A stretch of DNA of 64,000 nt, from positions 152,984 to 216,983 of the forward strand of contig NZ_CP047901.1 in assembly GCF_009936135.1 (NCBI RefSeq). The letters are read 5' to 3'. The notes beneath the pieces are model-generated. The model searched no databases, was not told where the DNA came from, and worked only from the letters and a program-made list of their open reading frames with translations. Positions 1-64,000 of the stretch are shown here, piece by piece. Position numbers and translations under genes: made by a program. The stretch is from Candidatus Chazhemtobacterium aquaticus. GTDB lineage: Bacteria > Patescibacteriota > Microgenomatia > UBA1400 > Chazhemtobacteraceae. How positions within the stretch are numbered: position 1 is the stretch's first letter; each line of letters opens with the position of its first letter.

Positions 1-750
1 CCCCGGTACCAACCACGACAACACTACCGTATCCTGCTGTACATCATCCCTATGTATAAACTCTCGCTCCCCTGGTTTAATCTCACCCCTTCGTGGCCTC
101 GACAACCTTCCCTGATTACCCACAAAGATATCTCTCACCATCTTTTTTGCCTCCTCCACCTCAAAATCTCCCGTCAACGACAACACACAGTTTTCGTTAA
201 CAAAATACTTACCATGCAACTCCTTTAAATCATCTCTGCTTAAACTTGCAATATACTCTGGCTGACCCATTCCATCTCTTGTATATCTATGACTCTTGCC
301 AAAATGCTGCTCCTCAAAAGCTCGTTGAAACCGATTGTGAGGTGAGTCCCACTTATCGTTGTACTCCTGCCTAATTACCTCAATCTCCCTCTCCATTACC
401 TCTTCTGGTATCACCGGCTCAAACACCAACTCATAAAGCAACTCCAATGCCTGCTTAAATGATGAACTGGGACCATATGTGTAATACGAGATATCCTCCC
501 TCCCCGTCCCCGCATTGTTATTCAATCCATACTCTTCCTTAAACAACTCCAGCTCCAACTTGTTTTTAAACCTCTTCGTCTGGTGAAAAGTTAAGTGTTC
601 AATAAAGTGAAACGCACCCCAATCCTTCCCCTCCTCATAACTACTACCAGCCCTAATCACCAAATTCGCCTTCACCGCCGGTAATCCTTTAATTGGATAA
701 AGTATTACTCGCAAACCATTAATCTTGTCCAAAATATACGGTTTCGTCAT
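1..750 (-). CDS. M16-family zinc metallopeptidase (insulinase-like), N-terminal part; gene runs off the window start
   Basis: Minus-strand translation from the ATG at 750 reads MTKPYILDKINGLRV...GAFHFIEHLTFHQTKRF..., with the inverted zinc-binding motif HxxEH (HFIEH) and a downstream REIEVIRQE glutamate region as in M16 peptidases. It is missing from the ORF track because it has no stop within the window. Confidence 0.55.
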   Translation of the reverse strand, partial: MTKPYILDKINGLRVILYPIKGLPAVKANLVIRAGSSYEEGKDWGAFHFIEHLTFHQTKRFKNKLELELFKEEYGLNNNAGTGREDISYYTYGPSSSFKQALELLYELVFEPVIPEEVMEREIEVIRQEYNDKWDSPHNRFQRAFEEQHFGKSHRYTRDGMGQPEYIASLSRDDLKELHGKYFVNENCVLSLTGDFEVEEAKKMVRDIFVGNQGRLSRPRRGEIKPGEREFIHRDDVQQDTVVLSWLVPG

Positions 751-758
751 CAATAACC

Positions 759-980
759 CTAATATATCACCTCAACCACCTTTCGTTTAGACTTATGACC
801 TGCCACTATATCCACCTGACTTTTCCCAACTTCAAAATACTCAGCCAACATCTCTACTACCGCCTTGTTTGCCCTACCCTCTAATGCCGGCTTGTTTACA
901 TGCACATGCACCACTCCCAACAAGTCCTTCTCCACCCTAGCTCTTCTTGAATTCACATGCACTAATATCTCCAGTCGCAT
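759..980 (-). CDS. DUF167/YggU-family small protein
   Basis: 73 aa; the pattern VKANLV...GKANKAVVEMLAEYFEVGKSQVDIVAGHKSKRKVV resembles the YggU/DUF167 family. Confidence 0.45.
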   Translation of the reverse strand: MRLEILVHVNSRRARVEKDLLGVVHVHVNKPALEGRANKAVVEMLAEYFEVGKSQVDIVAGHKSKRKVVEVIY

Positions 981-1053
981 ACTTCATTTTCACCTCCACC
1001 ATTCTTAAATGCAAAAGAGCCGGTGTTGGTGGTGATAACACCGGCTCTTTCTC

Positions 1054-1500
1054 TTACTCCTCAACCACGATGAAGTTGACATCTCCCCGATGAAGCCGAT
1101 ACTGCACCTCATCAGCATCATGGAAGCAGAATGTCTCATCCTCAACCCGGTCAAAGACCAACCGAGCCCCTGCTTCCAACTCGCCCTCTTCGTCGTTGAT
1201 GAGCACCCACATCCAGATCTGAGTCAAGTAGGTCTTACCCACCTCCAACTCAATCGGCTCAAGGATCAGTTCGATCTTCCCATCCAGCAGATACGGCGCT
1301 CCGCCTGCCCTGCTGAACATCAGATGTCCACTTTCTGAGTGGACCCTACCGCACTTTACACACGCACAACTCGACGTGTAAGAGTGACAGCCGGTCTGCA
1401 TTGGGAAAGACTGCGAACCCAACTCTCCATCACATCCCAACATCTGGCATTTCATCACGTGCCTCCTATATATCGCGGTTGAAATGTACTGACGTCCCAA
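1054..1500 (-). CDS. hypothetical cysteine-rich protein
   Basis: ORF of 148 aa with several Cys/His clusters (CxxC-like). No recognised family. Confidence 0.35.
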   Translation of the reverse strand: MGRQYISTAIYRRHVMKCQMLGCDGELGSQSFPMQTGCHSYTSSCACVKCGRVHSESGHLMFSRAGGAPYLLDGKIELILEPIELEVGKTYLTQIWMWVLINDEEGELEAGARLVFDRVEDETFCFHDADEVQYRLHRGDVNFIVVEE

Positions 1501-1573
1501 TATACCAAATCACATCCCTATTTTCAACACTATCGGACACACACTTTATTTCCCACCTATCCAAAAAACCTCG

Positions 1574-2080
1574 CTAATCCAACCTCTTCTTGTTAAGACC
1601 TCTATCAATCATCAATGGCATTACAAACAACGCCACCAACACCCATATCCACGTCTCACCCTTCCAAAAATAATATGTCTGTAAAACATCACCCATGCTC
1701 AAACCTCGCAAATGCAAACTCATCCCCGTCTCAAACACCACTGTCATCACCACCCACATCAATCCAACCAACACCAAATCTCGATCTGTATATTCTCCCC
1801 GAACCATCTTCAAGAACCACAGAATCGCCCAGTAAAACAACACTATTCCCGTCAATGAACTCAGCTGATGTGCCCACATTCCAAGATATGGCTCCAGGAT
1901 AGGCTTATACGTCATCTCCCGCACCACCGCATTAAATATTGCCAACACCAACAAAACCAACCAAAACAATACTGCCTTGATATAAAACTTTTTCATTTCC
2001 ACTTGATTATACAAACAAAAAACCTCCACATATAACAAACAGCCCTCGGACTTAACACCTCGGGCTGTTCGTTTAATCAA
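1574..2080 (-). CDS. hypothetical polytopic membrane protein
   Basis: 168 aa with about 4 hydrophobic helices. Confidence 0.4.
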   Translation of the reverse strand: MIKRTARGVKSEGCLLYVEVFCLYNQVEMKKFYIKAVLFWLVLLVLAIFNAVVREMTYKPILEPYLGMWAHQLSSLTGIVLFYWAILWFLKMVRGEYTDRDLVLVGLMWVVMTVVFETGMSLHLRGLSMGDVLQTYYFWKGETWIWVLVALFVMPLMIDRGLNKKRLD

Positions 2081-2085
2081 GAGCC

Positions 2086-2784
2086 TTAGAACTTACCAAA
2101 ACCCGGACCCACCGGACTCTTGTACAAAACTCCATGCTCTCCAGTGCCTTGGTCGTTATATACTTCCAAAACGGTAGCAAACTCACCCCATATAACAGGA
2201 CCTATTTCCTCACCATCACTGGTGTACCACATACCACCATCCTTATAAGCATCAGCCGGTGCTGCCACTATTTTAGTAAAGTAATTCCACTCATATGTCT
2301 CATCCTCTTCTTCATAAGAATCCCACATATGATTAGTCAACCATGCTCCTGAACCTATATAGCTTGGATAATCGTAAAGGCGATCCAGCTCTCCATCATC
2401 ATCACAGTCTTTATTGCTCAACCAAGCATCATCCCACTTCATCAATAACTGCGTAGTGCGATATGGCCAATACCATGTACCCTCCGCTGTCGGATTATCA
2501 TCCAAATATGCTTCGTCATCACCCTCGTACGGCGGGAAACCATCCTTACCTAAATAAGTATTAGCGTAAGAGCCCTTAAACATATGGCCTTGGTAGTTGT
2601 AACCATAAGCATCAAAGCCATTAACCAGTGGCTCTCCCTCCAAAAAGTGACCAGCCGAATACGTCAACACACCATCCTGGATGGTGACACATTTATCAGC
2701 CTTAGCCTCAACCGTTGTTAAAGTGACCAAACCAAATAATGCCATCAACACCATCCCTATAAACATAAATGTTATCTTTTTCAT
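2086..2784 (-). CDS. hypothetical secreted protein (Sec signal peptide)
   Basis: N-terminus MKKITFMFIGMVLMALFGLVTLTTVEAKA; acidic and aromatic-rich mature part. No family recognised. Confidence 0.45.
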   Translation of the reverse strand: MKKITFMFIGMVLMALFGLVTLTTVEAKADKCVTIQDGVLTYSAGHFLEGEPLVNGFDAYGYNYQGHMFKGSYANTYLGKDGFPPYEGDDEAYLDDNPTAEGTWYWPYRTTQLLMKWDDAWLSNKDCDDDGELDRLYDYPSYIGSGAWLTNHMWDSYEEEDETYEWNYFTKIVAAPADAYKDGGMWYTSDGEEIGPVIWGEFATVLEVYNDQGTGEHGVLYKSPVGPGFGKF

Positions 2785-2951
2785 CTTTTTCTCACCTCCC
2801 TTCCTATCTATCTAAATAAAAAAAGCCGCCTATAGCGGACTAATACTTAATAACCAACCGGGAATAAACACCAACCACCCTCATTACCTTTAACCTACCA
2901 CACCACCACCAATAGTCAACCCAAAACAATCTTGCCCACCCCTCCATTTCC

Positions 2952-3254
2952 TTATGCCTTCTTCTTATCCAGCTTATCAAGTCCTAACATCTTGACTCCA
3001 AAATAAACCACCAAGGCAATCACCACAAAATCAATAAACACGTTAAGAAAGTCTCCCCACATAATCTTGGCTGCACCCACCTGAACATAAGCACTCTGTA
3101 GATTCTCAACATTGCTTAACCCAAGAGCCAATACCGGACCAATAATGTCCTCTACCAAAGCAGAGACTAGTTTTGATACCGCTCCTCCTAAAATAAAACC
3201 AACTGCCAATCCCACCACACCTTGCTCACGAATAAAATCAATAAATCCCTTCAT
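2952..3254 (-). CDS. mscL: large-conductance mechanosensitive channel MscL
   Basis: 100 aa; MKGFIDFIREQGVVGLAVGFILGGAVSKLVSALVEDIIGPVL...NVFIDFVVIALVVYFGVKMLG...KKKA matches the MscL TM1, loop and TM2 pattern. Confidence 0.8.
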   Translation of the reverse strand: MKGFIDFIREQGVVGLAVGFILGGAVSKLVSALVEDIIGPVLALGLSNVENLQSAYVQVGAAKIMWGDFLNVFIDFVVIALVVYFGVKMLGLDKLDKKKA

Positions 3255-3328
3255 CTCTACCTCCCTTTCTTTTTCTCTAAAGAACTAATACCAACCTACC
3301 TACGTTATAGATCTCCCCACTAACAATG

Positions 3329-3568
3329 TCAATTTACCCCCTCTTTATATTTTTTTAACCTAAACACCCCCCTACTCGGCTTATACACTCTATCCGGATA
3401 CTTCTCTACCAATCTCCACACACAGCCATTAACTGTCTTTGGATGAAACTCTGGATTAGACTCACCAATTCTTTTCAACAAATCCGTCCATCGCACTCCC
3501 TCAGGACTTTCCTCCAATAACTCAAACACTTTCTCATAAATCTGTCTCGTTACTGTCTTTTTACTCAT
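3329..3568 (-). CDS. small hypothetical protein, possibly winged-helix
   Basis: 79-aa ORF. No family assignment. Confidence 0.3.
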   Translation of the reverse strand: MSKKTVTRQIYEKVFELLEESPEGVRWTDLLKRIGESNPEFHPKTVNGCVWRLVEKYPDRVYKPSRGVFRLKKYKEGVN

Positions 3569-3657
3569 ACTAAAACTGTACCAGTCCAGACAACTATAAA
3601 CACATCAAGGCTCAAAAAGTATCACGTCGTACAACAACCATTACAATGTTTTTGTCA

Positions 3658-3939
3658 CTACTTGTTAAAGAAGGAATATGCCACCCCGATGAGAAACTTA
3701 ACAACAATTATTCCCAGAAGAAAAACCAGCGCCTCCCTATCTCCGGATATAAACAAAAATCTATTTCTAACCATTACCGACAAAAACAAAACTAAAGCCA
3801 AGATACCTAACGCATAACCAGCAATTGCATAAATACTCATCCAGTCATTGTTCTTGGCGATCAAGCCAATCCCCCGACTACAAAGAGCCATCCCAATAAT
3901 AAAAACAGCAATAAAAACATGGCGAACAGAAACACTCAT
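3658..3939 (-). CDS. hypothetical small membrane protein
   Basis: 93 aa with 3 hydrophobic segments. Confidence 0.3.
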   Translation of the reverse strand: MSVSVRHVFIAVFIIGMALCSRGIGLIAKNNDWMSIYAIAGYALGILALVLFLSVMVRNRFLFISGDREALVFLLGIIVVKFLIGVAYSFFNK

Positions 3940-4019
3940 ATAGCCATATTAACATCCTCACATCGATACCAAAAGGCAAATTTAAGACCTCATTACCCAA
4001 CACAGCGTATAATACCCTT

Positions 4020-4322
4020 ATGAGCAAGAATCCTATCCTCAACGCTCTCACTGCCACTGCATATATCACCCTTGTTTCCTCAATCATGTACTATGGCACC
4101 CAGTTCGCCCCCAAAAACGACTCTTTCCTTGCTCCCATTGCCATGCTCTCTCTATTCACGCTCTCAGCTGCCGTCATGGGCTATCTTTTCTGCTACCAAC
4201 CTCTTCTTCTACTTTTCGCCAAAAAACAAAAGGCTGCTCTCAATCTCTTTCTTCAAACCCTGGCTATCTTTGCCGTTACCACCATATTGTTTCTCCTACT
4301 TCTTTTCTCCGGACTAATCTAG
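4020..4322 (+). CDS. hypothetical small membrane protein
   Basis: 100 aa with 3 hydrophobic segments. It is the only + strand ORF in this stretch. Confidence 0.3.
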   Translation: MSKNPILNALTATAYITLVSSIMYYGTQFAPKNDSFLAPIAMLSLFTLSAAVMGYLFCYQPLLLLFAKKQKAALNLFLQTLAIFAVTTILFLLLLFSGLI

Positions 4323-5366
4323 TCAAACCACACTCACAACAACTGGATTAACTGACTCCTCACTCCCTACCAACACCTTATTCTCCCCAGCCTCCCTTAA
4401 CTCCTCCTTGTACAAATACTCAACTATCTCACCTGCTACATCCCGAGACTCTCCCTCCATCGGATAATGACGAATATCAATCCCAGGACAATCATTTAAC
4501 TCCAACACTGTCGGATTATTCAACATCTTGTCATAAATCATATCTACCCCCGTTATCTCCATCCCCACCGCTTTTGCCGCCCTCACCGCTATCTCTTTAA
4601 TTTCATCACTTACCTCATCAGTTGCATCAACCCCTATTCCCCCAGTGCTGATATTAGCGTTTTGTCGCAGAAACACCTTCTCTCCTCTTTGCGGAACATA
4701 TGTCAATTTCATATTTAGTTTTTTAAGATTCCTCATTATCTCTCCATTCACTTTTATCCTGCACAAAGGCTTCTCGTATCTCTCACCCACATCTGGATTC
4801 TCGTTGTATCTCTTAATCAGCTCTCGAATATTTTTAACACCATCACCTACCACATGAGCCGGTATTCTCTCCATCACCGCAACTACCCTGTCACCCACCA
4901 CAAAGAAACGATAATCCTTACCCTTTATATACTCCTCAACTAAAACATTCTTTTTCCCCGGACTCGTAAAAACCATCGACAACACCTCCTCAAACTCATC
5001 CAACGACTCAATATTGACCACCACCCTTCTACCATGAGCCCCTCTAACCGGCTTTAACACACAAGGGAAAAAATCTTTATCAGTCACCAACTTTCTCGCC
5101 TCAACCTTAGTTCTAACTAGCCAGCTTCTTGGTACCGGAATCCCATTAGCCAACAACACCTTCCTTGTCAGAAACTTATTATTTGCCACAAAACAAGCAG
5201 GTTGAGAGTTAACCGGAAAAGAAGTTCCCATCACAAATACCGATCTTCCTTTGTGTGAAAGCTCAAGTAAGTTAAAGCGGCTAGAGATCACCTTTACATC
5301 CAATCCTCTCACCAAAATTGCCTCCAAAATTAACTGGGCACTGTTTGTTTTAAGAACGGTCTTCTT
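4323..5366 (-). CDS. ATP-grasp family ligase (RimK / cyanophycin-synthetase-like)
   Basis: FPCVLKPVRGAHGRRVVVNIESLDEF...EEYIKGKDYRFFVVGDRVVAVMERIP... matches the ATP-grasp fold. The likely start is MKKTVLK at 5366, although the ORF track extends to 5402. Confidence 0.55.
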   Translation of the reverse strand, partial: KKTVLKTNSAQLILEAILVRGLDVKVISSRFNLLELSHKGRSVFVMGTSFPVNSQPACFVANNKFLTRKVLLANGIPVPRSWLVRTKVEARKLVTDKDFFPCVLKPVRGAHGRRVVVNIESLDEFEEVLSMVFTSPGKKNVLVEEYIKGKDYRFFVVGDRVVAVMERIPAHVVGDGVKNIRELIKRYNENPDVGERYEKPLCRIKVNGEIMRNLKKLNMKLTYVPQRGEKVFLRQNANISTGGIGVDATDEVSDEIKEIAVRAAKAVGMEITGVDMIYDKMLNNPTVLELNDCPGIDIRHYPMEGESRDVAGEIVEYLYKEELREAGENKVLVGSEESVNPVVVSVV

Positions 5367-5706
5367 CATATTAATTACCAAAAAACTACATAAATCAAAC
5401 AAATACTAATCACTTACTAAAGACACCCAAAACAATCAAAAGCAAACTATTCACCGTGAACATTCTCCTCAACAATTTCAATCCGCACCAACCCAAACGT
5501 ATATCTATTGCTCAGCTAATGACCACAAGATAATCACTTACTCAATCCCGATTATCACTTCTTCAATAAGCCTATTTAGATCATTATAGTCCCTTAATGC
5601 CATTCTGGCTATTTTCCCTCTCTTCACACCCTTAATCTAAAAAAACAAAGACCTAAAACACACATAGCAAAAATTAGTCAAATTCAAGCTAGATAAATAA
5701 AGTAAT

Positions 5707-6993
5707 TTACTGGCAATCACTATCACAAGCTATACCGTCCTTGTCTGCATCCCTTGCCCCACATCCGCAAGCATTCAACTGGTATTGAGCTTCGGCACAA
5801 GATGACATTTGAGAGCAAGTTTTAGAACAATCACAAGCATAGCTCCCTGAAGTTTGGTTAGACGGTCGAGGCTGAGTAGGAGTAGTGGTCTGCTGAATAA
5901 TCTGGGTTGGGGTAATAGTCTTTTGCTGGACTTGAGTGGGTTGGACATTACAGACATCTCCCCATAATCCTTTTTTCTCCTCTCTCGCTTGTCTTTGGGC
6001 TTCAACAAACTTATTTTGATACTTTAAATCTGGAGGGTAACTGCTTGATTGAGCATAACCTTCCCTAACTAGGTATTCATTCACCAATATATCACCAAGC
6101 CAAACATACCTTAAAAGTCTGCCATACCTATCGGTTTCAGAAACATCTTTTTCTAACCTAACTTCCTTGCCTTCAACCAACTCCCTATTCTTATCGGAAG
6201 CCTCCTTGCCAAAACACTGGACTGGTTTACTGGGGTGAACTGTTTCAGGTGTATCGATTCCAATATACCTGACTACTTGACCACCCTCAATTTTGATGGT
6301 GTCGCCGTCAACAACATTGATTACTTTTGCCTTATATCTGGAAGGGTTAAAGTTCACAAAAGTCCCGCCAACCGCACTCTCATTGCCAACAGCATCGATT
6401 GCCTTAACACTAATTGTATTAGCACCTAAAACCAAACCGGTTTTAATCTCAAACTCGCCTTTATCATTGGTTGTAGTAGCGGACAGCTCGTTATCCTGGA
6501 TAGAGGCAACAATTTTTACGTTAGGCTCAGAAACACCCTTAATAACTATTTCTTCTTCGCTATCATCAGGAAGATTATCGGGTAAAAAAATTTCTGGCTT
6601 AGGGGGAGAGGTTTGATCTATCGTAATGACGATATTTTCATTCCTACACTTTCCTTTTTCTTCTGAGCTACACACCTCAACCATATAGTTGTAGCTGCCA
6701 TCGGTTAGGTCATTCAAGACAAAGAAAAACTTCCCGCTGGAATCAGACTTAACTGATTGGATAACCTCATTATCTTTGATAAGATACACGGGTTTTCCTG
6801 AGTAGGTTTTACCAGCGATAGAAACAGAGCCTTTATTGATTGGGTCATTTTTTTCTAAGGTAAGGGAGGGAGCGGAAGGAAAGATAATAACCATCAAGAT
6901 TACAAAGACAAGCAAGTAAAAACCAGAGGCAATTATAGATTTCCACCACTTGCCAGATCGAAAACCAGGGACTCTCCTTAACCAAGAAAACAT
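5707..6993 (-). CDS. membrane-anchored secreted nuclease: N-terminal TM, Ig-like (Big) region, SNase/thermonuclease domain, C-terminal Excalibur Ca-binding motif
   Basis: SNase signature YKAKVINVVDGDTIKIEGGQVVRYIGIDTPE...RYGRLLRYVW. Cys-rich C-terminus ...RDADKDGIACDSDCQ (Excalibur DxDxDG-type). N-terminal hydrophobic anchor. Confidence 0.65.
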   Translation of the reverse strand: MFSWLRRVPGFRSGKWWKSIIASGFYLLVFVILMVIIFPSAPSLTLEKNDPINKGSVSIAGKTYSGKPVYLIKDNEVIQSVKSDSSGKFFFVLNDLTDGSYNYMVEVCSSEEKGKCRNENIVITIDQTSPPKPEIFLPDNLPDDSEEEIVIKGVSEPNVKIVASIQDNELSATTTNDKGEFEIKTGLVLGANTISVKAIDAVGNESAVGGTFVNFNPSRYKAKVINVVDGDTIKIEGGQVVRYIGIDTPETVHPSKPVQCFGKEASDKNRELVEGKEVRLEKDVSETDRYGRLLRYVWLGDILVNEYLVREGYAQSSSYPPDLKYQNKFVEAQRQAREEKKGLWGDVCNVQPTQVQQKTITPTQIIQQTTTPTQPRPSNQTSGSYACDCSKTCSQMSSCAEAQYQLNACGCGARDADKDGIACDSDCQ

Positions 6994-7111
6994 TTGCCGC
7001 GATTATACTATCTTACTTGAAGAATTTGTATAACTACGTCCTGGCCACACACTTTTGTCACAAGCTCCCTGTCTCCAAAGCAATACAAACCACAATCAAA
7101 TCGTGATTTAT

Positions 7112-7561
7112 TTATTGAACACAAAACCCCGAAAATGATTGGCTACCTGCCCAAACACTAGTACTCGATCGAGAAAACGTACCATCATTCTTATTTATAG
7201 TAATATTATCAGTACCCCCCGATGACGTAACAACCCCAATAGTTACTACATTTTCGTCTTCTAAGAGCTTATCCCAAACTTGAGTTCCCCCTAAAGGAAA
7301 ATTTACCGACGGAGTATTGGTAAACATATCTGTAAGAACCAGAAAATCACCAACGTCTGATTTTTTTGTTGATTCGGTTATTTCACATCTTAAAATGTTA
7401 GCCATTTGAAAAATAGGCTTATACAAATCCGATGTCCCAATCAATCCACTCATCCTTATCCAAAGACCACTAGCTATCATCAACATTATCACCAAAACAG
7501 CTTTATAAACTTTCTCATCAATCCACTTTTCACGAGTGGTTTCCTCTTTTATTACTGCCAT
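7112..7561 (-). CDS. hypothetical protein with N-terminal TM
   Basis: 149-aa ORF. Confidence 0.35.
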   Translation of the reverse strand: MAVIKEETTREKWIDEKVYKAVLVIMLMIASGLWIRMSGLIGTSDLYKPIFQMANILRCEITESTKKSDVGDFLVLTDMFTNTPSVNFPLGGTQVWDKLLEDENVVTIGVVTSSGGTDNITINKNDGTFSRSSTSVWAGSQSFSGFCVQ

Positions 7562-7568
7562 TTTATTT

Positions 7569-8522
7569 CTATTTATAAATATCCCTATGCAAATATAAAA
7601 ACGATTGCTCTGATAACCTTACTGCCTCAGGTATTTGCCTGCTATCAGATACAAGAGTATGACACGAACCATTGGTCCAATGGCCAACTTTGGAACAATC
7701 AATCATTTCCAAAGAAGTTTTAACATAATCGTGGTGGAAACGATAATATATCTTGAGCCCTCTTTTATTGGGAACGATTTCAGCATAATTGCGACCATGT
7801 CTTGACATGTAGGCAATATATTTCTTGGTATATTTAACCTTCGTTTCAGGTTTTACCACCATCAATTGTTTTTCAAACTCCGCAAGCAATGTCAACGTCT
7901 CTTCCCAGCCCTCTTTTACCAAGTCTTCAAGCTCATATACCTTAACTTCTTTTGCCACATCTTTTATAAGCTTATCCTTTGTGTATGCCTGAATTGATAC
8001 GGTCGTCTTAAAAGGTTTTATGGGGTCAAATTCAACTATTCCGTTTTCATACGTTTTTACCTCATATAAGGAAAACGGCAGATCTTTAAAGTTAATTGCG
8101 TTCTTCTGATAATTAGTAAACTCCGGAGAAATAAAGATCAATCTTGATTGCTCCCAGTCAATATCACCCTTATCAAAGTTTTTTTTCAAACGCCGATTAA
8201 GCTCTAAAACAAACTCAGCTTTATTATGAAGCATGGCAGAAAGATAAGAAAAACCCTGATCAATAACGCTAAAATTCCTGTCCTTCTTATACTCAATAAT
8301 TACGAACGATTTTTGATGTTCGTCAAAAGTCAGAGTGTCAATATAAAAATCCTGCTCCTGAACCCGTACACTAAACTCATTATTCAGATAACCACTAACA
8401 AATCTTAAGCCAAAAATTGTTTCTAGATTTTCCTCGGTAAGCTTCTGAATATCACGCTCAAGGCCAAGCCTTTTCTCTCTTACTAGTTCTAATCGATTCC
8501 CTTTCTTTGTATAAATTGCCAT
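7569..8522 (-). CDS. hypothetical protein with PD-(D/E)xK-like nuclease motif (NucS/DUF91-like N-domain)
   Basis: N-terminal region ...FYIDTLTFDE...FVIIEYKKD fits a D...ExK restriction-endonuclease-like core. Remainder unassigned. Confidence 0.3.
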   Translation of the reverse strand: MAIYTKKGNRLELVREKRLGLERDIQKLTEENLETIFGLRFVSGYLNNEFSVRVQEQDFYIDTLTFDEHQKSFVIIEYKKDRNFSVIDQGFSYLSAMLHNKAEFVLELNRRLKKNFDKGDIDWEQSRLIFISPEFTNYQKNAINFKDLPFSLYEVKTYENGIVEFDPIKPFKTTVSIQAYTKDKLIKDVAKEVKVYELEDLVKEGWEETLTLLAEFEKQLMVVKPETKVKYTKKYIAYMSRHGRNYAEIVPNKRGLKIYYRFHHDYVKTSLEMIDCSKVGHWTNGSCHTLVSDSRQIPEAVRLSEQSFLYLHRDIYK

Positions 8523-8709
8523 ATTAACTTACCTAGCTCCACACTGTAAACAGCGTTAGAAACATTATACGACAACAAGAAGAGTATATTTGTCTTTCAA
8601 ACTTAAAAAATAAGACAAACGAAATTAAAGATGTAGTGGCATGGCAACTATTCTAAAAAACACTATTGCAATTATGTAATAATTGTTTTAAATTTCAAAC
8701 AATTATTGT

Positions 8710-9456
8710 ATGACTAAAATCACAAAACCCGGACCAAAACCAGCTAAAAACACCTTCGGCTTTATGGACGAGGTGGGACTACTACACTCACCCTCAACAG
8801 AACGACTATTCGGCTTAGGGTTACTTAAGCTCCACCACCCATCAGAACTACATAAAAGTATCGTCAACTATAAAAATAAGACAGGGTTTCATTCAGAATT
8901 CAAGTTCGCAAATGTCAGCAATAGCAATCTCACGCTATATAAAGGATTTATAGATTTGTTTTTTGATACTAAACATTCCCACTTTAATAGCATATTGTTT
9001 GACAAAAAGAACCTAGATCTAAAAAGCTACTTTAGAAACAATCATCACAAAGCTTACAACTCTTTCACAAGCAAACTTATTGCGGAGTCACTTGAGGCAG
9101 GTGAATATATTGTTGTCCTCGCTGACGATTTGAGCACGCCTAAGCACGATAACTTTGAAAAAGAAGTTAAGAAAAAAGTTAAGGTGAAAGCCAGAAGGAA
9201 CGCCCTGTATGGTATTTGCCGGCTCGAATCTCATGCTGTAAGCGAACTTCAAATGGCAGATGTCCTCATTGGAACAGTGGCGTATTCATTTAAAATTAAA
9301 TACAAAGTGGCTGGGCTTAACAGAAAAAACGCCAAGTTCAGACTACTAGTTCATCTTCAAAACAAACTTAACACTGACTACTTAGCAGAATCTCACAACT
9401 ATAAAGCAAAATATGGAATTAAATTTAAAATTAACGAATTCTTTGATGAAAAATAA
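8710..9456 (+). CDS. DUF3800-family protein
   Basis: N-terminal FMDEVG motif (DUF3800 IDESG-like) and C-terminal H..SELQMADVLIG motif. Confidence 0.5.
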   Translation: MTKITKPGPKPAKNTFGFMDEVGLLHSPSTERLFGLGLLKLHHPSELHKSIVNYKNKTGFHSEFKFANVSNSNLTLYKGFIDLFFDTKHSHFNSILFDKKNLDLKSYFRNNHHKAYNSFTSKLIAESLEAGEYIVVLADDLSTPKHDNFEKEVKKKVKVKARRNALYGICRLESHAVSELQMADVLIGTVAYSFKIKYKVAGLNRKNAKFRLLVHLQNKLNTDYLAESHNYKAKYGIKFKINEFFDEK

Positions 9457-9562
9457 AAATAGACAGCGCTATGAATACAATCCCGAACAAGCAGGAATTC
9501 ACGCTCTCTGTCTATAAAACTATTATATTGTGATCCCCAAAATACGTCAACACTTCTAATAA

Positions 9563-9970
9563 TGACGAATTACTAAGGACTTCTGTGTTATAAAACGAAA
9601 AGAGTATCGGGTAAAACAGAAGGCAATCAACAAGAAAATTGAGAAGCTACAGTTTGCCGATGAGGAATACTACATAACCTCATCTTACCTGCTAAAGCTG
9701 GCTGAAAACGCTGGAAAAATCTTTGAGAGTTCTGAAGCTCACGAAAAACGGCTACTTTTGAAAATGGCACTTCAGAACTTAGAGCTAAAGGGCAAAAAAG
9801 CCCGATATGACTGGATAAAACCGTTTGACAAGATAGCTTTTTACGCCTCTCGTCAAAGTTGGCTCGAGGATCGCAGTGTTAATATAACTAACTTATTTAT
9901 AGCGCCTAAGAATTATAAGTTAGTTAGTAAGTTACAAAAAGAGATGGAGGAAACCAAGAATTCTTCTTAA
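9563..9970 (+). pseudogene. C-terminal gene fragment of an unidentified (recombinase/integrase-like?) family, copy 1 of 2
   Basis: The open frame begins right after a stop at 9563 with no catalytic N-terminal part. Its product ...KEYRVKQKAINKKIEKLQFADEEYYITSSYLLKLAENAGKIF...KRLLLKMALQNLELKGKKARYDWIKPFDKIAFYASRQSWL is homologous to 20439..20723. Confidence 0.35.
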
Positions 9971-10346
9971 CTTTTTCGTCTTGGGCGACGTTAATTCCTT
10001 GTTGTTTCTTTAGATTTTCCTCAAATTCCTTCTGCCTTGCTTTATACTCTTCTTCTGTTACCAATCGCTCTTCGTATAAAGATTGGTAAAGAGAAAACGC
10101 TGATGCTTCAAGTGTCCAAACGGCATTTGCAACGTCTTTTACTGCAGAATACATATTATTGTTAACGTCGACAACAATTCTCCTTAAACCTGTGGATATG
10201 CCGTTCGCGTCCTGCTGCCAAATTTTAACCTGTGATTTCTTATGTTCAGCGTCTTTACGAGCAGCAGAAAACTGCCAAATGTTAATACCTACAGAAATAA
10301 TTCCAAATACTGTAGTAAAAATAGTCCAACCCTCGGCAGTATCCAT
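9924..10346 (-). CDS. hypothetical protein with N-terminal TM
   Basis: 140-aa ORF. Confidence 0.3.
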   Translation of the reverse strand: MDTAEGWTIFTTVFGIISVGINIWQFSAARKDAEHKKSQVKIWQQDANGISTGLRRIVVDVNNNMYSAVKDVANAVWTLEASAFSLYQSLYEERLVTEEEYKARQKEFEENLKKQQGINVAQDEKVKKNSWFPPSLFVTY

Positions 10347-10717
10347 ATTATATTGGTTATATTAACAACTAACCTGCTCCGAGCGCTGGACGCTATTCGA
10401 ACTTGCATTAAGCATGATAATACCAGCTTTTACTCCCTCCTAAGCGCTTAAATACTGTAAATTGCCTCCACTGCTTCCACTGCCTCCATTTTCCCATTGG
10501 TTTTTATGTAACGATTACACACCTCTGTCCTCGAGGGGTACCCCCGGGGTGGCCTTGTTAAAACCTCTTACCTCCCCTGATGGAACAAAGCGCGAGTAAA
10601 GTAGCACCACCATAGAGATGTCGTTACCACCCCACACTATAAGCAAGATCTAATCTTTTTGAACCCTCCCTTCCGCTCTAACAGCTATAATTCACACTAT
10701 TCCTTCATTTATTCAGT

Positions 10718-11854
10718 TCATCTCAACACCACGTCCTCCAACAAATATTGACATAGGACCTCAGCCGAATATCGTTTGCTTCCTTCCAAACAGCTCTGTG
10801 ATAACTGACTCCAGTTACCAGGATCGTTAAGTAAGTTTAAAAACTGCACCATTTCTTTTCTTTGATCCATATCCATCAATGCTCCGAACGATCCATTAGT
10901 CTCTTCAAAAATTTCTAACGAACCTGGAGACGGCAAACACAAAACTGGAGTACCTTCTCTAGCCGCTTCAACGGTCACCTGTCCCCAACTTTCCGTCCGC
11001 GATGGCATAAACAAGAGATGTGATCCTGCGTAATAGTCGGCCAATTCCGGCCATCCTTTTTCTCCAACAAACTCAACAGGTAAACCACTAGTCTCTTGTT
11101 TTAACATCTGAAAATATTTCGGATCAGCAATTGGCCCAACTACTCTTATGTTCCAGTTCTCAATATTACTTCGCTTTAGTTCCTCTCCCAGCAATCTGAT
11201 GTTTTCTAAACCTTTCTCTGAAGATATCCTCGACACAACCAATATATTAAATTGGGATACACCTCGTTGATCAAAACTTAAATACTCCCTCTCTGGTCTG
11301 GGATGAAGTGGCGGTCTGTGGATAGTCACACCATTTTCGTCTTGAGCAATACCGGCCAAGACCAGCGAGTGCGCCACCGATCTTGAGTTAGCAATATGCC
11401 TTACACCATAGTCCTTCATTGACCGCCGCAAAGCGGTGACTAACCCCCTAGATGGCTTCCTTAACCAATGCTTTACTTCATCAATGGCTTTATCAAACTT
11501 TCTCTCGTGAGGCTGGTCTGTTTTAGTACGCCAATAAGCCACTACCCTACCCTTTAACTCATCTGGCAGCATATAAAAAGTTGCCAAGCCGTATCTCGTC
11601 GGATGGATCAATAAAATGGAGTCCGGGTTAACTCTTGAAATTTCTTCTGCAGCATCATGGGCTTCCAAGATAAAGTTTTTATCCCCACGTGGAGATAAAA
11701 ATTTCAGACCACCCAGTTGCGATGTCCATAGGTCAGCGTATGTCTGTAGCGAACTCGGTATACCACCTACCCCGTCCATACCATGGTCTGAAACTACAAC
11801 CAAATTCGATCCCGCCAACCTTTCCTTGGAAACTTCCCTCTCCAGGCGACTCAT
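10718..11854 (-). CDS. glycosyltransferase family 4 (GT-B fold)
   Basis: C-terminal SRTESWGQVTVEAAREGTPVL EX7E-type motif typical of GT4. Confidence 0.6.
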   Translation of the reverse strand: MSRLEREVSKERLAGSNLVVVSDHGMDGVGGIPSSLQTYADLWTSQLGGLKFLSPRGDKNFILEAHDAAEEISRVNPDSILLIHPTRYGLATFYMLPDELKGRVVAYWRTKTDQPHERKFDKAIDEVKHWLRKPSRGLVTALRRSMKDYGVRHIANSRSVAHSLVLAGIAQDENGVTIHRPPLHPRPEREYLSFDQRGVSQFNILVVSRISSEKGLENIRLLGEELKRSNIENWNIRVVGPIADPKYFQMLKQETSGLPVEFVGEKGWPELADYYAGSHLLFMPSRTESWGQVTVEAAREGTPVLCLPSPGSLEIFEETNGSFGALMDMDQRKEMVQFLNLLNDPGNWSQLSQSCLEGSKRYSAEVLCQYLLEDVVLR

Positions 11855-12345
11855 TTTAATAACCTAGTAAGCTGCCTATACAAATAAGTCAAAATTATTT
11901 CCGGCGACCGCAAATAATATAAAAAGAGCTTCTTGGTATTTATGTCCTGTTTTCTTTCAATAACACTTTCCAAATTCTTCGCAGCATCCTCAACCCAAAC
12001 CTTTTGATAAAAAGGTAGCTGAGAAGGTAGGCGTTTTAATGGCCAATACCTAACCGCCGCCGTTTCTTTTCCCAAACGGGGCTTTCCCGACACCACCCGA
12101 CACTCAAAGACATAGGTCTTGCCAGTTGGCTTGTTAGTCTGTTTTTGATAAACACCAGTTTGTCTTACCACCCTAACCTTAAAGCCCGTCTCCTCTTCGG
12201 TTTCCCTCTTAGAAGCATACTTGGGCTCTTCATTTGGGCCAATGCCTCCTCCAGGTACTACCCATACAGGCAGATCCCGCCTCTTTACCAGCAACACTCC
12301 TTTTCTAGTTTTGTTAAACACAATACCTGCCGCTCCATTTGTCAT
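11851..12345 (-). CDS. NUDIX hydrolase
   Basis: Nudix box GGGIGPNEEPKYASKRETEEETG (Gx5Ex7REUxEExGU). Confidence 0.7.
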   Translation of the reverse strand: MTNGAAGIVFNKTRKGVLLVKRRDLPVWVVPGGGIGPNEEPKYASKRETEEETGFKVRVVRQTGVYQKQTNKPTGKTYVFECRVVSGKPRLGKETAAVRYWPLKRLPSQLPFYQKVWVEDAAKNLESVIERKQDINTKKLFLYYLRSPEIILTYLYRQLTRLLK

Positions 12346-13271
12346 TTGTTTTTTAAGTGATATTTGATAACTTTACTCGCGGAAATGCCCCAATATACCA
12401 ACAGTCCCGCTTCAAGCATAATTCTCATCAGTAAATTATGCTCTGGAAGAAAGTGTTTGTTGTTAAACCTTCTCATTGAGCGGTAAAGATCAAGACTGGA
12501 CTTAAATGGAGCCTTTGCCCTACTCTTTCCTCCATGATGTACAACCTCAACCTCTGGAAAATAAAAAATGTCCCAAGTTTCACCAGTTTCCGGGTTGACT
12601 GTTTGACCTATACGATACATCCAATCAACGTCTTCTATCATCATGAAATATCCTTCATCCAACAAACCTGCCTGCTCAATTGCTTCCCTTCGTACCATCA
12701 TACAAGCCCCTGATACTGCCCCAACCTCTGCGGTTTCATTAGGATCGAGGTGACTAAGACTATATTGGCTAAATCGCGGATCATCAGGAAACAACTTCTT
12801 CAAGCCCAAGGCCTTGGCCAACATATTTTGGGGCGTTGGTAAACCCCTGCGGCAACGCCAATCAACCGAACCATCATTGTGGACTAACTTGGGGCCAACC
12901 ACTCCCACATTTTGGTTCTCCTTTAAGAAGTTAACCAAACTACCTAATGCTTCCTCAGTTACCTCTGTATCGGGGTTTAGAAGCAATACGAAAGGAGTAT
13001 CTGTCTCTTCAATTACCTTGTTATTTGCCCCAGCAAAACCGACATTTTTCTCGCTCTCTATTACCCTCACTTCAGGAAATTTATCAGTTACTTGCCTAAA
13101 CGGCTCTGGCGAAGCATTGTCAACCACTACGGTTTCAAAGATTACCCCTTGATCCTGACGTAAAGACTCCAAACAAGCATCAAGATAGTCGGCACTATTG
13201 TAGTTGACTATAATTACCGAAAGCTCTGGTCTATTTTCTCTTTCAGCCATATTAAAAGATACTATGTTCAC
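12342..13271 (-). CDS. glycosyltransferase family 2
   Basis: LSVIIVNYNSADYLDACLESL... GT2 N-terminal signature with DxD-like region. Confidence 0.65.
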   Translation of the reverse strand: MNIVSFNMAERENRPELSVIIVNYNSADYLDACLESLRQDQGVIFETVVVDNASPEPFRQVTDKFPEVRVIESEKNVGFAGANNKVIEETDTPFVLLLNPDTEVTEEALGSLVNFLKENQNVGVVGPKLVHNDGSVDWRCRRGLPTPQNMLAKALGLKKLFPDDPRFSQYSLSHLDPNETAEVGAVSGACMMVRREAIEQAGLLDEGYFMMIEDVDWMYRIGQTVNPETGETWDIFYFPEVEVVHHGGKSRAKAPFKSSLDLYRSMRRFNNKHFLPEHNLLMRIMLEAGLLVYWGISASKVIKYHLKNK

Positions 13272-14211
13272 CCATTGTTAAATACCAATTATCTACTAAC
13301 TCCTGGGCCGGAAAAAAGCCACCTGCAGTAAACATCGCCAACCGTCTTCCCCAACTGTTTTTTCTAAAACCCAACTCCTGTAACCACTGGCTCTCTGGAG
13401 CCACCAAGGGATAAGAAGAAACAAGTTTCATCCCCATTTGTGCTAATGCCTGTTGGCTGCCATCAACAACTTCTAAGAAACTCTCCTTGCCCATCGCTAC
13501 AACATCAACAATGTGCCCCTTGGTCTCTCCATAACTCTTAATAACCGCTACTGCCTCGCCTGACGAGGAACCAATAAAGCGGTAGTTACCAGACGGGTTT
13601 TCTAAATATCTCCATCTTAGATAGTCCACGCTTCTTACTGTTCCCGGGTTGGCAAATAGTCTCCGGTAATACAAAGCTGGCGCTAAACTCAAAAATTCCT
13701 CACCACTTAGCTCTACAAAAGTTCCCTTAACAGAAACTAATGGCCTCTCCCATAAAAATGCTTCCCTTTGTGCCGTCGCCCTCTTAAGCACCGTCCCTGC
13801 CGAAAAACTATTTGGAAATAAAATTGCGAAGTCAATACCATTAACATCAATTAGCTGGTGACGCACCTCCTGTATCAATTTATAAAGAGTGATGCCGCCC
13901 CTTAGTGATGGTTTGACTACACCCTCAATAATCTCTGCCCCTCTTATTGTATGATCACCTACCTGAACATCCTTAATTGTCGCTCCCAAATGGCCGGCTA
14001 CTTCTCCATCCTCCTGAAGCGCAACCAACCGTACAGAAGACCCATCCCTATATCTCCAGTCCCAACCGCTCATGTCACCTGCCATTAATTGTTGGATATA
14101 CGGACTGTAGTCCTTATAACCAAAAACATCCTGGTATAACCTTAAAGTGCTTTCGCTATGCTTAGCTTCAAAGGGAACTGTTTGAGTGTAAAAACCTCTT
14201 AGTCTTTCCAT
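13252..14211 (-). CDS. hypothetical protein (possible duplicated acyltransferase-like fold)
   Basis: 319-aa ORF; weak resemblance only. Confidence 0.3.
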   Translation of the reverse strand: MERLRGFYTQTVPFEAKHSESTLRLYQDVFGYKDYSPYIQQLMAGDMSGWDWRYRDGSSVRLVALQEDGEVAGHLGATIKDVQVGDHTIRGAEIIEGVVKPSLRGGITLYKLIQEVRHQLIDVNGIDFAILFPNSFSAGTVLKRATAQREAFLWERPLVSVKGTFVELSGEEFLSLAPALYYRRLFANPGTVRSVDYLRWRYLENPSGNYRFIGSSSGEAVAVIKSYGETKGHIVDVVAMGKESFLEVVDGSQQALAQMGMKLVSSYPLVAPESQWLQELGFRKNSWGRRLAMFTAGGFFPAQELVDNWYLTMGEHSIF

Positions 14212-14213
14212 TA

Positions 14214-15236
14214 TTAATCAATTAATTGATAAAAACCCTCTACTGCTTTAGCCATGACAACTTTCGACAAGTCTTTTTGCCGCAGCAAGCTATAAAACCT
14301 TGATGAGCTTAGAACAGCCATCCTCGACAAAAAAACCAGTTGATAACACGCCGCCCGCTGCTTCCACGAGTTATCCCCGACACTTGTAAGATAACTCCCC
14401 AGCACCATTGCCTCTGTTTCCATTAGTGAAACCAAATTGGGAACATCAGCCGAGTACTCAATTACATTTTTATTTCCCCGGAGAGAGTAAGAGCAACTGA
14501 CATCATTGGGATCATTAACGGTCAATGCCCACTGTCCGATCTGTCTAGCAATGATGTAGGCCGGGTCATACCAACCAGCCTTTTCAAAGTCAATTAATAC
14601 CCATCTTCCATCTTGAGCTATCAAAATATTTGATCCATTGGCATCACCAGTATCCAGCACTATCTCTTCTGGCTCTCCCACCAAAGAAACAGCCAAACCA
14701 AAAGTATCCTTCAAAGAAGGGTACTCTCTACCATTAATTACCATTGGTTGATCCCCGGCAAAACCAACTTTTCCACTTTCCAAACTCTTACCTATTTTCT
14801 TCAAGGTTTTTTCTGTCAAACGGCGGTGGTCATATACAGTCTTTTCCTCACCCGCCTTCCGCATATTTCCCGTCCATAATGCCATAGTCCTGTCTACATA
14901 GTCCTGATATGTTTGAAACGCTTCTTGCCTGTCTCCTCGAACCAAGTCAAACAACTCTTCTCCCTCAAAAAACTCATACTCGATCCCCCAATTAGAAACG
15001 GACAATATTTTAGGCTTAGGAAATATCTCTGGCACCAAACCATACCCTTCAACCTCTTTCTTCACTCTTCCCGGCGTCCCCATCTTCAAAATAATCTTCT
15101 CCCCATCCTCCTTCTCAAGGACACAAACATAAAAAGGGGAACCCGGACGAACTTCTATCTCGCTGGAAAAATTAGCTTCTTTAAGTTTGGGCAGGTTGAC
15201 GATACGGCTGACTTGCCGCTCAACCATTTCTAACAT
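14214..15236 (-). CDS. protein-kinase-like phosphotransferase (APH/choline-kinase family)
   Basis: DTGDANGSNILIAQDGRWVLIDFEKAGWYDPAYI matches the catalytic-loop and DFE motifs of the APH/CotS-like fold. Confidence 0.55.
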   Translation of the reverse strand: MLEMVERQVSRIVNLPKLKEANFSSEIEVRPGSPFYVCVLEKEDGEKIILKMGTPGRVKKEVEGYGLVPEIFPKPKILSVSNWGIEYEFFEGEELFDLVRGDRQEAFQTYQDYVDRTMALWTGNMRKAGEEKTVYDHRRLTEKTLKKIGKSLESGKVGFAGDQPMVINGREYPSLKDTFGLAVSLVGEPEEIVLDTGDANGSNILIAQDGRWVLIDFEKAGWYDPAYIIARQIGQWALTVNDPNDVSCSYSLRGNKNVIEYSADVPNLVSLMETEAMVLGSYLTSVGDNSWKQRAACYQLVFLSRMAVLSSSRFYSLLRQKDLSKVVMAKAVEGFYQLID

Positions 15237-15355
15237 TATGTGTGCATTATATAAGGTATTTCCCTATCTGTCGATAAAAAACTCCTCAAATGTAGTTCAA
15301 ATTTTTTGCGGAATCAGATACTAACTTTCCTCTCCGATCCTTCTCCCAACCCCTT

Positions 15356-15976
15356 TTAGACCGACTTCTTCTCAGCGTCCACCATCCGTTTATCCCAATC
15401 TCCATCCCACCCCTGAATTTTGGCTTGCTGACAAAGTTCAATAAGTTCTTTGTACTTACCTTGCTTCTTTAGGATGATAGCCAATTGCGTGTACCCAGCG
15501 TGACCAGGTAATGGCTGTTTGGGATATTCCTTCAGGAATTGTTTAGCTGCTGCCGGAGCAATCTTTATTTGGTTCTCACAAGCCTTAATTGCTTCATCTA
15601 GTGCATCGGGGTTAGCATCCCGTTCTCGATAGTAAATCTCCATCCGTTGTTGTAGTGCAAAATGCTGATCAAGAATATCATCACCTTCATCAGCCAACTC
15701 GTTTGCTTTTTCGATGATTTTCTTCGCTATCTCTCTGTCTCCTGGCTTGTTAAACCAACCAGCAAGGCAATGCAACAAACCCGCCGCGGTTTGTGATGAG
15801 TAGGTAAGCTTTCCCTCTGTTAGCGGCTTTGTTTCAGAATCACCACCCATGGGATGATACACCTCTTCAATCCGGTTTCTTTCATCCTTGGTAAACATGG
15901 ACAACCACCAATCCTCCAAACCATAGTAACCAATATCACCTTCGATTTTCTTTGGTTTGTTAAAAAGTCCCAGCAT
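15356..15976 (-). CDS. hypothetical protein
   Basis: 206-aa ORF whose stop overlaps the start of the 15976..17118 ORF (same coordinate). Confidence 0.35.
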   Translation of the reverse strand: MLGLFNKPKKIEGDIGYYGLEDWWLSMFTKDERNRIEEVYHPMGGDSETKPLTEGKLTYSSQTAAGLLHCLAGWFNKPGDREIAKKIIEKANELADEGDDILDQHFALQQRMEIYYRERDANPDALDEAIKACENQIKIAPAAAKQFLKEYPKQPLPGHAGYTQLAIILKKQGKYKELIELCQQAKIQGWDGDWDKRMVDAEKKSV

Positions 15977-17118
15977 TATTTAATCCTCACTAATAATGCG
16001 ATGTGATGCTCAAATGTTTTAGCAAACTCAGTAAAGGCGTCAAAGTTACTAAACATAAAAGACTCCTCTAGTCCCGCCTCTGAAGTGAGTGTTAAGTCAC
16101 CGTACTTCACAATCGGAATTTGGTAGTTACCCTTAAATCGTCGATCGCGAGAACCATCTTTGTTTGTTTTCTTCCATGTATGCTGGATTACCTCGGTGTC
16201 ACCAGGAACTTTTTCTTCTTCGACATATCCAGTAAGCTTCATTACTGCCTTTATTTCTTTCAAATCAAAAATACCAAACTCTTGATTGCCCTTATACAAA
16301 AGTAAAAAAGTGGGAAAGAAAAACAAATCTGGACCGTTACTATTTGCTAGGTACAAAGAGGGCAGATCACTTTTGATGAAATCGACCACTTTTTTATCAT
16401 CTCCGTTAATGAGAGTGCGCTTAGTGGCGGTTTGGGCAATAGTACGAGCTTTGGCTTTATCAACCGACTCAGCGTAGGTTAAATCCCAAATCTTCTTACT
16501 CTTCATCAGCTCGTCGAATGCGTCAATGCAGTTTAGCCAGCTCTTCTCCAACTGTGACTTATCTGCAAAGGTAAGCTTGACGTAAGTTTCCAAGACTAAT
16601 TCCTCAATTTTTTTGACGAGCTTTTGCTGATCGGTACGCATAACAGCGATTTTCTTGTTGAAGAATCCAACAATCAAAGGAAAACTGAGTAAATGAGCAG
16701 CTGTTAAGGCGTAAAACTTGATCTTAGCTGACCGAAGTTCTTTGTTAAGCTCCATTCGCTTGTTATAGATGTCAGTCACCTGATTTCGCAGCTCCACAAA
16801 ATTCTTACTCGTCACAGTTAAGGCCTTACTAGAGCTCCTGATTATGTTCCCCGTATTTGATATTTCGATGCCTGGACGAAGATCGTCATTAGCATTACGC
16901 GAGGATGAGTTCTTTCGCGTTTTCGGGACTTTAAGGAGCCTGTCAACACCCACAGTGGTCCTACTATAGACACGGTTGTAAAGTGCTTTTTTGGGATTTG
17001 TAAGCAACCCCATACCTCTTGGAGCCTTAAGACCCAAACTATGACGCACAACTCGCTTCCAGGAGGTTCTGGCAGCAATTCTTTTTTTAAGAGAGGGTGT
17101 TCTTAGTCCAAATTTCAT
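15976..17118 (-). CDS. hypothetical protein
   Basis: 380-aa ORF with a basic N-terminus. Confidence 0.35.
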   Translation of the reverse strand: MKFGLRTPSLKKRIAARTSWKRVVRHSLGLKAPRGMGLLTNPKKALYNRVYSRTTVGVDRLLKVPKTRKNSSSRNANDDLRPGIEISNTGNIIRSSSKALTVTSKNFVELRNQVTDIYNKRMELNKELRSAKIKFYALTAAHLLSFPLIVGFFNKKIAVMRTDQQKLVKKIEELVLETYVKLTFADKSQLEKSWLNCIDAFDELMKSKKIWDLTYAESVDKAKARTIAQTATKRTLINGDDKKVVDFIKSDLPSLYLANSNGPDLFFFPTFLLLYKGNQEFGIFDLKEIKAVMKLTGYVEEEKVPGDTEVIQHTWKKTNKDGSRDRRFKGNYQIPIVKYGDLTLTSEAGLEESFMFSNFDAFTEFAKTFEHHIALLVRIK

Positions 17119-17120
17119 AA

Positions 17121-18215
17121 TTAAAGACCACTTTCTAACTCCAAAACATCCAAACCTTTAAATGTCGGTATAGAAGATTGTCCAGCTATTCCTTGAACAT
17201 TCCCACAAACCCCCGCCAAGCCTAATAAATATCTATTTAATTGTTGTTCTCGCTTTTTCCATGAAGATTCATAAGCTTTCCTTTCTCTATCAATTTGATC
17301 TTTCATTTCCTGGTGAACCTCTACCATTGCCTCTACTTGTTGGCGAAATTCCGTCCCAGTAATGTAGTCAAACATCAAATCAGCCTTTTTACCTCTGTGT
17401 TCTCCTATTGCTTTTTGACGTGCGACATCATGTAAACGATCACGAAGTGCTGTAGCAAGAGGGACGACCAAGCTTGGCTTACAAACCCAAACGCCATCCC
17501 TAAATTCCATATCAGACTGCATGTTATTTGGAATCGTGCTCGAAACCAAAATCGCTACATCAGCACTTTCATTCCGTTGATCTTGTTTAAGTTTAGACAA
17601 CCAACTATCTGACCAGTTCTTCTGGTAGTTTTTAAATTCCCAAAGAATCACCCCACATTTCGTCCCATTTCGAGAACAAACCGTCTGTCTAATGTCTGCC
17701 CCGTTTTGTCCCTTTTTAATCTCATCTACCAAATCAAAGGCAAAGGTATCTCTTAATAGAGATTCTATTTCCAGCTCTAGGATCTCGCCTTGTGTTTGCT
17801 GAGATCCTTGTTGCAACTTGATCTGAGCATCTTTAAGTTGCTGCTCGAGATCACTCAACTTCTTGTCTTTTTCCCTATCCTTCAATTGATGCTCCGATTC
17901 TGCTTGCCTTCTAGCGTCAAGTCTAATCTTTTCTTCTTCCTCAGCTATAGTTTTTTTCATCTGAAGATCTCTCTCCTCATCCTTTCTTCTCAGACCTCTA
18001 ATCTCTGTATTTAAATCTTCCAATTGTTTAAGCAAGGCTTTATTCCTATCTTTTTCTTCATTTGCAGTTTCCGTGAGATTCTTGACTGTGAGCTCATATT
18101 GAGACTCAAGTTTTTTACCAGCATCCTGCTCTGCTTGTTTCCTCACTGATTCGAGCTCTTCCTCATGTTTTACACGCTCTGCTGCAATAACCTCATCCTG
18201 TATCTGCCTCGTCAA
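17121..18215 (-). CDS. coiled-coil protein with conserved C-terminal domain (DUF2130-like)
   Basis: N-terminal highly charged heptad-like region (EEELESVRKQAEQDAGKKLESQYELTVKNL...) followed by a Cys- and Trp-containing globular C-terminal part. Confidence 0.35.
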   Translation of the reverse strand: MTRQIQDEVIAAERVKHEEELESVRKQAEQDAGKKLESQYELTVKNLTETANEEKDRNKALLKQLEDLNTEIRGLRRKDEERDLQMKKTIAEEEEKIRLDARRQAESEHQLKDREKDKKLSDLEQQLKDAQIKLQQGSQQTQGEILELEIESLLRDTFAFDLVDEIKKGQNGADIRQTVCSRNGTKCGVILWEFKNYQKNWSDSWLSKLKQDQRNESADVAILVSSTIPNNMQSDMEFRDGVWVCKPSLVVPLATALRDRLHDVARQKAIGEHRGKKADLMFDYITGTEFRQQVEAMVEVHQEMKDQIDRERKAYESSWKKREQQLNRYLLGLAGVCGNVQGIAGQSSIPTFKGLDVLELESGL

Positions 18216-18309
18216 AGCTTCCGAAATTTCATTCTCCTCCCCCTACTGGACTCGTTCCTCAACCAAGAAATTGATCTATCAGAAACACTAATAAAGCTAG
18301 AAACCAAAA

Positions 18310-18999
18310 CTATTGCACCTCTATATCAAACTCTGGGGTAAGTAAAACTTCTTTACCTGTAGGTTTGAATTTATCTCCTTCAGTTTTCCCAAAAGACGAC
18401 GTTATAAAGGACCTTTCTTCCTTTGTGCCTAACACCTTGTCATAATCAAGATCTATTGCCACTATGTTAGGAAATACTTGCGTAATTCTCCATTCCTTTG
18501 AATCAGGAGTAACATCACCGATATACCAAATATCCTTAACTTTAGGATTTAAATTTGCAAATTTATCCTTCAAGATGGTTGCAGGGGGAATTACAACATT
18601 TCTCCGAACATAACAAAGTAAGGTAATATTTGGATCTACAATCTTATTCAATTTAATCTTCTTTACAGCTTCTACAATATCTTCTTCTTCAACTTCTTTC
18701 CTCCATTCAAAAACTTCAAGTTTCAACAGTTCCTTCGAATTACCAATCTCCCCTTCCACAAACGAGTAACAGTTAAAGTCTGGTGAACCATCATCTCTTA
18801 CAGGTGTAAACCACCATTCCATGCCAAACTTATCTTGAAGTGCGATCAGAAACATAGAAGCGATCCACGCCTCCCTCGTAACCTTATATCGCCTATCACT
18901 CAGTAAAACACCACCAACATTCAGATATGTCTTGGCAAAAAGACGCACGGCGGTGTAGGGACTAATCAAGACTTCTTCTTGTTTTTTACCCTTGGTCAT
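18310..18999 (-). CDS. hypothetical protein
   Basis: 229-aa ORF. Confidence 0.35.
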   Translation of the reverse strand: MTKGKKQEEVLISPYTAVRLFAKTYLNVGGVLLSDRRYKVTREAWIASMFLIALQDKFGMEWWFTPVRDDGSPDFNCYSFVEGEIGNSKELLKLEVFEWRKEVEEEDIVEAVKKIKLNKIVDPNITLLCYVRRNVVIPPATILKDKFANLNPKVKDIWYIGDVTPDSKEWRITQVFPNIVAIDLDYDKVLGTKEERSFITSSFGKTEGDKFKPTGKEVLLTPEFDIEVQ

Positions 19000-19007
19000 T
19001 CACAAAC

Positions 19008-19190
19008 CTAATAAAGACTCAAAGACGAAGTTGTCCGCCATTTTCCTTCTGTAGTAATCTCTTCTCTTTTTGTCTCAGGAATAAACGGCCCCATATCAAC
19101 ATAAATTTTCTTATACTCTTGCTTTGCCTTTTCAATTTTCTTAGTAATCTTCTTAACAGATGTAGCTTTTTTTATCGTCTTCTTCATACT
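19008..19190 (-). CDS. small Lys-rich hypothetical protein (not in ORF track)
   Basis: My own translation gives MKKTIKKATSVKKITKKIEKAKQEYKKIYVDMGPFIPETKREEITTEGKWRTTSSLSLY (60 aa) between two annotated genes. Confidence 0.2.
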   Translation of the reverse strand, partial: SMKKTIKKATSVKKITKKIEKAKQEYKKIYVDMGPFIPETKREEITTEGKWRTTSSLSLY

Positions 19191-19199
19191 TTCAATATA

Positions 19200-20096
19200 T
19201 CATTGATGTGCATCAATGCTGGAGACATATGACTGTTCTCTACTTTCCACGCACTTGGTTACCTGATTAGAAACAAAACTATTCAGACGCACAAATAGTT
19301 CATAACTAGGCGACCAAACCTTATCATCTTTTTCCATGTTCTCAACCACCAACTTGCAAGAATTAGCCTTGTCTCTATCAATTAGGCGGCCATGAGCCTT
19401 TGTAACTTTTGGCGTTAAGAACATCTTTATGTTCTTTTTTATGTCTTTTTTACTTAATGACGACATCATCCCTGTTTTCAAAGCTCCGACCGCAATATCT
19501 GCTGACAAGGAGATTGCATCTTCGTATTCTTTTATTTCTCTTGAGTCATATCTGAGAAGTTGTTGGAGATAAGGTTCGAGATTCCCTTTTTCATTTGTCG
19601 CCTTATCGAACAAGTCTCTATAACTCTCCACAATGTTATATAGCGAAAACCTCTTATACCTACCATCTTCCACAAACGACAATTGAGGATCAATAGGTCC
19701 CAACTCCGAAGCTGGTCCCATATATATTTTGCTTGCACCGAAACATACCATAGTCGCAGCAGATTTAGCTTTCCCTGGAATGATTACCCAGTAGTCACCT
19801 GTGCCACTGTACCGTCTACAAATATTTATTATTCGTTCTGCGGCCAAACCACTTCCGCCTGGCGAACTTAGCAATAAAGCAATACCATCACTCAAGTCCA
19901 TTGTCTGCAATAAAGCCTCTAGCATATCAGCATCATCATCACTCAAGATAACTGGATATTTAAAGCTAGTAAAAAGAGAAATAACAGTCCTGCCCAACTC
20001 TCGTTCAAGCTTAATTATTACCTTCTTTCTCGTATCGTGAGATTGATTTCTCTCATTAAGCACCTGTCCTATTACAGGTATCTTACTGCCTGCCAT
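19200..20096 (-). CDS. ClpP-fold serine protease (SDH / S49-like family)
   Basis: LLLSSPGGSGLAAERIINICR...GKAKSAATMVCFGASKIYMGPASELGPIDPQL matches the SPGG serine motif of ClpP/SppA-fold proteases. Confidence 0.55.
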   Translation of the reverse strand: MAGSKIPVIGQVLNERNQSHDTRKKVIIKLERELGRTVISLFTSFKYPVILSDDDADMLEALLQTMDLSDGIALLLSSPGGSGLAAERIINICRRYSGTGDYWVIIPGKAKSAATMVCFGASKIYMGPASELGPIDPQLSFVEDGRYKRFSLYNIVESYRDLFDKATNEKGNLEPYLQQLLRYDSREIKEYEDAISLSADIAVGALKTGMMSSLSKKDIKKNIKMFLTPKVTKAHGRLIDRDKANSCKLVVENMEKDDKVWSPSYELFVRLNSFVSNQVTKCVESREQSYVSSIDAHQ

Positions 20097-20157
20097 GAGC
20101 AGATTCTAACATAAACTTGATAAAATAAGATAAACAACAATAAAGATGTAACGACTA

Positions 20158-20541
20158 ATGACCTACGAAGAAAAACTCAACATCACTGTTGAAGCTATTA
20201 ACGAAGCTAGACAGTTCACTAGCAAAGAATACTTCACCAAACTCAGACTTGGCACAGGTAACGGACTTTCAAGAATTGATTTAGGCCAACTTCACGACAT
20301 CCTTCTTCAACTGGAACAAGACGAAAAGATAATCAAAATCGAAGACACTCCAACAGCTCTCAAAAGCCTGACCAATAAGACCTCTGACATCATGAATGCA
20401 GGAGGTAACAAGAACTACTTTCTTATAGATGTATTACTATGGACTTCTATGAGAAAAAACGAGAAGAGTATCGCAATAAACAAGACGAAATATCAACAAA
20501 AATATCAAGACTCCAAACAGTCGACAAGGACTACTATCTAG
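20158..20541 (+). CDS. hypothetical ORF, possibly the upstream part of a frameshifted gene
   Basis: 127-aa ORF that overlaps the fragment-copy-2 frame at 20439 in another frame. Confidence 0.25.
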   Translation: MTYEEKLNITVEAINEARQFTSKEYFTKLRLGTGNGLSRIDLGQLHDILLQLEQDEKIIKIEDTPTALKSLTNKTSDIMNAGGNKNYFLIDVLLWTSMRKNEKSIAINKTKYQQKYQDSKQSTRTTI

Positions 20542-20723
20542 CCTCAGAATACATCCTAAAACTCGCCAACAAGGCAGCAGATCTGCTAAAACGTTCCGAA
20601 CAGAAAGAAAAACGCATCCTAATCAACATGACACTTCAGAACCTTACCTTAGATGGCAAAAAAGTGCGATATGAATGGAAAAAACCATTCGACAAAATCG
20701 CATTTTATGCACATCGTCAAGCC
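20439..20723 (+). pseudogene. C-terminal gene fragment, copy 2 of 2 (homologous to 9563..9970), truncated by tRNA-Asn
   Basis: ...REEYRNKQDEISTKISRLQTVDKDYYLASEYILKLANKAADLL...KRILINMTLQNLTLDGKKVRYEWKKPFDKIAFYAHRQAW, after which the frame runs into the antisense of the tRNA (…LPGLDSNQRP). Confidence 0.35.
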
Positions 20724-20798
20724 TGGCTCCCCGGGCTGGATTCGAACCAGCGACCTTGAAGTTAACAGCTTCCTGCTCTACCGCTGAGCTACCGGGGA
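20724..20798 (-). tRNA. tRNA-Asn (anticodon GTT)
   Basis: Folded by hand on the minus strand: acceptor TCCCCGG/CCGGGGA, D-arm GCTC-AGCGGTA-GAGC, anticodon loop CT-GTT-AA, T-arm GCTGG-TTCGAAT-CCAGC, discriminator G, CCA encoded. Confidence 0.8.
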
Positions 20799-20865
20799 AT
20801 AAAAGAACTCTCTCATTCTACCGTAAAACTAATAAAACCTCTACCTCTCCAGCCTCAAAAAAACT

Positions 20866-21084
20866 TTATTTCTTCCCCTTTTTCTCAAAAAACAGCATAT
20901 AAACCACCGGCAATATCCCCACGCTATTTATCACCAACATTGCCACAAACCAGCCTTGCTGTCCTTTTCTAGCCGCTCTCCACATTCCCATGCCTCGTAA
21001 AATCACATCAGCCACGATTATCAACATCAACACCGTCCACCACCCACCCATTGCCGCCTCCATTATCTCCCAGTTACCTCTCAT
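20866..21084 (-). CDS. small two-TM membrane protein
   Basis: 72 aa, ...WRAARKGQQGWFVAMLVINSVGILPVVYMLFF... Confidence 0.35.
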   Translation of the reverse strand: MRGNWEIMEAAMGGWWTVLMLIIVADVILRGMGMWRAARKGQQGWFVAMLVINSVGILPVVYMLFFEKKGKK

Positions 21085-21413
21085 CTAATCCTTGATAGCA
21101 CCATATTAACCAAAGACAACATCACCGCTGCCAGTAACGCCACCCAGAAACTCACAATCTCAAATCCTGGTACCAATCTAGCCGTCAACATAAGTAGCAA
21201 CGCATTAATCACAAAGGTAAACAATCCCAGTGTTGCGATATTCACCGGCAACGTTAGTAATACCAGTAATGGCCTCACCAGCATCGCCATTATCCCCCAC
21301 ACTACCGCCACTACTAACAAAGCCTCCCATCCTGCAATCTCCACCCCAGGAATCAGATAAGCTACTACATAAAAAGCAATCGCATTCACTACTAAGTTTA
21401 CTAACATACCCAC
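21081..21413 (-). CDS. YvlD / phage-holin-4_2-family membrane protein
   Basis: 110 aa; MGMLVNLVVNAIAFYVVAYLIPGVEIAGWEALLVVAVVWGIMAMLVRPLLVLLTLPVNIATLGLFTFVINALLLMLTARLVPGFEI... matches the PF04020-type pattern. Confidence 0.5.
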   Translation of the reverse strand: MGMLVNLVVNAIAFYVVAYLIPGVEIAGWEALLVVAVVWGIMAMLVRPLLVLLTLPVNIATLGLFTFVINALLLMLTARLVPGFEIVSFWVALLAAVMLSLVNMVLSRIR

Positions 21414-21470
21414 ATCCTATCATTTCTTTCTCCCCTTGCAAACTTTTTTTAGGGCCATATAATCACCCCT

Positions 21471-22163
21471 GTGGCAGTTCCAAAAGAAAAACGAAACCAC
21501 GTAGAAAACCTTCGCGGAAAAGACGGCAAACTCCGCGTCATCGACGCCTCCATGTACTCCGGCAAAACCGAACGCCTCATCACCATGGCCAAACGATTTG
21601 AACGCTCCGGCATCCCCACCCAAGCCTTCAAGCACCCCATTGATAATCGTTACAACGGCCCCACTACCCTAAACTCCCACTCTGGTCTCTCCCATCCTTG
21701 CGAAGCCTATGCCCACCCTTTTGAGGTCTACCAACACATTAAGCCGGAAACTCTAGTCGTTCTCTGGGACGAAGCCCAGTTCTACACTGATCCCGACGAT
21801 CCTCATAAAGCCCACCAACTTCACCAAGCCATGATTCTCACTGTCGAACAACTGGTTCATGAAGGTCGCCTAGTTGTCATCGCCGGTCTCGGCCTTGACT
21901 TTAAAGGTGAGGGTTTTGGTCCCATGCCCGAACTCCTAGCCCATGCCAGCCAAGTCGAAAAGTTAACTGCCGTTTGTGCTCACTGTGGCTCACTCGATGC
22001 CGATCGCACCCAACGCCTCATTGATGGCCAGCCCGCTCCCTACAACAGCCCTCTCATTGTTGTTGGTGCCCAGGAAAACTACGAAGCCCGATGCCGTGAC
22101 TGCCATGATGTTCCAGGCGCTCCCAGCTTCCATGATCTCCTCGCTTCCTTTTTGGAAGAATAA
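21471..22163 (+). CDS. tdk: thymidine kinase
   Basis: P-loop ...SMYSGKTERL, WDEAQFYTD, VIAGLGLDFKGEGF, and C-terminal CAHCG...RCRDCH zinc-ribbon typical of Tdk. Confidence 0.8.
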   Translation: MAVPKEKRNHVENLRGKDGKLRVIDASMYSGKTERLITMAKRFERSGIPTQAFKHPIDNRYNGPTTLNSHSGLSHPCEAYAHPFEVYQHIKPETLVVLWDEAQFYTDPDDPHKAHQLHQAMILTVEQLVHEGRLVVIAGLGLDFKGEGFGPMPELLAHASQVEKLTAVCAHCGSLDADRTQRLIDGQPAPYNSPLIVVGAQENYEARCRDCHDVPGAPSFHDLLASFLEE

Positions 22164-22166
22164 CTC

Positions 22167-23276
22167 CTAAAGATAATCCTGCAGTTTTTTCTTTGATGAT
22201 GGATGGCGCAGTTTTCTTAATGCCTTAGCTTCAATCTGTCTAATCCGCTCTCTGGTCACTCCAAACTCTCTCCCCACCTCTTCTAAAGTCATTGGCTTCT
22301 CACCATGCAATCCAAATCGCATCTCTAACACCTTCTTCTCCCGATCAGACAACGAGTCCATCACTTCCTGTACATTTTCCTTAAGTAATCTCTGAGAAGT
22401 CTGGTCATAAGGTGAAGCCTGTGTCTCATCAGGAATAAAATCACCCAATAGCGAATCCTCTTCATCTCCAATCGGTGTCTCTAGTGAGGTTGTCTTCTGA
22501 GCAATCTTAAAAATCTCCCTAACTCTATCAGGATCTATCTCCAGCACACTTCCTACCTCTTCCGGAGTTGGCTCTCTGCCCAGTTCTTGCATCAACTGCC
22601 TCTGTGTCTTCATTAGCTTGTTGATTGTCTCCACCATGTGAACCGGAATTCGAATCGTCCTTGCCTGATCTGCAATCGCTCTAGTGATCGCCTGTCTAAT
22701 CCACCAAGTTGCATAGGTTGAAAACTTAAAACCCTTGGTCCAGTCATACTTCTCTACCGCTCGAATTAGTCCCTTGTTTCCCTCCTGGATTAAGTCCAAG
22801 AAGCTCATTCCTCTGCCGATATACTTCTTTGCAATCGACACCACCAATCTCAAGTTACTCGAGGTCAACTTCTCCTTTGCCTTTACATCTCCCTTATCCA
22901 CTCTCTGCGCTAAAGAAATCTCCTCCTCTCGAGCCAACAAAGGAATCCGACCAATCTCTTTTAAATACATTCTTACCGGATCCTTAATCGCCTTATCATC
23001 CAAAGCCGTTAATGCCTCAAGTTCCTTTTCTAGTTCCTCACTTACCTCGCTTACCTCAACCTCTTCACCTTCCTCCACCGTCTCAAATACATCAATCTCC
23101 TCCTTCAATAACTGATCATATAGCTTGTCAACCTCATCAATATGCTCCTCAGCCTCAGGAAATAGGCGCAAAATATCCTCTTGAGTCACAAACCCCTGTT
23201 CGCGGCCCTGTTCCAGCAATCCTTCCCAACTGATGGTTTGCTTTGGGATCGTTATCTTATTCTTCTTAGTAGCCAT
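22167..23276 (-). CDS. rpoD: RNA polymerase sigma-70 factor RpoD
   Basis: Regions 2-4 present: [37 protein letters not shown]..., [15 protein letters not shown]..., [30 protein letters not shown]. Confidence 0.9.
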
Positions 23277-23359
23277 CCTTTATACAACTGAAAAAATCCA
23301 CCCCTTTCTTTGGGTGGTTCATCAAACTGCGCCTAATATATCATTGCTTCTCATCTTTT

Positions 23360-25096
23360 TCAAACTTTAGCTATTTTTTTGCTCAATCTCACCACTTTAT
23401 CCCGAAGCTTAGCCACTCTCTCATCGTCTCCATTTTCCTCTGCTTCAACCAGCTCTTTCCTTAAGCTCTCCATCACCTCTCTCCACCTTTTTTTTCTCCA
23501 CTGTTCTACCACTTCACGTAAATCTCTCTCTGCCCTCTCTTCATCAACCTCCTGAATATACGCCTCCTCTGCCAAACCTCGTAGCTCAGCCGGCAGTGAT
23601 TTAATAAACTCAACCACTTCTTTCTTGCTTCCAAACCATTCCTTAACCACTCTTTGTAAACTATCCTCCATTAAATCCACTACTTCTTCTAATACCCCCT
23701 CACCTTTCTCTTTATCTAACCGCAACAACAAAGCCAATATCTGTCTCTCCATTCCACTACCCCTATCCTTCACCTCGCTCACATCCTCACTCATATTTTC
23801 TCCTCGCACCACACTCATCCTCCCTACTCTGGACATCTCACTTAAAACCACCTCCGTCTCCACCTCCAAGACTCTCGCCAACTTCTTTGCATAATGCATT
23901 CTCATGACTTCATTCTCGATTCTTGCCAGCACCGGCACCACCTCCTCACTCATCCTCCGTTTATCTTGTGCTTGAGCACCACCATATCTCTCCACCGCAC
24001 TCTCGATATAGTAGTCATATACATCCACCGCCTGTTCCACCATCTTCCGCCACTCTCCTGGTTTTTCCCTAGCCACGTCATCAGGATCCTTACCCCCACT
24101 TACCTTCACTACCCGCACATACATACCTTCCTTCTCAGCCAACTCAATCGACCTTCTTGTCGCCGTCTGACCAGCACCATCTGCATCCAACGCCAATATC
24201 AAATTCCTCGTCATCCTCCTTATCAGCCTTATCTGCCCCTCTGTTAATGCTGTTCCCTTTACCGCGACTGTTTCTCCCACACCTGCCACAAAACTACTAA
24301 TCATATCCATCTCACCCTCCACTAACACTACTCGATCCTTTTCTCGTATAGCTTGCTTGGCTTGATAAAAACCATACAACATCTCTGACTTGTGATACAC
24401 CTCAGTCTCGGGTGAGTTAATATATTTAGCCCCCGCTTTCTCATCAGCCCCTGGCATTACTCTACCTGCCAATCCCACCACCCTTCCCCTGTGATCAATC
24501 AATGGAAAAACCACCCTGTCCCTAAATCGATCATATGCCTTGTTCTCTCCCGTCTTGACCACCAAACCAGCTTGTTCCAGCAAATCAATCTTGTAACCCT
24601 TCTTACCCACCAAATACTTCACTAAACCATCCCACGTGGGCAATGCATATCCCAATCTAAAACTCTCTATCACCTTCTCGTTTAATCCTCTTCCCGACAA
24701 ATACTTTCTCGCTTCTCCTCCCACTTGGTGTTTACTTAACAAAAAATGATAATACTCAGCTGCCGCCTCATTCACAGCCAATAACTGATCTCTTACCCCT
24801 CCCCCTTGCTTACGCTCAAATTTTAAAACCACACCTGCCTTCTCAGCCAACATCTCCAGTGCCTCCCTAAACTCCACCCCTTCCACCTCCTGAATAAAGG
24901 AGATCGCATCGCCACCCTTTCCACACCCAAAGCACTTGTATATCTGCAGCTCCGGATTAACCATGAATGACGGCGTCTTTTCCTGATGAAACGGACACAA
25001 ACCCTTAAAGTTCCTCCCCGCCTGCTTTAGGTTCACATACGACCCCACCAACTCCACGATATCGATTTTTGCCTTAATCTCTTCTATTTGATCCAT
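23360..25096 (-). CDS. dnaG: DNA primase DnaG
   Basis: Zinc-binding CPFHQEKTPSFMVNPELQIYKCFGCGKGGD. TOPRIM region VVLVEGEMDMIS...LALDADGAG. Conserved dnaG-rpoD order. Confidence 0.9.
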   Translation of the reverse strand: MDQIEEIKAKIDIVELVGSYVNLKQAGRNFKGLCPFHQEKTPSFMVNPELQIYKCFGCGKGGDAISFIQEVEGVEFREALEMLAEKAGVVLKFERKQGGGVRDQLLAVNEAAAEYYHFLLSKHQVGGEARKYLSGRGLNEKVIESFRLGYALPTWDGLVKYLVGKKGYKIDLLEQAGLVVKTGENKAYDRFRDRVVFPLIDHRGRVVGLAGRVMPGADEKAGAKYINSPETEVYHKSEMLYGFYQAKQAIREKDRVVLVEGEMDMISSFVAGVGETVAVKGTALTEGQIRLIRRMTRNLILALDADGAGQTATRRSIELAEKEGMYVRVVKVSGGKDPDDVAREKPGEWRKMVEQAVDVYDYYIESAVERYGGAQAQDKRRMSEEVVPVLARIENEVMRMHYAKKLARVLEVETEVVLSEMSRVGRMSVVRGENMSEDVSEVKDRGSGMERQILALLLRLDKEKGEGVLEEVVDLMEDSLQRVVKEWFGSKKEVVEFIKSLPAELRGLAEEAYIQEVDEERAERDLREVVEQWRKKRWREVMESLRKELVEAEENGDDERVAKLRDKVVRLSKKIAKV

Positions 25097-25224
25097 ATCT
25101 TCTCCTCTATTCCGACATAGTATAACCCCTCAACAAATATCTATTCACAATATTTGACTTCACAATATCCATTCAGTCCCAATTCTACTTCATCTAGCCA
25201 TATAAATGGTAAAATTACCTATCT

Positions 25225-25298
25225 GCACCCGTAGCTCAGCTGGATAGAGCACCAGTTTGCGGAACTGGGGGTCGTGCGTTCGAATCGCGCCGGGTGCG
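25225..25298 (+). tRNA. tRNA-Arg (anticodon read as GCG)
   Basis: Hand fold: acceptor GCACCCG/CGGGTGC, D-arm GCTC-AGCTGGATA-GAGC, anticodon stem CCAGT/ACTGG with loop TT-GCG-GA, T-arm GTGCG-TTCGAAT-CGCGC. CCA not encoded. Confidence 0.7.
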
Positions 25299-25313
25299 CA
25301 TCCATATCCATTA

Positions 25314-25403
25314 GGTGGGGTGCAGGAGTGGTTGAACTGGTCGCTCTCGAAAAGCGATGTAGGCGCAAGCTTACCGTGGGTTCGAATCCCACCCCCACCG
25401 CCA
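25314..25403 (+). tRNA. tRNA-Ser (anticodon CGA)
   Basis: Acceptor GGTGGGG/CCCCACC, anticodon stem TCGCT/AGCGA with loop CT-CGA-AA, long variable arm, T-arm GTGGG-TTCGAAT-CCCAC. CCA encoded. Confidence 0.75.
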
Positions 25404-25419
25404 AATTTCATTCCCTCTA

Positions 25420-25491
25420 GCCCTCATAGTTTAATGGATAAAACAACGGTTTCCGGAACCGTAGCTGGAGGTTCGATTCCTCCTGGGGGCA
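25420..25491 (+). tRNA. tRNA-Arg (anticodon CCG)
   Basis: Acceptor GCCCTCA/TGGGGGC, D-arm GTTT-AATGGATA-AAAC, anticodon stem ACGGT/ACCGT with loop TT-CCG-GA, T-arm GGAGG-TTCGATT-CCTCC. Confidence 0.75.
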
Positions 25492-25570
25492 CTTCACCAC
25501 CAAATCAAACATCACCAGATCTCCCTAAATCTACTACTCAATAAAACAAGTCTTGGCCTTGGTATAATAA

Positions 25571-25656
25571 ACAAACTCCGGAGGAGTCAGATAGCGGTCC
25601 ATTCTGCCTGCTTGGAAAGCAGGTGTGCGCAAGCACACGTGGGTTCGAATCCCACC
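25571..25656 (+). tRNA. tRNA-Ser (anticodon GGA)
   Basis: Acceptor GGAGGAG/CTCCTCC, anticodon stem CCTGC/GCAGG with loop TT-GGA-AA, long variable stem-loop GTGTGC-GCAA-GCACAC, T-arm GTGGG-TTCGAAT-CCCAC. Confidence 0.75.
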
Positions 25657-25678
25657 TCCTCCGCCCCGTATAACCTAT

Positions 25679-26203
25679 CTACTCCAACGGAACTTTCTCA
25701 TTAAACCAACTCACCATCTTGTCTATTCTCGTCACAGTAGGCACCTCCCACTCCAGATACTCACTCAACACTCTCTTAACATCGTTTTCATTTACTCCAC
25801 CGCTCTTAGGTAACACCATTACCAACCTTGTCGGCCACCGTCGATATGTCATCACGTGCAATACCTTTCTACCTTCCTGCTCATCAATCCAATAATTGCC
25901 TAGCTCATCCCAAACATATCTTGCCCCTTCAGTCACAATTCCTTTATTCGTAATCTGATGCATCACTATTCTCGGCTCTGCATTAATCAATGCATACCCT
26001 ACAAATAAAATTGCCGCCACCACCAACACTGGCATAATTCCTTCAATGAAAAACAACACAATACCTACTAAGATCGCCAACACCATCATTGTGCTATAAA
26101 AATCCCTCGACTTCTTTATAGCCAACCTCTCCTCAGCTTCCCATCGCAACAACTCTCTCTCCTGACCATAATCCTGCACCACCTCTCCTTTCTTTTTCTC
26201 CAT
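25679..26203 (-). CDS. hypothetical membrane protein (2 TM)
   Basis: 174-aa ORF. Confidence 0.4.
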   Translation of the reverse strand: MEKKKGEVVQDYGQERELLRWEAEERLAIKKSRDFYSTMMVLAILVGIVLFFIEGIMPVLVVAAILFVGYALINAEPRIVMHQITNKGIVTEGARYVWDELGNYWIDEQEGRKVLHVMTYRRWPTRLVMVLPKSGGVNENDVKRVLSEYLEWEVPTVTRIDKMVSWFNEKVPLE

Positions 26204-26266
26204 ACCTTAATCGTATCATTTTTCCTCTTCTCACCAACCACACTAAAATACTTTAAATAATTACTC

Positions 26267-26351
26267 TGCGGAGACGGTGGGATTCGAACCCACGTGTCCC
26301 GTTAAGGACGCGGGTTAGCAACCCGCTGCCATCGGCCTCTAGGCGACGTCT
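26267..26351 (-). tRNA. tRNA-Ser (anticodon GCT)
   Basis: Minus strand: acceptor GGAGACG/CGTCTCC, anticodon stem GCGGG/CCCGC with loop TT-GCT-AA, long variable arm, T-arm GTGGG-TTCGAAT-CCCAC. Confidence 0.75.
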
Positions 26352-26369
26352 CCATGCTTATACATTCTA

Positions 26370-26996
26370 TCATGCCACCAGCCTCAGAACGCCTGAAGCC
26401 CACCTCGAATAAATCCCCATCAACCTGATATTCATCGAATAATCATAGTATCTCAAGCTACACGTTCCATGATAAACGCTCCTATACTTCCCACCAACCT
26501 TCCTCGTCACTTTAGGTCTGTAGAACCGTGACACAGGGATTGACAAAACGCCTGACCAAAACCCAATAACCTCCGACCTGTCGTGAGACTCATGAATCTG
26601 CAACCATACCCTAAATTTAGTCTCATCAAGAACAAACCCTCTTCTCAACAAACCAATAAAAACTTTTTGCATTTGCTCATCACTACTTGTAAACCCGAGG
26701 TGTGTCGTTGATGGATATTTACTTCCTTCACACCAATACAAAATTGCAGCCAAAACTCGAGCCTCGTCATCCCTCAAACTATCAACACTAACTCTATCCA
26801 TTCTGTAAAATCTCATTCTCTTTAAATGATTTTTCCTAACCAAACCATTTCTTTTCACCACCGACCTACCCAAATCGTTACACCAACAACTCACCATCGA
26901 GGGGTGCACTCCCAATTTTGACGCTATGGCCCTGTAACACCAACCCTCATCCCTAAGTTTCCTTGCTAAAACCACCTTAGACTCTCTCCCAACCAT
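26370..26996 (-). CDS. free-standing HTH plus LAGLIDADG-like homing-endonuclease-family protein
   Basis: N-terminal HTH (VLARKLRDEGWCYRAIASKLGVHPSMVSCW) and a single LAGLIDADG-like motif LAAILYWCEGSK. It sits between tRNA-Ser(GCT) and tRNA-Ser(TGA). Confidence 0.45.
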   Translation of the reverse strand: MVGRESKVVLARKLRDEGWCYRAIASKLGVHPSMVSCWCNDLGRSVVKRNGLVRKNHLKRMRFYRMDRVSVDSLRDDEARVLAAILYWCEGSKYPSTTHLGFTSSDEQMQKVFIGLLRRGFVLDETKFRVWLQIHESHDRSEVIGFWSGVLSIPVSRFYRPKVTRKVGGKYRSVYHGTCSLRYYDYSMNIRLMGIYSRWASGVLRLVA

Positions 26997-27037
26997 ACTA
27001 TTACCCTAACAAAACCCAAACACGCAGTCAACTACCT

Positions 27038-27122
27038 GGCGGTGGGGACAGGACTCGAACCTGCAAGCCCTTGCGGGCGCCAGTTTTCAAGACTGGTTCC
27101 TTACCATTCGGAGCACCCCACC
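27038..27122 (-). tRNA. tRNA-Ser (anticodon TGA)
   Basis: Minus strand: acceptor GGTGGGG/CCCCACC, anticodon stem CCAGT/ACTGG with loop CT-TGA-AA, long variable arm, T-loop TTCGAGT. CCA encoded. Confidence 0.75.
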
Positions 27123-27151
27123 AACACCATAATTTTACCATTTTTCAGCCT

Positions 27152-27805
27152 CTAGCCTGCCAAGGCCCATCCACCCACCCATCTTGCACCTCCCTTCTTA
27201 AGCACCTTAGCTACCTCCTTCATAGTTCCTCCTGTTGTCACTACATCATCTACCACCACCAATCTCTTCCCCTTAATCAACTCCATATTTACCAGCTCAA
27301 ATGCTCCCAAAATCTCCCTTTCCCTCTCATTTTTTCCCATCTCTGCCACAGGCCTGGTCGCTTTTTTTCTTTTAACCACTTCCAACACCTTAACACCCCA
27401 ACTCTCTGCCAAAATCTCAGCCAACATCATTGCTTGATTAAAACCTCTCCAGTTCTCTCTTACTCTATGTAGTGGCACCGGCACCACCCCATCCACTCTC
27501 ATAAAAACCTGTCTCCTTCCATACTCTCCCACGCACTCTCTAAGCAACTGGTGTCTAAACCGGTACTTAACTGCCTTAATTACCCTCTGCATCAATCCTT
27601 CATATCTAAAAACTCTAAAAACCGCATCTAGGCCCAACTCTTTACAACACCTCTTGTGAGTCCGACCACCAATCGAACCTTTTCTACACTCAACACAAAC
27701 CTGCCTCGCCTTAACTAACCTCAATCTACACCCCTCACACAACTCCACCCCCTCCTTACCACAACCAGCGCACTTAACTGGAAACAACCACTCCCATCCT
27801 CTCAC
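27152..27805 (-). CDS. comF: ComF-family phosphoribosyltransferase-domain protein
   Basis: N-terminal Cys4 zinc-finger CAGCGKEGVELCEGCR...CVEC, and a C-terminal PRTase motif RLVVVDDVVTTGGTMKE. Confidence 0.65.
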   Translation of the reverse strand: MRGWEWLFPVKCAGCGKEGVELCEGCRLRLVKARQVCVECRKGSIGGRTHKRCCKELGLDAVFRVFRYEGLMQRVIKAVKYRFRHQLLRECVGEYGRRQVFMRVDGVVPVPLHRVRENWRGFNQAMMLAEILAESWGVKVLEVVKRKKATRPVAEMGKNEREREILGAFELVNMELIKGKRLVVVDDVVTTGGTMKEVAKVLKKGGARWVGGWALAG

Positions 27806-27857
27806 TCTTATATCCTAAACCAAAAAAAAGACGCCCCCTAAAGGCGCCTTTCTTTTC

Positions 27858-28247
27858 TTGGTGGAGACGGTGGGAGTCGAACCCACGTCCGCAAACAATC
27901 TTTAATCAGCTTCTACAAGTTTAGTCTGTCTTTACTACTACCCGACAACAGCCGACAAACAGGTTTCATTATCAGGAGATGATTTTTTACTTAAGAAAGA
28001 CTCAATCACCTTCTTTCCTGCAGCTTGAGTATTTTCCACTCCTAGAGTTGCCCCAAGCATCTCCTCTAAGCGTGTCTTAGGCAGCGTAAGCGAAAGCGAA
28101 CGCAGCTTCAGAAGCGGGCTCACCTAAAGGTGAGTCGCTGGCTGAGATGATTTTATCCTCAGTTGTTTTTTTTAAGCCGTTTTACGAGTTGTGCCTAGCT
28201 CGACTTGCCGCTGTCAAAGTTCATCCACGTCAAAATCCTGACGTCCC
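27858..28247 (-). ncRNA. ssrA: tmRNA (ssrA)
   Basis: The minus strand begins GGGGACGTCAGGATTTTGACGTGG... and ends ...GTGGGTTCGACTCCCACCGTCTCCACCA, a tRNA-Ala-like T-arm and acceptor with a G3:U70 pair. The internal tag frame ...GEPASEAAFAFAYAA ends in TAA. smpB lies about 320 bp away. Confidence 0.8.
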
Positions 28248-28311
28248 CAATAGGAAACATTCTATCATCTTTAGCCTCAAAAATCAACTAAATAGCCCGA
28301 TATACCAACTA

Positions 28312-28572
28312 CTAAGCCCTTATCTCTTTAAACCACGTAATTATCTCCGTCAAATCAGTTCCCACAATACCCATGCCCGATGCTTTAATCACCAGCTGCG
28401 CTGTAAACAAATCGAACTCAGCCTCATCCAGATTTTTAAGCACTCCTTTCAAAGACTTCTGCACATCATCCTTTTTTTGGTTTTTTTTCAAAGCTGACCC
28501 CCACTCAAACCCCTCAACACAACTAGGTACCACCTCACTCCAAAATTTATCAGCCAACTTTAACTCACTCAA
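28312..28572 (-). CDS. hypothetical small protein
   Basis: 86-aa ORF overlapping the smpB start by 4 nt. Confidence 0.3.
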   Translation of the reverse strand: MSELKLADKFWSEVVPSCVEGFEWGSALKKNQKKDDVQKSLKGVLKNLDEAEFDLFTAQLVIKASGMGIVGTDLTEIITWFKEIRA

Positions 28573-29033
28573 TTTAGCCTCCTCTTTTTATAAGCTTGCT
28601 CTATTTCTCTCTTCTCACTTCTTTTCCTCAACTCCTCCCTTTTTTCGTACTTCTTCTTCCCCCGAACTAGAGCCAGCTCCACTTTTATTAAACCACGACT
28701 ATTATAGCACTTTAGAGGCACTACCGTCAAACCTTTTTGCCTCATTTTACCCGCCATCTCGTGCACCTCATCCCGCCTCAAAAGCAGCTTTCTTCGCCTC
28801 ACTGGGTCATACTCCTCATCACCTGAATACTCATACGGACTTATCTGCATTCCAACCACCCAAACCTCCTCTTTTCCACCATCATCCAACACCACTACCC
28901 GCGAACCACTCATCGATAACGCCCCCTTCTTCGCACTCTTAACCTCAGCACCCGTCAGCACTATTCCAGCCTGCCACTTATCTAGCACCTCATAATCACT
29001 CAAGGCCTTCTTATTTACCGCTTTCATGACCAT
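28569..29033 (-). CDS. smpB: SsrA-binding protein SmpB
   Basis: LSDYEVLDKWQAGIVLTGAEVKS...ISPYE...YDPVRRRKLLL...KGLTVVPLKCY...KVELALVRGKKKYEKRE matches the SmpB family. Confidence 0.85.
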   Translation of the reverse strand: MVMKAVNKKALSDYEVLDKWQAGIVLTGAEVKSAKKGALSMSGSRVVVLDDGGKEEVWVVGMQISPYEYSGDEEYDPVRRRKLLLRRDEVHEMAGKMRQKGLTVVPLKCYNSRGLIKVELALVRGKKKYEKREELRKRSEKREIEQAYKKRRLN

Positions 29034-29084
29034 ATTCTAACTCAAGTCCACACAAAAACCCTCGTTTACTCACAAAATCAACCT

Positions 29085-30947
29085 TTATATCCCCACCACC
29101 CACACCTCACCCTCAATTACCACCATCAATCTACCTCTCTCTTCATCAAAATCTACCCCCCCTGCCCTACCAAAACCCTCCCAAACCAATTTCTGTAAGT
29201 AATCTCCACTCTCTCTATCAAACTCAACCACCGCCCCCATCTCTCTATCCCAAACCCACACCCTGCCTCTCTCCTCGCTTACCATTATCTTTTCAGGCTT
29301 CTGCCACTCCTCAACTGGCTTTAATTCATAATCAACTACTAAGCCTTGGTTTAATCTCACCACCTCCCCATTACTCGCCAACAACCACACCTCTCCATCA
29401 ATGGCCATATCCACCACTCCACTCATATCCACCACCACACCAGGCGACAAAAATCGCCTTCTCTTACCATAACCTTCCCCCGTTCCTGGAAACCTAAACA
29501 AGTCATCCCCAGCCACCACATACGCATTAATCCCATATCCCTCCACCAACCTACCTACAACTCCTTCCATATCAAGCCTTGCTGTCTCTTCTCCTTCTTC
29601 GCTCACCACCACCACGTCACTCCCGTTTAGAGCCAAAATCTCTTCATCTGCCCCCGCAATATCCACCACCCCACTTAAGCTCTCACCCCCAGCCACCACC
29701 TCACCACTTTTGTCACTCAAGCTTACTCTCACCACCACTCTCTCATCCTCACCCCACAAATACATCCACTCATCCCGAACATCCACTCCTTCCATCCTTA
29801 GTCCCTCCTTAAACACTCCAGCATCCAACCACATCTGCCCCTCTGTCCTCACCTCACCACTCACCTCCCACCACACCTCATCGACTCTCTTGGCCAACTC
29901 CGCCCACTCTTCACTCAACCTACCTTCTACAAATCTATCTCCCTGACTCACTATCTCTTCTTTTGCCTCTATAACCAAACTCCTCGATCTCACCGCGTTC
30001 ACACTCTTAAGTCTCACCGCTTCCTCCAGCGCATACTCAATCGGTTCGCTCACCCCCTCAAACTCCTCACGTTCCTTCATCACCGATCTTCTTCCAGCTC
30101 CAACCACCACACTTACTAAAAATATCACCAAAAACACACTCCCCAATACCATCGCCCACCGTCTCTTTCCACTCTCTTCACTTCGCAGCGTAATTCCTCT
30201 ACCACCCAATCCCAACTTTCTCTTTAATCTAGCTAAACCTCTCTTCCAACCAGGTTCTTCATTAACTACCATCACCTGTGCTTTTGATGGCTCTATCCCA
30301 CTTATCTCAGGCTCAACCAACTCAATAATGCCCTCTTGCTCATTATCAACAACCTCCTCAACTAACTTAATTCTTTTTACCTTTACCACCAACCCTGCCA
30401 CCTTAGCTCCATCCTCCATCTCTCCCATCTTAGCCACCATCTCAACCTCACTCGCCCCCTCACTCCAAATACCATTCACAAATTCCTCACTCCCTATCAC
30501 CACTTCATCCTCTTCCAACAACCAGCCAGACACCGCTTCTCCACCTCCCCAAACCTCCACTCTCTCCCCTCCTCTCACTAACACCACCTTCATACCTCCC
30601 CAACCTCCTATATACACTCCTCGCTTCCCCTCATCATCAACCAATACCTGACCCACCACTACGCTTCCAATATCTCCTATCTCACTTCTTAACCTGTCCA
30701 CTTGTTCAACCACCCACTCCCATCCTTCTTTTTCACCCAACACAAAACTCTCCACCACCTCCTCCATCAATCCTCTCCCCTTCTCTTTTACTCCCCCCTC
30801 GCCACTCATCACCTCCTCCAAACTCATTACCACCAACATCGCCCGACCCTTCTCACCACCACTCTCCCAACGCACCTGAGACCAAACCTCATCACTAGCA
30901 CCACCCACCACCTGCTTCCACTCAATTCCCAGTCTCTTATCTCTCAT
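29085..30947 (-). CDS. hypothetical Gly/Val/Glu-rich membrane-anchored protein
   Basis: 620-aa ORF with one central TM (AMVLGSVFLVIFLVSVVVGAG). Its composition is driven by the G/T-rich coding strand. It is far longer than any antisense ORF. Confidence 0.4.
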   Translation of the reverse strand: MRDKRLGIEWKQVVGGASDEVWSQVRWESGGEKGRAMLVVMSLEEVMSGEGGVKEKGRGLMEEVVESFVLGEKEGWEWVVEQVDRLRSEIGDIGSVVVGQVLVDDEGKRGVYIGGWGGMKVVLVRGGERVEVWGGGEAVSGWLLEEDEVVIGSEEFVNGIWSEGASEVEMVAKMGEMEDGAKVAGLVVKVKRIKLVEEVVDNEQEGIIELVEPEISGIEPSKAQVMVVNEEPGWKRGLARLKRKLGLGGRGITLRSEESGKRRWAMVLGSVFLVIFLVSVVVGAGRRSVMKEREEFEGVSEPIEYALEEAVRLKSVNAVRSRSLVIEAKEEIVSQGDRFVEGRLSEEWAELAKRVDEVWWEVSGEVRTEGQMWLDAGVFKEGLRMEGVDVRDEWMYLWGEDERVVVRVSLSDKSGEVVAGGESLSGVVDIAGADEEILALNGSDVVVVSEEGEETARLDMEGVVGRLVEGYGINAYVVAGDDLFRFPGTGEGYGKRRRFLSPGVVVDMSGVVDMAIDGEVWLLASNGEVVRLNQGLVVDYELKPVEEWQKPEKIMVSEERGRVWVWDREMGAVVEFDRESGDYLQKLVWEGFGRAGGVDFDEERGRLMVVIEGEVWVVGI

Positions 30948-31001
30948 ACCTCTATATTAACAAGCCCGCCCTAATCAAACTAATCCCAATCCTCCAAAAG
31001 G

Positions 31002-31232
31002 TTAAAGTGTTCCCATCGCCCAAATCAATCCTACAGCTGCTCCAGCCATTAATCCTAAACCCATCACCTTCAAAGGCACTTCCAACACTCCATTTAAGGT
31101 TCTCGCCATCAACACTATCTGTCTCCACACAATCACTGAAAAAATCAAATACACTCCAAAGGCTGCCAAGTAAAACCACTTTACCAGTATCCAAATCTGT
31201 CCTGTCTCTCCTGTTATTTCTCCTAAGTCCAT
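31002..31232 (-). CDS. small two-TM membrane protein
   Basis: 76-aa ORF. Confidence 0.25.
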   Translation of the reverse strand: MDLGEITGETGQIWILVKWFYLAAFGVYLIFSVIVWRQIVLMARTLNGVLEVPLKVMGLGLMAGAAVGLIWAMGTL

Positions 31233-31271
31233 TTTTTACTCAACTTAATAATTTATACATCTTCCATCCAC

Positions 31272-31922
31272 CTATTTTAATCTACCTTCTAACTCCTCTT
31301 GTTGCTCCTCCTGCTGAAGCATATACAGAATCTCCACCACTCTTCCCGGATTTGGCACTCTCAAGAAATCAAACTCTCTCTGCTCTGCCGCCGTCTGAAT
31401 AAACACATCACCATAATTAAAAATGGCTGCCATACCCCCAGTCTGCACAAAGTTAACATCTTGTACATTAGCAATCTGTGTTACCGCCAAGTTCCTATGA
31501 ATCAGCCCGTGAAAATCAATATCCACTACTCGTTCATCAGTCACTATATACACATTAAAGTACCAATTTAAGAACTTCTCCAATACGTAAGCCAACACCA
31601 ATAAATACCACAGCACTGCGGTTGCCAATTGAAACCTCACCGGCAACCATGAAAACGGCAAATACTCCCAAAACGCTGGCATCAAGGCCATTCCCACTGC
31701 TACCACTATCCAACCTAAATTAACCACTGGATGCTGTCTCAACAATAGAATAATTTTCTCGTCTGGCTCCTGGGTCTCAAACCGCAAGTTAGGAGGAGTA
31801 ACAGCGAAAGCACTCCATACAGCACTATCTCTCTTCTTTGACAACTCCTCAAACACCGGACTATACCGACCCCCTCGTCTTCTTCCTTCACCTTTTTTCT
31901 TTGCGTCAAATACCTGAGGCAT
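31272..31922 (-). CDS. membrane-flanked bacterial PH domain protein (bPH_2 / YdbT-like)
   Basis: Two TM helices followed by ...YIVTDERVVDIDFHGLIHRNLAVTQIANVQDVNFVQTGGMAAIFNYGDVFIQTAA, typical of DUF304/bPH_2. Confidence 0.5.
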   Translation of the reverse strand: MPQVFDAKKKGEGRRRGGRYSPVFEELSKKRDSAVWSAFAVTPPNLRFETQEPDEKIILLLRQHPVVNLGWIVVAVGMALMPAFWEYLPFSWLPVRFQLATAVLWYLLVLAYVLEKFLNWYFNVYIVTDERVVDIDFHGLIHRNLAVTQIANVQDVNFVQTGGMAAIFNYGDVFIQTAAEQREFDFLRVPNPGRVVEILYMLQQEEQQEELEGRLK

Positions 31923-31940
31923 ATACTTAATTGTACCTCA

Positions 31941-33695
31941 TCACTTACTCTCAATATTAAACAAACCGCTCTTCACCGCTACCCTACCCGGCGCCCTCAA
32001 GTTAAACGCCTTGTAAAACTCCTCTCCCTTAATTGATATCGATCCCTTATCCGTCTGAAAATTAACCGAGTCAGTCACCCCATCATCTCGGTAAGTCACA
32101 CTCACCCCAGTCACTCTTCCATACCCACCCTTACTCTTAAGCTCAGATATTGAATACGGATTACCTCCCCAACAAGATCCAATTGGAGTCACCCGGTCAT
32201 CACTTTCACCTCTCTGATAAACCACTACCCAAGCATTAATAATGTCAGCCATCTCCTCTCCCGACAGCCATGGATTATCTCTTCCGCACATATCACCACT
32301 TCTACTCTTGTACCAAGCCTTGTAAAACCACGGACTGCCCGCCCTACTCTCCCATGCATTTGACGTCCAACCACTCCTTCCTCCCTCAGCATCCCAAAAC
32401 CCCGGCGTTGTGTGACCCAATGTCTGATAAGACTCCTGATATCCTCCTGACGTGCTGGCATACCATGCACTAATAATCTCCCCCGTATTGTTACTCACCA
32501 AAATCTTGCCCTTAGTATTATTCACTGCCTCCCCCCACTTAGCGTCCCCCACCTTGCTTGATCGATAGACCTGACAACTCTCTGTTGTACAAATCGAACC
32601 AGACGCTGATCTGTTTCCCATCCGCCACCCCACATATGACAACGCATAGCTTCTTGCCGCAATCGCCTGTGCCTCTAACGCCGCCATCCCTCCTTTATCC
32701 GCCCAAGAAGAGGGCATCTCTGAAATTCCTCTCATATAATTATCCTCAAAAGGCAAGCTCCCAACCGAGGTATTGATCGAAAAACTTGTATCAACCGTCT
32801 CAATCCTTACATTCCCGTAATAAGCCTTTAAAATCTCTTCCGCTGATTGTCCAGCCTTAGCCCTCCCATAGGCTCCATACTGACTCATTCCCTTAAAATG
32901 GGGCGCTCCAAAAGAAAATACTGCAAAACTTCCTCCAGGAGCTGAATTCCGAAAACCCTCTATTGAAGCGTTGTAATCATCCGCCAACGGCACATCACCT
33001 ACGGTCGTACTAAACGTCTCTGCCTTTGCTGACAAAACCGATTGTTGTAAAGCTGACAAACTCGCAATCTTACCCTCCAAACTCTTCTGATACTCCTTCG
33101 CCCCCGCAATCTCTTTCTTAAAGAAATCCGCCTCCTTATCCAAACTCGCTTGCAACCCCGACAACCTCGTTTTACTTGCCTCCAAATCAGCCCTATCAGA
33201 CTCGAGCCCTGCAATCTCCTCCGCTAATGATGCAATCATCACCCTGTCCTGATTCACTGCCACCTCCCGATAACCCAACTCTTGCTGCAACTCACCACTC
33301 CCCACCGCCAACAACCACTCTACTGCTCCTGAAGAAGTCCTCATCCTCTTGTAATATCCTTTTGTTTTCTCAGCCAACAGCAGGTACTGAACCGCCAAAT
33401 CTTTCTCCCTATCCTCTATCTCATCCGCTAAATCATCCAGCCTATCTTCCGCAGCTCCAATCTGCCTCTGAATTGAAGCAATCTCTCTCTCCAACCTATT
33501 TACTTCAGACTCTAGTGGTGCCGTCGCTGCCTTGCTATCTGCCAAGGCTTTAGACAAGTCGGTAATCTGCCTGCCTAAACATTCATACAGCGGCTCACCT
33601 CCCAAACCCTCACAATTTGTTTCTGCCACCACCGGCTTCGTCAACCAACCCAGCAAACCCACCAATAGCAACACTAGTATTACTCTCCATCTCAT
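31941..33695 (-). CDS. SpoIID/LytB-domain peptidoglycan-modifying protein with N-terminal signal peptide and coiled coil
   Basis: Signal peptide MRWRVILVLLLVGLLGWLTKPVVA. Long coiled-coil region. SpoIID-like core ...AALEAQAIAARSYALSY...AWYASTSGGYQESY. Confidence 0.6.
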   Translation of the reverse strand: MRWRVILVLLLVGLLGWLTKPVVAETNCEGLGGEPLYECLGRQITDLSKALADSKAATAPLESEVNRLEREIASIQRQIGAAEDRLDDLADEIEDREKDLAVQYLLLAEKTKGYYKRMRTSSGAVEWLLAVGSGELQQELGYREVAVNQDRVMIASLAEEIAGLESDRADLEASKTRLSGLQASLDKEADFFKKEIAGAKEYQKSLEGKIASLSALQQSVLSAKAETFSTTVGDVPLADDYNASIEGFRNSAPGGSFAVFSFGAPHFKGMSQYGAYGRAKAGQSAEEILKAYYGNVRIETVDTSFSINTSVGSLPFEDNYMRGISEMPSSWADKGGMAALEAQAIAARSYALSYVGWRMGNRSASGSICTTESCQVYRSSKVGDAKWGEAVNNTKGKILVSNNTGEIISAWYASTSGGYQESYQTLGHTTPGFWDAEGGRSGWTSNAWESRAGSPWFYKAWYKSRSGDMCGRDNPWLSGEEMADIINAWVVVYQRGESDDRVTPIGSCWGGNPYSISELKSKGGYGRVTGVSVTYRDDGVTDSVNFQTDKGSISIKGEEFYKAFNLRAPGRVAVKSGLFNIESK

Positions 33696-33770
33696 TACCT
33701 ACTATAATAACGCATCCAGGCCTACTCTTCCTTCTTTTACCAATGCTATCATCAAACTATACACTCAACC

Positions 33771-34154
33771 ATGAAAAAACTTTACTTTAATCTTCTCACC
33801 CTTATCACTACATCTCTTCTTTTTCCCTCATCAGTTCTCGCTCAAAACCCTGGCGATCTGTTCTGTAACGATAGCTCCGGCATCGCCACTGCTATCGGCT
33901 GTGTCTCACTTGAGCCTGGTGACTTTGCCGGAGACATCCTAAGATTCTCTGTTGGCATTGGTGGTGGTATTGCCCTCCTTCTCCTTCTTTACGGTTTTAC
34001 CCTACTCACCATGTCAGCTGGATCGCCCGACAAAGTCAACGCTGCTAAAGAAATCATCACCTCCGCCATCGGTGGTCTTATTTTTGTCACCATGGCCACT
34101 GTCCTCATGGGTTTTATCGGTATCAACATTCTTAATCTACCCGGCCTTAATTAA
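33771..34154 (+). CDS. VirB2/TrbC-like pilin paralogue P1 (Sec signal peptide plus two hydrophobic helices)
   Basis: Signal peptide ...SSVLA|QNPGD. Mature part has helix 1 (SVGIGGGIALLLLLYGFTLLTM), a polar loop (SAGSPDKVNAAKE), helix 2 (IITSAIGGLIFVTMATVLMGFIGI) and a GINILNLPGLN tail. It is a paralogue of the nine downstream genes. Confidence 0.55.
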   Translation: MKKLYFNLLTLITTSLLFPSSVLAQNPGDLFCNDSSGIATAIGCVSLEPGDFAGDILRFSVGIGGGIALLLLLYGFTLLTMSAGSPDKVNAAKEIITSAIGGLIFVTMATVLMGFIGINILNLPGLN

Positions 34155-34158
34155 TAAA

Positions 34159-35310
34159 ATGCGTACAACAATCTTCCTTTTCATCTTCCTCACAAACCTC
34201 TTTCTTTTCTCCGCTTCCCCCGCTCAAGCCGAATGTTGCGCCGCCAGCAGTTCTACATGCACCGGACCCTTCACCTGCGAAGGAGGCGAACTTATCTGTA
34301 CCACCTCTGCCGAATGCCCTCGCGATCCTTCCTGTTTTGACAGTGGCCAACCTTGCAACTCACTAAAGCCCTGCTGCGAAGAGGGTTTTGCCTGTTCTCC
34401 AACTACTTCAACCTGTCTGTCAACCGCTGCCCCCACCCCAGGCCCAGAACCAAGACCTATTGAGTGTGCACTCGCCCACATCGGCGCCGGCAGGGGAGGC
34501 CAAAACTGGGACGTCACTTACTGTGTCGCCGCCGACACTATTGAGGACCTCCATCGCGTCGCCCAAATCACCGGCATCTGCCGCCGCGGCGCCACCAGCA
34601 TTCTCGGCCAGTATGTCAACAACTGCTCTTGTCATGACGACGATTGGTACGACAACCCGCTCACTGCCGTGGGGGCTCGAGCGGTCTGCTGTGTCGCCGG
34701 ACTAGGTCGCTGCCCGTCAGCTGTTCGCACTACCCAAAGTGTCTCCGGCCAATTCCCCACTCTTTTTGACCCAAACACCAACCGCTACTACACCTGTTTC
34801 ACTCTCCAAGGCATTGATCGAAACGTTGGTATCATGGAAGTTCAGATCAAAGACGCCGATGGGCAACAAGTCTGTAGTGTTCCTCGCGTCACCGTCGCTC
34901 CGGGCAACTACAGCTGGTGGGAATACTTTGACAACACCCTTGAAACCCGCTTCGACACCTCTCTGCCTTTCTACGAAGACCCCACCGAACAAGATCGCTA
35001 CGATCTCACCTGTAGTACTGTCACTGGCAAGCGCGGCATCAACACCGCCATTGGCTGCATTGCCGTCAAACCAGTCGAATTTACTCAAGATTTCCTCACT
35101 GTCAGTATAGGCATTGGTGGTGGTATAGCTCTTTTACTGCTTCTCTATGCCACTGCTCTTATTACCCTTTCTCAAGGCAATCCTCAAAAAATCCAGTCGG
35201 GACAACAAATCATCGCCGCCGTCATCCAAGGCCTCATCCTCATTACCCTCTCAGTAGTTATGCTTAACTTCCTTGGTATTAACATTCTCAACCTCCCTGG
35301 TTTACAATAA
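34159..35310 (+). CDS. pilin-fusion P2: signal peptide, ~290-aa cysteine-rich extracellular domain, C-terminal VirB2-like pilin module
   Basis: The true start is the ATG at 34159 (MRTTIFLFIFLTNLFLFSASPAQA|ECC...). The ORF-track start at 33952 overlaps P1 in another frame. The mature N-domain has ~30 Cys (ECCAASSSTCTGPFTCEGGELICTTSAECPRDPSCF...). The C-terminal ~90 aa (GINTAIGCIAVKPVEF...SIGIGGGIALLLLLYATALITL...GINILNLPGLQ) is near-identical in pattern to P1. Confidence 0.55.
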   Translation: MRTTIFLFIFLTNLFLFSASPAQAECCAASSSTCTGPFTCEGGELICTTSAECPRDPSCFDSGQPCNSLKPCCEEGFACSPTTSTCLSTAAPTPGPEPRPIECALAHIGAGRGGQNWDVTYCVAADTIEDLHRVAQITGICRRGATSILGQYVNNCSCHDDDWYDNPLTAVGARAVCCVAGLGRCPSAVRTTQSVSGQFPTLFDPNTNRYYTCFTLQGIDRNVGIMEVQIKDADGQQVCSVPRVTVAPGNYSWWEYFDNTLETRFDTSLPFYEDPTEQDRYDLTCSTVTGKRGINTAIGCIAVKPVEFTQDFLTVSIGIGGGIALLLLLYATALITLSQGNPQKIQSGQQIIAAVIQGLILITLSVVMLNFLGINILNLPGLQ

Positions 35311-35314
35311 AGCC

Positions 35315-35653
35315 ATGCTACTTGCTCAAGCTGACATTACCAATGTCCCTAACCCTGCCACCAACTTTACCGACCCCGCCACCTGGAATATTGCTGGCCT
35401 TCTTACTGGGGGTACTGGAAGTTTTAATCTTGTCAACCTAGCCTTCTTCCTCGTCGGCTTCGTCTTCTTCTCAAACCTAGTCATCGCCGCCGTCACCTAT
35501 ATTATGTCCGAAGGTTCTCCCGATAACGTCTCCAAAGCCAACTCGCGCTTCACCACTGGATTAATTGGCCTCATCGTTGTCTTTGCCAGCTTTGTTATAG
35601 TCCGTTTAGTTGCTGCTCTTTTCAGTCTTGATGCTAGCGTTCCAATAAACTAG
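35315..35653 (+). CDS. VirB2/TrbC-like pilin paralogue P3
   Basis: Two-helix hairpin ...LVNLAFFLVGFVFFSNLVIAAVTYIMSEGSPDNVSKANSRFTTGLIGLIVVFASFVIVRLVAALF. The start is uncertain, either 35273 or 35315. Confidence 0.45.
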   Translation: MLLAQADITNVPNPATNFTDPATWNIAGLLTGGTGSFNLVNLAFFLVGFVFFSNLVIAAVTYIMSEGSPDNVSKANSRFTTGLIGLIVVFASFVIVRLVAALFSLDASVPIN

Positions 35654-35662
35654 AAACAAAAC

Positions 35663-36061
35663 ATGAAAACAAAAAAACTTCTCATTCTTCCACTAACCAC
35701 TCTCTTCTTTATCTCAAATCCCCATCTTGCCCACGCTCAACTCAATCCCTTTCAAACCAACCTTAAAGACATGTTTCCTGCTGCCCAAAACCTTCCCAAT
35801 CCAGGCAGTGGTGGCGTTCTCTCTACTTTCCTCAACCCAATCGTTAGTTTCGTTCCCATCGTCACTGGCATTCTCTCCTTCATTATTATCATCATTGCCG
35901 GCATCAAATATATAAGTCACGCAGGCAATGCCCAAGAAACCAAAAAAGTCAACGATATGATAACATACGCCTTAGTAGGACTGGCCTTGTCAGCCATCGC
36001 TTTCTGGATCACCCGCCTTCTCTTTATGGTCGGCGCTGGTGACTCTCAAAACTTATTCTAA
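35663..36061 (+). CDS. VirB2/TrbC-like pilin paralogue P4
   Basis: Signal peptide ...NPHLAHA|QLN, followed by two hydrophobic helices separated by the loop HAGNAQETKKVNDM. Confidence 0.5.
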   Translation: MKTKKLLILPLTTLFFISNPHLAHAQLNPFQTNLKDMFPAAQNLPNPGSGGVLSTFLNPIVSFVPIVTGILSFIIIIIAGIKYISHAGNAQETKKVNDMITYALVGLALSAIAFWITRLLFMVGAGDSQNLF

Positions 36062-36063
36062 CC

Positions 36064-36435
36064 ATGAACCTAATCAAACTCCTTATACCCGTCGTTTACG
36101 CTCAAACCGATCCTATTGGCACCATTCAAGCTCCCGCCTCTATTGTTACTGGACCCAGCGATATCTACAAAATATTTAACTCAGTCGTTAATCTCTTAGT
36201 TGTCGTTGCTGGTATCTGGTTTCTTGTCCAAATCATTCTAGCCGGTTTCAACTACATCACCGGTGCTGGTGATAGCAATAAAACTGGCGAAGCCATGAAA
36301 AAAATCACCGACTCTGTCATTGGTCTTGTGGTTGTCGCCGCCGCCTTTATCATCACCTACATTGCTGGTGCTCTCTTTTTTGGCACAGGCTTTAACATCC
36401 TACAACCAACCATAAAAACCATTACTGATTTCTAA
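36064..36435 (+). CDS. VirB2/TrbC-like pilin paralogue P5
   Basis: Short leader MNLIKLLIPVVYA|QTD. Helix 1, then loop GAGDSNKTGEAMKKITDS, then helix 2. Confidence 0.55.
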   Translation: MNLIKLLIPVVYAQTDPIGTIQAPASIVTGPSDIYKIFNSVVNLLVVVAGIWFLVQIILAGFNYITGAGDSNKTGEAMKKITDSVIGLVVVAAAFIITYIAGALFFGTGFNILQPTIKTITDF

Positions 36436-36440
36436 TAATC

Positions 36441-36812
36441 ATGAATCTAGTCAAACTTTTCATCCCCCAAGCTCACGCTGCATTCACCCAAGGAGGTGAT
36501 ATTGTCGGCCCGGGATCTCATCAAAACATCAGCTCCGCTACTGCTGGCACCTCACTTGAAACCCTCATTAGCACTCTTCTTGGTGCACTCACTGCCATCG
36601 CTGGTTTAGGTTTCCTCATCTACTTCGTCATTGGCGGCATCAACTGGATCACCGCTGGTGGTGACCAACAAAAACATCAAAAGGCCACCAAACAGCTTAC
36701 CGACGCCGCCATAGGCCTTATCGTCGTCGTCGTCGCCTACGCTATCGCCGGTATTGTTGGCACAGTCCTTGAAGTTGATATATTAAATCCAGCCAGCCTA
36801 CTCGGCTTATAA
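36441..36812 (+). CDS. VirB2/TrbC-like pilin paralogue P6
   Basis: Leader MNLVKLFIPQAHA|AFT. Conserved core GGINWITAGGDQQKHQKATKQLTDAAIGLIVVVVAYAIAG. Confidence 0.55.
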   Translation: MNLVKLFIPQAHAAFTQGGDIVGPGSHQNISSATAGTSLETLISTLLGALTAIAGLGFLIYFVIGGINWITAGGDQQKHQKATKQLTDAAIGLIVVVVAYAIAGIVGTVLEVDILNPASLLGL

Positions 36813-36819
36813 CCACAAT

Positions 36820-37158
36820 ATGTTTATCAAATCCGCCTACGCTGCCATCTCCAACCCTGCCCTCCAAAATTTTGGTACCGACACTACTGGTGGAGCCGGT
36901 TTAGCTTTCTATGTTTCTCAGCTCTGGAAAACCCTCGTCGTCGTTGGCGGCCTCGCCTTCCTCCTTTACACCATTATTGGCGGAATCAACTGGGTCATTG
37001 CCGGAGGCGACAAAACCAAAGTCGAATCCGCTCAAAAACACCTCACCAACGGACTCACCGGCCTTATCGTTCTTGCCGCTTCTTACGCCATCATGGCCGT
37101 GGTCAGTGATGTTGTTGGTATCAATATTCTTAATATTGATTGGACCTTTGGCAACTAA
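36820..37158 (+). CDS. VirB2/TrbC-like pilin paralogue P7
   Basis: Leader MFIKSAYA|AIS. Core GGINWVIAGGDKTKVESAQKHLTNGLTGLIVLAASYAIMA. Confidence 0.55.
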   Translation: MFIKSAYAAISNPALQNFGTDTTGGAGLAFYVSQLWKTLVVVGGLAFLLYTIIGGINWVIAGGDKTKVESAQKHLTNGLTGLIVLAASYAIMAVVSDVVGINILNIDWTFGN

Positions 37159-37162
37159 AACC

Positions 37163-37477
37163 ATGAATATTATCAAACCCGTCTACGCTCAAACATCAGA
37201 TATTGATAGCCAAGTCACCGGCTTCTTTGCTTATAGCAACGTTGGTGATCTTGTCAGCACCCTCGTCACCACTGCCATTGTCGTTGGTGCCCTTGCCACC
37301 CTTATCTATCTCATCATAGGTGGTATCAACTGGATCACCTCAGCCGGAGATACCCAAAAAGTCGAATCCGCTCAAAAACACCTCACCAACGCCCTTATTG
37401 GCCTAGTAATTCTCGTCGCTGCCTATGCCATTTTCACTGTCGTTAAAGCTTTTCTTGGTATCGGTGATGAAATCTGA
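37163..37477 (+). CDS. VirB2/TrbC-like pilin paralogue P8
   Basis: The true start is the ATG at 37163 (MNIIKPVYA|QTSD). The ORF-track start at 36911 overlaps P7 in another frame. Core GGINWITSAGDTQKVESAQKHLTNALIGLVILVAAYAIF shares an identical ~34-nt stretch with P7. Confidence 0.55.
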   Translation: MNIIKPVYAQTSDIDSQVTGFFAYSNVGDLVSTLVTTAIVVGALATLIYLIIGGINWITSAGDTQKVESAQKHLTNALIGLVILVAAYAIFTVVKAFLGIGDEI

Positions 37478-37543
37478 CCCATTTGACAGGGTCAAACCCA
37501 TCTGAATATAATCAGCTTAACCATTAATTATCTTATCCAAAGC

Positions 37544-37888
37544 ATGAAACTACTTGAATCGCTTATCAAACCAGTACAAGCCCAGTCCGATCTTGGTGTT
37601 CCCGAACCAGATTACGCTGTTAGTAGCATTGGCAACCTTCTCTCTGGTCTAGTTAACGCCGCTATCGTTATCGGCGCTCTCGCCGCCTTCCTCTATCTCA
37701 TCCTTGGTGGCCTTCAATGGATCACCGCCGGTGGAGATAAAACCAAAACCGAAGAAGCTCAGAAAAAAATCACTAATGCCATTATCGGCTTAGTCATTAT
37801 TGCTGCTGCCTATGCCATCATCACCGTCGTTGTCCAATTCCTTGGAATCGGTGAAATCAGCAGTCTTTCTCTTCCTGCCATCGAATAA
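37544..37888 (+). CDS. VirB2/TrbC-like pilin paralogue P9
   Basis: Leader MKLLESLIKPVQA|QSD. Core GGLQWITAGGDKTKTEEAQKKITNAIIGLVIIAAAYAIIT. Confidence 0.55.
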   Translation: MKLLESLIKPVQAQSDLGVPEPDYAVSSIGNLLSGLVNAAIVIGALAAFLYLILGGLQWITAGGDKTKTEEAQKKITNAIIGLVIIAAAYAIITVVVQFLGIGEISSLSLPAIE

Positions 37889-37916
37889 CTTTATTTTCAA
37901 CAAAGTTAATCAAAAG

Positions 37917-37941
37917 AACCTTCCACCAGGAAGGTTTTTTT
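37917..37941 (+). terminator. Rho-independent terminator between pilin genes P9 and P10
   Basis: AACCTTCC-ACCA-GGAAGGTT forms a perfect 8-bp stem with a 4-nt loop, immediately followed by a T7 run, in the 80-bp gap after P9. Confidence 0.65.
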
Positions 37942-37968
37942 GTTATCCCGCCATGCTACAATCTGCTC

Positions 37969-38322
37969 ATGAAGCTAAACTTCACCGCTCATGCCCAAGA
38001 CTGGGCTAGTATTGACCCAAACTGCGTTGCTGGACCCAACAACGATGTTGCCACCATCCAGGGCTTCAAATGTATCATCACTAATCTACTAGCTATCATC
38101 GCCCCCATCATCACCCTCGTCGCCATTGGCATGATCATCTTAGGCGGCGCCAAAATGATAGCAGGCGCAGATAACCCCAAAGCCGTTGACGAAGCCAAAA
38201 AAATCATCACCTTCGCCATCATTGGTGTCATTGGTATTGCTGCTGCCTGGATCATCCTCGTCCTCATTCAAGAATTTACCGGCGCTCCCGTCACCCAGTT
38301 CCAAATCATCACCAATCCTTAG
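37969..38322 (+). CDS. VirB2/TrbC-like pilin paralogue P10 (divergent, Cys-containing)
   Basis: Leader MKLNFTAHA|QDW. Two helices with the loop GGAKMIAGADNPKAVDEAKKII. Two Cys in the mature N-region. Confidence 0.5.
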   Translation: MKLNFTAHAQDWASIDPNCVAGPNNDVATIQGFKCIITNLLAIIAPIITLVAIGMIILGGAKMIAGADNPKAVDEAKKIITFAIIGVIGIAAAWIILVLIQEFTGAPVTQFQIITNP

Positions 38323-38386
38323 CCCCAAACCAGCTCTCACCCCAAGACCCATCTTCACCTCTACCCAAACCAGGCTAAAATGAATT

Positions 38387-41300
38387 ATGCGTTATCTACT
38401 CGCCACCCTCTCCACCCTACTAATCACATCTCTACTCACCAACACAGTTTTTGCCCAAGCTAACCCTGCGGGAACCGTTGGACCTGAAATAGCTGTTCCT
38501 AATGCGGGCACCACTGTCATAGCTGCCCAAAGTTACACTGGTGTTGTCTCTGTGATCAACTACATCGATATTGATGGTCCAGTCGCCTTTAACTCAGTGC
38601 CCATCAAAAATCTTAATGTTCCCACCATTTTAAGAGTCGACATTTCCGCTAACACCTCCAATGAAGACATTGTTGCCTACGCCAACAGTCTTAACAGCGT
38701 TGTCGACACTGAGTTTCCTAATGGTCTGAAAGTTGTTGTCCTAAGCGTCGAAACTAACAATCTCGACTGGTGGTACGGCAGCCCTGGCCAGTCCAATGAT
38801 GAAGCCTCCATCCGCCAAGGCGCGCGAGAATATGCCGAAAAATTCATCCTCTTTGCCCAAACTATTCGGCAAGACCTTCCCCTAGCCCCAGCTCCACCAG
38901 ATCTTTTCAATGGCGTCTTTAACGCCGATCCCTGGATGGACGAATTTACTCGTTCAGGCACATGTCCTTATGTGGATTACAATGTCTCCGATATTTTTGA
39001 GCTAACTCCCACTGTTGGTGGCGGAGCCTATGCTTGGAACACTGTCCACCTCTATCAACAAGAAAAAATGTGTGGCAAGGATGTCATCCATTTTGAAGGC
39101 TGGGGTATTAATCCCAACAACCCTCCGCCAACCGTTAAACAACAAGTTGATTGGTTTCAAAACACTCCTCTCCCTCCTGGCATTGAAACCGCCACCACTC
39201 TCATTCTTCCTCACTGTCCTCCAGAATATGACGCTAGTCTTGACCAAACCGTCAACGGCTTCATAGATTGGTGGTACTACATCAACGGCCGGGTCTTTAC
39301 CTCCGATGGACTTGAAATTGATCCCGAAAGCTGTACCGAAAGAGAAAAACCTGATTGTTACTACGACGGCAATCTCACCCGACCTGGTGGTACCTGCAAA
39401 TCCAGAGTTCCCTACGTCCATAGTGCTCTTGAACAATACGCACCTCAATGTACTCTCACGCCTCAAGGATCACTCTCCCGAACTTCTTGTGGCATTCCAC
39501 CCACCATCACCAATTTGCCCAATGACCCCCAGGAGTACATGGATGTACGACTCCTTGTTAACTACTCACAACTCCAACTTGGTGGTTTAGGACCAGACCA
39601 CACCGCCTGGCGATCTATACCTATCGACAACCTAGCTCGCGGCTACCCTTACAACGCCCTTGCCGATAAACCACTTTCTGTTACAGAAGATACTCCCAAA
39701 GAAGCCTTTCGTACCTGGTGGCGCCTATTAAGCCTCCGTCAACAAATTGAGGCCAAAGCTGAATTCTTCCAACGCTTCCGTATTCAAGACCCTCCCATTT
39801 TTGACTCCGAGTTTGCCTATTCTCAAGGTGGCAGCACTCAGACCTACACCATCAGTGAACTAGAGAACATTCTTCCCGACTGTCTTCGCCTTTTTCCAGT
39901 TCCCAATCGCTGTGGCATAACCGCTGATTCTCTTACCCCTGAACAAACCTACTACAGGCTCCCTGAAACTACTCGTGCCATGTACGACGCCTTTCTCCCT
40001 TTCGACTTCGACAACGTGCGCGGATATCTTGCTCTTCAATACAAAGACCCTACCGATTTCCTATCAGGAGAAAACCGCAATCGAGCCGGGGTCATCGCCG
40101 ACAATCTCCCATATATTCAAGCCCTAGTCGATATCTTAAGCAATAAAGTTAGTGGCATCTTAACCGCCCTAAGCCCTCAATGGCTAAACACCCTAAGAAC
40201 CGACACTCTACCTACCTCAAAAGATTACACCATCGAATACGAAGAAAGTGGCGAAATCAACCTCACCCCCGAATCCCAACAATCCTTCACTCACATGGCA
40301 GCCGCTGCTCGCACTAACTCAGAATATGGAGCAGACTGGGCTTCAGATCTAGCTACCACCTGTTACAATCCCGAAAATCAAGACCCAACTCTTTCTTCAC
40401 CCCTCACCTACCCTCAAAAGCTTGAGGCGCAAGACCCATATCTTCCTCTTCCTGGATCAGAATATACCGACGTTCTTGATCAATCAGTTCTTATCCCCAC
40501 CGAGACTTCAATTTACTATGGCACTCCCACCACCTCTGGATCAGATATCACTTGTACCTACGAAACTGGCAATACTTGCTCTTACGACATCAACACCGGC
40601 TCTTGTCCTCCTCTTTACATCACCAATACCACAGGTGGCATTCCTGGACAAAGAGACCCGGACCTTCCGGTTCGTTCTCAAGTCGGTCGTTCCATCATCA
40701 CCTTTGCCAACCCCCTTATGACAGACATTAGTCGCCTCATCTCCGAACCGTATCTTGGTATGCCTGACACCAGTGGTACATACAACTGGGCCTCCCATAT
40801 GAACCTCTCTCTCTACCATCAAATGCTCACTCGCGACTTTACCCCCCAACCCCAACCTTTTACCGAAATGTTTTCCGAATACACAGAAGATCCCATGTAT
40901 GCCAAACAAGCTCAGTATCAAGCTAGTAAAGACAATGACTCAGCTGTCACCCTCTCTGCCCAAGCCGGTGGAACTGGTGACCAAACAGGACTAGTCGCAC
41001 GCAAAGGTGGCCAACTTGAAATTGATCTCTGCAAACTTCGAAACTTCTGGCTCCGTCCCGATTCTCTCCAAATTGGTGACCCTGAAGATTGCCAACAACT
41101 TGATCAATACATCTCCACACCAAACCAACCCTATGAACTCACCACTCCTGGATCAACCGACTCAGCCTGTCAGGTCAAACAATATCTTTTCGAAAACATC
41201 TGTCCTGGCGGATCATGCTCTTCATACGTCGTCGACACAGCCCTCTCCACCTCTTGTTCTGGTAAAGTTATAAATCCTTACTTCGCCATCACTGTTGCTC

Positions 41301-41737
41301 TCAACGAAAACGGAGGGCTAACCAGCATTCACAGCGACGGCACCAATGTTAAACACTTCGGATGTGCTCCTTTTGATATCGGTGCCACAATGTACGGACA
41401 TGACATTCCCTCCAAAACTTCCTGTTTTACTGACACCATATCCAACGACTGTCGAGACAATAAAACTGACCTAGAAACCCTTCAAGAATATGGTTACTCC
41501 GCCTCCTATCTTCGCACCTTAAACAACATCCTGAGAGTCTTAGGTGCATGCTCCGCAGACCAAGTCAATCAACAACAGCTTTGCGTTCCCATCTGGGTTA
41601 GTCCTTCCCAGGCCCAATCCATCTCCAACAGTCTTCTACCCATTCTCACCTCTCAACGTAGTCTCTGGTTCCGCTACTACCAGGGGTATCTTGAAGCCAT
41701 GGCCACCGACAATCAGTGTTCACTCTACCAACCATAG
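38387..41737 (+). CDS. large (1116 aa) secreted protein of unknown function, candidate pilus- or T4SS-associated surface/adhesin component
   Basis: Sec signal peptide MRYLLATLSTLLITSLLTNTVFA|QA. No TM or sorting motif after it. Many Cys, Trp and Tyr. Co-oriented and tightly spaced with P10 upstream and the VirB6-like gene downstream. Confidence 0.5.
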   Translation: MRYLLATLSTLLITSLLTNTVFAQANPAGTVGPEIAVPNAGTTVIAAQSYTGVVSVINYIDIDGPVAFNSVPIKNLNVPTILRVDISANTSNEDIVAYANSLNSVVDTEFPNGLKVVVLSVETNNLDWWYGSPGQSNDEASIRQGAREYAEKFILFAQTIRQDLPLAPAPPDLFNGVFNADPWMDEFTRSGTCPYVDYNVSDIFELTPTVGGGAYAWNTVHLYQQEKMCGKDVIHFEGWGINPNNPPPTVKQQVDWFQNTPLPPGIETATTLILPHCPPEYDASLDQTVNGFIDWWYYINGRVFTSDGLEIDPESCTEREKPDCYYDGNLTRPGGTCKSRVPYVHSALEQYAPQCTLTPQGSLSRTSCGIPPTITNLPNDPQEYMDVRLLVNYSQLQLGGLGPDHTAWRSIPIDNLARGYPYNALADKPLSVTEDTPKEAFRTWWRLLSLRQQIEAKAEFFQRFRIQDPPIFDSEFAYSQGGSTQTYTISELENILPDCLRLFPVPNRCGITADSLTPEQTYYRLPETTRAMYDAFLPFDFDNVRGYLALQYKDPTDFLSGENRNRAGVIADNLPYIQALVDILSNKVSGILTALSPQWLNTLRTDTLPTSKDYTIEYEESGEINLTPESQQSFTHMAAAARTNSEYGADWASDLATTCYNPENQDPTLSSPLTYPQKLEAQDPYLPLPGSEYTDVLDQSVLIPTETSIYYGTPTTSGSDITCTYETGNTCSYDINTGSCPPLYITNTTGGIPGQRDPDLPVRSQVGRSIITFANPLMTDISRLISEPYLGMPDTSGTYNWASHMNLSLYHQMLTRDFTPQPQPFTEMFSEYTEDPMYAKQAQYQASKDNDSAVTLSAQAGGTGDQTGLVARKGGQLEIDLCKLRNFWLRPDSLQIGDPEDCQQLDQYISTPNQPYELTTPGSTDSACQVKQYLFENICPGGSCSSYVVDTALSTSCSGKVINPYFAITVALNENGGLTSIHSDGTNVKHFGCAPFDIGATMYGHDIPSKTSCFTDTISNDCRDNKTDLETLQEYGYSASYLRTLNNILRVLGACSADQVNQQQLCVPIWVSPSQAQSISNSLLPILTSQRSLWFRYYQGYLEAMATDNQCSLYQP

Positions 41738-41773
41738 CTTTTTCTTCTCATTATCTTGTTATAATCAACCCAG

Positions 41774-43564
41774 ATGCTCAAGAAAATCCTTCTCACTTTC
41801 ACCACTCTCTGCCTGTTTTTTACCTTATCCATTCCCGCTCATGCTCAAACAGACACTAAAGACATCTTAAGAGATTTCTGCGACAGTCGCCAAGGCAATG
41901 TTATCAATCTAGAAACCTGGTATGCCGGCAGATGCGATCCTGAGAGTGAAACATCAACTTTCATGGGTCAAAACCGCGGCTTTGGAGATATTGTCATCCT
42001 CCATCTCTATGAACTGATAAATGGCGAGCAAAACAAGGCAGATGAGGATATGATCAAAGACTTCTTCGAGTCCCTTGTTGACACCATTTCTCAAAACAAC
42101 GGCTTTAATTATCTCACCTACATTCAAGAAAATAATGCCACATTCAAAAACACATCATCGAACTCAGGTATGATATCCCAAATTAGTGGTGGCATTTCCT
42201 ACTTAATCTCAACCCCTCCGGCGAGTACCCAACAATATATCGCCTACATCAATAACAACCTCCAAAGACATAGCCTAACCCAACCAGCATACGCTCAAAA
42301 CGCCACTGGAGAAGGTGGTGGATATGGCTTTGCCCGTCTTGAAGGTTTTCTACCTCTCTGGAAAGCTTTCCGCAACATAGCCTACTTCTTCTTCATTCTC
42401 GCATTCGTCATCTACGGCTTCATGATCATGTTCCGTGTCAAAATTAACCCTCAAACAGCTGCCAATATTCAACTAGCTCTTCCTAAACTAATAGTCACCC
42501 TCATCCTCATCACCTTTTCCTATGCCATAGTCGGTCTACTTATCGACTTTATGTGGGTTGGTTACTATCTTATACTCAACACCTTAGACAGCTTTGGAGT
42601 CTTTGGAGAATCCAAAGGAGTACTTGGGTTCGTCAATGATATATTCCGCGGCCTCGCCTCAGGAGGAGGCGGACTAATCCTCACCTCAATTTTCCAAACA
42701 ATTTTAGCTGTTTACGCCGGCGTGCCTGGAACCTTAGGAGCCCTCACCGGAATATCTGGAAACATATTTACCATTATTATGGCACTCACTACTTTTACCG
42801 GCATAGGGCTAATTCTCATCCTTATCATACTCATTGCCGTCATTATCGCCCTCATTAAGCTATTTGTTAAACTTGTCACTGCTTACGTCACCATCTTTAT
42901 CAACCTAGTTCTTTCTCCCCTCATACTTCTTAGCGGTATTTTTCCCGGCAAGAATGACGTTTTTAGTACTTGGATTACCAACCTTGTTGCTAACATTATT
43001 GTCTTCCCTGTCGCCTCCATCCTTCTTCTTTTCTCCGGATATTTTATGACCCAACCAGTCGCCTCCTTAATCCAGGATACATTAAATGGTTTAGCAAACA
43101 TAATCCCCGGAATAGACGGGAATGTCTCACTGTCCCTAATAGAAAACACCCAAAGAATTCCTAACGTCCCCCTCCTATCACCTCAAACTGAGTGGCTTAG
43201 TAATTTTCCTATAATAGGAAGCGCGGTTGCCGCTGGAGCGTCCGAGTGGTATGCCCTGATAGGCCTCGCTCTTCTCCTCATGTCACCTAAGTTCGTAGAT
43301 ATGGTCATGGATGCCTTCAAAGTCAAACCATTCCCCTACGGTTCTGCTGCCATAGAATCTTTAACCGCAGGCTACAAAGCTGAGGCGGGCTTAATTGGTA
43401 AAGCTACTGAAGAAGGAGGGGTGTTAGCGAGAAGATTGCCTAGGTTTAGCAGTAAACTTAGAGGTAGGCAGGAGCAAATCGACACAAGCGTCAACATCCT
43501 CTCAGGAGGAAAAGTCAAACCAGCCGGCACTGAAGGAGATCAAACTCCAGTTAGTAGGTCATAA
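41774..43564 (+). CDS. VirB6/TrbL-like polytopic inner-membrane T4SS component with N-terminal signal peptide and ~190-aa extracytoplasmic domain
   Basis: Signal peptide MLKKILLTFTTLCLFFTLSIPAHA|QTD, followed by at least 6-7 hydrophobic helices (e.g. IAYFFFILAFVIYGFMIMF, LIVTLILITFSYAIVGLLIDFMWVGYYLIL, GIGLILILIILIAVIIALIKLFV...). Confidence 0.5.
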   Translation: MLKKILLTFTTLCLFFTLSIPAHAQTDTKDILRDFCDSRQGNVINLETWYAGRCDPESETSTFMGQNRGFGDIVILHLYELINGEQNKADEDMIKDFFESLVDTISQNNGFNYLTYIQENNATFKNTSSNSGMISQISGGISYLISTPPASTQQYIAYINNNLQRHSLTQPAYAQNATGEGGGYGFARLEGFLPLWKAFRNIAYFFFILAFVIYGFMIMFRVKINPQTAANIQLALPKLIVTLILITFSYAIVGLLIDFMWVGYYLILNTLDSFGVFGESKGVLGFVNDIFRGLASGGGGLILTSIFQTILAVYAGVPGTLGALTGISGNIFTIIMALTTFTGIGLILILIILIAVIIALIKLFVKLVTAYVTIFINLVLSPLILLSGIFPGKNDVFSTWITNLVANIIVFPVASILLLFSGYFMTQPVASLIQDTLNGLANIIPGIDGNVSLSLIENTQRIPNVPLLSPQTEWLSNFPIIGSAVAAGASEWYALIGLALLLMSPKFVDMVMDAFKVKPFPYGSAAIESLTAGYKAEAGLIGKATEEGGVLARRLPRFSSKLRGRQEQIDTSVNILSGGKVKPAGTEGDQTPVSRS

Positions 43565-43618
43565 AACCCCAATACAACTTACTCAACCCGTCATGGTGTA
43601 CAAACTAATCACCACCAA

Positions 43619-46147
43619 CTACCTGCCAGCTGAAGGAACCGCTCTCGAATCAAATTTCCTTTGTCGCTCAAGCTTAGCCTTCTTTCTATCACCCTCATTC
43701 CTACTCGACCCAAAAACCAAAACGGTCTTCCCCCAAACCAATTCTGCGTACCTCCGAAAGTCGCTCATTACTCTCACACTTCGTTCATAAGCCTCCATGT
43801 CCTCCTCGTATTGTTCATTGGACGCATACTCTTCAGGCACTGGTTTCTTACTCAAAGCAAAAAAACCCGAATCAAGCGCTCTGTGAAAAGCCATTCTTAC
43901 GTTACCTGGGTCATTAAACTGATTAGCCTTTTGGTTATACGGACTGTAATACCATAACAAGGATTTTGCATACAACAACTTCACCAAATCAGCCTCTTCA
44001 GGCGTCAACACACCCTGCGCTTTAAGTGCTTCAATTTTAATTTTCCATCCAACCCACATACCTTCAGTAGTTAACTCTTGTTGCTTAACCTCGGGAATCT
44101 TGATCACCATCTCCCATACCCCCTTAGAAGCAACTGCCGCAGTCACCATGTTCTCGTATGGCGATCTATCCATTTCGGACAAGGCTAATCTAGATATCAA
44201 TCTGCCCTCACGGATTAAATTCCATCCATTTTGCCCTGACACAGTCATCAACTCAAACCCATCCTTCATTAACCTAGGAATGTCTCCCCCACCTCTTTCA
44301 TACTTCTCTCCTTCTGCTCCACTCAAGAATCTATCAAGCGCTCCCCAAAACCGACCTGGCCCTGACTCTCTCTCACTCTTCAAAAACTCACCTACCGGTA
44401 ATATACCCTTCTCTAAAAACTTCTGTCTAAAATTTACCGCATTATATAGAGGATGGCCAGGCCACAATCCTGCCTCCGCCTCATGGCTTTGCCAAAAATC
44501 CCAAGCGAGATCCAAAGCGTCGCGAACTCCTGGGCTACCTCCACCAAAGGCTTGAATCATTCTACGCCTCACCTCATTTCTGCTCGCATCAGTCAGCTCC
44601 CCACCTGGAGCATACCCCCCCCTCTCCACCTCAGTATACAACCACTGCAATGCCCTATCCATTAACGCCACTGAAAATCCTCCAGCCTCTTGCATCCTAC
44701 CCAAAACCACATAATCGGGCACCCTCAAACCCACCTGATCCCACTCTGGTTTTTTCATCAACTCCTGCCAATTCTCCACCCATGTCGAGTAATCCCCACC
44801 TTTTCTCGCCACCATGCCATTATGCAGCCTTACTCGCATCCCAATCTCCGCTTCCAACACCTCTCTGTACGCCCCCATCACCTCGGGAACACGATATCTA
44901 GCAAAACCTAAATCAATTACCCCAATTCCTGACATCAGCTCACTTGGGTCTACAAAATCCATTGAGTTAGACAATCTCTGTCTTACCAACCTTCTAACCT
45001 CAACAAACAATTCCTCACGCGATGCAGGCAACTCAACCACACCAGAGTCACTCTCCACTGAACCACTATCTCTGCCAACCGCACTTCTGGCTCTAACCTC
45101 ATCTCTTCTTCCAACATACTCCTCATATCTCCCTGATCTTCTTATCTCTCTCATCACATTCCTTCTCACACTTCGATTCATATATCCTCTATCCCTATAC
45201 TCAGCCATCCAGTCAATCAACAGACCAACGTCACCATCTTCAGCCAATGCATCCATCGCCGCATAATACTCTCCCTCAAAGTTCTGGATGTCTCTCATAA
45301 TCTCAGGATTATCTCTCACATCCTTTCTTATCTCCGAACAACTACCACACCTTAACCCTCCGTCGTTATGACCTCCACAGCTATCGCAATCAAACGGCGT
45401 TCCCCAATAAGGCTCCTCCATTGGCTCTTCATCATCATCTTCTTTTCTCTCTCCATTACCACCATCAGGGGGTGGAGGCACCCCATCCCCTCTACCACCT
45501 TCCCCATTATTCCTTCTGTTGCCACCCCCTCGTCCACCTCCTTCAGTTTCACCTCCACCTCCACCACCCCCACTATCTCCACTCACCGGATCTAATGACT
45601 GGTTAGGCACAGCAATATTCATTCTAGCTTGCGCAATTTCCTCGTCGGTCATTGGCCTATGTCCTTCTTCACCGTCATCACTACCAGTGTTATCGCTTTC
45701 ACTCTCATTCACACTCTCACTTCGAGGGGGAGTCCACTCCTCCCAACTCTCAGGTACGCTCGCTTTTATCCTCTCCTTTACATCTCCTCTAACTGGAAAA
45801 CCATTCTTGTTAATATTCTCCATCTCTCTCACGAATCCTGCATGCACCTGCGCTCGTAACACCTGTCGTTCCTCAATTTCTTCTGGCGTTGGACCTATTC
45901 TCTGCTCCAATACCCCCAATCTCACCACTCCCTCTCTTTTGCCCAAACCAATCATTGTCCTTAGCTCCATATCACTCGCTTTTCTATCCGGATTAATCAC
46001 ATTGACCGTCTGACCACCCCTCTCCTCAGTCACAAACATACCTTTCAACTCATCCCTCAAAGCATCTCCGGAGTTTTCCAAAACCTGAACCACAGTTTCC
46101 TGTCTTCGTCTTTCTCGTTCCATATCTGACTGAGCCTTCTCACTCAT
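43619..46147 (-). CDS. hypothetical 842-aa protein with Gly-rich low-complexity segment and Cys4 zinc-ribbon-like motif
   Basis: Minus-strand ORF inside the + strand locus. Contains GGGGGGGETEGGGRGGGNRRNNGEGGRGDG and CDSCGGHNDGGLRCGSC. No recognised family. Far longer than the low-complexity + strand ORFs overlapping it. Confidence 0.4.
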   Translation of the reverse strand: MSEKAQSDMERERRRQETVVQVLENSGDALRDELKGMFVTEERGGQTVNVINPDRKASDMELRTMIGLGKREGVVRLGVLEQRIGPTPEEIEERQVLRAQVHAGFVREMENINKNGFPVRGDVKERIKASVPESWEEWTPPRSESVNESESDNTGSDDGEEGHRPMTDEEIAQARMNIAVPNQSLDPVSGDSGGGGGGGETEGGGRGGGNRRNNGEGGRGDGVPPPPDGGNGERKEDDDEEPMEEPYWGTPFDCDSCGGHNDGGLRCGSCSEIRKDVRDNPEIMRDIQNFEGEYYAAMDALAEDGDVGLLIDWMAEYRDRGYMNRSVRRNVMREIRRSGRYEEYVGRRDEVRARSAVGRDSGSVESDSGVVELPASREELFVEVRRLVRQRLSNSMDFVDPSELMSGIGVIDLGFARYRVPEVMGAYREVLEAEIGMRVRLHNGMVARKGGDYSTWVENWQELMKKPEWDQVGLRVPDYVVLGRMQEAGGFSVALMDRALQWLYTEVERGGYAPGGELTDASRNEVRRRMIQAFGGGSPGVRDALDLAWDFWQSHEAEAGLWPGHPLYNAVNFRQKFLEKGILPVGEFLKSERESGPGRFWGALDRFLSGAEGEKYERGGGDIPRLMKDGFELMTVSGQNGWNLIREGRLISRLALSEMDRSPYENMVTAAVASKGVWEMVIKIPEVKQQELTTEGMWVGWKIKIEALKAQGVLTPEEADLVKLLYAKSLLWYYSPYNQKANQFNDPGNVRMAFHRALDSGFFALSKKPVPEEYASNEQYEEDMEAYERSVRVMSDFRRYAELVWGKTVLVFGSSRNEGDRKKAKLERQRKFDSRAVPSAGR

Positions 46148-46207
46148 CTGGGCAGTAAAAATAACCTATAACTACCTCTAGATTTTAACATACTTACCCT
46201 CAAACAA

Positions 46208-47330
46208 CACCTGGGTGTACAGGTTACACACATATTGGACTTTTCGGGGTTTGGTAATTGATATTGTAACCGATGACTTGTGAAGGGGTTTGATCAGCTA
46301 AAGATTCATGGATTCGGTCGTGGTGATAGAAGGTAAGATACTCTTTGATTCGCTGGTTGATGAGTTTAAGATCTAGCATTTCATCCTGATATTGATCAAG
46401 GCAATCTTCCTGGATCGTTCGGTTGAATCTCTCAACTACTCCGTTGATCTTAGGAGAGTGAGGATAGGTCCAGCAATGCTTAATCTTTTGTTGCTGGCAG
46501 TATTGATCAAAGACTCCTTCAAACTCACTACCATTGTCTGTTTGGACGGTGTGAATTGATACCGGTAGGACACTGGCAATGGTCTTTAATACCTCAAGAG
46601 CGTTCCTGGCATGTTTGGTAGTAAAGGTTTGAGCGTAGACAACCTTTAACTTAACATCAATAGCAGTAATGGTGTAACGCCTAATCCCATCAATAATGGT
46701 TTCAATGGTGTCTAACTCTACATATCCTCCAGTTTCTGGTTTAGGAGCCTTGTTTACTCTCGTTTTCTGTTTCTTTTGAGGCTGCTTTCTCCCCGGATCA
46801 TGGTAACCAAAGGTGGGTTGATCGTAGAAGAGACGATTCCGTTTGATGATCTTGCCAATGGTAGATTCCTTAGGAGCAACAAGACCTAAACTATCGGTAT
46901 ATCGTTTAACAAGAGGGTAGAGTTTGTGTTTACCCAAGCGGTAATGGGTTTTTCTTAACCTACAGATTTCCGCTAGAACCAGAGGATGGGTGTTCATCTG
47001 GCGAAACACTTTAGGGCGAGTAGTCTTGGGAATTAAGGAGGACAATTTACCTCTACTTTCCTTTAACGTTTTCTGCCAAAGAAACAAAGTGCTTCTTTTA
47101 ACCGGAAAAGCAGACAAAGTGGCAGCCAAACCAAACCGATGGTAGTGGGTGATGACTCGCAAGCGATATCGGGCAGTTTCAGAATCAGCAAAGGCTGAAG
47201 TGGAAACAACTTTTTTCATCCAGACATTGTAGCCAGGACGTCTGGGGAGAATGGTTCTAAGTCTGTCTGTTTCGTGACTCATATGGACTTTCCCTAGTCC
47301 AATATGTGTCGTAACTTATGCACTGGGCTA
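46208..47330 (-). mobile_element. IS481-family insertion sequence (IS3 superfamily) with imperfect terminal inverted repeats
   Basis: A single 352-aa transposase ORF at 46224..47282 is flanked by GTTACACACATATTGGAC (46223..46240) and its inverted copy GTCCAATATGTGTCGTAAC (47298..47316). The + strand here is G-rich, opposite to the rest of the window. Confidence 0.6.
46224..47282 (-). CDS. IS481-family DDE transposase (HTH plus rve integrase core)
   Basis: rve core ...TVQTDNGSEFEG...HSPKINGVVERFNRTIQEDCL... (D, D, 35-E spacing). N-terminal HTH. Single uninterrupted ORF of ~350 aa, as expected for IS481. Confidence 0.65.
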   Translation of the reverse strand: MSHETDRLRTILPRRPGYNVWMKKVVSTSAFADSETARYRLRVITHYHRFGLAATLSAFPVKRSTLFLWQKTLKESRGKLSSLIPKTTRPKVFRQMNTHPLVLAEICRLRKTHYRLGKHKLYPLVKRYTDSLGLVAPKESTIGKIIKRNRLFYDQPTFGYHDPGRKQPQKKQKTRVNKAPKPETGGYVELDTIETIIDGIRRYTITAIDVKLKVVYAQTFTTKHARNALEVLKTIASVLPVSIHTVQTDNGSEFEGVFDQYCQQQKIKHCWTYPHSPKINGVVERFNRTIQEDCLDQYQDEMLDLKLINQRIKEYLTFYHHDRIHESLADQTPSQVIGYNINYQTPKSPICV

Positions 47331-47363
47331 TACTAGTTTCATTACCAACCAAGCTTAAGGCAT

Positions 47364-48353
47364 ATGCCCGTCCAACAGCATCCCATCCCCCAAAACGTCA
47401 CCAGCTATCAATTCCGCTTAGTTGGCGACATGACTCTCAAACAATTTCTCCAGCTAGCAGCTGGCATAGTCATTGGTCTAGTTATCTACGCCACCCCCCT
47501 TCCTTCCTTCTTCAAATGGCCTCTCATCTCTATCATTGTTGGCCTTGGTGCTGCCATTGCCTTTGTCCCTGTTCAGGGCCGACCCTTGGATCAATGGATT
47601 GTTGCCTTTATCCGCTCCATCTACGCTCCCACCATCTATGTCTGGCAAAAACCCAACAACCAACAACCATCTCTAAACCAAGCTCCCACCTCCATTACGC
47701 AGGCTCTACAATCCTCTCCCCCCACTAGTCCTTCCCCCACTGCCACTCAACCTCAAACCTCAAAAATCGAGCGCCCTAATTTAGTCCCTCAAATCCACAC
47801 CTTAACCAGAGCTACTCCACCCACTCCCAACCCTACTCCACCACCCCAACCCGAACCCCTCATCCCCACTAGCCAAGATATCAAAAAATCAGCCAAAAAC
47901 GTATTTGCTTCACCACCAAAACCAATTGCTGTCACTCCGCAATCTCATCAAAACACCAATCATCAATCAACTCAATCCTCTTCTAAGCCCGCTCCAACCA
48001 CCTCTACCGCTACTGTTTCCGATACACCAGCTCAACCAGGAACCTCCGCTTCCTTCTCAACCGACCTCCCCATCCCCAGCACCCCTCAAACCCCCAACAC
48101 TATCGTTGGCATGACTCTCTCCCCACAGGGTAAAATCCTGGAATCAGTCATTGTTGAGATCCTTAAAAACGGTCAGACCATCCGCGCCACCAAAAGCAAC
48201 AAGCTCGGCCAGTTTCTCTTTGCCAAACCTCTTGATGACGGAATCTTCCAGATTACTGCCGACAAAGACGGTTTCACTTTTCCCCGCTTCGATCTTAAAC
48301 TAGACGGTCAAATCATTCCCCCAATTAAACTCCAAGCCACAGGTACAAAATAA
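47364..48353 (+). CDS. PrgI/VirB3-like T4SS membrane protein fused to a Pro/Thr-rich linker and a C-terminal CarboxypepD_reg-like beta-sandwich domain
   Basis: N-terminal ~100 aa (SYQFRLVGDMTLKQFLQLAAGIVIGLVIYATPLPSFFKWPLISIIVGLGAAIAFVPVQGRPLDQWIVAFIRSIY) fits the PrgI/VirB3 two-TM pattern and precedes VirB4 as in Gram-positive-type T4SS. The C-terminus ...ILESVIVEILKNGQTIRATKSNKLGQFLFAKPLDDGIFQITADKDGFTF resembles CarbopepD_reg/Cna-B folds. Confidence 0.45.
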   Translation: MPVQQHPIPQNVTSYQFRLVGDMTLKQFLQLAAGIVIGLVIYATPLPSFFKWPLISIIVGLGAAIAFVPVQGRPLDQWIVAFIRSIYAPTIYVWQKPNNQQPSLNQAPTSITQALQSSPPTSPSPTATQPQTSKIERPNLVPQIHTLTRATPPTPNPTPPPQPEPLIPTSQDIKKSAKNVFASPPKPIAVTPQSHQNTNHQSTQSSSKPAPTTSTATVSDTPAQPGTSASFSTDLPIPSTPQTPNTIVGMTLSPQGKILESVIVEILKNGQTIRATKSNKLGQFLFAKPLDDGIFQITADKDGFTFPRFDLKLDGQIIPPIKLQATGTK

Positions 48354-48354
48354 C

Positions 48355-49476
48355 ATGATCGACAAAGCCATCAAAGCTACCACCCAAGAACATCTTGATA
48401 TTTACACCATCAAAGAACACTTTGTTATCTTAAAAGACGGTTCAACTGCTCTAGTTCTTCAAATTTCTGCCATAAACTTTGGTCTTCTCTCTGAGGAAGA
48501 ACAAGATGCTCTCATCTTCTCCTACGCCTCACTCCTAAACTCTCTTTCCTTTCCTATCCAAATCATTGTCCGCTCCGTCAAAAAAGATATCACTTCATAC
48601 TTAGAGCTTCTTGATGATCGTCTCGAACAAACCTCTTCTCAAAAGCTCAAAGAGCAGATCGTCAAATACCGCAGCTTCATCAGGAGTCTTGTTAAAAAGA
48701 ACAAAGTTCTTGAAAAAAAATTCTACGTCGTCATCCCTTACAGCTATCTAAGTGTCAATCAAGTCTCCAACAACCTTAATCCACTCGCTAAACCACCCCA
48801 AAAACCACCCCAAGATGTTGACTTTCTCGTTGCCAAATCCAAACAAGAACTCTATCCTCGTCGCGACCACCTCATTCGTCAATTTGCTCGTTTAGGCCTC
48901 CAGTGTCGCCAACTCACCACTCAAGAGCTAGTTACCCTTTTCTACAAAACCTACAACCCCTCCACTCAAGGCATTGAGCAATATCTCACTCTACCCACTG
49001 ACTATGAAACCCCAGCCGTTCAAACCAAAGTCAGAAATCTGTACACCGAAAAAGACACTCCCACTACCCCTATCGCCCCAACACCAACGGCTCCTACTCC
49101 TTCTCCAACCACCCCCACTCAACCCACGACTCCAACTCCACCCATTCCCCCTATTACTCCACACCAAACTACCACCACCCCTCAAAACCAACCTCATTCA
49201 CCTACTCCTCAACCAGTAACTCCACCCAATCCTTCTCCTATCACACCACCAACTCAACCAACCTTTTCTTCTCCATCACCCTCTCCATTACCATCTCCAT
49301 CGCCCACACCCCCGCCAGCCTCACCAACACAAAACCAAACTCTATCCATGCCCACTCCACCATCTACACCCACTAACCCAAACCCCCAAACCTCTCCACC
49401 TCCCGACCCAGCCGACTCAGTTATCCCTCCCTCCCCTCCGGTCACCTCACCGCCTCCACCTTTTCCTTTCTCGTAA
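48355..49476 (+). CDS. VirB4/TrbE N-terminal domain (CagE_TrbE_VirB-like) followed by a Pro/Thr-rich tail; first half of a split VirB4
   Basis: ...LDIYTIKEHFVILKDGSTALVLQISAINFGLLSEEEQDALIFSYASLLNSLSFPIQIIVRS... (the hallmark L.KDGS region of the VirB4 N-domain), then ~160 aa of PTPS low complexity ending at a TAA. Confidence 0.5.
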   Translation: MIDKAIKATTQEHLDIYTIKEHFVILKDGSTALVLQISAINFGLLSEEEQDALIFSYASLLNSLSFPIQIIVRSVKKDITSYLELLDDRLEQTSSQKLKEQIVKYRSFIRSLVKKNKVLEKKFYVVIPYSYLSVNQVSNNLNPLAKPPQKPPQDVDFLVAKSKQELYPRRDHLIRQFARLGLQCRQLTTQELVTLFYKTYNPSTQGIEQYLTLPTDYETPAVQTKVRNLYTEKDTPTTPIAPTPTAPTPSPTTPTQPTTPTPPIPPITPHQTTTTPQNQPHSPTPQPVTPPNPSPITPPTQPTFSSPSPSPLPSPSPTPPPASPTQNQTLSMPTPPSTPTNPNPQTSPPPDPADSVIPPSPPVTSPPPPFPFS

Positions 49477-49538
49477 CACACTTCCTGCCTTGATATACTT
49501 TAACCACTGTCATCAGTATTTAACTTCTTACCCTACAT

Positions 49539-51437
49539 ATGGCTTTCCTGCCCTTTTTAACCAAAAAAACACCCACCCCTAACTCTGCTCCACCACCACC
49601 CAACCTTGCTACCACACCCAAAGCCAGTCCGCTTACTCCACCACTGTCTCAACTAGACAATCAACACACCTCTCCAAATCAACCTCAAAAACCTGGTGGT
49701 GAAGTCAATATCCAAGATATCATCGCTCCTCCTTCAATTGAGGTCGATTTTTCTCACCTAAAAATTGGCTCAACCTACTTCCGTACCATTTTTATTGCCG
49801 GTTACCCCCGCTATGTCTCTGCCAACTGGCTTTCCCCCCTTATCAATTTCGATCACAGTATCGACGTCTCCATGTTCATCTATCCAGTCGAGGTCAAAGG
49901 CACTCTCGAACAACTCCGTCGTCGTATTGCTGAAATGGAGGCCGAGATATCAGCTGACATCGAACGCGGCCGCATCCCTCAAGCCTCAACCCAAGCCCAA
50001 CTAGAAGATGCCAACTCCCTCCAAGAACAACTCGTCAAAGGTATCGAGCGCTTCTTCCAGTTCTCTCTCTATATCACCATTTCTGCAGACTCCAAAAAAG
50101 AACTAGACACCGTCACCAGCCAAGTCCAAAGCCTTCTCGGATCTTTAATCATAGTCAGTAAAATTGCCTCGTATTCTCAAGTTGAAGCCTTCAAATCCAC
50201 CCTTCCATACTGTAAAGACAAGCTTCTTGTTACCCGCAATATGGACACAACCGCTCTCTCCACTACTTTCCCATTTACCAGCTCCGAACTCACCGACAAT
50301 AAAGGCGTCCTTTTCGGAATCAACGAACACAACGAGTCACTCGTCATTTTTGATCGCTTCTCTATGGAAAACGCCAACATGCTCATTCTCGCCACTTCCG
50401 GGGCCGGCAAATCCTACGCCGTCAAAATCGAAATTATGCGCTCCCTCATGTTTGGCACTCATGTCATCATCATCGATCCAGAAAATGAATATGAAATGCT
50501 TTGTAAGGCCGTCGGCGGTAACTACATTGCTTTTAATGTCAGCAGCAATCATAAAATCAACCCCTTCCAACTAGCCGACCCAGACAACAGCTCTGAAGAC
50601 GAGATGGGTTACAAATATCTCTATCTCAACTCTCTGCTCAAAATCATGCTCGGATCTATGTCGGCCGACGAAGACGCCATTTTAAACCAGGCTCTCGTCC
50701 TAGCGTACCAGCAAAAAGGCATCACCCAAGACCCACTCACTCACACTAAAGAACCTCCCCGCATGGAGGACCTTTACAAGGCCTTAATTGGTATGGAGGA
50801 GCCAGAAGCCATTTCTCTATCTCGCCGTCTTGAAAAATACGTTAAAGGGGCCCTTAAAGGCATCTTCGATCAACAAAGCAATGTCTCTATCGACTCACCC
50901 ATCACTGTCTTTACTCTCCGCGAACTCGCCGACGAAATTCGCCCCATTGTCATGTTCATGATCCTGGACTACATCTGGACCCAAATCCGTAAAGAACTCA
51001 AGCGCCGTCTTCTAGTTGTCGACGAAGCCTGGTATCTCATGCGCCACGAAGACTCTGCCAAAGTCCTTCAGGGTTTGGTCAAGCGCGCTCGCAAATACTA
51101 CCTTGGCGTCTCCATCATTTCCCAAAACGCCGATGACTTTTTAGGCTCTCCCTATGGCAAAGCCATTGTCACCAACTCGGCCATTCAGTTTTTAATGAAA
51201 CAATCGCCTGCCGCCATCGACGAAGTTGCCCAAGTCTTCTATCTCTCCCAAGGAGAACGCTCCCTCCTCCTTTCAGCCAATGTCGGAGAAGGCCTCTTCT
51301 TTGCAGGCCAAAACCATATTGCTCTCAGAGTTGTCGGTTCTCCCGATGAACACGCTCTTGCCACCAGTAAACCTCAAGACATCCTCGCCCGCCAACAGCA
51401 GGCCAAGAAGGAACAATCTCTTTCCTCTGCCCTCTAA
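49539..51437 (+). CDS. virB4: VirB4-like T4SS ATPase (central and C-terminal ATPase domains)
   Basis: Begins with a Pro-rich segment, then ...IAPPSIEVDFSHLKIGSTYFRTIFIAGYPRYVSANWLSPLI.... Walker A LILATSGAGKSYAVK. Walker B-like LLVVDEAWYLM (the DEAW characteristic of VirB4/TraC). Confidence 0.7.
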   Translation: MAFLPFLTKKTPTPNSAPPPPNLATTPKASPLTPPLSQLDNQHTSPNQPQKPGGEVNIQDIIAPPSIEVDFSHLKIGSTYFRTIFIAGYPRYVSANWLSPLINFDHSIDVSMFIYPVEVKGTLEQLRRRIAEMEAEISADIERGRIPQASTQAQLEDANSLQEQLVKGIERFFQFSLYITISADSKKELDTVTSQVQSLLGSLIIVSKIASYSQVEAFKSTLPYCKDKLLVTRNMDTTALSTTFPFTSSELTDNKGVLFGINEHNESLVIFDRFSMENANMLILATSGAGKSYAVKIEIMRSLMFGTHVIIIDPENEYEMLCKAVGGNYIAFNVSSNHKINPFQLADPDNSSEDEMGYKYLYLNSLLKIMLGSMSADEDAILNQALVLAYQQKGITQDPLTHTKEPPRMEDLYKALIGMEEPEAISLSRRLEKYVKGALKGIFDQQSNVSIDSPITVFTLRELADEIRPIVMFMILDYIWTQIRKELKRRLLVVDEAWYLMRHEDSAKVLQGLVKRARKYYLGVSIISQNADDFLGSPYGKAIVTNSAIQFLMKQSPAAIDEVAQVFYLSQGERSLLLSANVGEGLFFAGQNHIALRVVGSPDEHALATSKPQDILARQQQAKKEQSLSSAL

Positions 51438-51482
51438 TACCTCGCTGCTGTAAACTGTAACCATCACCAATCCCGATTATCT

Positions 51483-54104
51483 ATGGAAAGCCATAAAATC
51501 CACGAACTTACCCAAGAACTTCGCCTTTTACGGACTCTTCCTCAAAGTCCAGACGTTCTCGACCAAATCAACTCTATCTACGAGCAACTATCTAGCCTTG
51601 GTATCAATCCACAATCCGTTATCACCAATCTTGAACATGAAGCACTTCTACAATCCCATAGCGGCGCTGATGTCGACCTCCTCGCTCTCCTTACTGGCCA
51701 GCAGAATCTTCTCACTGAAAAACTCAATCTCGACAAAAGCAAGCTTACTGATAAACAGATAGCCATCATCGAACTTTTAGTGGAACGCCGCCGTCGCCAA
51801 ATCTTACGCGACAAATTTCAAGCCAAACTTGATCAGCAAAAACAATTAAGGTCCCAGCTTTCTTCTGCTCTATCAGGCAAACCAGAAACTGACCCCAGCC
51901 GCACTAATACACAAGACGCCACCACTCTGATTGAGCGTAAACAGCTCACCACCAACACCACTCTTTCTTCCGATCAAACAAAGCAAGCTGTTGCCCAACT
52001 TTCTTCCGACTTAGTCACTCTCAGCGCCCTCACACCATCTCTACCCCACGCAACCCCCGACTTCGACGAAGAAATCAGTCCTCAACCACTATCCCCCCTT
52101 GGTATTGCTCTCATCACAGAACTTGCTTTCGCTAAAGTCGCCGGACCATCCTACTCATCACCTAGTACAGAACTAGAAACAATCATTGATCAAATCGTTC
52201 GACCAGCTACTGAAACAGATTATCAAATCACCATTACTAATTCAGACCAAGATCAACTCACCTACGACCACACTGGATACGTAGTTGTTCAAGATCAATC
52301 TCTAACCGAAGCAATCACCCAACCAGCTATCCTGCAAACACTCACCACCCTTTCCATACCACCCGAGCACAACCCACTAGTTGCCGACCTAGCCTCATCA
52401 GCTTATCGAGATGCTCCCGAACAAGATCCTCTCATCACCGATGCTATTCCCAAGCACCAAATAAGTAATACATATGCCACTGTCAGTATTCTCACCAATC
52501 AAACACTCTCACGCCAACTCAATCAAGCCACTGGTATCAAATCCAACCAAGCTGAAACTCTTATCATCTCAGAAATAGGCCAACAACCTGTCAGGTCCTT
52601 CCAAGATTTGTCGAGTATTGGCCACTCTATTCATCCCTCACCCTACGCTGCTGCCGCTGCCGCCGTCTCTACCTCTTTCCCTCAACAAAACACTCTCAGT
52701 CCAGAACTAGCCCGGCTTCTAGGTAGAGGTATCTCCTCAGATCAAATAATTGCCACTGCTCAATCAGCTCTTAATAAACGTGGTGCCAAATTCTCCCCCG
52801 ATCAAAGACGCCTTCTCTCCCAACTTGTAAGCCAGGCTCGTTCTGTCAGTAAACCTTTAGAGACAGATTTGCTCGCCTCAGCCAAACCTCGACTCTTTGG
52901 CGCCAGGGTTCCGCGCTACATCGAACGCTTTAATTCATATCTTAACGGCTCTAGAAACAAATTCCTGTCTGCTTTCTCAGGTAGATATGCTCGTTTTTTC
53001 CAAGCCGCTACCAATCCTATGGGTTTCGCCTCCAGTCAACTTGGAACCTACGCTGGCAAGCGCATCGCCAGCCACCTAGCCGGCAAACTTAGCTCCACCG
53101 CTCTTAAAGAAGGTTTTGGCATCATGGCCAATCAAGGCTTTAAACAGGGTATCAACTTCTTAAGCCAAGAAGCGGCCAAAAAAGTTGGTGCCAAGTTACT
53201 CTCAAACGCCGCCGTTCACGCCCTCGCTCAATCATTAAACGTCATTCCAGGACTAGGTATCATCGTCGACATTGCCCTCACTCTGGCTATGGCTGCTATC
53301 GATAAAATCAAAAACTCTCTTCACCAACTAGCCATCTCTCTCTATGGCAGTAAAATCGACGCTAAAGAAGCTGCTGCCGGAGGAGCCGCCTTTATTGGTG
53401 GAGCGATTGTCTCAGGAATCGCCCTTGTTGGTCTCGGTGCCCAAGCAGCTCTAGCTGCCACCTTTACCGCTGCTGCCTCCGCTTTCGCAACTCTCTTTTT
53501 TGCTGCTGCTGCTGCCATCATTATTTACTTAAGTGCTTTTAACATAGCTCCCATTATTTCCACCATCGCTCAACTAGACTCAGGCCTGGGTACTTCCGGT
53601 TATGGTTCCAATCTCAATGTTGACTACGGCGAATACACTGGCCCAGTCATCCCAGGATGCCATCCAATCTGGCCAACCAATACTGGAGAAATTATTCAAG
53701 GCCCGTATGGATCCTTCTCACACAAAACCATCGAGGCCATCGATGTCGATGCTCAAACCGGCGAACCAGTTTACTCAATCTCAGACGGGGAAGTTATTGC
53801 TGCTGGCTGGGCTATCTCAGAACCTGTTTACGGCAACTGGGTTATCATTCAGTCTACCATTCAAGGTAGAACCTATCGCGTTTTATACGGCCACTTATCA
53901 ACTTGGAATGTAGAAACTGGACAGCAAGTATCTACCGGCGACCCTATTGGAGCTGTAGGTGCTACCAGCTCTGTTGGACTTTATCAAAACTCCCACCTAC
54001 ATCTTGAGTATCGCGGGCTAGTCTATAACGAATGTCCGGCAGCTGGTCAACAAATTCGCAATGGTTGCTATGGCTTTGCATCCTGTGGAAGCATAGCTTG
54101 GTAA
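51483..54104 (+). CDS. T4SS-associated cell-wall hydrolase candidate: N-terminal coiled region, hydrophobic Ala/Gly-rich membrane segment, C-terminal M23 (LytM-type) metallopeptidase domain
   Basis: C-terminal ...GPYGSFSHKTIEAIDVD...YGNWVIIQS...LYGHLS...GDPIGAVGATS...NSHLHLEYR has the M23 H..D and HLHxE motifs. A long hydrophobic stretch sits at ~aa 610-690. Directly downstream of VirB4. Confidence 0.55.
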   Translation: MESHKIHELTQELRLLRTLPQSPDVLDQINSIYEQLSSLGINPQSVITNLEHEALLQSHSGADVDLLALLTGQQNLLTEKLNLDKSKLTDKQIAIIELLVERRRRQILRDKFQAKLDQQKQLRSQLSSALSGKPETDPSRTNTQDATTLIERKQLTTNTTLSSDQTKQAVAQLSSDLVTLSALTPSLPHATPDFDEEISPQPLSPLGIALITELAFAKVAGPSYSSPSTELETIIDQIVRPATETDYQITITNSDQDQLTYDHTGYVVVQDQSLTEAITQPAILQTLTTLSIPPEHNPLVADLASSAYRDAPEQDPLITDAIPKHQISNTYATVSILTNQTLSRQLNQATGIKSNQAETLIISEIGQQPVRSFQDLSSIGHSIHPSPYAAAAAAVSTSFPQQNTLSPELARLLGRGISSDQIIATAQSALNKRGAKFSPDQRRLLSQLVSQARSVSKPLETDLLASAKPRLFGARVPRYIERFNSYLNGSRNKFLSAFSGRYARFFQAATNPMGFASSQLGTYAGKRIASHLAGKLSSTALKEGFGIMANQGFKQGINFLSQEAAKKVGAKLLSNAAVHALAQSLNVIPGLGIIVDIALTLAMAAIDKIKNSLHQLAISLYGSKIDAKEAAAGGAAFIGGAIVSGIALVGLGAQAALAATFTAAASAFATLFFAAAAAIIIYLSAFNIAPIISTIAQLDSGLGTSGYGSNLNVDYGEYTGPVIPGCHPIWPTNTGEIIQGPYGSFSHKTIEAIDVDAQTGEPVYSISDGEVIAAGWAISEPVYGNWVIIQSTIQGRTYRVLYGHLSTWNVETGQQVSTGDPIGAVGATSSVGLYQNSHLHLEYRGLVYNECPAAGQQIRNGCYGFASCGSIAW

Positions 54105-54120
54105 AATTATTACAAACTAC

Positions 54121-55158
54121 ATGAACAACATCACCAGCTCTCTTCACCAAACCATCTTAGTACTTCGTAAGACCAAGTTTGTCATCCTTGCTGGTATAGT
54201 CTTAGTTCTCCTTATTCTCGTTATTATTCAACAACAATCTCGCCAGACACTAACCCAACCACAACCCACAACACCACCACCTTCCCCCAATCTACCCACT
54301 CCACCACCAGACCGAGACTTGAAAATTGTCTGGAATATAACTCAACCCTCGCTTCCCCAAAGTCTTCCTTACTACCAATCAAACCCTGTAACCTTCAACA
54401 CTCAGTATACCGACAACTTCGTCTCTTACCTCGGCTTTGCTCCAAATCATCTTCTTTCTACAAATCCGCACACTCGTCTCTGGGTAAACGATCAATTATC
54501 ACTCAATATAAATCTTCCTTACGGACCACTAACTTTCATCAACAGCTCACTTCCAGACTCAACCTCACCACCATCTCTCGATTTCCTACTTCAATCAGCC
54601 ACACAGCATCTAAACAACATCTTCCCTGCTCTCCAAATCAATCCGGACCTCAAAAATATTAAATATCTAGCCACAGACCCAAATACTACTGCTTTTAAAG
54701 AGACTACTTCAGACCAAGCTGAATATACCTTAATTGGCTTCTATCAAACCATCGAGTCACTTCCAACCATCGCACCGTCAAGTACTACCACCCCCATCAC
54801 CATCGTTCTAAACAATTATGGGCAGATTCAACAACTGGAAGTTATATCAATCATCAATCAACATCAAAAAATATCTGGCAATATATCACTCCTCTCTTTT
54901 GAAGAACTTATGCAAATAGCACCCCAACAAGCTATTAAAATATCCTCCGACAAAATAGACACAGAAACCAATCTAACCAAAGATAAAGATCAAACACTTA
55001 CAGTTAACCAATTAGACCTAGTCTATCTATCCATCTCTAATGACGACATTCTCCAACCTGTTTTCCGTCTCACTGGTACACTTTCCACTTCCACCACATC
55101 CTTCCCGGCTGTCTTTATCGTTCCTGCTTTCGCCAACTCAACAAATCCTCAAAACTAA
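54121..55158 (+). CDS. bitopic membrane protein (N-terminal TM, PT-rich linker, extracytoplasmic domain); possible VirB8-like T4SS component
   Basis: TM FVILAGIVLVLLILVII, then PPPSPNLPTPPP, then a ~270-aa domain. The VirB8-like call rests only on size, topology and position. Confidence 0.3.
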   Translation: MNNITSSLHQTILVLRKTKFVILAGIVLVLLILVIIQQQSRQTLTQPQPTTPPPSPNLPTPPPDRDLKIVWNITQPSLPQSLPYYQSNPVTFNTQYTDNFVSYLGFAPNHLLSTNPHTRLWVNDQLSLNINLPYGPLTFINSSLPDSTSPPSLDFLLQSATQHLNNIFPALQINPDLKNIKYLATDPNTTAFKETTSDQAEYTLIGFYQTIESLPTIAPSSTTTPITIVLNNYGQIQQLEVISIINQHQKISGNISLLSFEELMQIAPQQAIKISSDKIDTETNLTKDKDQTLTVNQLDLVYLSISNDDILQPVFRLTGTLSTSTTSFPAVFIVPAFANSTNPQN

Positions 55159-55160
55159 TA

Positions 55161-56270
55161 TCAACTCTGTACTCTCACTGGCATAATAATATGGACCCAT
55201 TCTTCACCCTCTTCTCGAAAAACTCCTGGTTTCAATGATCCCTCGCTTTCAATTATTACCTTATTCGCTCTCACCACTCCTAAATACTCAAGCAAATACC
55301 GACTGTTAAATGCCATCTCTACCTCCTCACCCTCAGTCTCAACATCTATACCAGTCTCACTACTTCCCAACTGCGGACTGTTAGCACTCACCTTTAGCTG
55401 ATTATCACCCATCTTCACCTTCACAATATTTGCACTCTCCCTAGCGAATATAGATGCCCTTTTAACCGCCTCTGTTAGCTCTTCCCGACTTACCAACACT
55501 CGAGTCGAATAACTCTCCGGCATTATCTGTTCAAAGGGCGGAAAATCGCCAGCAAGCAACCGGCTCACTATCTCAATCTCACCAATCTTAAAAATTACCT
55601 GTTGTTTATTAATCTCAAACTTAATCAACACTGTTTTAACTTCCTGTTTATCTACTATTCTTACCAACTCCAACAATGCTCTTGCTGGCAAAATCAGCTT
55701 ACTCAAGCCCTCCTTTTCAACCGATAATCTTAAACCTCCAATCCCCAGTCTGTATCCATCAGTCGCCACCAATCGAATTCTATCCTTCTCAAACTTCCAC
55801 AACACTCCCATTAACACCGGACGCGCATCGTCTTTAGCAACAGCCACACCAACTCGCTCTATTTCCTCAACCAACTCTTCTACTCCAATTTCAATATCAC
55901 ATTTACCTGAAAAACTCGGAATCGAAGGATACTCTCCCGAAGCCATACCTGCCACCATAGACCTAATTCCATTAGTCTCTATCACCAAACTATCTTTATC
56001 AACTTCTAAATCAACCGGACCAGCTGGTAATGTCCCCACCAGCTCACTCAACACCCTTCCTGAAACACTCACTTCACCTTCCTCTCTAACCTTTGCCCCT
56101 ACTTTAATCCGAAAACTAATCTCTAAATCAGTACTTAAAATCTCAACTCCACCAGCCGTTGATCTGATCAATACATTTGCCAACACTGGCAATTGAGGTC
56201 TACTCGCCACTCCTCTACCAACCACAGCAAGCGCATTACTTAAGCGTTCATTCAAAATCGTTACTTTCAT
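55161..56270 (-). CDS. dnaN: DNA polymerase III beta sliding clamp DnaN
   Basis: MKVTILNERLSNALAVVGRGVASRPQLPVLANVLI... with the three-domain length typical of DnaN. Located immediately downstream of dnaA. Confidence 0.85.
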   Translation of the reverse strand: MKVTILNERLSNALAVVGRGVASRPQLPVLANVLIRSTAGGVEILSTDLEISFRIKVGAKVREEGEVSVSGRVLSELVGTLPAGPVDLEVDKDSLVIETNGIRSMVAGMASGEYPSIPSFSGKCDIEIGVEELVEEIERVGVAVAKDDARPVLMGVLWKFEKDRIRLVATDGYRLGIGGLRLSVEKEGLSKLILPARALLELVRIVDKQEVKTVLIKFEINKQQVIFKIGEIEIVSRLLAGDFPPFEQIMPESYSTRVLVSREELTEAVKRASIFARESANIVKVKMGDNQLKVSANSPQLGSSETGIDVETEGEEVEMAFNSRYLLEYLGVVRANKVIIESEGSLKPGVFREEGEEWVHIIMPVRVQS

Positions 56271-56591
56271 CTTTCTATTCTTCTTTCTTATTAATTAAAT
56301 TAGTAGCAGTCATAATAGGTACTGTGGATATGTTAATTTCGTGCTAAATATATGCCTCGCAATATTGTTGTTATTTAATAATCATCGGCTAAACCAACCA
56401 TTTCTCTAAATCAACCCTTTGCTCAACGCTCACCTTTTCGGGTTTTTGTCTCCGCATATCAACTAGCATTCTGTGGATAATTTTGCGAAAAACTTATTTT
56501 CCCAAGTGTATAACATTTTTCTATCAACTTGAGTTTCTCACAATCACAGTGTTTTTTCACCAAGTCCATAACAGTTTTCCCCAATCTAGCC
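56271..56591. promoter_or_regulatory. candidate oriC segment (dnaA-dnaN intergenic, AT-rich, DnaA boxes)
   Basis: 321-bp AT-rich spacer (TTATTAATTAAATTAG...) containing TGTGGATAA at 56472..56480 (a perfect reverse-orientation DnaA box) and TGTGGATAT at 56322..56330 (1 mismatch). Confidence 0.45.
56472..56480 (-). promoter_or_regulatory. perfect DnaA box (TTATCCACA on minus strand)
   Basis: The + strand reads TGTGGATAA. Confidence 0.5.
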
Positions 56592-58010
56592 TCAATTTGA
56601 ACCATAGATTTCTTGTTTCATTCTAATTACCTGTTCTCTAACCTCCTGATTGATACCAATCTCTCTCTCCATTTTCTCTACCGCGTGCATTACTGTCGTA
56701 TGATCCCTTCCTCCCATTAACTGAGCCACGTTCTGAAGTGTTAAACCCATCTCTTCTCTGAGTAAATACATGGCAATATGTCTTGCTCGTACCAGTTCCG
56801 CTCTCCTGCTTTTACCCACAATCTCCTTGTTTTTACACTCAAACTGCTTAGCCACCAAACTTATTAGCTGCTGAGGCCTTAATTTCTTAACCTCCCTTTT
56901 CGCACTTACTCCAATCTCCTTCTCCACCAAATCCTTAGTTAAATAACCATTGCCAAGAGTAGCCGCATTTACCAGTCTAGTTAAAATCCCCTCCAACTCT
57001 CTTGCGTTAGTGTTTACACTACTTGCGATTAACTCCAATGCTTCATTATCTGCATCCGTTTTTAGTTCACTACACTTCTGTTTTAATATAGCCAGCCGCA
57101 TTTCATAATCCGGTAATCCAATATCAACTGTCAGTCCGCCCAAGAATCTAGAAATCAATCTTTGCTCCACTTGTTCAATATCCTGAGGCCTACGGTCAGA
57201 CGTCAGGATAATTTGCTTACCCTTCATATACAACTCGTTGAAGGTGTGAAAAAACTCCTCCTGAGTACTCTCCTTTCCTGCGATAAACTGAACGTCGTCA
57301 ATTAACAACACATCAACATTCCTATATTTTTTCTTAAAACTATCAACACTCTTGCTTCTAATTGTCGCAATCAGCTCATTAGTAAACTGCTCACTAGTTA
57401 CTGCTCTCACCTTCATCCCCTTGGCTAACAACATCCTTCCCACGGCGTGCATTAAGTGTGTTTTTCCTACCCCTACTCCACCCCACAAAAACAAGGGATT
57501 GTGTTTTACTCCCGGACTGTCCGTCACTCCTTTGGCTGCCGCGTAAGCCAAGTTATTCGACCCTCCAACCACAAAGTTTTCAAAACTAAATCTAGGGTTA
57601 AGCCCCACCTCAATCAGTTGTTGAGAATCAAACTCACTTTCCTTATCCTCGCTAAACAAGTCATTAGCCTCTTCATTTTCTGGCTCCACACTTTCGATTC
57701 TTTGTTTTACAACCAATCCAATCTCACACCTTTTACCTACTTGTCGTTCCAGTATTTGTTTAATTTGTCCATAATATCTTTCATCAATCGTTCGCAAGTG
57801 AAATCCTGACGGACACGCCAGCTCTATCAACCACCTCTCCGCATCTATTTCATTTATAGAATCAATAAAACACGGCTTAACCCAGGATGAAAAAGCAGCT
57901 GGAGATATGCTCACCTCAAGCTCTCCTAATACATTTTTCCAAATCTCGTTACTGTCCAGATTATCGATCATTTTCATCGCTACTCTATCCAAGTTTTCCA
58001 CAACTGCCAA
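56592..58010 (-). CDS. dnaA: chromosomal replication initiator DnaA
   Basis: AAA+ Walker A GGVGVGKTHLMHAVG. Walker B VDVLLIDDVQF. C-terminal DNA-binding domain ...LVRARHIAMYLLREEMGLTLQNVAQLMGGRDHTTVMHAVEKM. Confidence 0.9.
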   Translation of the reverse strand: MAVVENLDRVAMKMIDNLDSNEIWKNVLGELEVSISPAAFSSWVKPCFIDSINEIDAERWLIELACPSGFHLRTIDERYYGQIKQILERQVGKRCEIGLVVKQRIESVEPENEEANDLFSEDKESEFDSQQLIEVGLNPRFSFENFVVGGSNNLAYAAAKGVTDSPGVKHNPLFLWGGVGVGKTHLMHAVGRMLLAKGMKVRAVTSEQFTNELIATIRSKSVDSFKKKYRNVDVLLIDDVQFIAGKESTQEEFFHTFNELYMKGKQIILTSDRRPQDIEQVEQRLISRFLGGLTVDIGLPDYEMRLAILKQKCSELKTDADNEALELIASSVNTNARELEGILTRLVNAATLGNGYLTKDLVEKEIGVSAKREVKKLRPQQLISLVAKQFECKNKEIVGKSRRAELVRARHIAMYLLREEMGLTLQNVAQLMGGRDHTTVMHAVEKMEREIGINQEVREQVIRMKQEIYGSN

Positions 58011-58089
58011 CCCCGAATATTCCCAAATAAAAACTTTGATTTCTTTGATCCACCCTCATCAAAACCCAGAATCCGAACATCACATAATC

Positions 58090-58098
58090 TTATCCACA
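58090..58098 (+). promoter_or_regulatory. perfect DnaA box TTATCCACA in the dnaA-rpmH spacer
   Basis: Exact consensus 9-mer, 80 bp upstream of the dnaA start and 109 bp upstream of rpmH. A weaker TGTCCACG lies at 58184..58191. Confidence 0.5.
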
Positions 58099-58206
58099 TT
58101 GCTTTCACACAAGCTCAATGAACAACTTATTGAACAATACTCTTAACTCAGGCATAAAAGGCCTCACAATCTTTCTTTAAGGCTGTCCACGTGTTAAAAT
58201 CACTTC

Positions 58207-58338
58207 ATGCCAAAAAGAACCTATCAACCCAAGAAAACTAAAAGAGCACGCACTCACGGCTTTCTGCATCGACAAGCTAAACATACCAAAGTCATAAAAC
58301 AGCGTCGACTTAAAAAACGCCGCCAGCTTTCTGCATAA
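58207..58338 (+). CDS. rpmH: 50S ribosomal protein L34
   Basis: My own translation gives MPKRTYQPKKTKRARTHGFLHRQAKHTKVIKQRRLKKRRQLSA (43 aa). It is missing from the ORF track because it is shorter than 60 aa. Canonical position upstream of rnpA. Confidence 0.85.
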   Translation: MPKRTYQPKKTKRARTHGFLHRQAKHTKVIKQRRLKKRRQLSA

Positions 58339-58373
58339 ACAAAACACCCCCATCTTTAGGATAAGATAGACCT

Positions 58374-58718
58374 ATGCTTCCCCGCCATCATCGCCTTCCT
58401 CTTCGCTTTTTTCGCCATCAGCTTCAAAAAAGTGGCCGCTCAATCTCCACCCTCGACCTGACACTGTATTACGGTTCTCGGGAATCACCCGAGTCACCAT
58501 CTCGACTAGCCATAATCATCTCTAAAAAACTAATCCCCTCAGCAGTCAAAAGGAATCTCTTTCGTCGCCAGCTTCAGCATCATCTTCACTCTCTATTACC
58601 CACCATTCCGGTCGGATATGATTTTCTCATCTTACCCAAACCTTCATCACTCCACCTCAACTTTGACCAACAAAGAGAGTCCCTAGAAAAACTTTTTTCA
58701 AAAATTAACACAGATTAA
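58374..58718 (+). CDS. rnpA: RNase P protein component RnpA
   Basis: ...[30 protein letters not shown]... is the RnpA basic motif. Located between rpmH and yidD. Confidence 0.8.
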
Positions 58719-58732
58719 TCAAAACACCGAAC

Positions 58733-58954
58733 ATGATAATCTCTATTTATCAGCGTTATGTCTCACCAGTCCTTCACGGTTTAATCTCCTTGGTTTTTGG
58801 TTCTCCCGCTGGTTGCCGCTTTTACCCGACTTGTTCTGAATATAGTCATCAAGCTATCCGCAAATATGGTATTATTCGAGGCAGTGTTTTAAGTCTTAAA
58901 CGCTTACTCCGCTGTCACCCTTTATCATCCGGAGGTTATGATCCTGTTGTTTAA
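58733..58954 (+). CDS. yidD: membrane protein insertion efficiency factor YidD
   Basis: [10 protein letters not shown]...[36 protein letters not shown] is a YidD family signature. Confidence 0.8.
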
Positions 58955-58962
58955 TATATCTC

Positions 58963-59706
58963 ATGCTTTCATTTCTCACTGACCCCATTGTCCACCTACT
59001 AATCTTTCTTTACGGCAACCTAGGCCAGAGTCTGGGTCTCGCCATCATAGTTCTTACCCTCTTGGTCCGAACTGCCCTTCTTCCCATCTCGCTACCCGCA
59101 CTTAAATCAGCTCGAAAAATGCAGGAGCTTAAGCCTCAACTTGACAAACTTAAGAAAAAACATAAAGACAAGACCAAACTCCAACAGGCTCAACTTGAGC
59201 TCTATCGTCACCATGGCATCAATCCCCTAAGCGGCTGCCTACCCCAACTTGTTCAAATCGTTGTTCTTATTGCACTTTATCAAGCTTTTATCGGTTTTAT
59301 CACCAGTGGCCAATTCAACGGTTCAGCCCTTCACACCTCTTTTCTCTGGCTTGACCTTTCTCAGTCTGATCCTTATTACATATTGCCAATTCTAGCCGGT
59401 GGGACTCAACTACTTTATTCACTTGCCATGCAAACCGGCTTAGAATCCCACCTCAAAGCTCCTAAACAAAAATCACCTCGTCAAAAGGAAGAAGACTCAC
59501 TTGAAATGGCTCAGTCCATTCAACAACAAATGATCTATCTTATGCCTCTTATGACCCTCATTATCGCCACTCGTTTTCCTTCTGGACTTGCTCTCTACTG
59601 GGTTGTTACCACCATTTATTCATTCGTCCAACAACTCATTATTTCCGGACCTGGTGGACTTACTCACTACAAGAACTTAATACTTGCTAGGTTTAATTTT
59701 CGCTAA
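58963..59706 (+). CDS. yidC: membrane protein insertase YidC (short Oxa1-like form)
   Basis: ...AIIVLTLLVRTALLPIS...KMQELKPQLDKLKKKHKDK...LYRHHGINPLSGCLPQLVQIVVLIALYQAF... matches YidC conserved TM2/TM3 motifs. Confidence 0.8.
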   Translation: MLSFLTDPIVHLLIFLYGNLGQSLGLAIIVLTLLVRTALLPISLPALKSARKMQELKPQLDKLKKKHKDKTKLQQAQLELYRHHGINPLSGCLPQLVQIVVLIALYQAFIGFITSGQFNGSALHTSFLWLDLSQSDPYYILPILAGGTQLLYSLAMQTGLESHLKAPKQKSPRQKEEDSLEMAQSIQQQMIYLMPLMTLIIATRFPSGLALYWVVTTIYSFVQQLIISGPGGLTHYKNLILARFNFR

Positions 59707-59751
59707 TCATCGGTTATAATCCGCCTTGGTCAATTACTAACACAACATATC

Positions 59752-60219
59752 ATGGACTCACAACAACAAACAAAGATTACCGATATCATCAACAACGTCT
59801 TCTCGTTGCTGGGCATTCCAGTAGATCAATTTGAACTTGACTTTAATAAAGACTCTCTTGTTGTTCAAATCAATTTACCAGCCGAGGAGTCAGGTGTTTT
59901 TATTGGTCATCAAGGTGAAACTCTATCTTCTCTTCAATTAATACTTTCCTTAATCGTTAGTCAGCGACTAAATCAATGGTATCGAATTAAAGTCAATGTC
60001 GGCGATTATCAACAACGCCGAGAGCAACAGCTTATTGTCAAAGCCGATCAAGCAGCTCAAAGAGCAGTTGAAAACGGACAGGAAATTATCATCCCTGGTC
60101 TCAACTCTTATGAGCGCCATCTTATTCACGACCATCTCAGTCATAACTCTCAGGTTGCCACCGAATCTCGAGGAGAAGAACCCAACCGACAACTCTTTGT
60201 CTCACCCAAAAACAGCTAA
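59752..60219 (+). CDS. khpB: Jag/KhpB-like RNA-binding protein (KH plus R3H)
   Basis: C-terminal R3H motif LNSYERHLIHDHLSH. Conserved position after yidC. Confidence 0.65.
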   Translation: MDSQQQTKITDIINNVFSLLGIPVDQFELDFNKDSLVVQINLPAEESGVFIGHQGETLSSLQLILSLIVSQRLNQWYRIKVNVGDYQQRREQQLIVKADQAAQRAVENGQEIIIPGLNSYERHLIHDHLSHNSQVATESRGEEPNRQLFVSPKNS

Positions 60220-60237
60220 GACTCGTATACTGTCCAT

Positions 60238-61416
60238 ATGCTTCGGACGGTCTTGACTCTCATCACTTTTCTGCTCCCTACTCAGCTAGGGCTTCATCTC
60301 TGGCCGTCATGGTCTTTCCTCCATGGTTTATCCATAGACTATCTCTCTATCACTGTTTATTTCACTGATCTACTCCTACTCACTCTTCTATTCATTCACC
60401 CACCACGCTTTCTGTTTAACAAATCGGTAAAAATTGTGGTTTCCACGATTCTCCTCTCCTCGTTCCTCGGACTGCAACCTCTCAACTCACTTGTCCTTCT
60501 TTTTCGCATCCTACTTCTTTTAAATTTTTCTCTTGCAGTATCGACCCAAAACAAGTCAACTCTATCCTCACTCCTTACCTCTATCTCGGTCTCAACAATC
60601 CTAGTCTCCTTACTTGCCATTTTCCAGTTTATATCCCAATCGTCACTTGATGGCCCCTTTTATTGGTTGGGTGAGAGACACTACTCTCTCACCACACCAG
60701 ATATCGCCAAAACCATTCTACCCTTTACCGGCCAACAAATTTTAAGATCATACTCAATGTTTTCTCACCCAAACTCACTTGCTGGATATCTAGTTGTTGT
60801 ATCCCTTTTGATTATTATCCTTAAAAGAAAACTTAATCTCAAAAACGTCTTAATCCAAATAACACTATTACTCAGTTTTCTCGCACTTCTTACCACATTT
60901 TCAAGATCAGCTATATTTGCGCTTATCGCATCCGTAATATCACTATTTTTTTCTGTTTCATACTCACCCTTCCTAATCATTCTGATTCCCCTACTTCTCA
61001 CTCTTATCTTCACAGTTCCACTATCACTTGGATCTCAAGTCAGCGTTACCACACGTCAACTTCTCAACTTCTATGCACTCAAAGCGACTTGGTCACATCT
61101 CTTTTTTGGCTTAGGTCTTAACAACTTCACCATATATTTAAGCCAAATTACTCCTCCTCTAAATCACTATCTACTTCAGCCGGTTCATAATATATACCTT
61201 CTTCTTTTATCTGAACTAGGTTTTGTCCCAATAATTACCCTTCTCTCCATCAGACCACAACGAAAAATAAACACACTTTTTCTTCCCGTCATTCTTGCCA
61301 TTCTCATTACTGGATCTCTAGACCACTACTGGCTTACTCTACCCCAAAACCGCTTGCTTATTAGTTTCTTTGTTGGATTATTATTCAACTCGAACCTCTC
61401 CAGACACTCCAGCTGA
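60238..61416 (+). CDS. polytopic membrane protein, O-antigen-ligase (Wzy_C)-like
   Basis: 392 aa with about 10 TM helices. ...TTFSRSAIFALIASV... resembles the Wzy_C core. Confidence 0.4.
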   Translation: MLRTVLTLITFLLPTQLGLHLWPSWSFLHGLSIDYLSITVYFTDLLLLTLLFIHPPRFLFNKSVKIVVSTILLSSFLGLQPLNSLVLLFRILLLLNFSLAVSTQNKSTLSSLLTSISVSTILVSLLAIFQFISQSSLDGPFYWLGERHYSLTTPDIAKTILPFTGQQILRSYSMFSHPNSLAGYLVVVSLLIIILKRKLNLKNVLIQITLLLSFLALLTTFSRSAIFALIASVISLFFSVSYSPFLIILIPLLLTLIFTVPLSLGSQVSVTTRQLLNFYALKATWSHLFFGLGLNNFTIYLSQITPPLNHYLLQPVHNIYLLLLSELGFVPIITLLSIRPQRKINTLFLPVILAILITGSLDHYWLTLPQNRLLISFFVGLLFNSNLSRHSS

Positions 61417-61428
61417 TACAATACCACC

Positions 61429-61848
61429 ATGTCAACCCTAACAATTCATACCGATGGCGGATCTCGCGGCAACCCAGGACCGGCTGCTTGTGCTGCAGTT
61501 TTTCTCAACCCTGACCGAGAGGTTGTCTACTCCACCAGTCGCTATCTAGGCCATACAACCAATAACGAAGCTGAATATCGTGGCGTTATTCTTGCTCTCG
61601 AAACTATTCTTGCCGACCTCAATAAGTACTCCGAGTTTTCCAGTCTTCAATTCGTGCTCGACTCCGAACTTGTGGTTTTTCAACTAACTGGTCGGTATAA
61701 AATCAAAAACACCAATCTTCAACAGCTTGCCACGACTACCCATCAACTTATCCGTCAAATCAACAAACCTACTAGCTTTACTCACGTCAAACGTCACCTC
61801 AATACTCTTCCAGACGAACTCCTTAATCAAGAACTCGATCGACACTAA
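61429..61848 (+). CDS. rnhA: ribonuclease H (RNase HI-like)
   Basis: LTIHTDGGSRGNPGPAACAAVF...NNEAEYRGVILALE contains the DEDD-family RNase H catalytic motifs. Confidence 0.75.
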   Translation: MSTLTIHTDGGSRGNPGPAACAAVFLNPDREVVYSTSRYLGHTTNNEAEYRGVILALETILADLNKYSEFSSLQFVLDSELVVFQLTGRYKIKNTNLQQLATTTHQLIRQINKPTSFTHVKRHLNTLPDELLNQELDRH

Positions 61849-61886
61849 GCCTTTCATTCTCTAGGATTTGTATAACTCATCATCCT

Positions 61887-61895
61887 TGTGGATAA
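61887..61895 (-). promoter_or_regulatory. additional perfect DnaA box (TGTGGATAA on + strand)
   Basis: Exact 9-mer in the 263-bp AT-rich spacer between the rnhA stop (61848) and the ATG at 62112. Confidence 0.3.
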
Positions 61896-62111
61896 AGAGA
61901 TATCTATTTGTACCTAGGTTTTCATGTGGAAGCGTAAGAACAAAAGCACGGCATATATACGCACAATCAACAGCTAACAACAAGGCTAAACACTAACACA
62001 AAAAACGTACATACGAAATAATCAAGATCTCTAACTACTTATATAAGCCTAATAAACACGAATTGCCGCCACTCATCCAACCCGGTATGCTAATAACAGA
62101 CCCAAACCGCC

Positions 62112-64000
62112 ATGAAAGACCTGCCCATCATTGAACAACAATCTCAAAAACCAAAAGCAGCTATTCTTAGCCACACATCACTTCTAGCAGGAGAACTTTC
62201 TAATGCCCTACAAACACTACAAATTGAAGCTCAGCTCATCTTTCTTCCTTCCGCACTTGGAGATGTTTCTCGATCTTCATTAACACATCAACACACAAGA
62301 GTCAGCTCTATCACCCAGGCTAAAACACAAGGTATCGATTATCTCTTTTACCTCTATCCCTCTCTTGGTGCCATTAGTCCACACGAATACGAACGCTTCT
62401 TCTATAACACCCCACCCCAATCCAAAATAATAATCATTGACAACTTTCGTAATCAAGCCAAGACAGACCAGCTCATCACCTATCTCCGCAACCACAACTT
62501 TAGAGTTGCCTTGTTAACCGATGTATTTGGACCACTTACCACGCCTCAGTACACCAACCCAGCTCTCTCACATATTTCCCACGCACTAAACCATCAATCC
62601 CTCGAGCTTATGGATACAGGACAGACACCTTTGTATCCTACATACAGCCAGGATGTCGTCAAGGGAATTATCAAAGCAATTTTTTCTGGTAATACCCAGT
62701 CACAGTCTTACCTCCTCTCCACCCTTGAACCCATATCTGAACTAAGCTTCTCCCAACACCTCAAAACACACTCCGCAGAGATTCTTGACCACACTCCACC
62801 CATTGAGTATATTTCCCCAGCTCCCAACCCTCCAGTTTTACCTGATCCTAACCAAATAATTGCCACTCAAGCCCAATTAAACTGGTCCCCAGACACAGAC
62901 CTTGACATTGCTATTAGCGAAACACTCGCCATTAGTCATGAAGTTTATTCACCTCCAATCAACGAGAGTTTAACTCAGGAAACTCGACCACCATTATCAC
63001 CAACACCAAACCAAAGCGTTCAGTCAGATCAAGTTAATGACATTCCACCAAAACCATCTTTGACTAAATCTCCAAACTATTTTGATTTAGCCAAGAAGCC
63101 TAAGACGAAAAAAAGAAAAAAAGCCCTCTTGCTCTTTCTTTCTGTCGTGTTTATTGTTTTTCTCCTACCTCTAATATCTCTCTACATCACAATTACCCAG
63201 GGGATTAGTCAGTTTAGCCAGTCCTACGCGTATCTCGAGCAGGGGAGATATCAGCAATCTCAAACAGCCGCACAAAAATCAAAATCATCATTCATTCGTG
63301 CACGAGTCACCTTAGGAATCACAAAAAAGCTCATACCTCTTTTTCCAAAAACTAAATACGACAAATATGACCAACAACTCGATATTGCCGTAAGACTTAG
63401 CGATATTCTAAGTCTAACCTCAACCACTCTCGTCAAGGCTGACCAACTTTACTCCATCATAACCAATACTAATACCGGAAACTTTCACTCAGCTAACTCC
63501 GACCTCAAGGTTAGCCTAGACTCGCTCTATCAACATCTCTCATTAGTCCAAGCGAGTGTTGATCAGGTTGACTTTAACTCAAATCTATTTGCTTATGACA
63601 AACTAAAAACCGCCAAGGACAATCTACCAGAAATGAGAAAAACAACTGAACAGGCCTTAAAACTAGTATCCATTCTTCCTGATCTAATCGCCCAGGAACA
63701 ACCACAAACACACCTTCTTTTACTCCAGAATAATCTAGAACTTCGTCCTGCTGGAGGCTTAGTGGCGGTTGCTGGTTTACTTACATTCACCAATGGGCGA
63801 TTGACCAACTTTCAAACCTATAACGTGCCAACCCTCGACAGCCAACTTGACGGTATTGTTACACCACCTCCCGATATTGCCACCTATCTGGGGGAGGATC
63901 GATGGTTTCTACGAGACTCAAACTGGTCTGCTCACTTTCCTTCATCTGCTCTCCAAGCTCAATGGTTTGTCGACAAAATGCTTAACCGGCCCACCAATGG
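62112..64000 (+). CDS. membrane protein with DUF4012-like extracytoplasmic domain (partial, continues beyond window end)
   Basis: Open frame from the ATG at 62112 to the window end with no stop. It is missing from the ORF track because it has no stop within the window. TM ALLLFLSVVFIVFLLPLISLYITI at ~aa 335. Downstream ...LLLLQNNLELRPAGGLVAVAGLLTFTNGRL is typical of DUF4012. Confidence 0.5.
   Translation, partial: MKDLPIIEQQSQKPKAAILSHTSLLAGELSNALQTLQIEAQLIFLPSALGDVSRSSLTHQHTRVSSITQAKTQGIDYLFYLYPSLGAISPHEYERFFYNTPPQSKIIIIDNFRNQAKTDQLITYLRNHNFRVALLTDVFGPLTTPQYTNPALSHISHALNHQSLELMDTGQTPLYPTYSQDVVKGIIKAIFSGNTQSQSYLLSTLEPISELSFSQHLKTHSAEILDHTPPIEYISPAPNPPVLPDPNQIIATQAQLNWSPDTDLDIAISETLAISHEVYSPPINESLTQETRPPLSPTPNQSVQSDQVNDIPPKPSLTKSPNYFDLAKKPKTKKRKKALLLFLSVVFIVFLLPLISLYITITQGISQFSQSYAYLEQGRYQQSQTAAQKSKSSFIRARVTLGITKKLIPLFPKTKYDKYDQQLDIAVRLSDILSLTSTTLVKADQLYSIITNTNTGNFHSANSDLKVSLDSLYQHLSLVQASVDQVDFNSNLFAYDKLKTAKDNLPEMRKTTEQALKLVSILPDLIAQEQPQTHLLLLQNNLELRPAGGLVAVAGLLTFTNGRLTNFQTYNVPTLDSQLDGIVTPPPDIATYLGEDRWFLRDSNWSAHFPSSALQAQWFVDKMLNRPTN

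Follow-up and report, generated by a model that had tools for sequence, protein, structure and literature searches.

A head-bearing VirB2-like pilin with a strain-variable ectodomain cassette in a Patescibacteria T4SS pilin array

Introduction

Why does one gene of a T4SS pilin array carry a large cysteine-rich domain ahead of its pilin module, and where did that domain come from? Patescibacteria commonly carry arrays of 2-11 pilin genes, which have been proposed to serve adaptation to host strains (PMC12102498). The pilin array of Southlakia epibionticum is essential for epibiotic growth (PMC10633639; PMC12857230), and according to a review filament formation has been shown for no Patescibacteria pilin (PMC12857230). 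The gene considered here, P2, is the second of ten genes in the pilin array of a T4SS locus and is separated from the adjoining genes by spacers of 4 nt and 1 nt. The DNA comes from an ultrasmall Microgenomates bacterium; the whole 64-kb stretch that was analysed is referred to below as the window. Features of the locus are listed in Table 1.

Table 1. Features of the P2 locus, with positions in the window
Feature	Position	Strand	Basis
P1, short (127 aa) Cys-loop T4SS pilin	33771..34154	+	PF18895 at 32.1 bits (gathering score 26.6)
Hypervariable cassette (signal peptide and ectodomain)	34155..35033		DNA unalignable with L001
P2, whole gene, head-bearing VirB2-like pilin	34159..35310	+	ATG-to-stop ORF, 383 aa
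Signal peptide, residues 1-24, AQA/E cleavage motif	34159..34230	+	Sequence inspection
GC maximum of the window	34201..35000		800-bp window 57.0%, 300-bp window 62.3%, highest in 64 kb
N-terminal 'CC' cysteine module, residues 25-59 (CCx6Cx5Cx6Cx5Cx5C)	34231..34335	+	Alignment, several allele classes
Allele-specific knottin-like insert, residues 59-86 (C-x6-C-x5-CC-x5-C-x6-C)	34333..34416	+	Sequence
Pro/Thr/Ala-rich linker, residues 87-100 (LSTAAPTPGPEPRP)	34417..34458	+	Sequence; pLDDT <50 in full-length model
Conserved ectodomain core, residues 101-284	34459..35010	+	Modelled Ig/FN3-like beta-sandwich, length-variable Cys-containing insert (~145-189), two helices
Cys-loop hairpin, residues 285-304 (C285...GINTAIGC300), common to P1	35011..35070	+	Aligns with P1 C32...C45
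Pilin hairpin, residues 305-383, two hydrophobic helices and SQGNPQK loop	35071..35307	+	PF18895, model helices
Remaining eight short pilin genes: P3-P9 plus 37163..37477	35312..38322	+	PF18895 matches
PrgI/VirB3-like gene, downstream T4SS core	47364..48353	+	PF12666 E=1.6e-8
Gene within downstream T4SS core set	48355..49476	+	Listed with T4SS core genes (47364..51437)
VirB4-like ATPase, downstream T4SS core	49539..51437	+	PF19044 E=2.5e-30 and PF03135

Architecture of P2

A first, sequence-only reading had described P2 as a single ORF in which a Sec signal and a disulfide-rich ectodomain are fused to a pilin module paralogous to P1, and this description is borne out. Judged by inspection, the N-terminus (MRTTIFLFIFLTNLFLFSASPAQA, with ECC following the cleavage point) shows the n-h-c organisation typical of Sec signal peptides and an AxA site, and equivalent hydrophobic N-termini ending in small-x-A are found in all P2 homologues. 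From N- to C-terminus, the signal peptide is followed by one or two small cysteine modules and a Pro-rich linker. Next comes the Ig/FN3-like beta-sandwich, which contains a variable Cys-rich insert, and the protein ends with the Cys-loop hairpin and the two-helix pilin hairpin. The dimensions first given have to be reduced: the ectodomain measures about 260 aa (residues 25-284) rather than about 290, and the supposed 30 or so cysteines come to 24 in P2, of which 22 lie in residues 25-284. Cysteine thereby makes up 8.5% of the ectodomain, against 0.79% across the window's remaining genes, and the two remaining cysteines (C285 and C300) belong to the Cys loop that is also present in P1.

Ten full-length homologues share 39-92% identity with P2. 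The same architecture is kept in four other assemblies carrying the same allele; it is present at 383 aa in L002, L005 and L006, and versions of 283-356 aa occur in more than 10 other assemblies. The locus is syntenic in L001, L002, L005-L010 and L085-L090, and no unfused pilin was found at the P2 position when the orthologous loci were checked for one, as the earlier reading had advised.

The N-terminal cysteine modules differ in their distribution. In alignment A1 the 'CC' module is present in P0001, P0003, P0004, P0005, P0007 and P0008 and missing in P0002, P0006 and P0009, and the knottin-like insert is limited to the window copy and its allele-A relatives. Assignment as a knottin or granulin was taken to need the six-Cys spacing C-x3-7-C-x3-6-CC-x-C-x4-13-C together with an HMM match; residues 59-86 gave sub-threshold matches to Granulin (19.4 bits, gathering score 20.9), Toxin_12 (E=0.03) and theraphotoxin 6av8 from the PDB (E=0.07), and the model is not confident there. 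Both N-terminal modules are of low confidence in the full-length AF2 model (11 sequences), which is poor overall (pLDDT 59.6, pTM 0.35) and was used for the helical hairpin only.

Fold and family range of the ectodomain core

The core is confidently predicted to fold as an Ig/FN3-like (antibody-like) sandwich, its model being a seven- to eight-stranded beta-sandwich superposable on FN3 domains. It differs from canonical FN3 in having five conserved cysteines (three invariant and two in at least 90% of sequences), a variable insert of about 45 residues and two helices. It also differs from FN3/Ig-like beta-sandwich adhesin domains in sequence: Pfam fn3 (PF00041) did not match residues 97-284 even at E<=10, and nothing meaningful was returned for the core from Pfam at that cut-off. 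A Foldseek search against the PDB and BFVD gave no significant match, with TcpB at rank 23 (E=0.05, insignificant). Because Ig/FN3-like sandwiches are generic, the fold gives no indication of a ligand.

A profile search of 1.84 billion representatives recovered 20 cluster representatives with the core domain, every one of which also has the C-terminal pilin module. A further search using the ectodomain alignment added zero proteins, and a scan of genome contigs returned two loci only. In these searches the head domain family is confined to pilin fusions. The fusion is ancestral in its clade.

Pilin module and T4SS context

P1 is a tandem paralogue of the P2 pilin module and forms the conserved left flank of the variable cassette. 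The two had been called nearly identical in pattern; the motifs GIGGGIALLLLLY and GINILNLPGL are indeed common to both, but P1 and residues 256-382 of P2 share only 49% identity over 127 aa (E=1e-23), which makes them homologous. C285 and C300 are invariant across 28 sequences, and the strands of the Cys-loop hairpin are modelled at E188-190, E196-200 and E203-206. The pilin helices span residues 305-336 and 342-375 in the full-length model, where pLDDT is 70-87.

Taken alone, P2 falls below the gathering score of the T4SS_pilin family PF18895 (19.7 vs 26.6 bits, E=8.8e-4, residues 307-372). The family is found at E<1e-3 in 22 of the 27 P2-family members (best 3e-9), and P2 is linked to it transitively through P1, given the score of P1 and its identity to P2. 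P2 also has the layout of PF18895 proteins, i.e. a signal peptide followed by two hydrophobic helices with a short polar loop. The pilin array, PrgI and VirB4 lie in one cluster, the T4SS setting looked for around a PF18895 pilin, and dnaA and dnaN are found 4-5 kb past the last gene of this cluster, about 20 kb from P2. A T4SS near dnaA/dnaN is a layout described for Patescibacteria (PMC12102498). Scans for repeats, promoters and terminators around P1-P3 revealed only the expected similarity of the P1 and P2 3' ends (26 nt, 81%), and no terminator was found between these genes.

A hypervariable cassette

The chief new finding is that P2 contains a hypervariable cassette with sharp boundaries, through which near-identical strains swap very different heads. 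The blastn alignment of the window with L001 breaks exactly at 34154 and 35034. In 100-bp steps, identity is 100% over 32400-33700 and 36800-37900 and about 50% over 34200-34900, and the ectodomains of the two strains share 24% aa identity (pS 0.80). In the same comparison P1 is 99% identical in amino acids with dS 0.28, the P2 pilin module has dS 1.0, and P7 and P8 have dS = 0. No DNA match to the cassette was found in L001, L009, L010, L088 or L089, and in L085-L087 the match was short, covering 8% of the segment at 76% identity; contigs with a complete P1 are 91-94% identical in that gene. Allele classes A, B, C and D fill the P2 slot, with E as a possible fifth. At least four deeply diverged alleles lie here between genome flanks that are 91-100% identical, and each allele is under strong purifying selection. 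The array diverges between strains in mosaic fashion, with P3, P4 and P9 differing mostly in their N-terminal, exposed portions. The last ~60 aa of P2 are identical between alleles whose ectodomains are 24-32% identical in local alignments, despite a dS of about 1.0.

The signal peptide and head vary together as one allelic cassette, which would be exchanged by homologous recombination between related strains, with the conserved P1 gene serving as the left anchor and the conserved pilin module as the right. Recombination is read here from the mosaic identity of metagenome-assembled contigs, any single one of which could be chimeric; the cassette boundary recurs across independent assemblies, its left side in L010. 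Silent donor copies of the ectodomain were sought in the 64-kb window by tblastn and blastn, and only P2 itself was found. A diversity-generating retroelement was rejected as the source of variation, the alleles differing over their whole length, with indels and down to 24% identity, and the changes not being confined to adenine-templated sites within one short stretch. Among the window proteins scanned, which represent part of the ORFs, there was no reverse transcriptase.

Proposed function

P2, a genuine head-bearing member of the pilin array, probably displays its allele-cassette head for partner binding. After Sec export and signal-peptide cleavage, the hairpin would sit in the cytoplasmic membrane like the other pilins, and would then be taken into, or cap, the T4SS filament at low stoichiometry. 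The 28-kDa N-terminal head would be displayed outward because VirB2/TraA-type pilins have their N-terminus on the outside of the filament, and it is likely to act in recognition at the surface, either on the pilus or beside it. Stabilised by disulfides, the head may bind a surface structure of a partner (host) cell, and its replacement from strain to strain may retune or diversify recognition, or may evade something that recognises the head. An outer domain swapped between strains fits a role in cell recognition.

Whether P2 enters a filament at all is the point on which a rival account differs. P2 might instead use its hairpin only to hold itself in the membrane, or might be a base or initiator piece of the T4SS, with the head acting at the cell surface, e.g. 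as a fixed adhesin, a receptor, or an assembly or peptidoglycan-spanning adaptor. Going by F- and T-pilus structures, a VirB2-type helical filament would have difficulty accommodating a head of about 260 aa on each subunit; P2 is below the PF18895 threshold, and only one of the ten array genes has a head. Against this account, the pilin module is the most conserved part around, its last ~60 aa remaining the same across alleles, and such conservation suggests specific contacts with conserved partners, either other pilins or the machine. P2 also keeps the Cys loop and helices of P1. These observations do not distinguish a tip or minor subunit from an anchor. On balance a non-filament role is considered rather unlikely.

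The variability of P2 could also reflect evasion, the exposed head being a phage receptor or a target of host defence and negative frequency-dependent selection keeping the alleles. Deeply diverged alleles are kept in nearly identical backgrounds, and it is mainly the exposed N-terminal portions of P2, P3, P4 and P9 that diverge, which by analogy is the pattern of phage receptors and surface antigens. However, none of the observations points to a phage, and a pure decoy or target would be more easily lost than swapped, whereas a long head-bearing gene under purifying selection is present at each of the syntenic loci. Evasion as the cause of the variability is regarded as unlikely, and it is compatible with a recognition head on an array pilin.

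Origin of the ectodomain and reality of the fusion

The DNA of the ectodomain had been judged GC-rich by eye and ascribed to a foreign source. A windowed profile confirms the first of these points. The ectodomain has 57.1% GC (62.3% in residues 101-200) compared with a window mean of 44.3% and flanks of 46.4%, and the stretch ranks top of the whole window at 300, 500 and 800 bp (z = 3.2-3.9). GC3 of the stretch is 0.59, where 0.41-0.45 is expected, and reaches 0.69 in residues 101-200; allele B in the near-identical strain L001 is without the excursion. These values are what a donor relic would leave if the ectodomain had been acquired horizontally from a foreign organism of higher GC and fused to a resident pilin.

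Such an origin is not supported and has become very improbable. The domain family is known only fused to the pilin module, in Patescibacteria relatives. Amino-acid composition alone leads to an expected GC of 52.0%, so that about half of the excess is due to composition, which is rich in Cys, Gly, Ala, Pro, Arg and Thr. The rest is a modest added bias towards C at synonymous sites that stays inside the strand bias of the genome itself. Base composition in the lineage is extremely strand-specific, and this provides an internal test for foreign DNA: fourfold sites keep the extreme avoidance of G (C 0.55, G 0.07) seen in the neighbouring pilin genes (C 0.46, G 0.05), whereas the rve integrase, a mobile gene in the same window, has the opposite strand bias, the reversal expected of a recent arrival. 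By this test, the GC-rich head is native. The same allele elsewhere has a GC3 of 0.48 in L002, which equals the background, and 0.55 in L005 and L006, at a dS of about 1. A candidate cause considered for the synonymous C excess is GC-biased gene conversion at a recombination hotspot.

Since full-length homologues are found in synteny and, among copies of the allele, dN/dS across the junctions is 0.03-0.04 (ectodomain 0.041 vs L002, 0.028 vs L006), the long ORF is not an artefact in which a frameshift or assembly error fused an unrelated ORF to a pilin gene, a hazard named in the earlier reading for which no supporting point was found and whose probability is negligible. P2 is a genuine, selectively maintained gene of a Patescibacteria (Microgenomates) T4SS pilin array.

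Comparison with known systems

The closest likeness is to the VirB2-like arrays (PF18895) of Patescibacteria T4SS (Quinonero-Coronel et al. 2025 PMC12102498; Wang et al. 2023 PMC10633639). Shared features include a ten-gene tandem array with PrgI/VirB3 and VirB4 at about 20 kb from dnaA, the same C-terminal two-helix module, occurrence in Microgenomatia and strong divergence of array paralogues. Those arrays are described as consisting of small pilins, whereas P2 adds a disulfide-rich head of 260 aa between signal peptide and pilin module, and variation here occurs also between strains at one slot and not between paralogues only. In the literature searched, no description was found of a head-bearing pilin with a between-strain allelic cassette.

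Variant trwL (VirB2) and trwJ (VirB5) of the Bartonella Trw system and the VirB2 paralogues of Anaplasma have been offered as an analogy for host-surface binding (PMC12102498). They resemble the present case in having multiple variant pilus-surface subunits that are thought to vary host binding. They differ in being diderm, host-cell-targeting systems in which variation comes from the number of paralogues of small pilins and from a separate VirB5 adhesin, with neither a head fused to VirB2 nor allelic cassette exchange. Minor pilins of the TcpB/CofB type and VirB5 at the T-pilus tip similarly represent one gene among plain pilins that joins a pilin assembly module to an extra binding domain. 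In those systems, however, the pilin folds and machines are unrelated and the extra domain follows the pilin helix on its C-terminal side; P2 is related to VirB5 in neither sequence nor fold, and its Pfam scan yields PF18895 only, with no VirB5/TraC-like family. Neisseria pilE/pilS likewise combines a conserved assembly part with a hypervariable exposed part changed by recombination. P2 differs in lacking silent donors in its window, in varying between strains, at the population level, and in having alleles that are far more diverged.

Implications for epibiont biology

Few gene sets have been shown to be indispensable to a cultivated Patescibacterium living as an epibiont, and the T4SS pilin array is among them (PMC10633639). 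Tentatively, and as a possibility that goes further than display of a head, P2 may be a dedicated recognition subunit whose swappable, Ig-like, disulfide-stapled head sets the host cells to which an epibiont strain docks, with the pilin modules acting as recombination anchors and the knottin-like mini-domain extending the binding surface in this allele. If true, the exchange of P2 heads would be a pilus-borne counterpart of the exchange of receptor-binding proteins in phages. As the one array member with a folded, strain-variable head, P2 is an obvious candidate determinant of host specificity.

Architecture of the P2 Protein

P2 is, with near-certainty, a real head-bearing protein of the pilin family. 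Its N-terminus, MRTTIFLFIFLTNLFLFSASPAQA followed by ECC, fits the layout of a Sec signal peptide by inspection, as the sequence-only reading had proposed. That reading also estimated about 30 cysteines; the count is 24, of which 22 lie in residues 25-284, where Cys makes up 8.5% of residues compared with 0.79% across the remaining genes of the window. The C-terminal module had been described as nearly identical in pattern to P1, the short pilin immediately to the left. The motifs quoted do lie within the alignment of P1 with the last ~100 residues of P2 (E=1e-23), but identity is 49%. This alignment also contains a Cys loop common to P2 (C285...C300) and P1 (C32...C45), and a similar loop is found in P9, another short pilin of the array.

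The layout in the table was derived from family alignments and structure models. The spacing of the six-Cys insert is knottin-like, and all of its matches are sub-threshold: Granulin reaches 19.4 bits where its gathering score is 20.9, Toxin_12 gives E=0.03, and a PDB theraphotoxin gives E=0.07. In the conserved core, C122, C141 and C213 are invariant, while C158 and C239 occur in at least 90% of sequences. The core with its Cys loop, modelled from a 28-sequence alignment (pLDDT 85.1, pTM 0.77), shows a predicted Ig-like fold; a Foldseek search against the PDB and BFVD gave no significant match. Length varies most between alleles in an insert between sandwich strands, at approximately residues 145-189.

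Coordinates of the parts of P2 (residues) and of the surrounding locus (window nucleotides)
Feature	Position	Strand	Remarks
Signal peptide, P2	residues 1-24
'CC' cysteine module, P2	residues 25-59		in several alleles
Six-Cys insert, P2	residues 59-86		C-x6-C-x5-CC-x5-C-x6-C; this allele only
Pro-rich linker, P2	residues 87-100
Conserved core, P2	residues 101-284
Cys-loop hairpin, P2	residues 285-304
Two hydrophobic helices, P2	residues 305-336 and 342-375
tRNA gene cluster	25225..28248		upstream of T4SS region
tmRNA	27859..28248	-	with the tRNA cluster
620-aa ORF	29085..30947	-	no Pfam match; conserved in L001
SpoIID-domain protein	31941..33695	-	N-terminal coiled-coil
P1	33771..34154		short pilin; PF18895
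P2	34159..35310	+	one uninterrupted ORF, ATG to stop, 383 codons
Eight further short ORFs	35312..38322		PF18895
Large secreted protein	38387..41737	+	1116 aa, 26 Cys; no Pfam match; directly 3' of pilin array
Large protein	41774..43564		no Pfam match
842-aa gene	43619..46147	-	no Pfam match
rve integrase	46224..47282	-	inside T4SS cluster
PrgI/VirB3-like protein	47364..48353
VirB4-like ATPase	49539..51437
M23 peptidase protein			downstream of array, before dnaN/dnaA
dnaN + dnaA	55161..58010		beyond T4SS cluster

The Type IV Secretion Locus

The locus is a Patescibacteria type IV secretion (T4SS) cluster of the kind described in PMC12102498. VirB2-like arrays of 2-11 genes occur notably in Microgenomatia and are often close to the replication origin (Quinonero-Coronel et al., PMC12102498), and the sole genetically tractable Patescibacterium cannot grow as an epibiont without its pilin array (PMC10633639; PMC12857230). 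PF18895 (T4SS_pilin) scores above its gathering score in six of the nine genes scanned and just below it in the other three, including P2. For the short pilin at 37163..37477, outside these nine, the counterparts in the related contigs L002 and L085-L088 carry PF18895.

The large secreted protein keeps its synteny in the related contigs L001 and L002, yet is a mosaic when near-identical strains are compared (73-100% per 100 bp), and may be another exposed T4SS-associated component. The SpoIID-domain gene is transcribed divergently from the array and keeps its synteny; by analogy with VirB1 elsewhere, its product may work with the T4SS by remodelling the cell wall. In Logan contig L088 (1958..5849, 5925..8721), four pilin genes (the P7-P9 block) are inverted and lie upstream of the SpoIID gene, which is either a true array inversion or an assembly artefact.

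A Hypervariable Cassette

The signal peptide and head of P2 form, with near-certainty, a recombining hypervariable cassette. Against the main comparison contig, L001 (GCA_048500475.1, 850 kb), positions 32400-33700 and 36800-37900 have 100% DNA identity, and P7 and P8 have dS = 0. Identity in 34155..35033 is ~50%, and the blastn alignment ends exactly at 34154 and resumes at 35034. The signal peptide and head have 24% amino acid identity (pS 0.80); the pilin module has dS ~1.0, yet its last ~60 residues are identical. P1 has dS 0.28 with 99% amino acid identity. The left boundary is the same when the window is compared with L010. Divergence from L001 spreads to other short pilins (P3, P5/P6, and the N-terminal ends of P4 and P9), in stretches predicted to be exposed. 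It is strong in the N-terminal parts of P3, P4 and P9 (35312..36100, 37969..38100), whose hydrophobic helices are conserved.

Contigs with a P1 gene 91-95% identical in DNA to that of the window carry at least four classes of head in the P2 slot: A (383 aa; window, L002, L005, L006), B (350 aa; L001, L009), C (351 aa; L010, L088, L089) and D (334 aa; L085-L087). A possible fifth, E (355 aa; L090), occurs in a more distant background. No silent head copies are present within the 64-kb window; the variation therefore lies between strains and, to the extent that 64 kb can reveal it, is not intragenomic cassette switching. The simplest account is that homologous recombination, anchored on either side in conserved sequence, exchanges the heads.

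Proposed Display and Partner Recognition

In VirB2/TraA pilins the termini face the filament exterior. If P2 behaves like these pilins, export and signal-peptide cleavage would leave its hairpin inserted in the membrane, from which the T4SS would take it up as a subunit that is either minor or terminal. This would put the disulfide-stabilised head on display to bind a partner-cell structure, and swapping of heads would change or diversify partner recognition. Beyond what is established for P2 (its module order, restricted distribution, modelled Ig-like fold, purifying selection within alleles, and deep divergence and mosaicism between alleles), its role as a T4SS-incorporated pilin displaying an exchangeable partner-binding head is somewhat probable, and the case for a pilus-displayed recognition module is about evenly balanced. 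It is unlikely that the hairpin is a mere membrane anchor or base piece. Phage or host-defence evasion, slightly less likely still as the driver of head variation, is compatible with the recognition reading.

Origin and Constraint of the Ectodomain

The ectodomain is GC-rich, as had been judged by eye: 57.1% overall and 62.3% in residues 101-200, compared with 46.4% in the flanks, 43-50% in neighbouring pilin genes and a window mean of 44.3%. No stretch of the 64 kb is richer in GC, whether measured over 300, 500 or 800 bp (z = 3.2-3.9). From its amino acids and the codon usage of + strand genes in the window, 52.0% is predicted; the excess is extra synonymous-site C. At fourfold sites the head has C 0.55 versus 0.46 in downstream pilin genes, with G still 0.07. 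It carries the extreme strand-bias signature of the genome (+ strand genes G 0.04, C 0.41; - strand genes the mirror image). The rve integrase, which served as the in-window reference for foreign DNA, has reversed bias (skew +0.12 versus ~-0.4 locally; coding-strand fourfold C 0.32, G 0.10), which suggests an IS element lately inserted or inverted, a plausible recent arrival.

The GC excess had been taken to suggest acquisition of the ectodomain from a foreign source, which composition, strand bias and the class A allele in L002 do not support; this origin is very improbable. GC3 of class A is at background in L002 (0.48) and 0.55 in L005/L006. A profile of the ectodomain alone matched only 20 proteins among 1.84 billion cluster representatives, and all 20 end in the same pilin module; the head is therefore known only fused, in relatives of this organism. 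For the residual synonymous C of the window's copy, one possibility is recombination-associated bias.

Full-length homologues number ten (39-92% identity), and the closest complete one shares a cluster with a protein whose annotated source is 'Microgenomates group bacterium ADurb.Bin238'. The same search returned many other proteins of 226-590 aa in which a PF18895 module at the C-terminus follows unrelated sequence, in one case with a Pfam fn3 domain. Two distant relatives, P0053 and P0054, have an extra segment of ~140 aa before the conserved head, so N-terminal module accretion onto this pilin seems recurrent. Slot 2 holds a long head-bearing pilin in all syntenic contigs recovered (L001, L002, L005-L010, L085-L090); an unfused pilin, which the sequence-only reading had proposed looking for, was found there in none of them. 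The same-allele ectodomain dN/dS of 0.041 against L002 (dS 1.05) and 0.028 against L006, a constraint as strong as that on neighbouring pilins, rules out a frameshift or an error of assembly, whose probability is negligible.

GC skew is negative in all 1-kb bins of the window (1..64000) whatever the gene orientation (mean ~-0.36; -0.14 to -0.79 in all but three bins), with no flip of sign across dnaA/dnaN within the window, and all related loci are skewed in the same direction (-0.17 to -0.40). Genes at 5707..6993, 8710..9456 and 15976..17118 have much weaker bias than their surroundings (skew -0.07 to -0.11) and may have been acquired or inverted recently. Strand bias appears to extend into amino acid usage in the 620-aa ORF, whose coding strand has 824 G versus 103 C and whose product is mostly Val, Glu and Gly.

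Relation to Known Systems

The array and its pilin family are already known (PMC12102498, PMC10633639). In the literature searched, array members are treated as small, sequence-divergent pilins; no long head-bearing members, no family of Cys-rich Ig-like heads and no exchange of allelic cassettes from strain to strain were found described. By function, P2 can be likened to Bartonella's amplified TrwL/TrwJ variants, to minor or tip pilins that carry additional domains in other pili, and to pilE/pilS variation in Neisseria; it belongs to none of these families. P2 is a concrete candidate for what sets host specificity in a machine that is essential yet obscure in function.

Follow-up and report, generated by a model that had tools for sequence, protein, structure and literature searches.

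The window analysed here, a 64 kb stretch of DNA from Ca. Chazhemtobacterium aquaticus (Microgenomatia), carries ten tandem PF18895 pilin genes (P1–P10) that adjoin a type IV secretion system (T4SS) of the Gram-positive type. The PF18895 T4SS_pilin profile matches all ten array proteins: P1, P4, P5, P6, P8, P9 and P10 reach its gathering score of 26.6 bits, at 30–52 bits, and P2, P3 and P7 fall slightly under it, at 19.7–25.2 bits (E = 1.7e-5 to 8.8e-4). The T4SS neighbours sought beside PF18895 pilins are present (PrgI/VirB3, VirB4 and a cell-wall hydrolase), and seven other loci are syntenic with this pilin/T4SS region. The features are as follows, with an arrow marking the leader junction and L013/L014 denoting two related loci.

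33771..34154, plus strand: P1 pilin, 127 aa (PF18895 E = 1.2e-7, sequence, motif table); canonical signal peptide of 24 aa (33771-33842) ending VLA↓Q; two Cys in the N-tail
34159..35310, plus strand: P2 pilin, 383 aa (PF18895 E = 8.8e-4, under the gathering cut-off); canonical 24-aa signal peptide (AQA↓E), followed by an ectodomain of 286 aa that contains 24 Cys and, last, by the pilin hairpin
35315..35653, plus strand: P3 pilin, 112 aa (PF18895 match; leader kept in L013/L014); mini-leader MLLA↓Q, 4 aa (35315-35326), with the alternative cut MLLAQA↓D
35663..36061, plus strand: P4 pilin, 132 aa (PF18895 match, sequence, motif table); canonical signal peptide of 25 aa ending AHA↓Q
36064..36435, plus strand: P5 pilin, 123 aa (PF18895 E = 2.4e-9); leader MNLIKLLIPVVYA↓Q, 13 aa (36064-36102)
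36441..36812, plus strand: P6 pilin, 123 aa (PF18895 E = 6e-14); leader MNLVKLFIPQAHA↓A, 13 aa (36441-36479)
36820..37158, plus strand: P7 pilin, 112 aa (PF18895 match, in-frame stop, L013/L014 comparison); leader MFIKSAYA↓A, 8 aa (36820-36843)
37163..37477, plus strand: P8 pilin, 104 aa (over the NCBIfam NF045849 cut-off); leader MNIIKPVYA↓Q, 9 aa (37163-37189)
37483..37512, plus strand: consensus sigma-70 promoter TTGACA-18-TATAAT (12/12) upstream of P9, kept in L013/L014
37544..37888, plus strand: P9 pilin, 114 aa (PF18895 match, sequence, L013/L014 comparison); leader MKLLESLIKPVQA↓Q, 13 aa (37544-37582)
37917..37945, plus strand: intrinsic-terminator-like hairpin AACCTTCC-ACCA-GGAAGGTT with a T-run in the P9/P10 spacer (sequence)
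37954..37962, plus strand: putative extended -10 element TGcTACAAT upstream of P10, kept in L013/L014
37969..38322, plus strand: P10 pilin, 117 aa (PF18895 match, orthologue alignment); leader MKLNFTAHA↓Q, 9 aa (37969-37995); two Cys in the N-tail
47364..48353, plus strand: PrgI (VirB3-like) T4SS component (PF12666 E = 1.6e-8)
49539..51437, plus strand: VirB4/TraG-type T4SS ATPase (PF19044 E = 2.5e-30; CagE_TrbE_VirB E = 7.7e-5)
51483-54104: M23 peptidase (domain match)
58963..59706, plus strand: YidC/Oxa1-family insertase, 247 aa (PF02096 60KD_IMP E = 1.5e-50)

The mini-leaders of P3 and P5–P10 are real, and the earlier note understated them. Seven of the ten genes carry leaders of 4–13 aa without a canonical signal, and the shortest of the array, that of P3, had been overlooked. 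The six leaders read for P5–P10 were exact in sequence; their length, given as 8–14 residues, is in fact 8–13. The pilins of the window are separate genes, since consecutive reading frames differ; P3 and P4 share a frame but are parted by TAG and three codons. Fusion of neighbouring genes by read-through or frameshifting was rejected, most neighbours lying in different frames. Since the extended -10 element stops 6 nt short of the P10 ATG, the P10 transcript could possibly be leaderless.

The earlier note held that the starts are fixed by abutment of each gene on its upstream neighbour. This is correct for the spacing of P5–P8, but P9 and P10 are preceded by spacers of 66–80 nt, holding the 12/12 sigma-70 promoter and the terminator plus extended -10, respectively. 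The abutment argument fails for P8–P10, and comparative evidence was therefore substituted. In-frame stops lie about 3–38 codons upstream of every pilin gene other than P8, the nearest being 7 codons away for P5, 4 for P6, 11 for P7, 19 for P9 and 38 for P10, and between those stops and the starts of these five genes ATG, GTG and TTG are all absent. For an upstream non-ATG start, which the earlier note had named as the finding that would overturn its short leaders, P5–P7, P9 and P10 thus offer no GTG or TTG codon. The frame upstream of P8 is open for 86 codons, includes ATG and GTG codons and would specify a run of hydrophobic residues; nevertheless, the extended P8 start (..MLLVSIFLILIGPLATKT-MNIIKPVYAQ) was rejected, because substitutions in two relatives fit the P7 frame (four synonymous, none non-synonymous) and not the P8 frame (none synonymous, four non-synonymous), and because the upstream ATG reads ACG in L013. 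The start codons of the mini-leader pilins are thus fixed by stops, by synonymous substitutions in two relatives and by the NCBI gene calls QHO63182-QHO63189, whose lengths are identical to those read here; short starts bounded by stops were also found in seven other loci.

The minimal hydrophobic cores described in the earlier note are borne out: the longest uncharged runs span 3–7 residues in the short leaders (7 in P5, 4 in P6, 3 in P3 and P7–P10) against 10–16 in P1, P2 and P4, and certain short leaders hold an internal Lys, Glu or Gln. The classical Sec h-region of ~7–15 residues after a basic n-region is absent from them, and the data support the view that they are far too short and weakly hydrophobic for classical signal peptides. 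At the same time, the AxA-type junction is kept in P5–P10 (VYA↓Q, AHA↓A, AYA↓A, VYA↓Q, VQA↓Q and AHA↓Q, in this order) and, as LLA↓Q, in P3; all seven mini-leaders follow the -3/-1 (AxA) rule and have no Pro at +1. As had also been noticed before, the canonical leaders of P1 (VLA), P2 (AQA) and P4 (AHA) share this junction type. Leaders of other kinds were considered and rejected: the type IV prepilin leader, since -1 is Ala throughout, the residues past the site are polar (QTDPIG.., QSDLG..) and the G↓F..E signature is missing; the double-glycine (C39) leader and the lipobox, since GG at -2/-1 and Cys at +1 occur in none of the ten proteins; and the Tat leader, from sequence.

Across the leader codons, the window differs from L013/L014 by 26 synonymous and 11 non-synonymous changes. 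The differences in the P7 leader are synonymous only; the P10 leader shows no difference from L013/L014, whereas 11 of the 12 codons that follow it differ; and MLLAQ of P3 is kept with synonymous changes, the sequence after it diverging. These codon comparisons indicate that purifying selection acts on the leader motif. The invariant Ala aligns in all nine paralogues of an alignment made without P2, in short and long leaders alike, and the positional orthologues of P10 have leaders of 6, 11, 18, 19, 27 and 31 aa, all of which end at the aligned position, 2–8 residues ahead of an invariant Trp. The P3 orthologues begin MLLAQN.. and MLLAQAN.., and orthologues of the 13-aa leaders hold their length at 13–15 residues. 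The alignments thus identify the mini-leader junction as homologous to canonical cleavage sites.

About half of the sampled relatives, in a sample biased toward relatives of the window, have leaders of ≤14 residues; short leaders of the family end [V/A/L]-[Y/L/H/F]-A↓[Q/A], at the point of cleavage in canonical-leader relatives. In a de novo motif search, 141 of the 156 N-regions of the family had A at -1. When a site matrix built exclusively from leaders of ≥20 aa was applied to the first 15 residues, 40% of the short-N-terminus pilins had a site; the rate was 1.9% for non-pilin N-termini and 4% for shuffles (Mann-Whitney p = 9e-19). Short and canonical leaders have in common V/A at -3, A at -1 and Q/A at +1; beyond the bare AxA, Lys/Pro at -4/-5 and Tyr/His/Leu at -2 recur. 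A confident motif is absent in 22 of 78 non-redundant clusters, and the relatives in locus L010 (MANIIGK.., MPSNIEQ.., MADLIDF..) lack it altogether, so processing is not obligatory for the family. Mini-leaders are common in Microgenomatia pilin arrays and not peculiar to this locus. The two distant loci found in a P9-based search (L001 and L002) both have canonical leaders. N-tails of short-leader pilins measure 21–46 aa, and at least two Cys occur in the N-tails of 6/61 such pilins compared to 37/48 with canonical leaders (Fisher p = 3e-13); a Cys pair is found in P10-type tails, whose orthologues carry Sec signals.

The AF2 model of P5 is a helical hairpin (helices 31-66 and 71-106, pLDDT ~90) in which the leader and N-tail are modelled with low confidence. 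As in VirB2/TrbC-like hairpins, a short basic loop connects two hydrophobic helices, with K/R counts of 0–1 in the N-tails, 2–4 in the loops and 0–1 in the C-tails. Foldseek of this model against the PDB gave nothing significant (best E = 2; the archaeal conjugation pilus 8dfu came 12th), a search with little power to discriminate, given how simple the helical hairpin is. No solved pilin was matched when a profile of 90 relatives was run against PDB sequences.

Natural multi-hairpin "polypilin" proteins carry the same junction between their hairpins, usually without Met, which stands near only 4 of 30 internal junctions. Among linkers of 40–59 aa in these proteins, 40% contain a site of ≥8 bits, against 2.2% of shuffles, and the median distance from the linker site to the next TM1 is 28 aa, in agreement with the median of 27 aa for stand-alone N-tails. 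Three independent sequencing runs all show the di-pilin P0192 as one ORF without interruption. In the literature, the arrays themselves are published, and no description of mini-leaders or polypilin junctions was found.

Taken as a whole, this pattern suggests that the seven stubs keep only the signal-peptidase site of an export signal and that trimming of the pilins takes place in the absence of a real signal peptide. Our main reading, to which we assign a probability of about one half, is that the mini-leaders are vestigial signal peptides: the c-region, the part that type I signal peptidase (SPase I) reads, would be retained, with the n- and h-regions gone. The two helices of the pilin would form a hairpin whose Lys-rich loop is inside the cell and whose two ends are outside, and TM1, as a reverse signal-anchor, would carry the short, nearly Lys/Arg-free N-tail (21–46 aa) over the membrane, probably via the YidC insertase or YidC together with Sec. 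General SPase I would then cut past [V/A/L]-x-A, freeing a peptide of 4–13 residues and exposing a mature N-terminus, often Gln, that matches those of the paralogues with full Sec signals. A canonical leader would be retained where the exported part is long or has disulfide-forming Cys (P1, P2), and in polypilins the preceding helix and C-tail would present the inter-hairpin junction. What we infer is that TM1 and YidC export the N-tail, that the junction is cleaved and which peptidase does so; the YidC gene lies 21 kb from the pilin cluster, and its product is a candidate route for N-tail export and hairpin insertion. Note that the sole anchor would be TM1, ~27 residues downstream of the site, an arrangement that speaks against trimming by SPase I. 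SPase I substrates with leaders of 4–6 residues are, to our knowledge, unprecedented in bacteria. In the SPase structure, nearly all contacts with the substrate fall on Ala-X-Ala, and the main chain is contacted at P5, P1' and P3' (PMC4704075).

A more tentative proposal is that the junction represents a new class of SPase substrate, a cassette from about P5 to P1' without an n/h-region of its own that may be placed N-terminally or between hairpins, arrays and polypilins being interconvertible forms of one modular "cut-here" system from which an essential and highly diversified pilus would be built. Its stronger version would have the cut made by a dedicated, as yet hypothetical peptidase of the T4SS cluster.

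Rather unlikely is the possibility that the short N-termini stay uncleaved as part of the mature pilin, the phi-phi-A-Q motif being kept for structural reasons such as packing at the pilus surface or a position at the membrane interface. Leaders of 4–6 residues offer a peptidase little to bind, membrane anchoring of the H-region appears essential for orienting SPase substrates (PMC4704075), and the motif-less lineages presumably still make functional pilins. However, full-Sec orthologues would lose these very residues, so that mature proteins would differ at a strongly conserved position; the residue preferences fit the -3/-1 rules of SPase and the canonical leaders; and the motif also stands between fused hairpins, where it could not serve as an "N-terminal cap". 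The AF2 model is neutral here, because residues 1–30 have no defined structure.

The earlier note had offered two explanations, a dedicated leader recognised by a specific peptidase and a minimal Sec signal. The former is not favoured, and we hold it improbable that a dedicated pilin peptidase, encoded elsewhere or by an uncharacterised cluster gene, recognises K/P-V-Y/H-A↓Q in the manner of TraF with TrbC or PilD with type IV prepilins. The recurrent residues at -4/-5 and -2 would suit such an enzyme, and candidates could be sought among the conserved neighbours of 1116, 596, 842, 620, 373 and 345 aa that have no recognisable family or solved-structure match (four uncharacterised cluster proteins gave no match to PDB sequences). 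Nevertheless, the junction is common to canonical leaders of the family and to non-pilin secreted proteins of the window (..TVFA↓Q in the 1116-aa protein, ..PAHA↓Q in the 596-aa protein, ..PVVA↓E in SpoIID), and the motifs of specialised systems (G↓F/E+5, GG, lipobox) are absent. The note had recommended a search of the genome for a TraF/TrbF-like peptidase or signal peptidase paralogue; among all ORFs of the window and of nine related loci (L001-L011), SipS and LepB queries hit no S26/TraF-like enzyme, which is a weak negative.

A minimal Sec signal is at most an account of the 13-residue leaders, and there is little to recommend the idea that those of P5, P6 and P9 are very compact Sec/SRP signals engaging SecYEG (n-region MNLIK, h-region of ~7 residues, c-region VYA). 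P5 does have Lys5 followed by the 7-residue uncharged LLIPVVY and an AxA site, and the constant 13–15 residues of the orthologues agree with this, but P6 and P9 have uncharged runs of just 4 and 3 residues and internal Gln, Glu or Lys. Moreover, the 4–9-residue leaders of P3, P7, P8 and P10, the 4–31-residue continuum and the Met-less internal junctions would be left unexplained. That the true starts lie upstream, or that the genes are mis-delimited and the real leaders longer, can practically be dismissed on the stops, substitutions, recurrence in other loci and NCBI calls given above, the only point in its favour being the open frame upstream of P8.

If the mini-leaders are cut, a signal peptidase would trim an N-tail that is exported without a signal peptide, by the logic of mitochondrial Cox2, which bears on what SPase I needs in a substrate; we know of no bacterial precedent for this. 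Cleavage would also link tandem pilin genes to multi-hairpin polypilins and supply a rule for mature N-termini across a family of >100,000 cluster representatives, and signal-peptide predictors, which expect an h-region, may miss mini-leaders. If they are not cut, the conserved stub would be a structural part of the pilus that calls for another explanation. In the sole Patescibacterium tested genetically, epibiotic life requires the T4SS pilin arrays (PMC10633639, PMC12857230).

The closest known systems are the VirB2-like PF18895 arrays of Patescibacteria (Quinonero-Coronel et al. 2025, PMC12102498; Wang et al. 2023, PMC10633639; McLean et al., bioRxiv 10.1101/258137), which belong to the same family and have the same architecture, with 2–11 divergent tandem pilin genes (~25% identity) and a monoderm-type T4SS near dnaA, and which are particularly abundant in Microgenomatia (PMC12102498). 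These papers are silent on leader length, cleavage and fused pilins, the text of PMC12102498 containing none of "signal peptide", "leader" and "cleav". The published Saccharibacterial array proteins are all described with N-terminal signal peptides, whereas seven of the ten genes here lack a canonical one. The Mbov_0395 family (NF045849), a pilin-like conjugal transfer protein of Mycoplasma ICEs that likewise comes from monoderm T4SSs, is matched by all pilins but P2 (E 4.5e-11 to 2.8e-3); P8 passes its 40-bit cut-off at 42.3 bits and the other nine of the ten lie below.

Like proteobacterial VirB2, TrbC and TraA, the window pilins are small hairpins of two helices around a basic loop, and their genes accompany those of VirB3 and VirB4 homologues. 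In proteobacterial propilins, the general leader peptidase cleaves at A↓Q or A↓A. The VirB2 leader has 47 residues and that of TrbC 36. The F-pilin TraA leader has 51, and F-pilin insertion is Sec-independent yet requires LepB (PMC7555446). The mini-leaders, at 4–13 residues, differ from this range of 36–51 residues, as first proposed; the leaders of P1, P2 and P4 are ordinary ones of 24–25 aa. Additionally, PF04956 is matched only below its gathering score of 27.9 bits (best P4 at 19.7 and P5 at 14.9 bits), homologues of TraQ, TraX and TraF were not seen, and the host is monoderm.

Mechanistically, the main reading comes nearest to mitochondrial Cox2, which has a 12–15 aa presequence, is exported by Oxa1 and is cleaved by Imp1/Imp2 (PMC5086520). 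Cox2 would share with these pilins two helices with both ends exported, a non-classical presequence, YidC-family export with TM1 and trimming by a type I SPase homologue. This is an analogy of mechanism without homology: Cox2 requires the Cox20 chaperone, and the leaders described here, as short as 4 residues, follow the bacterial AxA rule.

The ten tandem pilin genes of the window, P1–P10, all match PF18895, with its gathering score passed by seven of the ten. Nine of them, the exception being P2, are also hits, mostly weak ones, of NCBIfam NF045849 ("Mbov_0395 family pilin-like conjugal transfer protein"). This model describes a pilin-like protein found in Mycoplasma ICEs, and P8 exceeds its cut-off; such matches are not easily reconciled with a published claim that VirB2-like pilins are absent from monoderm MPF-FATA systems (PMC12102498). 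The array and its surroundings are as follows.

25679–33695, (−), upstream block divergent from the pilin array: SpoIID-domain protein, ~215-aa protein (bPH_2), DUF5657, ~640-aa protein
33771–38322, (+), ten tandem pilin genes P1–P10, 10/10 matching PF18895 (T4SS_pilin)
3′ of the array, 1116-aa secreted protein
3′ of the array, 596-aa polytopic protein
46224–47282, (−), IS-type integrase (rve / rve_3) inside the T4SS cluster, between an 842-aa gene and PrgI
3′ of the array, PrgI (VirB3-like)
3′ of the array, VirB4-type ATPase
3′ of the array, M23 hydrolase
3′ of the array, dnaN and dnaA
58963–59706, (+), YidC gene

In the syntenic loci L005, L007, and L008, the equivalent position holds no such integrase, and the 842-aa gene flanking it is a conserved, minus-strand gene. 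The divergent upstream block, conserved in L005, L007, L008, L011, L012, and L014, often with SmpB next in line, may be a part of the same system as the pilins. GC skew ranges from −0.1 to −0.64 across window 1–64000, and cumulative skew drops monotonically irrespective of gene orientation; the extreme G/C strand disparity of the Chazhemtobacterium genome and its relatives was published previously (PMC7143001).

The unusually short leaders of P5–P10, given in the earlier note as 8–14 residues, were found with all six sequences exactly as described there and a length of 8–13 residues; the leader of P3, MLLA↓Q (the arrow marks the putative cut), is shorter still and had been overlooked. Because the P3 orthologues begin MLLAQN.. 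and MLLAQAN.., LLA↓Q is the conserved P3 junction. The short start codons are secure: upstream in-frame stops lie 3–19 codons before the starts, with no ATG, GTG, or TTG in between, and P8 is the only pilin with an open upstream frame. The upstream start of P8 was rejected, its ATG being ACG in the relative L013, and the extension frame carries 0 synonymous and 4 non-synonymous substitutions, against 4 and 0 in the overlapping P7 frame. Comparison of the leader codons with two relatives gave 26 synonymous and 11 non-synonymous differences, the P10 leader being unchanged although 11 of the 12 following codons differ, and the lengths of the NCBI gene calls (QHO63182, identical to P3, and QHO63184–QHO63189, identical to P5–P10) agree with the short starts. 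These exact protein matches assign the window to the chromosome of Ca. Chazhemtobacterium aquaticus Ch65 or of an almost identical strain.

When the ORFs of seven syntenic Microgenomatia loci were examined from stop to stop, mini-leaders recurred (MLAKEALA↓V after YS-stop, MSLLNSIIKPIHA↓A directly after a stop, MSPVYA↓A, MKILA↓Q, MNLLVPKVYA↓Q), a stop being located 0–11 codons 5′ of Met in many short-leader pilins. De novo motif search in 156 distinct N-regions, from a family sample centred on relatives of the window, yielded [P/K/S]-[V/A/L]-[L/Y/F/H]-A↓[Q/A]; 141 of the regions have Ala at −1.

Leader length of pilins with a confident motif: distinct N-regions; clusters at 50% identity
≤6 aa: 26; 12
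7–10 aa: 19; 9
11–14 aa: 16; 7
15–19 aa: 9; 4
≥20 aa: 48; 24
No confident motif: 38; 22

A site matrix trained solely on leaders of ≥20 aa and scanned over the first 15 residues found a site in 40% of short-N-terminus pilins, against 1.9% for the N-termini of non-pilin proteins encoded at the same loci and 4% for shuffles (p = 9e-19), and the residue preferences at −3, −1, and +1 are alike in short and canonical leaders. P10 is the final pilin ahead of the large secreted protein, and the leaders of its positional orthologues measure 6, 9, 11, 18, 19, 27, and 31 residues. All of them stop 2–8 residues ahead of an invariant Trp, so that the short leaders are homologous in position to a genuine signal-peptide cleavage site.

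The junction is also found inside fused proteins. A profile search across 1.84 billion cluster representatives yielded 107,069 pilin relatives, the best 150 of which (P0121–P0270; loci L015–L017) are all multi-hairpin "polypilins" with 2–17 units per ORF; the P0128 polypilin has 17 pilin units in 1775 aa. Their linkers fall into two main length classes.

Polypilin linkers: n; site of ≥8 bits; shuffles
8–29 aa: 229; 0%; 0.7%
40–59 aa: 65; 40%; 2.2%

In the 40–59 aa linkers, the site follows the preceding helix by 13–29 residues and precedes the next by a median of 28, close to the median stand-alone N-tail (the segment before the first helix, TM1) of 27 residues, and Met is near the internal site in just 4 of 30 cases. 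The di-pilin fusion P0192, an uninterrupted code-11 ORF in contigs of three independent sequencing runs, reads MRLLA↓QNLN.. at its N-terminus and ..LITSVHA↓QAPVNIG.. internally. For a conserved AxA↓Q within a polyprotein, it is difficult to see a reason other than that it is processed or was inherited very recently from split genes.

The window array itself, its P1–P8 spacers being only 2–10 nt long, looks like a split polypilin. These spacers (..taaccATG, ..aaaaccATG; window 34155–37162) are without a Shine-Dalgarno-like sequence, which suggests coupled or SD-independent initiation. An extended −10 element, TGcTACAAT (window 37954–37971 region), ends 6 nt 5′ of the P10 ATG, directly past a terminator hairpin, and is kept at the homologous positions of L013 and L014; the P10 mRNA may be leaderless. 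After the second helix, TM2, a conserved C-tail motif G-[IF]-N-I-L-[NQ] (D-I-L-N in P6) was noted in P1, P2, P5, P6, and P7 (window 34120–34151, 35276–35307, 37120–37137, 36393–36407), and the corresponding hydrophobic segment of fused polypilins continues directly into their internal AxA junction.

The genes that open the arrays constitute a class of their own, with a canonical signal peptide and a conserved Cys-loop, G-I-x-T-A-[IL]-G-C-[IV], directly ahead of TM1.

Window 34159–35310, P2
L007 7537–8535
L010 629–1435
L011 9486–10004

Some of them have a large Cys-rich ectodomain (286 aa with 24 Cys in P2), and the class may represent adhesin-pilins or minor pilins.

P5 is modelled with confidence by AF2 as a two-helix hairpin, its leader and N-tail being unstructured. 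Lys/Arg counts of 0–1 in N-tails, 2–4 in inter-helix loops, and 0–1 in C-tails place both pilin termini outside by the positive-inside rule. The N-tails of short-leader pilins are 21–46 residues long, and Cys pairs occur in 6 of 61 of them against 37 of 48 for canonical-leader pilins (p = 3e-13), some of the latter, such as P2, having the large ectodomain instead. Export may thus dispense with the lost n/h part of the leader, a reading to which the YidC gene of the window and the precedents of F-pilin and Cox2 also lend themselves. We infer that the mini-leaders are cleaved by a signal peptidase, and TM1 would be the substrate anchor for signal peptidase I (SPase I). In SPase I crystal structures, there are few contacts beyond Ala-X-Ala and main-chain atoms at P5, P1′, and P3′, and membrane anchoring of the substrate is stressed as important (PMC4704075); mini-leaders keep roughly what the enzyme contacts, leaders of 4–6 residues being what would be extreme substrates. 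Leaders of 13 residues could also act as very weak Sec signals.

A specific peptidase for a dedicated leader, suggested earlier as one possibility, is less favoured than the housekeeping SPase I, because the ordinary signals of the window's non-pilin secreted proteins end likewise (TVFA↓Q, PAHA↓Q, PVVA↓E), a search of the window and nine loci with approximate query sequences revealed no S26-like ORF, and the pilin junction does not fit a prepilin, double-glycine, or lipobox site. A dedicated enzyme could nevertheless be among the many unannotated genes of the cluster. In L010 (9587–12160), most array pilins are without an AxA junction (MANIIGK.., MPSNIEQ.., MADLIDF.., MAINIPE..), and the leader has been entirely lost; since such lineages have pilins without any motif, processing would be dispensable, and L010 provides a natural contrast on whether it matters.

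Earlier work already covers the arrays, the T4SS beside them, and their location close to the origin: pilin arrays beside a monoderm-type T4SS near dnaA have been reported in Patescibacteria (PMC12102498, PMC12857230), and Saccharibacterial arrays were described as proteins all with signal peptides (bioRxiv 10.1101/258137). Full-text literature searches found no description of the ultrashort leaders, the conserved junction, or the fused pilins. Insertion of F-pilin is Sec-independent, yet leader peptidase B is required (PMC7555446). Mitochondrial Cox2 is, like the pilins, a hairpin with both ends out; it has a presequence of 12–15 residues, Oxa1 exports the N-tail, and Imp1/Imp2, which are homologues of SPase I, cut the protein afterwards (PMC5086520).

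What the first reader, a model, noticed from the sequence alone, without database searches (positions are those of the whole stretch)
38387..41737. 1116-aa secreted orphan protein embedded between pilins and VirB6
A large Sec-dependent protein with no recognisable domain by eye and no membrane anchor is co-transcribed, judging by tight spacing, with P10 upstream and the VirB6-like gene downstream. By position it could be a VirB5-like minor pilin or tip adhesin scaled up, a surface-layer component, or a secreted substrate. It is a candidate novel component of this system.
Basis: inference. Interest (0 to 1): 0.55.

Follow-up and report, generated by a model that had tools for sequence, protein, structure and literature searches.

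The report
Secreted wall-cutting partner of T4SS pilus
A large exported protein, encoded between the pilus-subunit genes and the membrane-channel gene of a type IV secretion system in an ultrasmall symbiotic bacterium, belongs to a conserved but unnamed family that carries sugar-chain-cutting enzyme modules and probably opens or recognises cell walls where the pilus works.

Summary
The ORF is real (38387..41737, +, 1116 aa). It has a Sec signal peptide, no other hydrophobic segment, 26 Cys and pI 4.4. It is identical to QHO63190.1, a 'hypothetical protein' of Ca. Chazhemtobacterium aquaticus (Microgenomatia, CPR).

It is not an orphan. A profile search found 467 cluster representatives. In every context examined, the gene sits between the last of eight VirB2-like pilin genes and a polytopic VirB6-like gene, upstream of PrgI, TrsD and VirB4. 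In metagenome loci: 62/63 pilin upstream, 44/44 VirB6-like downstream, 21/21 VirB4.

Sequence libraries give nothing for this protein. AlphaFold2 with a 44-sequence alignment folds aa 26-320 at pLDDT 90-98 into a (beta/alpha)8 barrel. Its Foldseek neighbours are all clan GH-A glycoside hydrolases. A Glu after strand 4 (E122) is invariant.

The C-terminal module (aa 885-1116) has an invariant Glu (E974) in a lysozyme/SLT-like motif. Orthologues in the same slot carry Pfam-significant SLT or SLT_3 domains there. The middle 560 aa remain unfolded and unassigned.

Between two strains whose VirB4 is 98.9% identical at nucleotide level, most of this gene has pS of about 0.4-0.6.

Best reading: a Sec-exported, VirB1-like but much expanded glycan-cleaving and glycan-recognising accessory subunit of the pilus apparatus. 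This is a new variant of a known kind.

The parts
38387..41737 (+). Gene for the 1116-aa secreted protein (stop codon 41735-41737). Identical to QHO63190.1 of Ca. Chazhemtobacterium aquaticus.
38387..38461 (+). Sec-type signal peptide, aa 1-25 (MRYLLATLSTLLITSLLTNTVFAQA). The cleavage site is inferred by eye after AQA.
   Evidence: The only hydrophobic 19-mer of the protein lies here. 151 of 161 family members have a hydrophobic N-terminus.
38462..39349 (+). N module, aa 26-321: a (beta/alpha)8 barrel of clan GH-A type, followed by a small beta appendage.
   Evidence: AF2 pLDDT 90-98. Foldseek PDB top hits are GH79, GH128, GH26, GH30, GH44, GH2, GH53 and GH39, at E 1e-4 to 1e-2 and prob 1.0. 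A phage glycosyl hydrolase matches at 3e-6. The module is found in 44 of 160 relatives, N-terminal or inserted.
38750..38752 (+). Codon of E122, the candidate acid/base just after strand 4 (motif SVETNNL; family consensus GNELNNL).
   Evidence: E122 and N124 are invariant in 37/37 diverse N modules. The strand is at aa 116-119.
39095..39097 (+). Codon of E237, the candidate nucleophile on strand 7 (motif HFEGWG).
   Evidence: The strand is at aa 233-240. A Glu is present at this or the next position in only 24/37 family members.
39350..41038 (+). Core, aa 322-884: cysteine-containing region of unknown fold. This is the 'window-type' core, found by this sequence alone in 41 of the 160 relatives held locally.
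   Evidence: pLDDT <50. phmmer with the core alone. hhalign found no significant link to the majority core type.
39884..40006 (+). Hypervariable block 1, about aa 500-540.
   Evidence: 60-70% identity to five of the seven close homologues in the aa 511-540 window, against a 90-100% background. pN about equal to pS at about 0.3.
40727..40906 (+). Hypervariable block 2, about aa 781-840.
   Evidence: 23-53% identity in five of seven close homologues. pN 0.36, pS 0.44, with indels.
41039..41734 (+). C module, aa 885-1116: candidate lysozyme-like (SLT/GH23-like) domain, 'LNExGG' subtype.
   Evidence: Invariant P964, E974 and G992. E974 in 85/85 and S980 in 82/85. Orthologues carry Pfam SLT (8.6e-5) or SLT_3 (1.1e-7) at this position. 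Best local alignments to goose lysozyme, Slt70 and family SLT domains all hit the catalytic-Glu helix but are not significant.
41306..41308 (+). Codon of E974, the invariant Glu of the C module (VALNENGG).
33952..38322 (+). Context: array of eight VirB2-like pilin genes. They are 33952, 35273, 35663, 36064, 36441, 36820, 37544 and 37969. The first is a 452-aa fusion.
   Evidence: PF18895 matches; the second gene, 35273..35653, was not scanned against Pfam. Eight pilin ORFs in 29/29 loci with enough upstream sequence. Position-specific orthology.
41774..43564 (+). Context: 596-aa polytopic VirB6-like protein, which always follows the gene.
   Evidence: Hydropathy. A homologue lies directly downstream in 44/44 loci.
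47364..54104 (+). Context: PrgI (VirB3-like), TrsD-like, VirB4-like ATPase and an 873-aa M23 peptidase.

Best explanation
The protein is a Sec-exported, disulfide-rich accessory subunit of the Microgenomatia-type type IV secretion (pilus) apparatus. It is made together with the eight pilins and the VirB6-like channel protein.

It carries two glycan-directed modules on a large lineage-specific scaffold. The first is an N-terminal clan GH-A-like barrel. The second is a C-terminal lysozyme/lytic-transglycosylase-like domain.

Its most likely job is the one VirB1, PrgK and TraG do in other T4SSs: to cut or hold cell-wall glycan locally so that the pilus or channel can cross a wall. The wall could be the bacterium's own and, given strain-level allelic replacement, probably also the host's.

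Shown: export signal, family, fixed genomic slot, GH-A-like fold, invariant Glu residues, SLT domains in orthologues, allelic divergence.

Inferred: catalysis, substrate, physical association with the pilus, and action on the host.
For: 1. Fixed slot. The gene sits between pilin 8 and the VirB6-like gene in L001, L003, L004/5, L006, L088 and L089. In metagenome loci, 62/63 have a pilin upstream, 44/44 a VirB6-like gene downstream and 21/21 VirB4.

2. Export. There is a signal peptide with no membrane anchor, and 26 Cys (family median 26).

3. N module. pLDDT is 90-98, and every top PDB neighbour is a clan GH-A hydrolase. E122 and N124 are invariant in 37/37. The inserted copies of the module keep the canonical GNELN and TEYG pairs.

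4. C module. E974 is invariant in 85/85. P0144, in the same slot in L012, has Pfam SLT at 22.5 bits, above the gathering score. P0039, which has the same core type as the window protein, has SLT_3 at 32.6 bits.

5. Locus context. The locus otherwise carries only SpoIID-like and M23 wall enzymes and no recognisable VirB1. The literature notes that VirB1 is mostly missing near Patescibacteria virB4 and that other glycosidases may fill the role.

6. Strain variation. pS is 0.35-0.6 over aa 1-950, against 98.9% nucleotide identity for VirB4 and 100% for the next 3 kb. This fits an exposed, contested surface.
Against: No activity has been shown.

The window protein has Val, not Asn, before E122. 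The strand-7 Glu is missing in 13/37 N modules, so the barrel may bind rather than cut.

The window's own C module has no significant match to any lysozyme model. It has lost the Trp and Ser of the commoner 'W..ES' motif. AF2 gives it only pLDDT 55-63. Profile-profile P values are 0.01-0.02.

Half of the protein (aa 322-884) is unexplained.

Association with the pilus is inferred from gene order only.
Confidence: 0.5

Rival explanations
1. It is a non-catalytic adhesin or host-specificity determinant of the pilus, working like F-type TraN, PrgB or VirB5. The GH-like and lysozyme-like modules would be degenerate and only bind host surface glycans.
For: There are hypervariable mosaic blocks and whole-allele replacement between strains. 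The strand-7 Glu is absent in 13/37 N modules, and Val replaces the usual Asn before E122. The window-type C module has lost the Ser and Trp of the ES motif. The protein is cysteine-rich and Sec-exported, like TraN.
Against: E122 and N124 are invariant in 37/37 and E974 in 85/85. That is hard to explain without a chemical role. Orthologues keep canonical SLT motifs (E...GLMQI). There is no sequence match to TraN, PrgB or VirB5 models.
Confidence: 0.22
2. It is a toxin or effector aimed at the host cell wall. It would be exported by Sec and then released or presented by the T4SS in a two-step route, like pertussis toxin. It would not be a structural or assembly part of the machine.
For: It has muralytic-type modules and a Sec signal. 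It shows rapid allelic turnover. Reviews speculate that Patescibacteria T4SSs deliver effectors.
Against: The single-copy, invariant position inside the pilin/VirB6 operon across very distant lineages is typical of machine parts, not of effectors. No adjacent immunity-like gene is conserved in the loci read.
Confidence: 0.1
3. It is a secreted polysaccharide hydrolase for nutrient scavenging that merely lies next to T4SS genes.
For: It has a clan GH-A fold. CPR bacteria are thought to live on products of glycoside hydrolases.
Against: The synteny is strict: 62/63, 44/44 and 21/21. The barrel is dispensable in most family members, whereas the core and the lysozyme-like end are kept. There is no neighbouring sugar transporter or catabolic gene.
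Confidence: 0.08
4. It is a surface-layer or wall structural protein unrelated to secretion.
For: It is large, acidic, exported and has no anchor.
Against: Same synteny argument as above. It has a modular enzyme-like make-up. It has no repeats or S-layer-type motifs, and no match in Pfam.
Confidence: 0.03

Closest known systems
VirB1 / VirB1* of Agrobacterium-type T4SSs (SLT-family lytic transglycosylase)
   Same: Both are encoded in the T4SS operon next to pilin genes and are Sec-exported. Both have a lysozyme-like module with a single essential Glu. From general knowledge, the secreted VirB1* part promotes pilus formation.
   Different: VirB1 is about 245 aa with a canonical SLT domain. This protein is 1116 aa. 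Its C module has no significant SLT match of its own. It also has a GH-A-like barrel and a 560-aa unknown core.
Multi-domain wall hydrolases of monoderm T4SSs: PrgK (pCF10), TraG (pIP501), TcpG (pCW3), CD419/TrsG
   Same: These are monoderm-type T4SS proteins in which several wall-directed modules are combined in one protein (described).
   Different: Those proteins combine SLT with CHAP, LytM or NlpC/P60 peptidase modules and usually have an N-terminal membrane anchor (general knowledge). Here there are no peptidase module and no anchor. The partner module is a GH-A-like barrel, and the gene lies in the pilin operon.
SEML1_0006 / SEML1_0007 of Southlakia epibionticum (Saccharimonadia T4SS, essential by Tn-seq)
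   Same: These are Patescibacteria T4SS-linked lysozyme-like and peptidase proteins that are essential for epibiotic growth.
   Different: They lie downstream of virB4, not between the pilins and VirB6. They have Pfam-recognisable lysozyme/CHAP or DD-peptidase folds. No gene occupies the pilin-VirB6 slot in that genome.
Clan GH-A (4/7 superfamily) glycoside hydrolases, especially compact GH128 and GH79 barrels
   Same: It shares the (beta/alpha)8 fold. A Glu follows strand 4 in a G-N-E-x-N-like motif, and a Glu lies on strand 7 in the window protein.
   Different: Sequence identity is 10-15%, and there is no match to any Pfam GH model. Val replaces the Asn before the acid/base Glu. The nucleophile is not conserved in the family.
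TraN of F-type conjugation systems (mating-pair stabilisation adhesin)
   Same: Both are large, Sec-exported, cysteine-rich T4SS accessory proteins with variable regions that (in TraN) set partner specificity (general knowledge). This protein shows comparable variable blocks.
   Different: There is no sequence relationship. TraN is an outer-membrane protein of diderms and has no enzyme-like modules.
VirB5-type minor pilin / tip adhesin
   Different: VirB5 proteins are about 220-aa helical proteins. There is no match and no comparable architecture.

Membership tests
Clan GH-A glycoside hydrolases (N module) | (beta/alpha)8 barrel fold | tested here: met
   AF2 gives pLDDT 90-98 for aa 26-320 with eight alternating strand/helix units. 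The Foldseek top 18 PDB hits are all GH-A families, prob 0.99-1.0.
Clan GH-A glycoside hydrolases (N module) | Acid/base Glu at the C-terminal end of strand 4 | tested here: met
   E122 follows strand 116-119 and is invariant in 37/37.
Clan GH-A glycoside hydrolases (N module) | Asn immediately before the acid/base Glu (N-E-P motif) | tested here: not met
   The window protein has V121. Asn is present in 20/37 relatives and Val or Ile in 17/37.
Clan GH-A glycoside hydrolases (N module) | Nucleophile Glu at the end of strand 7 | tested here: inconclusive
   E237 lies on strand 233-240 in the window protein, but a Glu is present in only 24/37 relatives. No structural superposition of side chains was possible.
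Clan GH-A glycoside hydrolases (N module) | Sequence membership in a described GH family | tested here: not met
   No Pfam match for the protein or for 28 N modules. No PDB profile match.
Clan GH-A glycoside hydrolases (N module) | Glycosidic bond hydrolysis | not testable with these tools
   Needs enzyme assays.
Lysozyme-like / SLT (GH23-type) domains (C module) | Significant match to SLT, SLT_2, SLT_3 or lysozyme models | tested here: not met
   There is none for the window protein. Slot orthologues do match: P0144 SLT at 8.6e-5 and P0039 SLT_3 at 1.1e-7.
Lysozyme-like / SLT (GH23-type) domains (C module) | Catalytic Glu at the end of a helix, followed by Ser (E-S), then a G-x-M-Q-like turn | tested here: inconclusive
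   E974 is invariant in 85/85. The next residue is Ser in 64/87 relatives but Asn in the window protein. An HFGC/DFGI turn follows. Alignments to goose lysozyme (E 0.41), Slt70 and family SLT domains (P 0.013-0.021) all place E974 on the catalytic Glu.
Lysozyme-like / SLT (GH23-type) domains (C module) | Lysozyme-like fold | tested here: inconclusive
VirB1-class T4SS wall hydrolases (functional class) | Encoded within, and conserved with, a T4SS gene cluster | tested here: met
VirB1-class T4SS wall hydrolases (functional class) | Needed for channel or pilus assembly through the wall | not testable with these tools
   Needs genetics or biochemistry.
VirB2-like pilins (PF18895) / VirB5 minor pilins | Small hydrophobic pilin fold, or a ~220-aa helical VirB5 fold, with a family match | tested here: not met
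   No match at E<=0.1. The protein is 1116 aa and has no hydrophobic helices beyond the signal peptide.
LPXTG-anchored T4SS adhesins (PrgB type) | C-terminal LPXTG motif plus a hydrophobic anchor | tested here: not met
   No LPxTG motif and no C-terminal hydrophobic segment.
TraN-type mating-pair stabilisation proteins | Sequence match to the TraN family | tested here: not met
   No Pfam match. Only general traits are shared: Cys-rich, exported, variable blocks.

The most novel reading that the evidence does not exclude
The protein is the host-contact head of a pilus built from eight distinct, anciently diverged pilins. It would sit at or along the pilus, recognise a host-specific wall glycan through its variable blocks, and enzymatically breach the host wall. 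It would then be the specificity and penetration device of the Microgenomatia T4SS, and the reason why alleles are swapped between strains. The unassigned 560-aa core would be a new fold that docks onto the pilins or onto the VirB6-like ectodomain.
Probability: 0.22. Interest if true: 0.8.

Novelty: new variant of a known kind. Interest (0 to 1): 0.57.

Why it matters
The role of the Patescibacteria T4SS is described as 'completely unknown' (PMC11665869), although it is essential in the one species tested (PMC10633639). Surveys found VirB1 homologues mostly missing near virB4, and VirB6 'scarce' in Microgenomatia (PMC12102498).

This gene fills part of that gap. It is a fixed, unnamed member of the pilin operon with glycan-directed modules. 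That gives a concrete protein to express, assay on host walls and look for on pili.

It also corrects the genome paper's statement that the organism 'lacks secreted glycoside hydrolases' (PMC7143001). The correction is at the level of fold only.

The strain-level allelic replacement marks it as a candidate host-range or phage-contact determinant.

Tried and rejected
Searches that gave nothing or too little:
- The word-indexed homologue search gave only 13-14 proteins, even when queried with alignments. It badly under-reported the family. The exhaustive profile search was needed.
- Two scans of the species-representative genome collection found nothing.
- Searches of papers for the assembly accessions found nothing. 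The organism was identified through the exact-sequence look-up instead.
- Whole-protein and module profiles against PDB sequences gave no significant hit.
- PHROGs on the C modules gave nothing.
- Pfam on 28 N modules gave nothing.
- phmmer with the Slt70 catalytic domain against the family gave nothing.

Structure attempts:
- The first AF2 run, with 13 sequences, was poor: mean pLDDT 37.8.
- The 149-row alignment was too large for prediction.
- An 87-row alignment failed to build.

Weak or negative comparisons:
- hhalign of the window-type C module against Slt70 and against the family's own SLT-type ends gave only P 0.013-0.021.
- hhalign of the window-type core against the majority core gave probability 0.8%. 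I therefore do not claim that the two cores are homologous. I claim only that they occupy the same slot and exchange the same end modules.

Rejected readings:
- Pilin or VirB5: no match.
- LPXTG adhesin: no motif.
- A paralogue elsewhere in the window: none found.
Full report
OBSERVATION

The ORF is exactly as reported: 38387..41737 on the + strand, ATG start, 1116 codons plus a stop. Seven close homologues (80-92% identity) start with the same MRYLL... sequence.

The only hydrophobic 19-residue window in the protein is aa 4-22. An AQA motif follows at aa 23-25. There is no second hydrophobic segment and no LPxTG motif. The mature protein has 26 cysteines and a calculated pI of 4.4.

The upstream gene (37969..38322) is a PF18895 T4SS pilin and ends 64 nt before the start. 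The downstream gene (41774..43564) starts 36 nt after the stop. It encodes a signal peptide, about 170 exported residues and then six to seven hydrophobic helices. This is VirB6-like in topology, though it has no Pfam match.

No terminator-like site lies at either boundary. However, the scan is no better than shuffles, so co-transcription stays an inference.

Pfam, NCBIfam and PDB-sequence searches return nothing for the protein.

An exact look-up shows that it is QHO63190.1/WP_161931583.1, 'hypothetical protein', of Candidatus Chazhemtobacterium aquaticus. This organism belongs to the Microgenomates group of the Patescibacteria.

THE PROTEIN IS NOT AN ORPHAN

The word-indexed search found 13 relatives. 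An exhaustive profile search of 1.84 billion cluster representatives found 467 at E<=1e-3, 351 at <=1e-10 and 90 at <=1e-30.

Mapping the best 150 locally shows a modular protein, with three parts:
- An N module (aa 26-321 here) occurs in 44 of the 160 proteins held. It is usually N-terminal, but it is inserted in the middle of P0010, P0012, P0015, P0017, P0059 and P0088.
- A core (aa 322-884 here).
- A C module (aa 885-1114 here) occurs in 93 of 160. It is permuted in P0031, P0033 and P0042.

A caveat matters here. The window's core alone retrieves 41 of the 160. A profile of this 'window-type' core has no significant hhalign match to the majority core type (probability 0.8%). I therefore treat the set as one slot family with two core types that share and exchange the same end modules:
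- The window's N module is 50-58% identical to those of P0009, P0011 and P0013, which have the majority core.
- P0010 has the window-type core with the majority 'ES' C module.
- C-module segments in A4 begin with the majority-core end motif (EYFLK.IQKALRP) and continue into the window's 'LNExGG' C module.

THE GENOMIC SLOT IS FIXED

All seven homologue contexts I could read show the same order. These are L001, L003, L004/L005, L006, L088 and L089.
- On one strand: SmpB, a ~620-aa protein, DUF5657, a ~220-aa bPH protein and a SpoIID-like protein.
- Divergently: a pilin array, this gene, a ~560-aa VirB6-like gene, a ~600-860-aa gene on the opposite strand, PrgI, a TrsD/TraC-like gene, VirB4 and (in several of these loci) an M23 peptidase. 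dnaN follows in L006, as in the window.

A metagenome scan keyed on motifs inside the majority-type protein itself, not on T4SS genes, returned 309 confirmed places, of which 80 were kept. Results where enough flanking sequence was available:
- 62 of 63 loci have a + strand pilin ORF ending within 1.5 kb upstream.
- 44 of 44 loci have a VirB6-like homologue starting within 2.5 kb downstream.
- 21 of 21 loci have VirB4 further downstream.
- 29 of 29 loci have exactly eight pilin ORFs upstream.

There is no paralogue in the window.

THE N MODULE

With a 13-sequence alignment AF2 failed (mean pLDDT 37.8). With a 44-sequence alignment, aa 26-320 reached pLDDT 90-98. The region shows eight alternating strands and helices, followed by a short beta appendage.

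Foldseek against the PDB returned only clan GH-A enzymes at the top, at E 1e-4 to 1e-2 and prob 0.99-1.0:
- GH79 beta-glucuronidase.
- GH128 beta-1,3-glucanases (TM 0.5-0.57 normalised to the target).
- GH26, GH30, GH44, GH2, GH53 and GH39.

The only significant viral match is a phage 'glycosyl hydrolase' (3e-6).

In 37 diverse N modules these residues are invariant: F110, E122, N124, Y149, L272, C277 and W295. E122 lies just after strand 4, in a G-N-E-L-N-N-L consensus (SVETNNL here). This is the place and motif of the GH-A acid/base.

The window protein also has E237 on strand 7 (HFEGWG). However, only 24 of 37 relatives keep a Glu there. The window protein has Val instead of the usual Asn before E122. 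The inserted copies keep textbook pairs (FGNELN ... FTEYGL).

The fold assignment is therefore solid. Catalysis by the window's copy is plausible but unproven.

No Pfam GH model matches any of 28 modules. By sequence this is a new family.

THE C MODULE

P964, E974 and G992 are invariant in a 32-sequence alignment. In 87 diverse modules, E974 is present in all 85 aligned and S980 in 82.

The common motif is NPxFxLAIWxxESxASNY...DFGI. The window's subtype reads NPYFAITVALNENGGLTS...HFGC.

Every comparison I could make puts E974 on the catalytic Glu of a lysozyme-like enzyme, but none is significant:
- Goose-type lysozyme 3gxk, E 0.41.
- E. coli Slt70 E478 by HMM and by hhalign, P 0.021.
- The family's own SLT-type ends, P 0.013.

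The stronger argument is positional. Directly after the same core-end motif, other slot proteins carry recognisable lysozyme-like domains:
- P0144 has Pfam SLT at 8.6e-5 and 22.5 bits (gathering score 21.3).
- P0039, with the window-type core, has SLT_3 at 1.1e-7 and 32.6 bits (cut-off 27).
- P0051, P0045 and P0067 have weak SLT or SLT_2 matches.

Many others show E(S/G)...G(P/L)MQI by eye. P0144 is encoded in L012 between pilins and the VirB6-like gene.

THE CORE

Residues 322-884 stay below pLDDT 50 and match nothing. This region is unexplained.

VARIATION BETWEEN STRAINS

I compared the window with L001, a close relative. Amino-acid identities:
- VirB4, the VirB6-like protein, the opposite-strand 842-aa protein and the bPH protein: 100%.
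- SpoIID-like protein: 99%.
- This protein: 91%.
- Two pilins: 85% and 92%.
- The 452-aa first pilin fusion: 43%.

The differences in this protein are mosaic. Blocks at about aa 271-300, 500-540, 781-840 and 991-1020 drop to 23-70% in different combinations among seven homologues.

At the DNA level:
- Codons 1-950 have pS of 0.18-0.6 (one window 0.02), with pN/pS of about 0.05-0.1.
- Two blocks have pN about equal to pS, at about 0.3.
- The last 165 codons are identical, as is the 3 kb at 43223-46215.
- VirB4 is 98.9% identical.

This is allelic replacement by recombination in a gene under purifying selection. That pattern is typical of exposed proteins under frequency-dependent selection from hosts, phages or competitors.

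MECHANISM

What is shown:
- The protein is exported.
- It is encoded with the pilins and the VirB6-like gene in every lineage examined.
- It carries a GH-A-type barrel with an invariant Glu.
- Its C-terminal position is a lysozyme/SLT position in the family.
- It is a recombination hot spot.

What is inferred: after Sec export and disulfide formation it stays with the nascent pilus or channel, possibly through the core. It would use one or both glycan modules to cut or grip wall glycan where the pilus crosses the bacterium's own wall and where it meets the host envelope.

This is the VirB1 / PrgK / TraG kind of function in a new and much larger architecture. The survey of Patescibacteria T4SSs found few VirB1 homologues near virB4 and suggested that other glycosidases may substitute (PMC12102498). 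In Southlakia the lysozyme-like and peptidase genes downstream of virB4 are essential (PMC10633639). That genome has no gene in the pilin-VirB6 slot.

I put this reading at about 0.5. The rivals are:
- A non-catalytic adhesin or specificity factor, TraN-like in behaviour (0.22).
- A Sec-then-T4SS effector (0.10).
- A scavenging hydrolase (0.08).
- An S-layer protein (0.03).

NOVELTY

No paper found describes the protein. The genome paper does not mention a T4SS and states that the organism lacks secreted glycoside hydrolases (PMC7143001). The T4SS survey and the 2025 nomenclature review do not list such a component.

T4SS-linked wall hydrolases are a known kind. This architecture, its sequence families and its fixed place in an eight-pilin operon are new. 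My verdict is a new variant of a known kind, with interest 0.57.

Noticed in passing
window 33952-38322; loci L009-L089: The pilin array has exactly eight genes in 29/29 metagenome loci with enough upstream sequence. The eight are position-specific orthologues: the best hit in another locus is at the same array position in 84-100% of comparisons. This points to eight ancient, differentiated pilins (a heteromeric or staged pilus) rather than to recent amplification for antigenic variation, as the literature suggests. In the window itself, positions 1, 4, 6, 7 and 8 map cleanly, while positions 2, 3 and 5 are more divergent.
   Followed up: partly
window 33952-35310 (+): The first 'pilin' is a 452-aa fusion, with a pilin domain at aa 376-441 and a long exported N-terminal part. 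It is only 43% identical between two strains whose VirB4 is 100% identical. Positions 34154-35026 do not align at the DNA level at all. It is the most variable gene of the locus.
   Followed up: partly
whole window 1-64000: There is extreme G/C strand disparity. GC skew is -0.36 overall. At third codon positions it is -0.54 to -0.71 in + strand genes and +0.53 to +0.86 in most - strand genes examined. There is no switch across dnaN. This is already published for this genome and its relatives (PMC7143001). Genes 5707..6993 and 15976..17118 lack the third-position skew and may be recent arrivals or inversions.
   Followed up: yes
window 46224-47282 (-): An rve-family integrase/transposase gene lies between the opposite-strand 842-aa gene and PrgI. 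It is absent from the otherwise collinear relative L001, so it is a strain-specific insertion inside the T4SS cluster.
   Followed up: partly
window 43619-46147 (-): An 842-aa acidic protein with no hydrophobic segment and no family match is encoded on the opposite strand in the middle of the T4SS cluster. A gene of 580-860 aa occupies this place in every locus read. It is 100% identical between the two strains. Its function is unknown; it could be a cytoplasmic T4SS partner.
   Followed up: no
window 29085-33695 (-): A divergently transcribed block accompanies the pilin operon in about 30-36 of the 86 loci fetched (many are too short to reach it). It consists of a 620-aa single-pass membrane protein, DUF5657 (about 76 aa), a 216-aa bPH-domain membrane protein and a 584-aa SpoIID-like protein. 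It may be a further wall-remodelling part of the system.
   Followed up: partly
window 41774-43564 (+): The VirB6-like protein has no Pfam or NCBIfam match, yet it is conserved in 44/44 loci. This fits the published remark that VirB6 seems 'scarce' in Microgenomatia because of divergence. This family could be used to close that gap.
   Followed up: partly
window 37483-37512 (+): A perfect sigma-70 consensus (TTGACA, 18 nt, TATAAT) lies inside the pilin array, just upstream of the seventh pilin gene. It could be an internal promoter serving pilins 7-8, this gene and the VirB6-like gene. Overall promoter-like counts equal those of shuffles.
   Followed up: no
window 20724-28248: There is a cluster of seven tRNA genes (Asn, Arg x2, Ser x4) and a tmRNA gene (tag EPASEAAFAFAYAA) just upstream of the T4SS region. 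In close relatives SmpB lies next to it.
   Followed up: no
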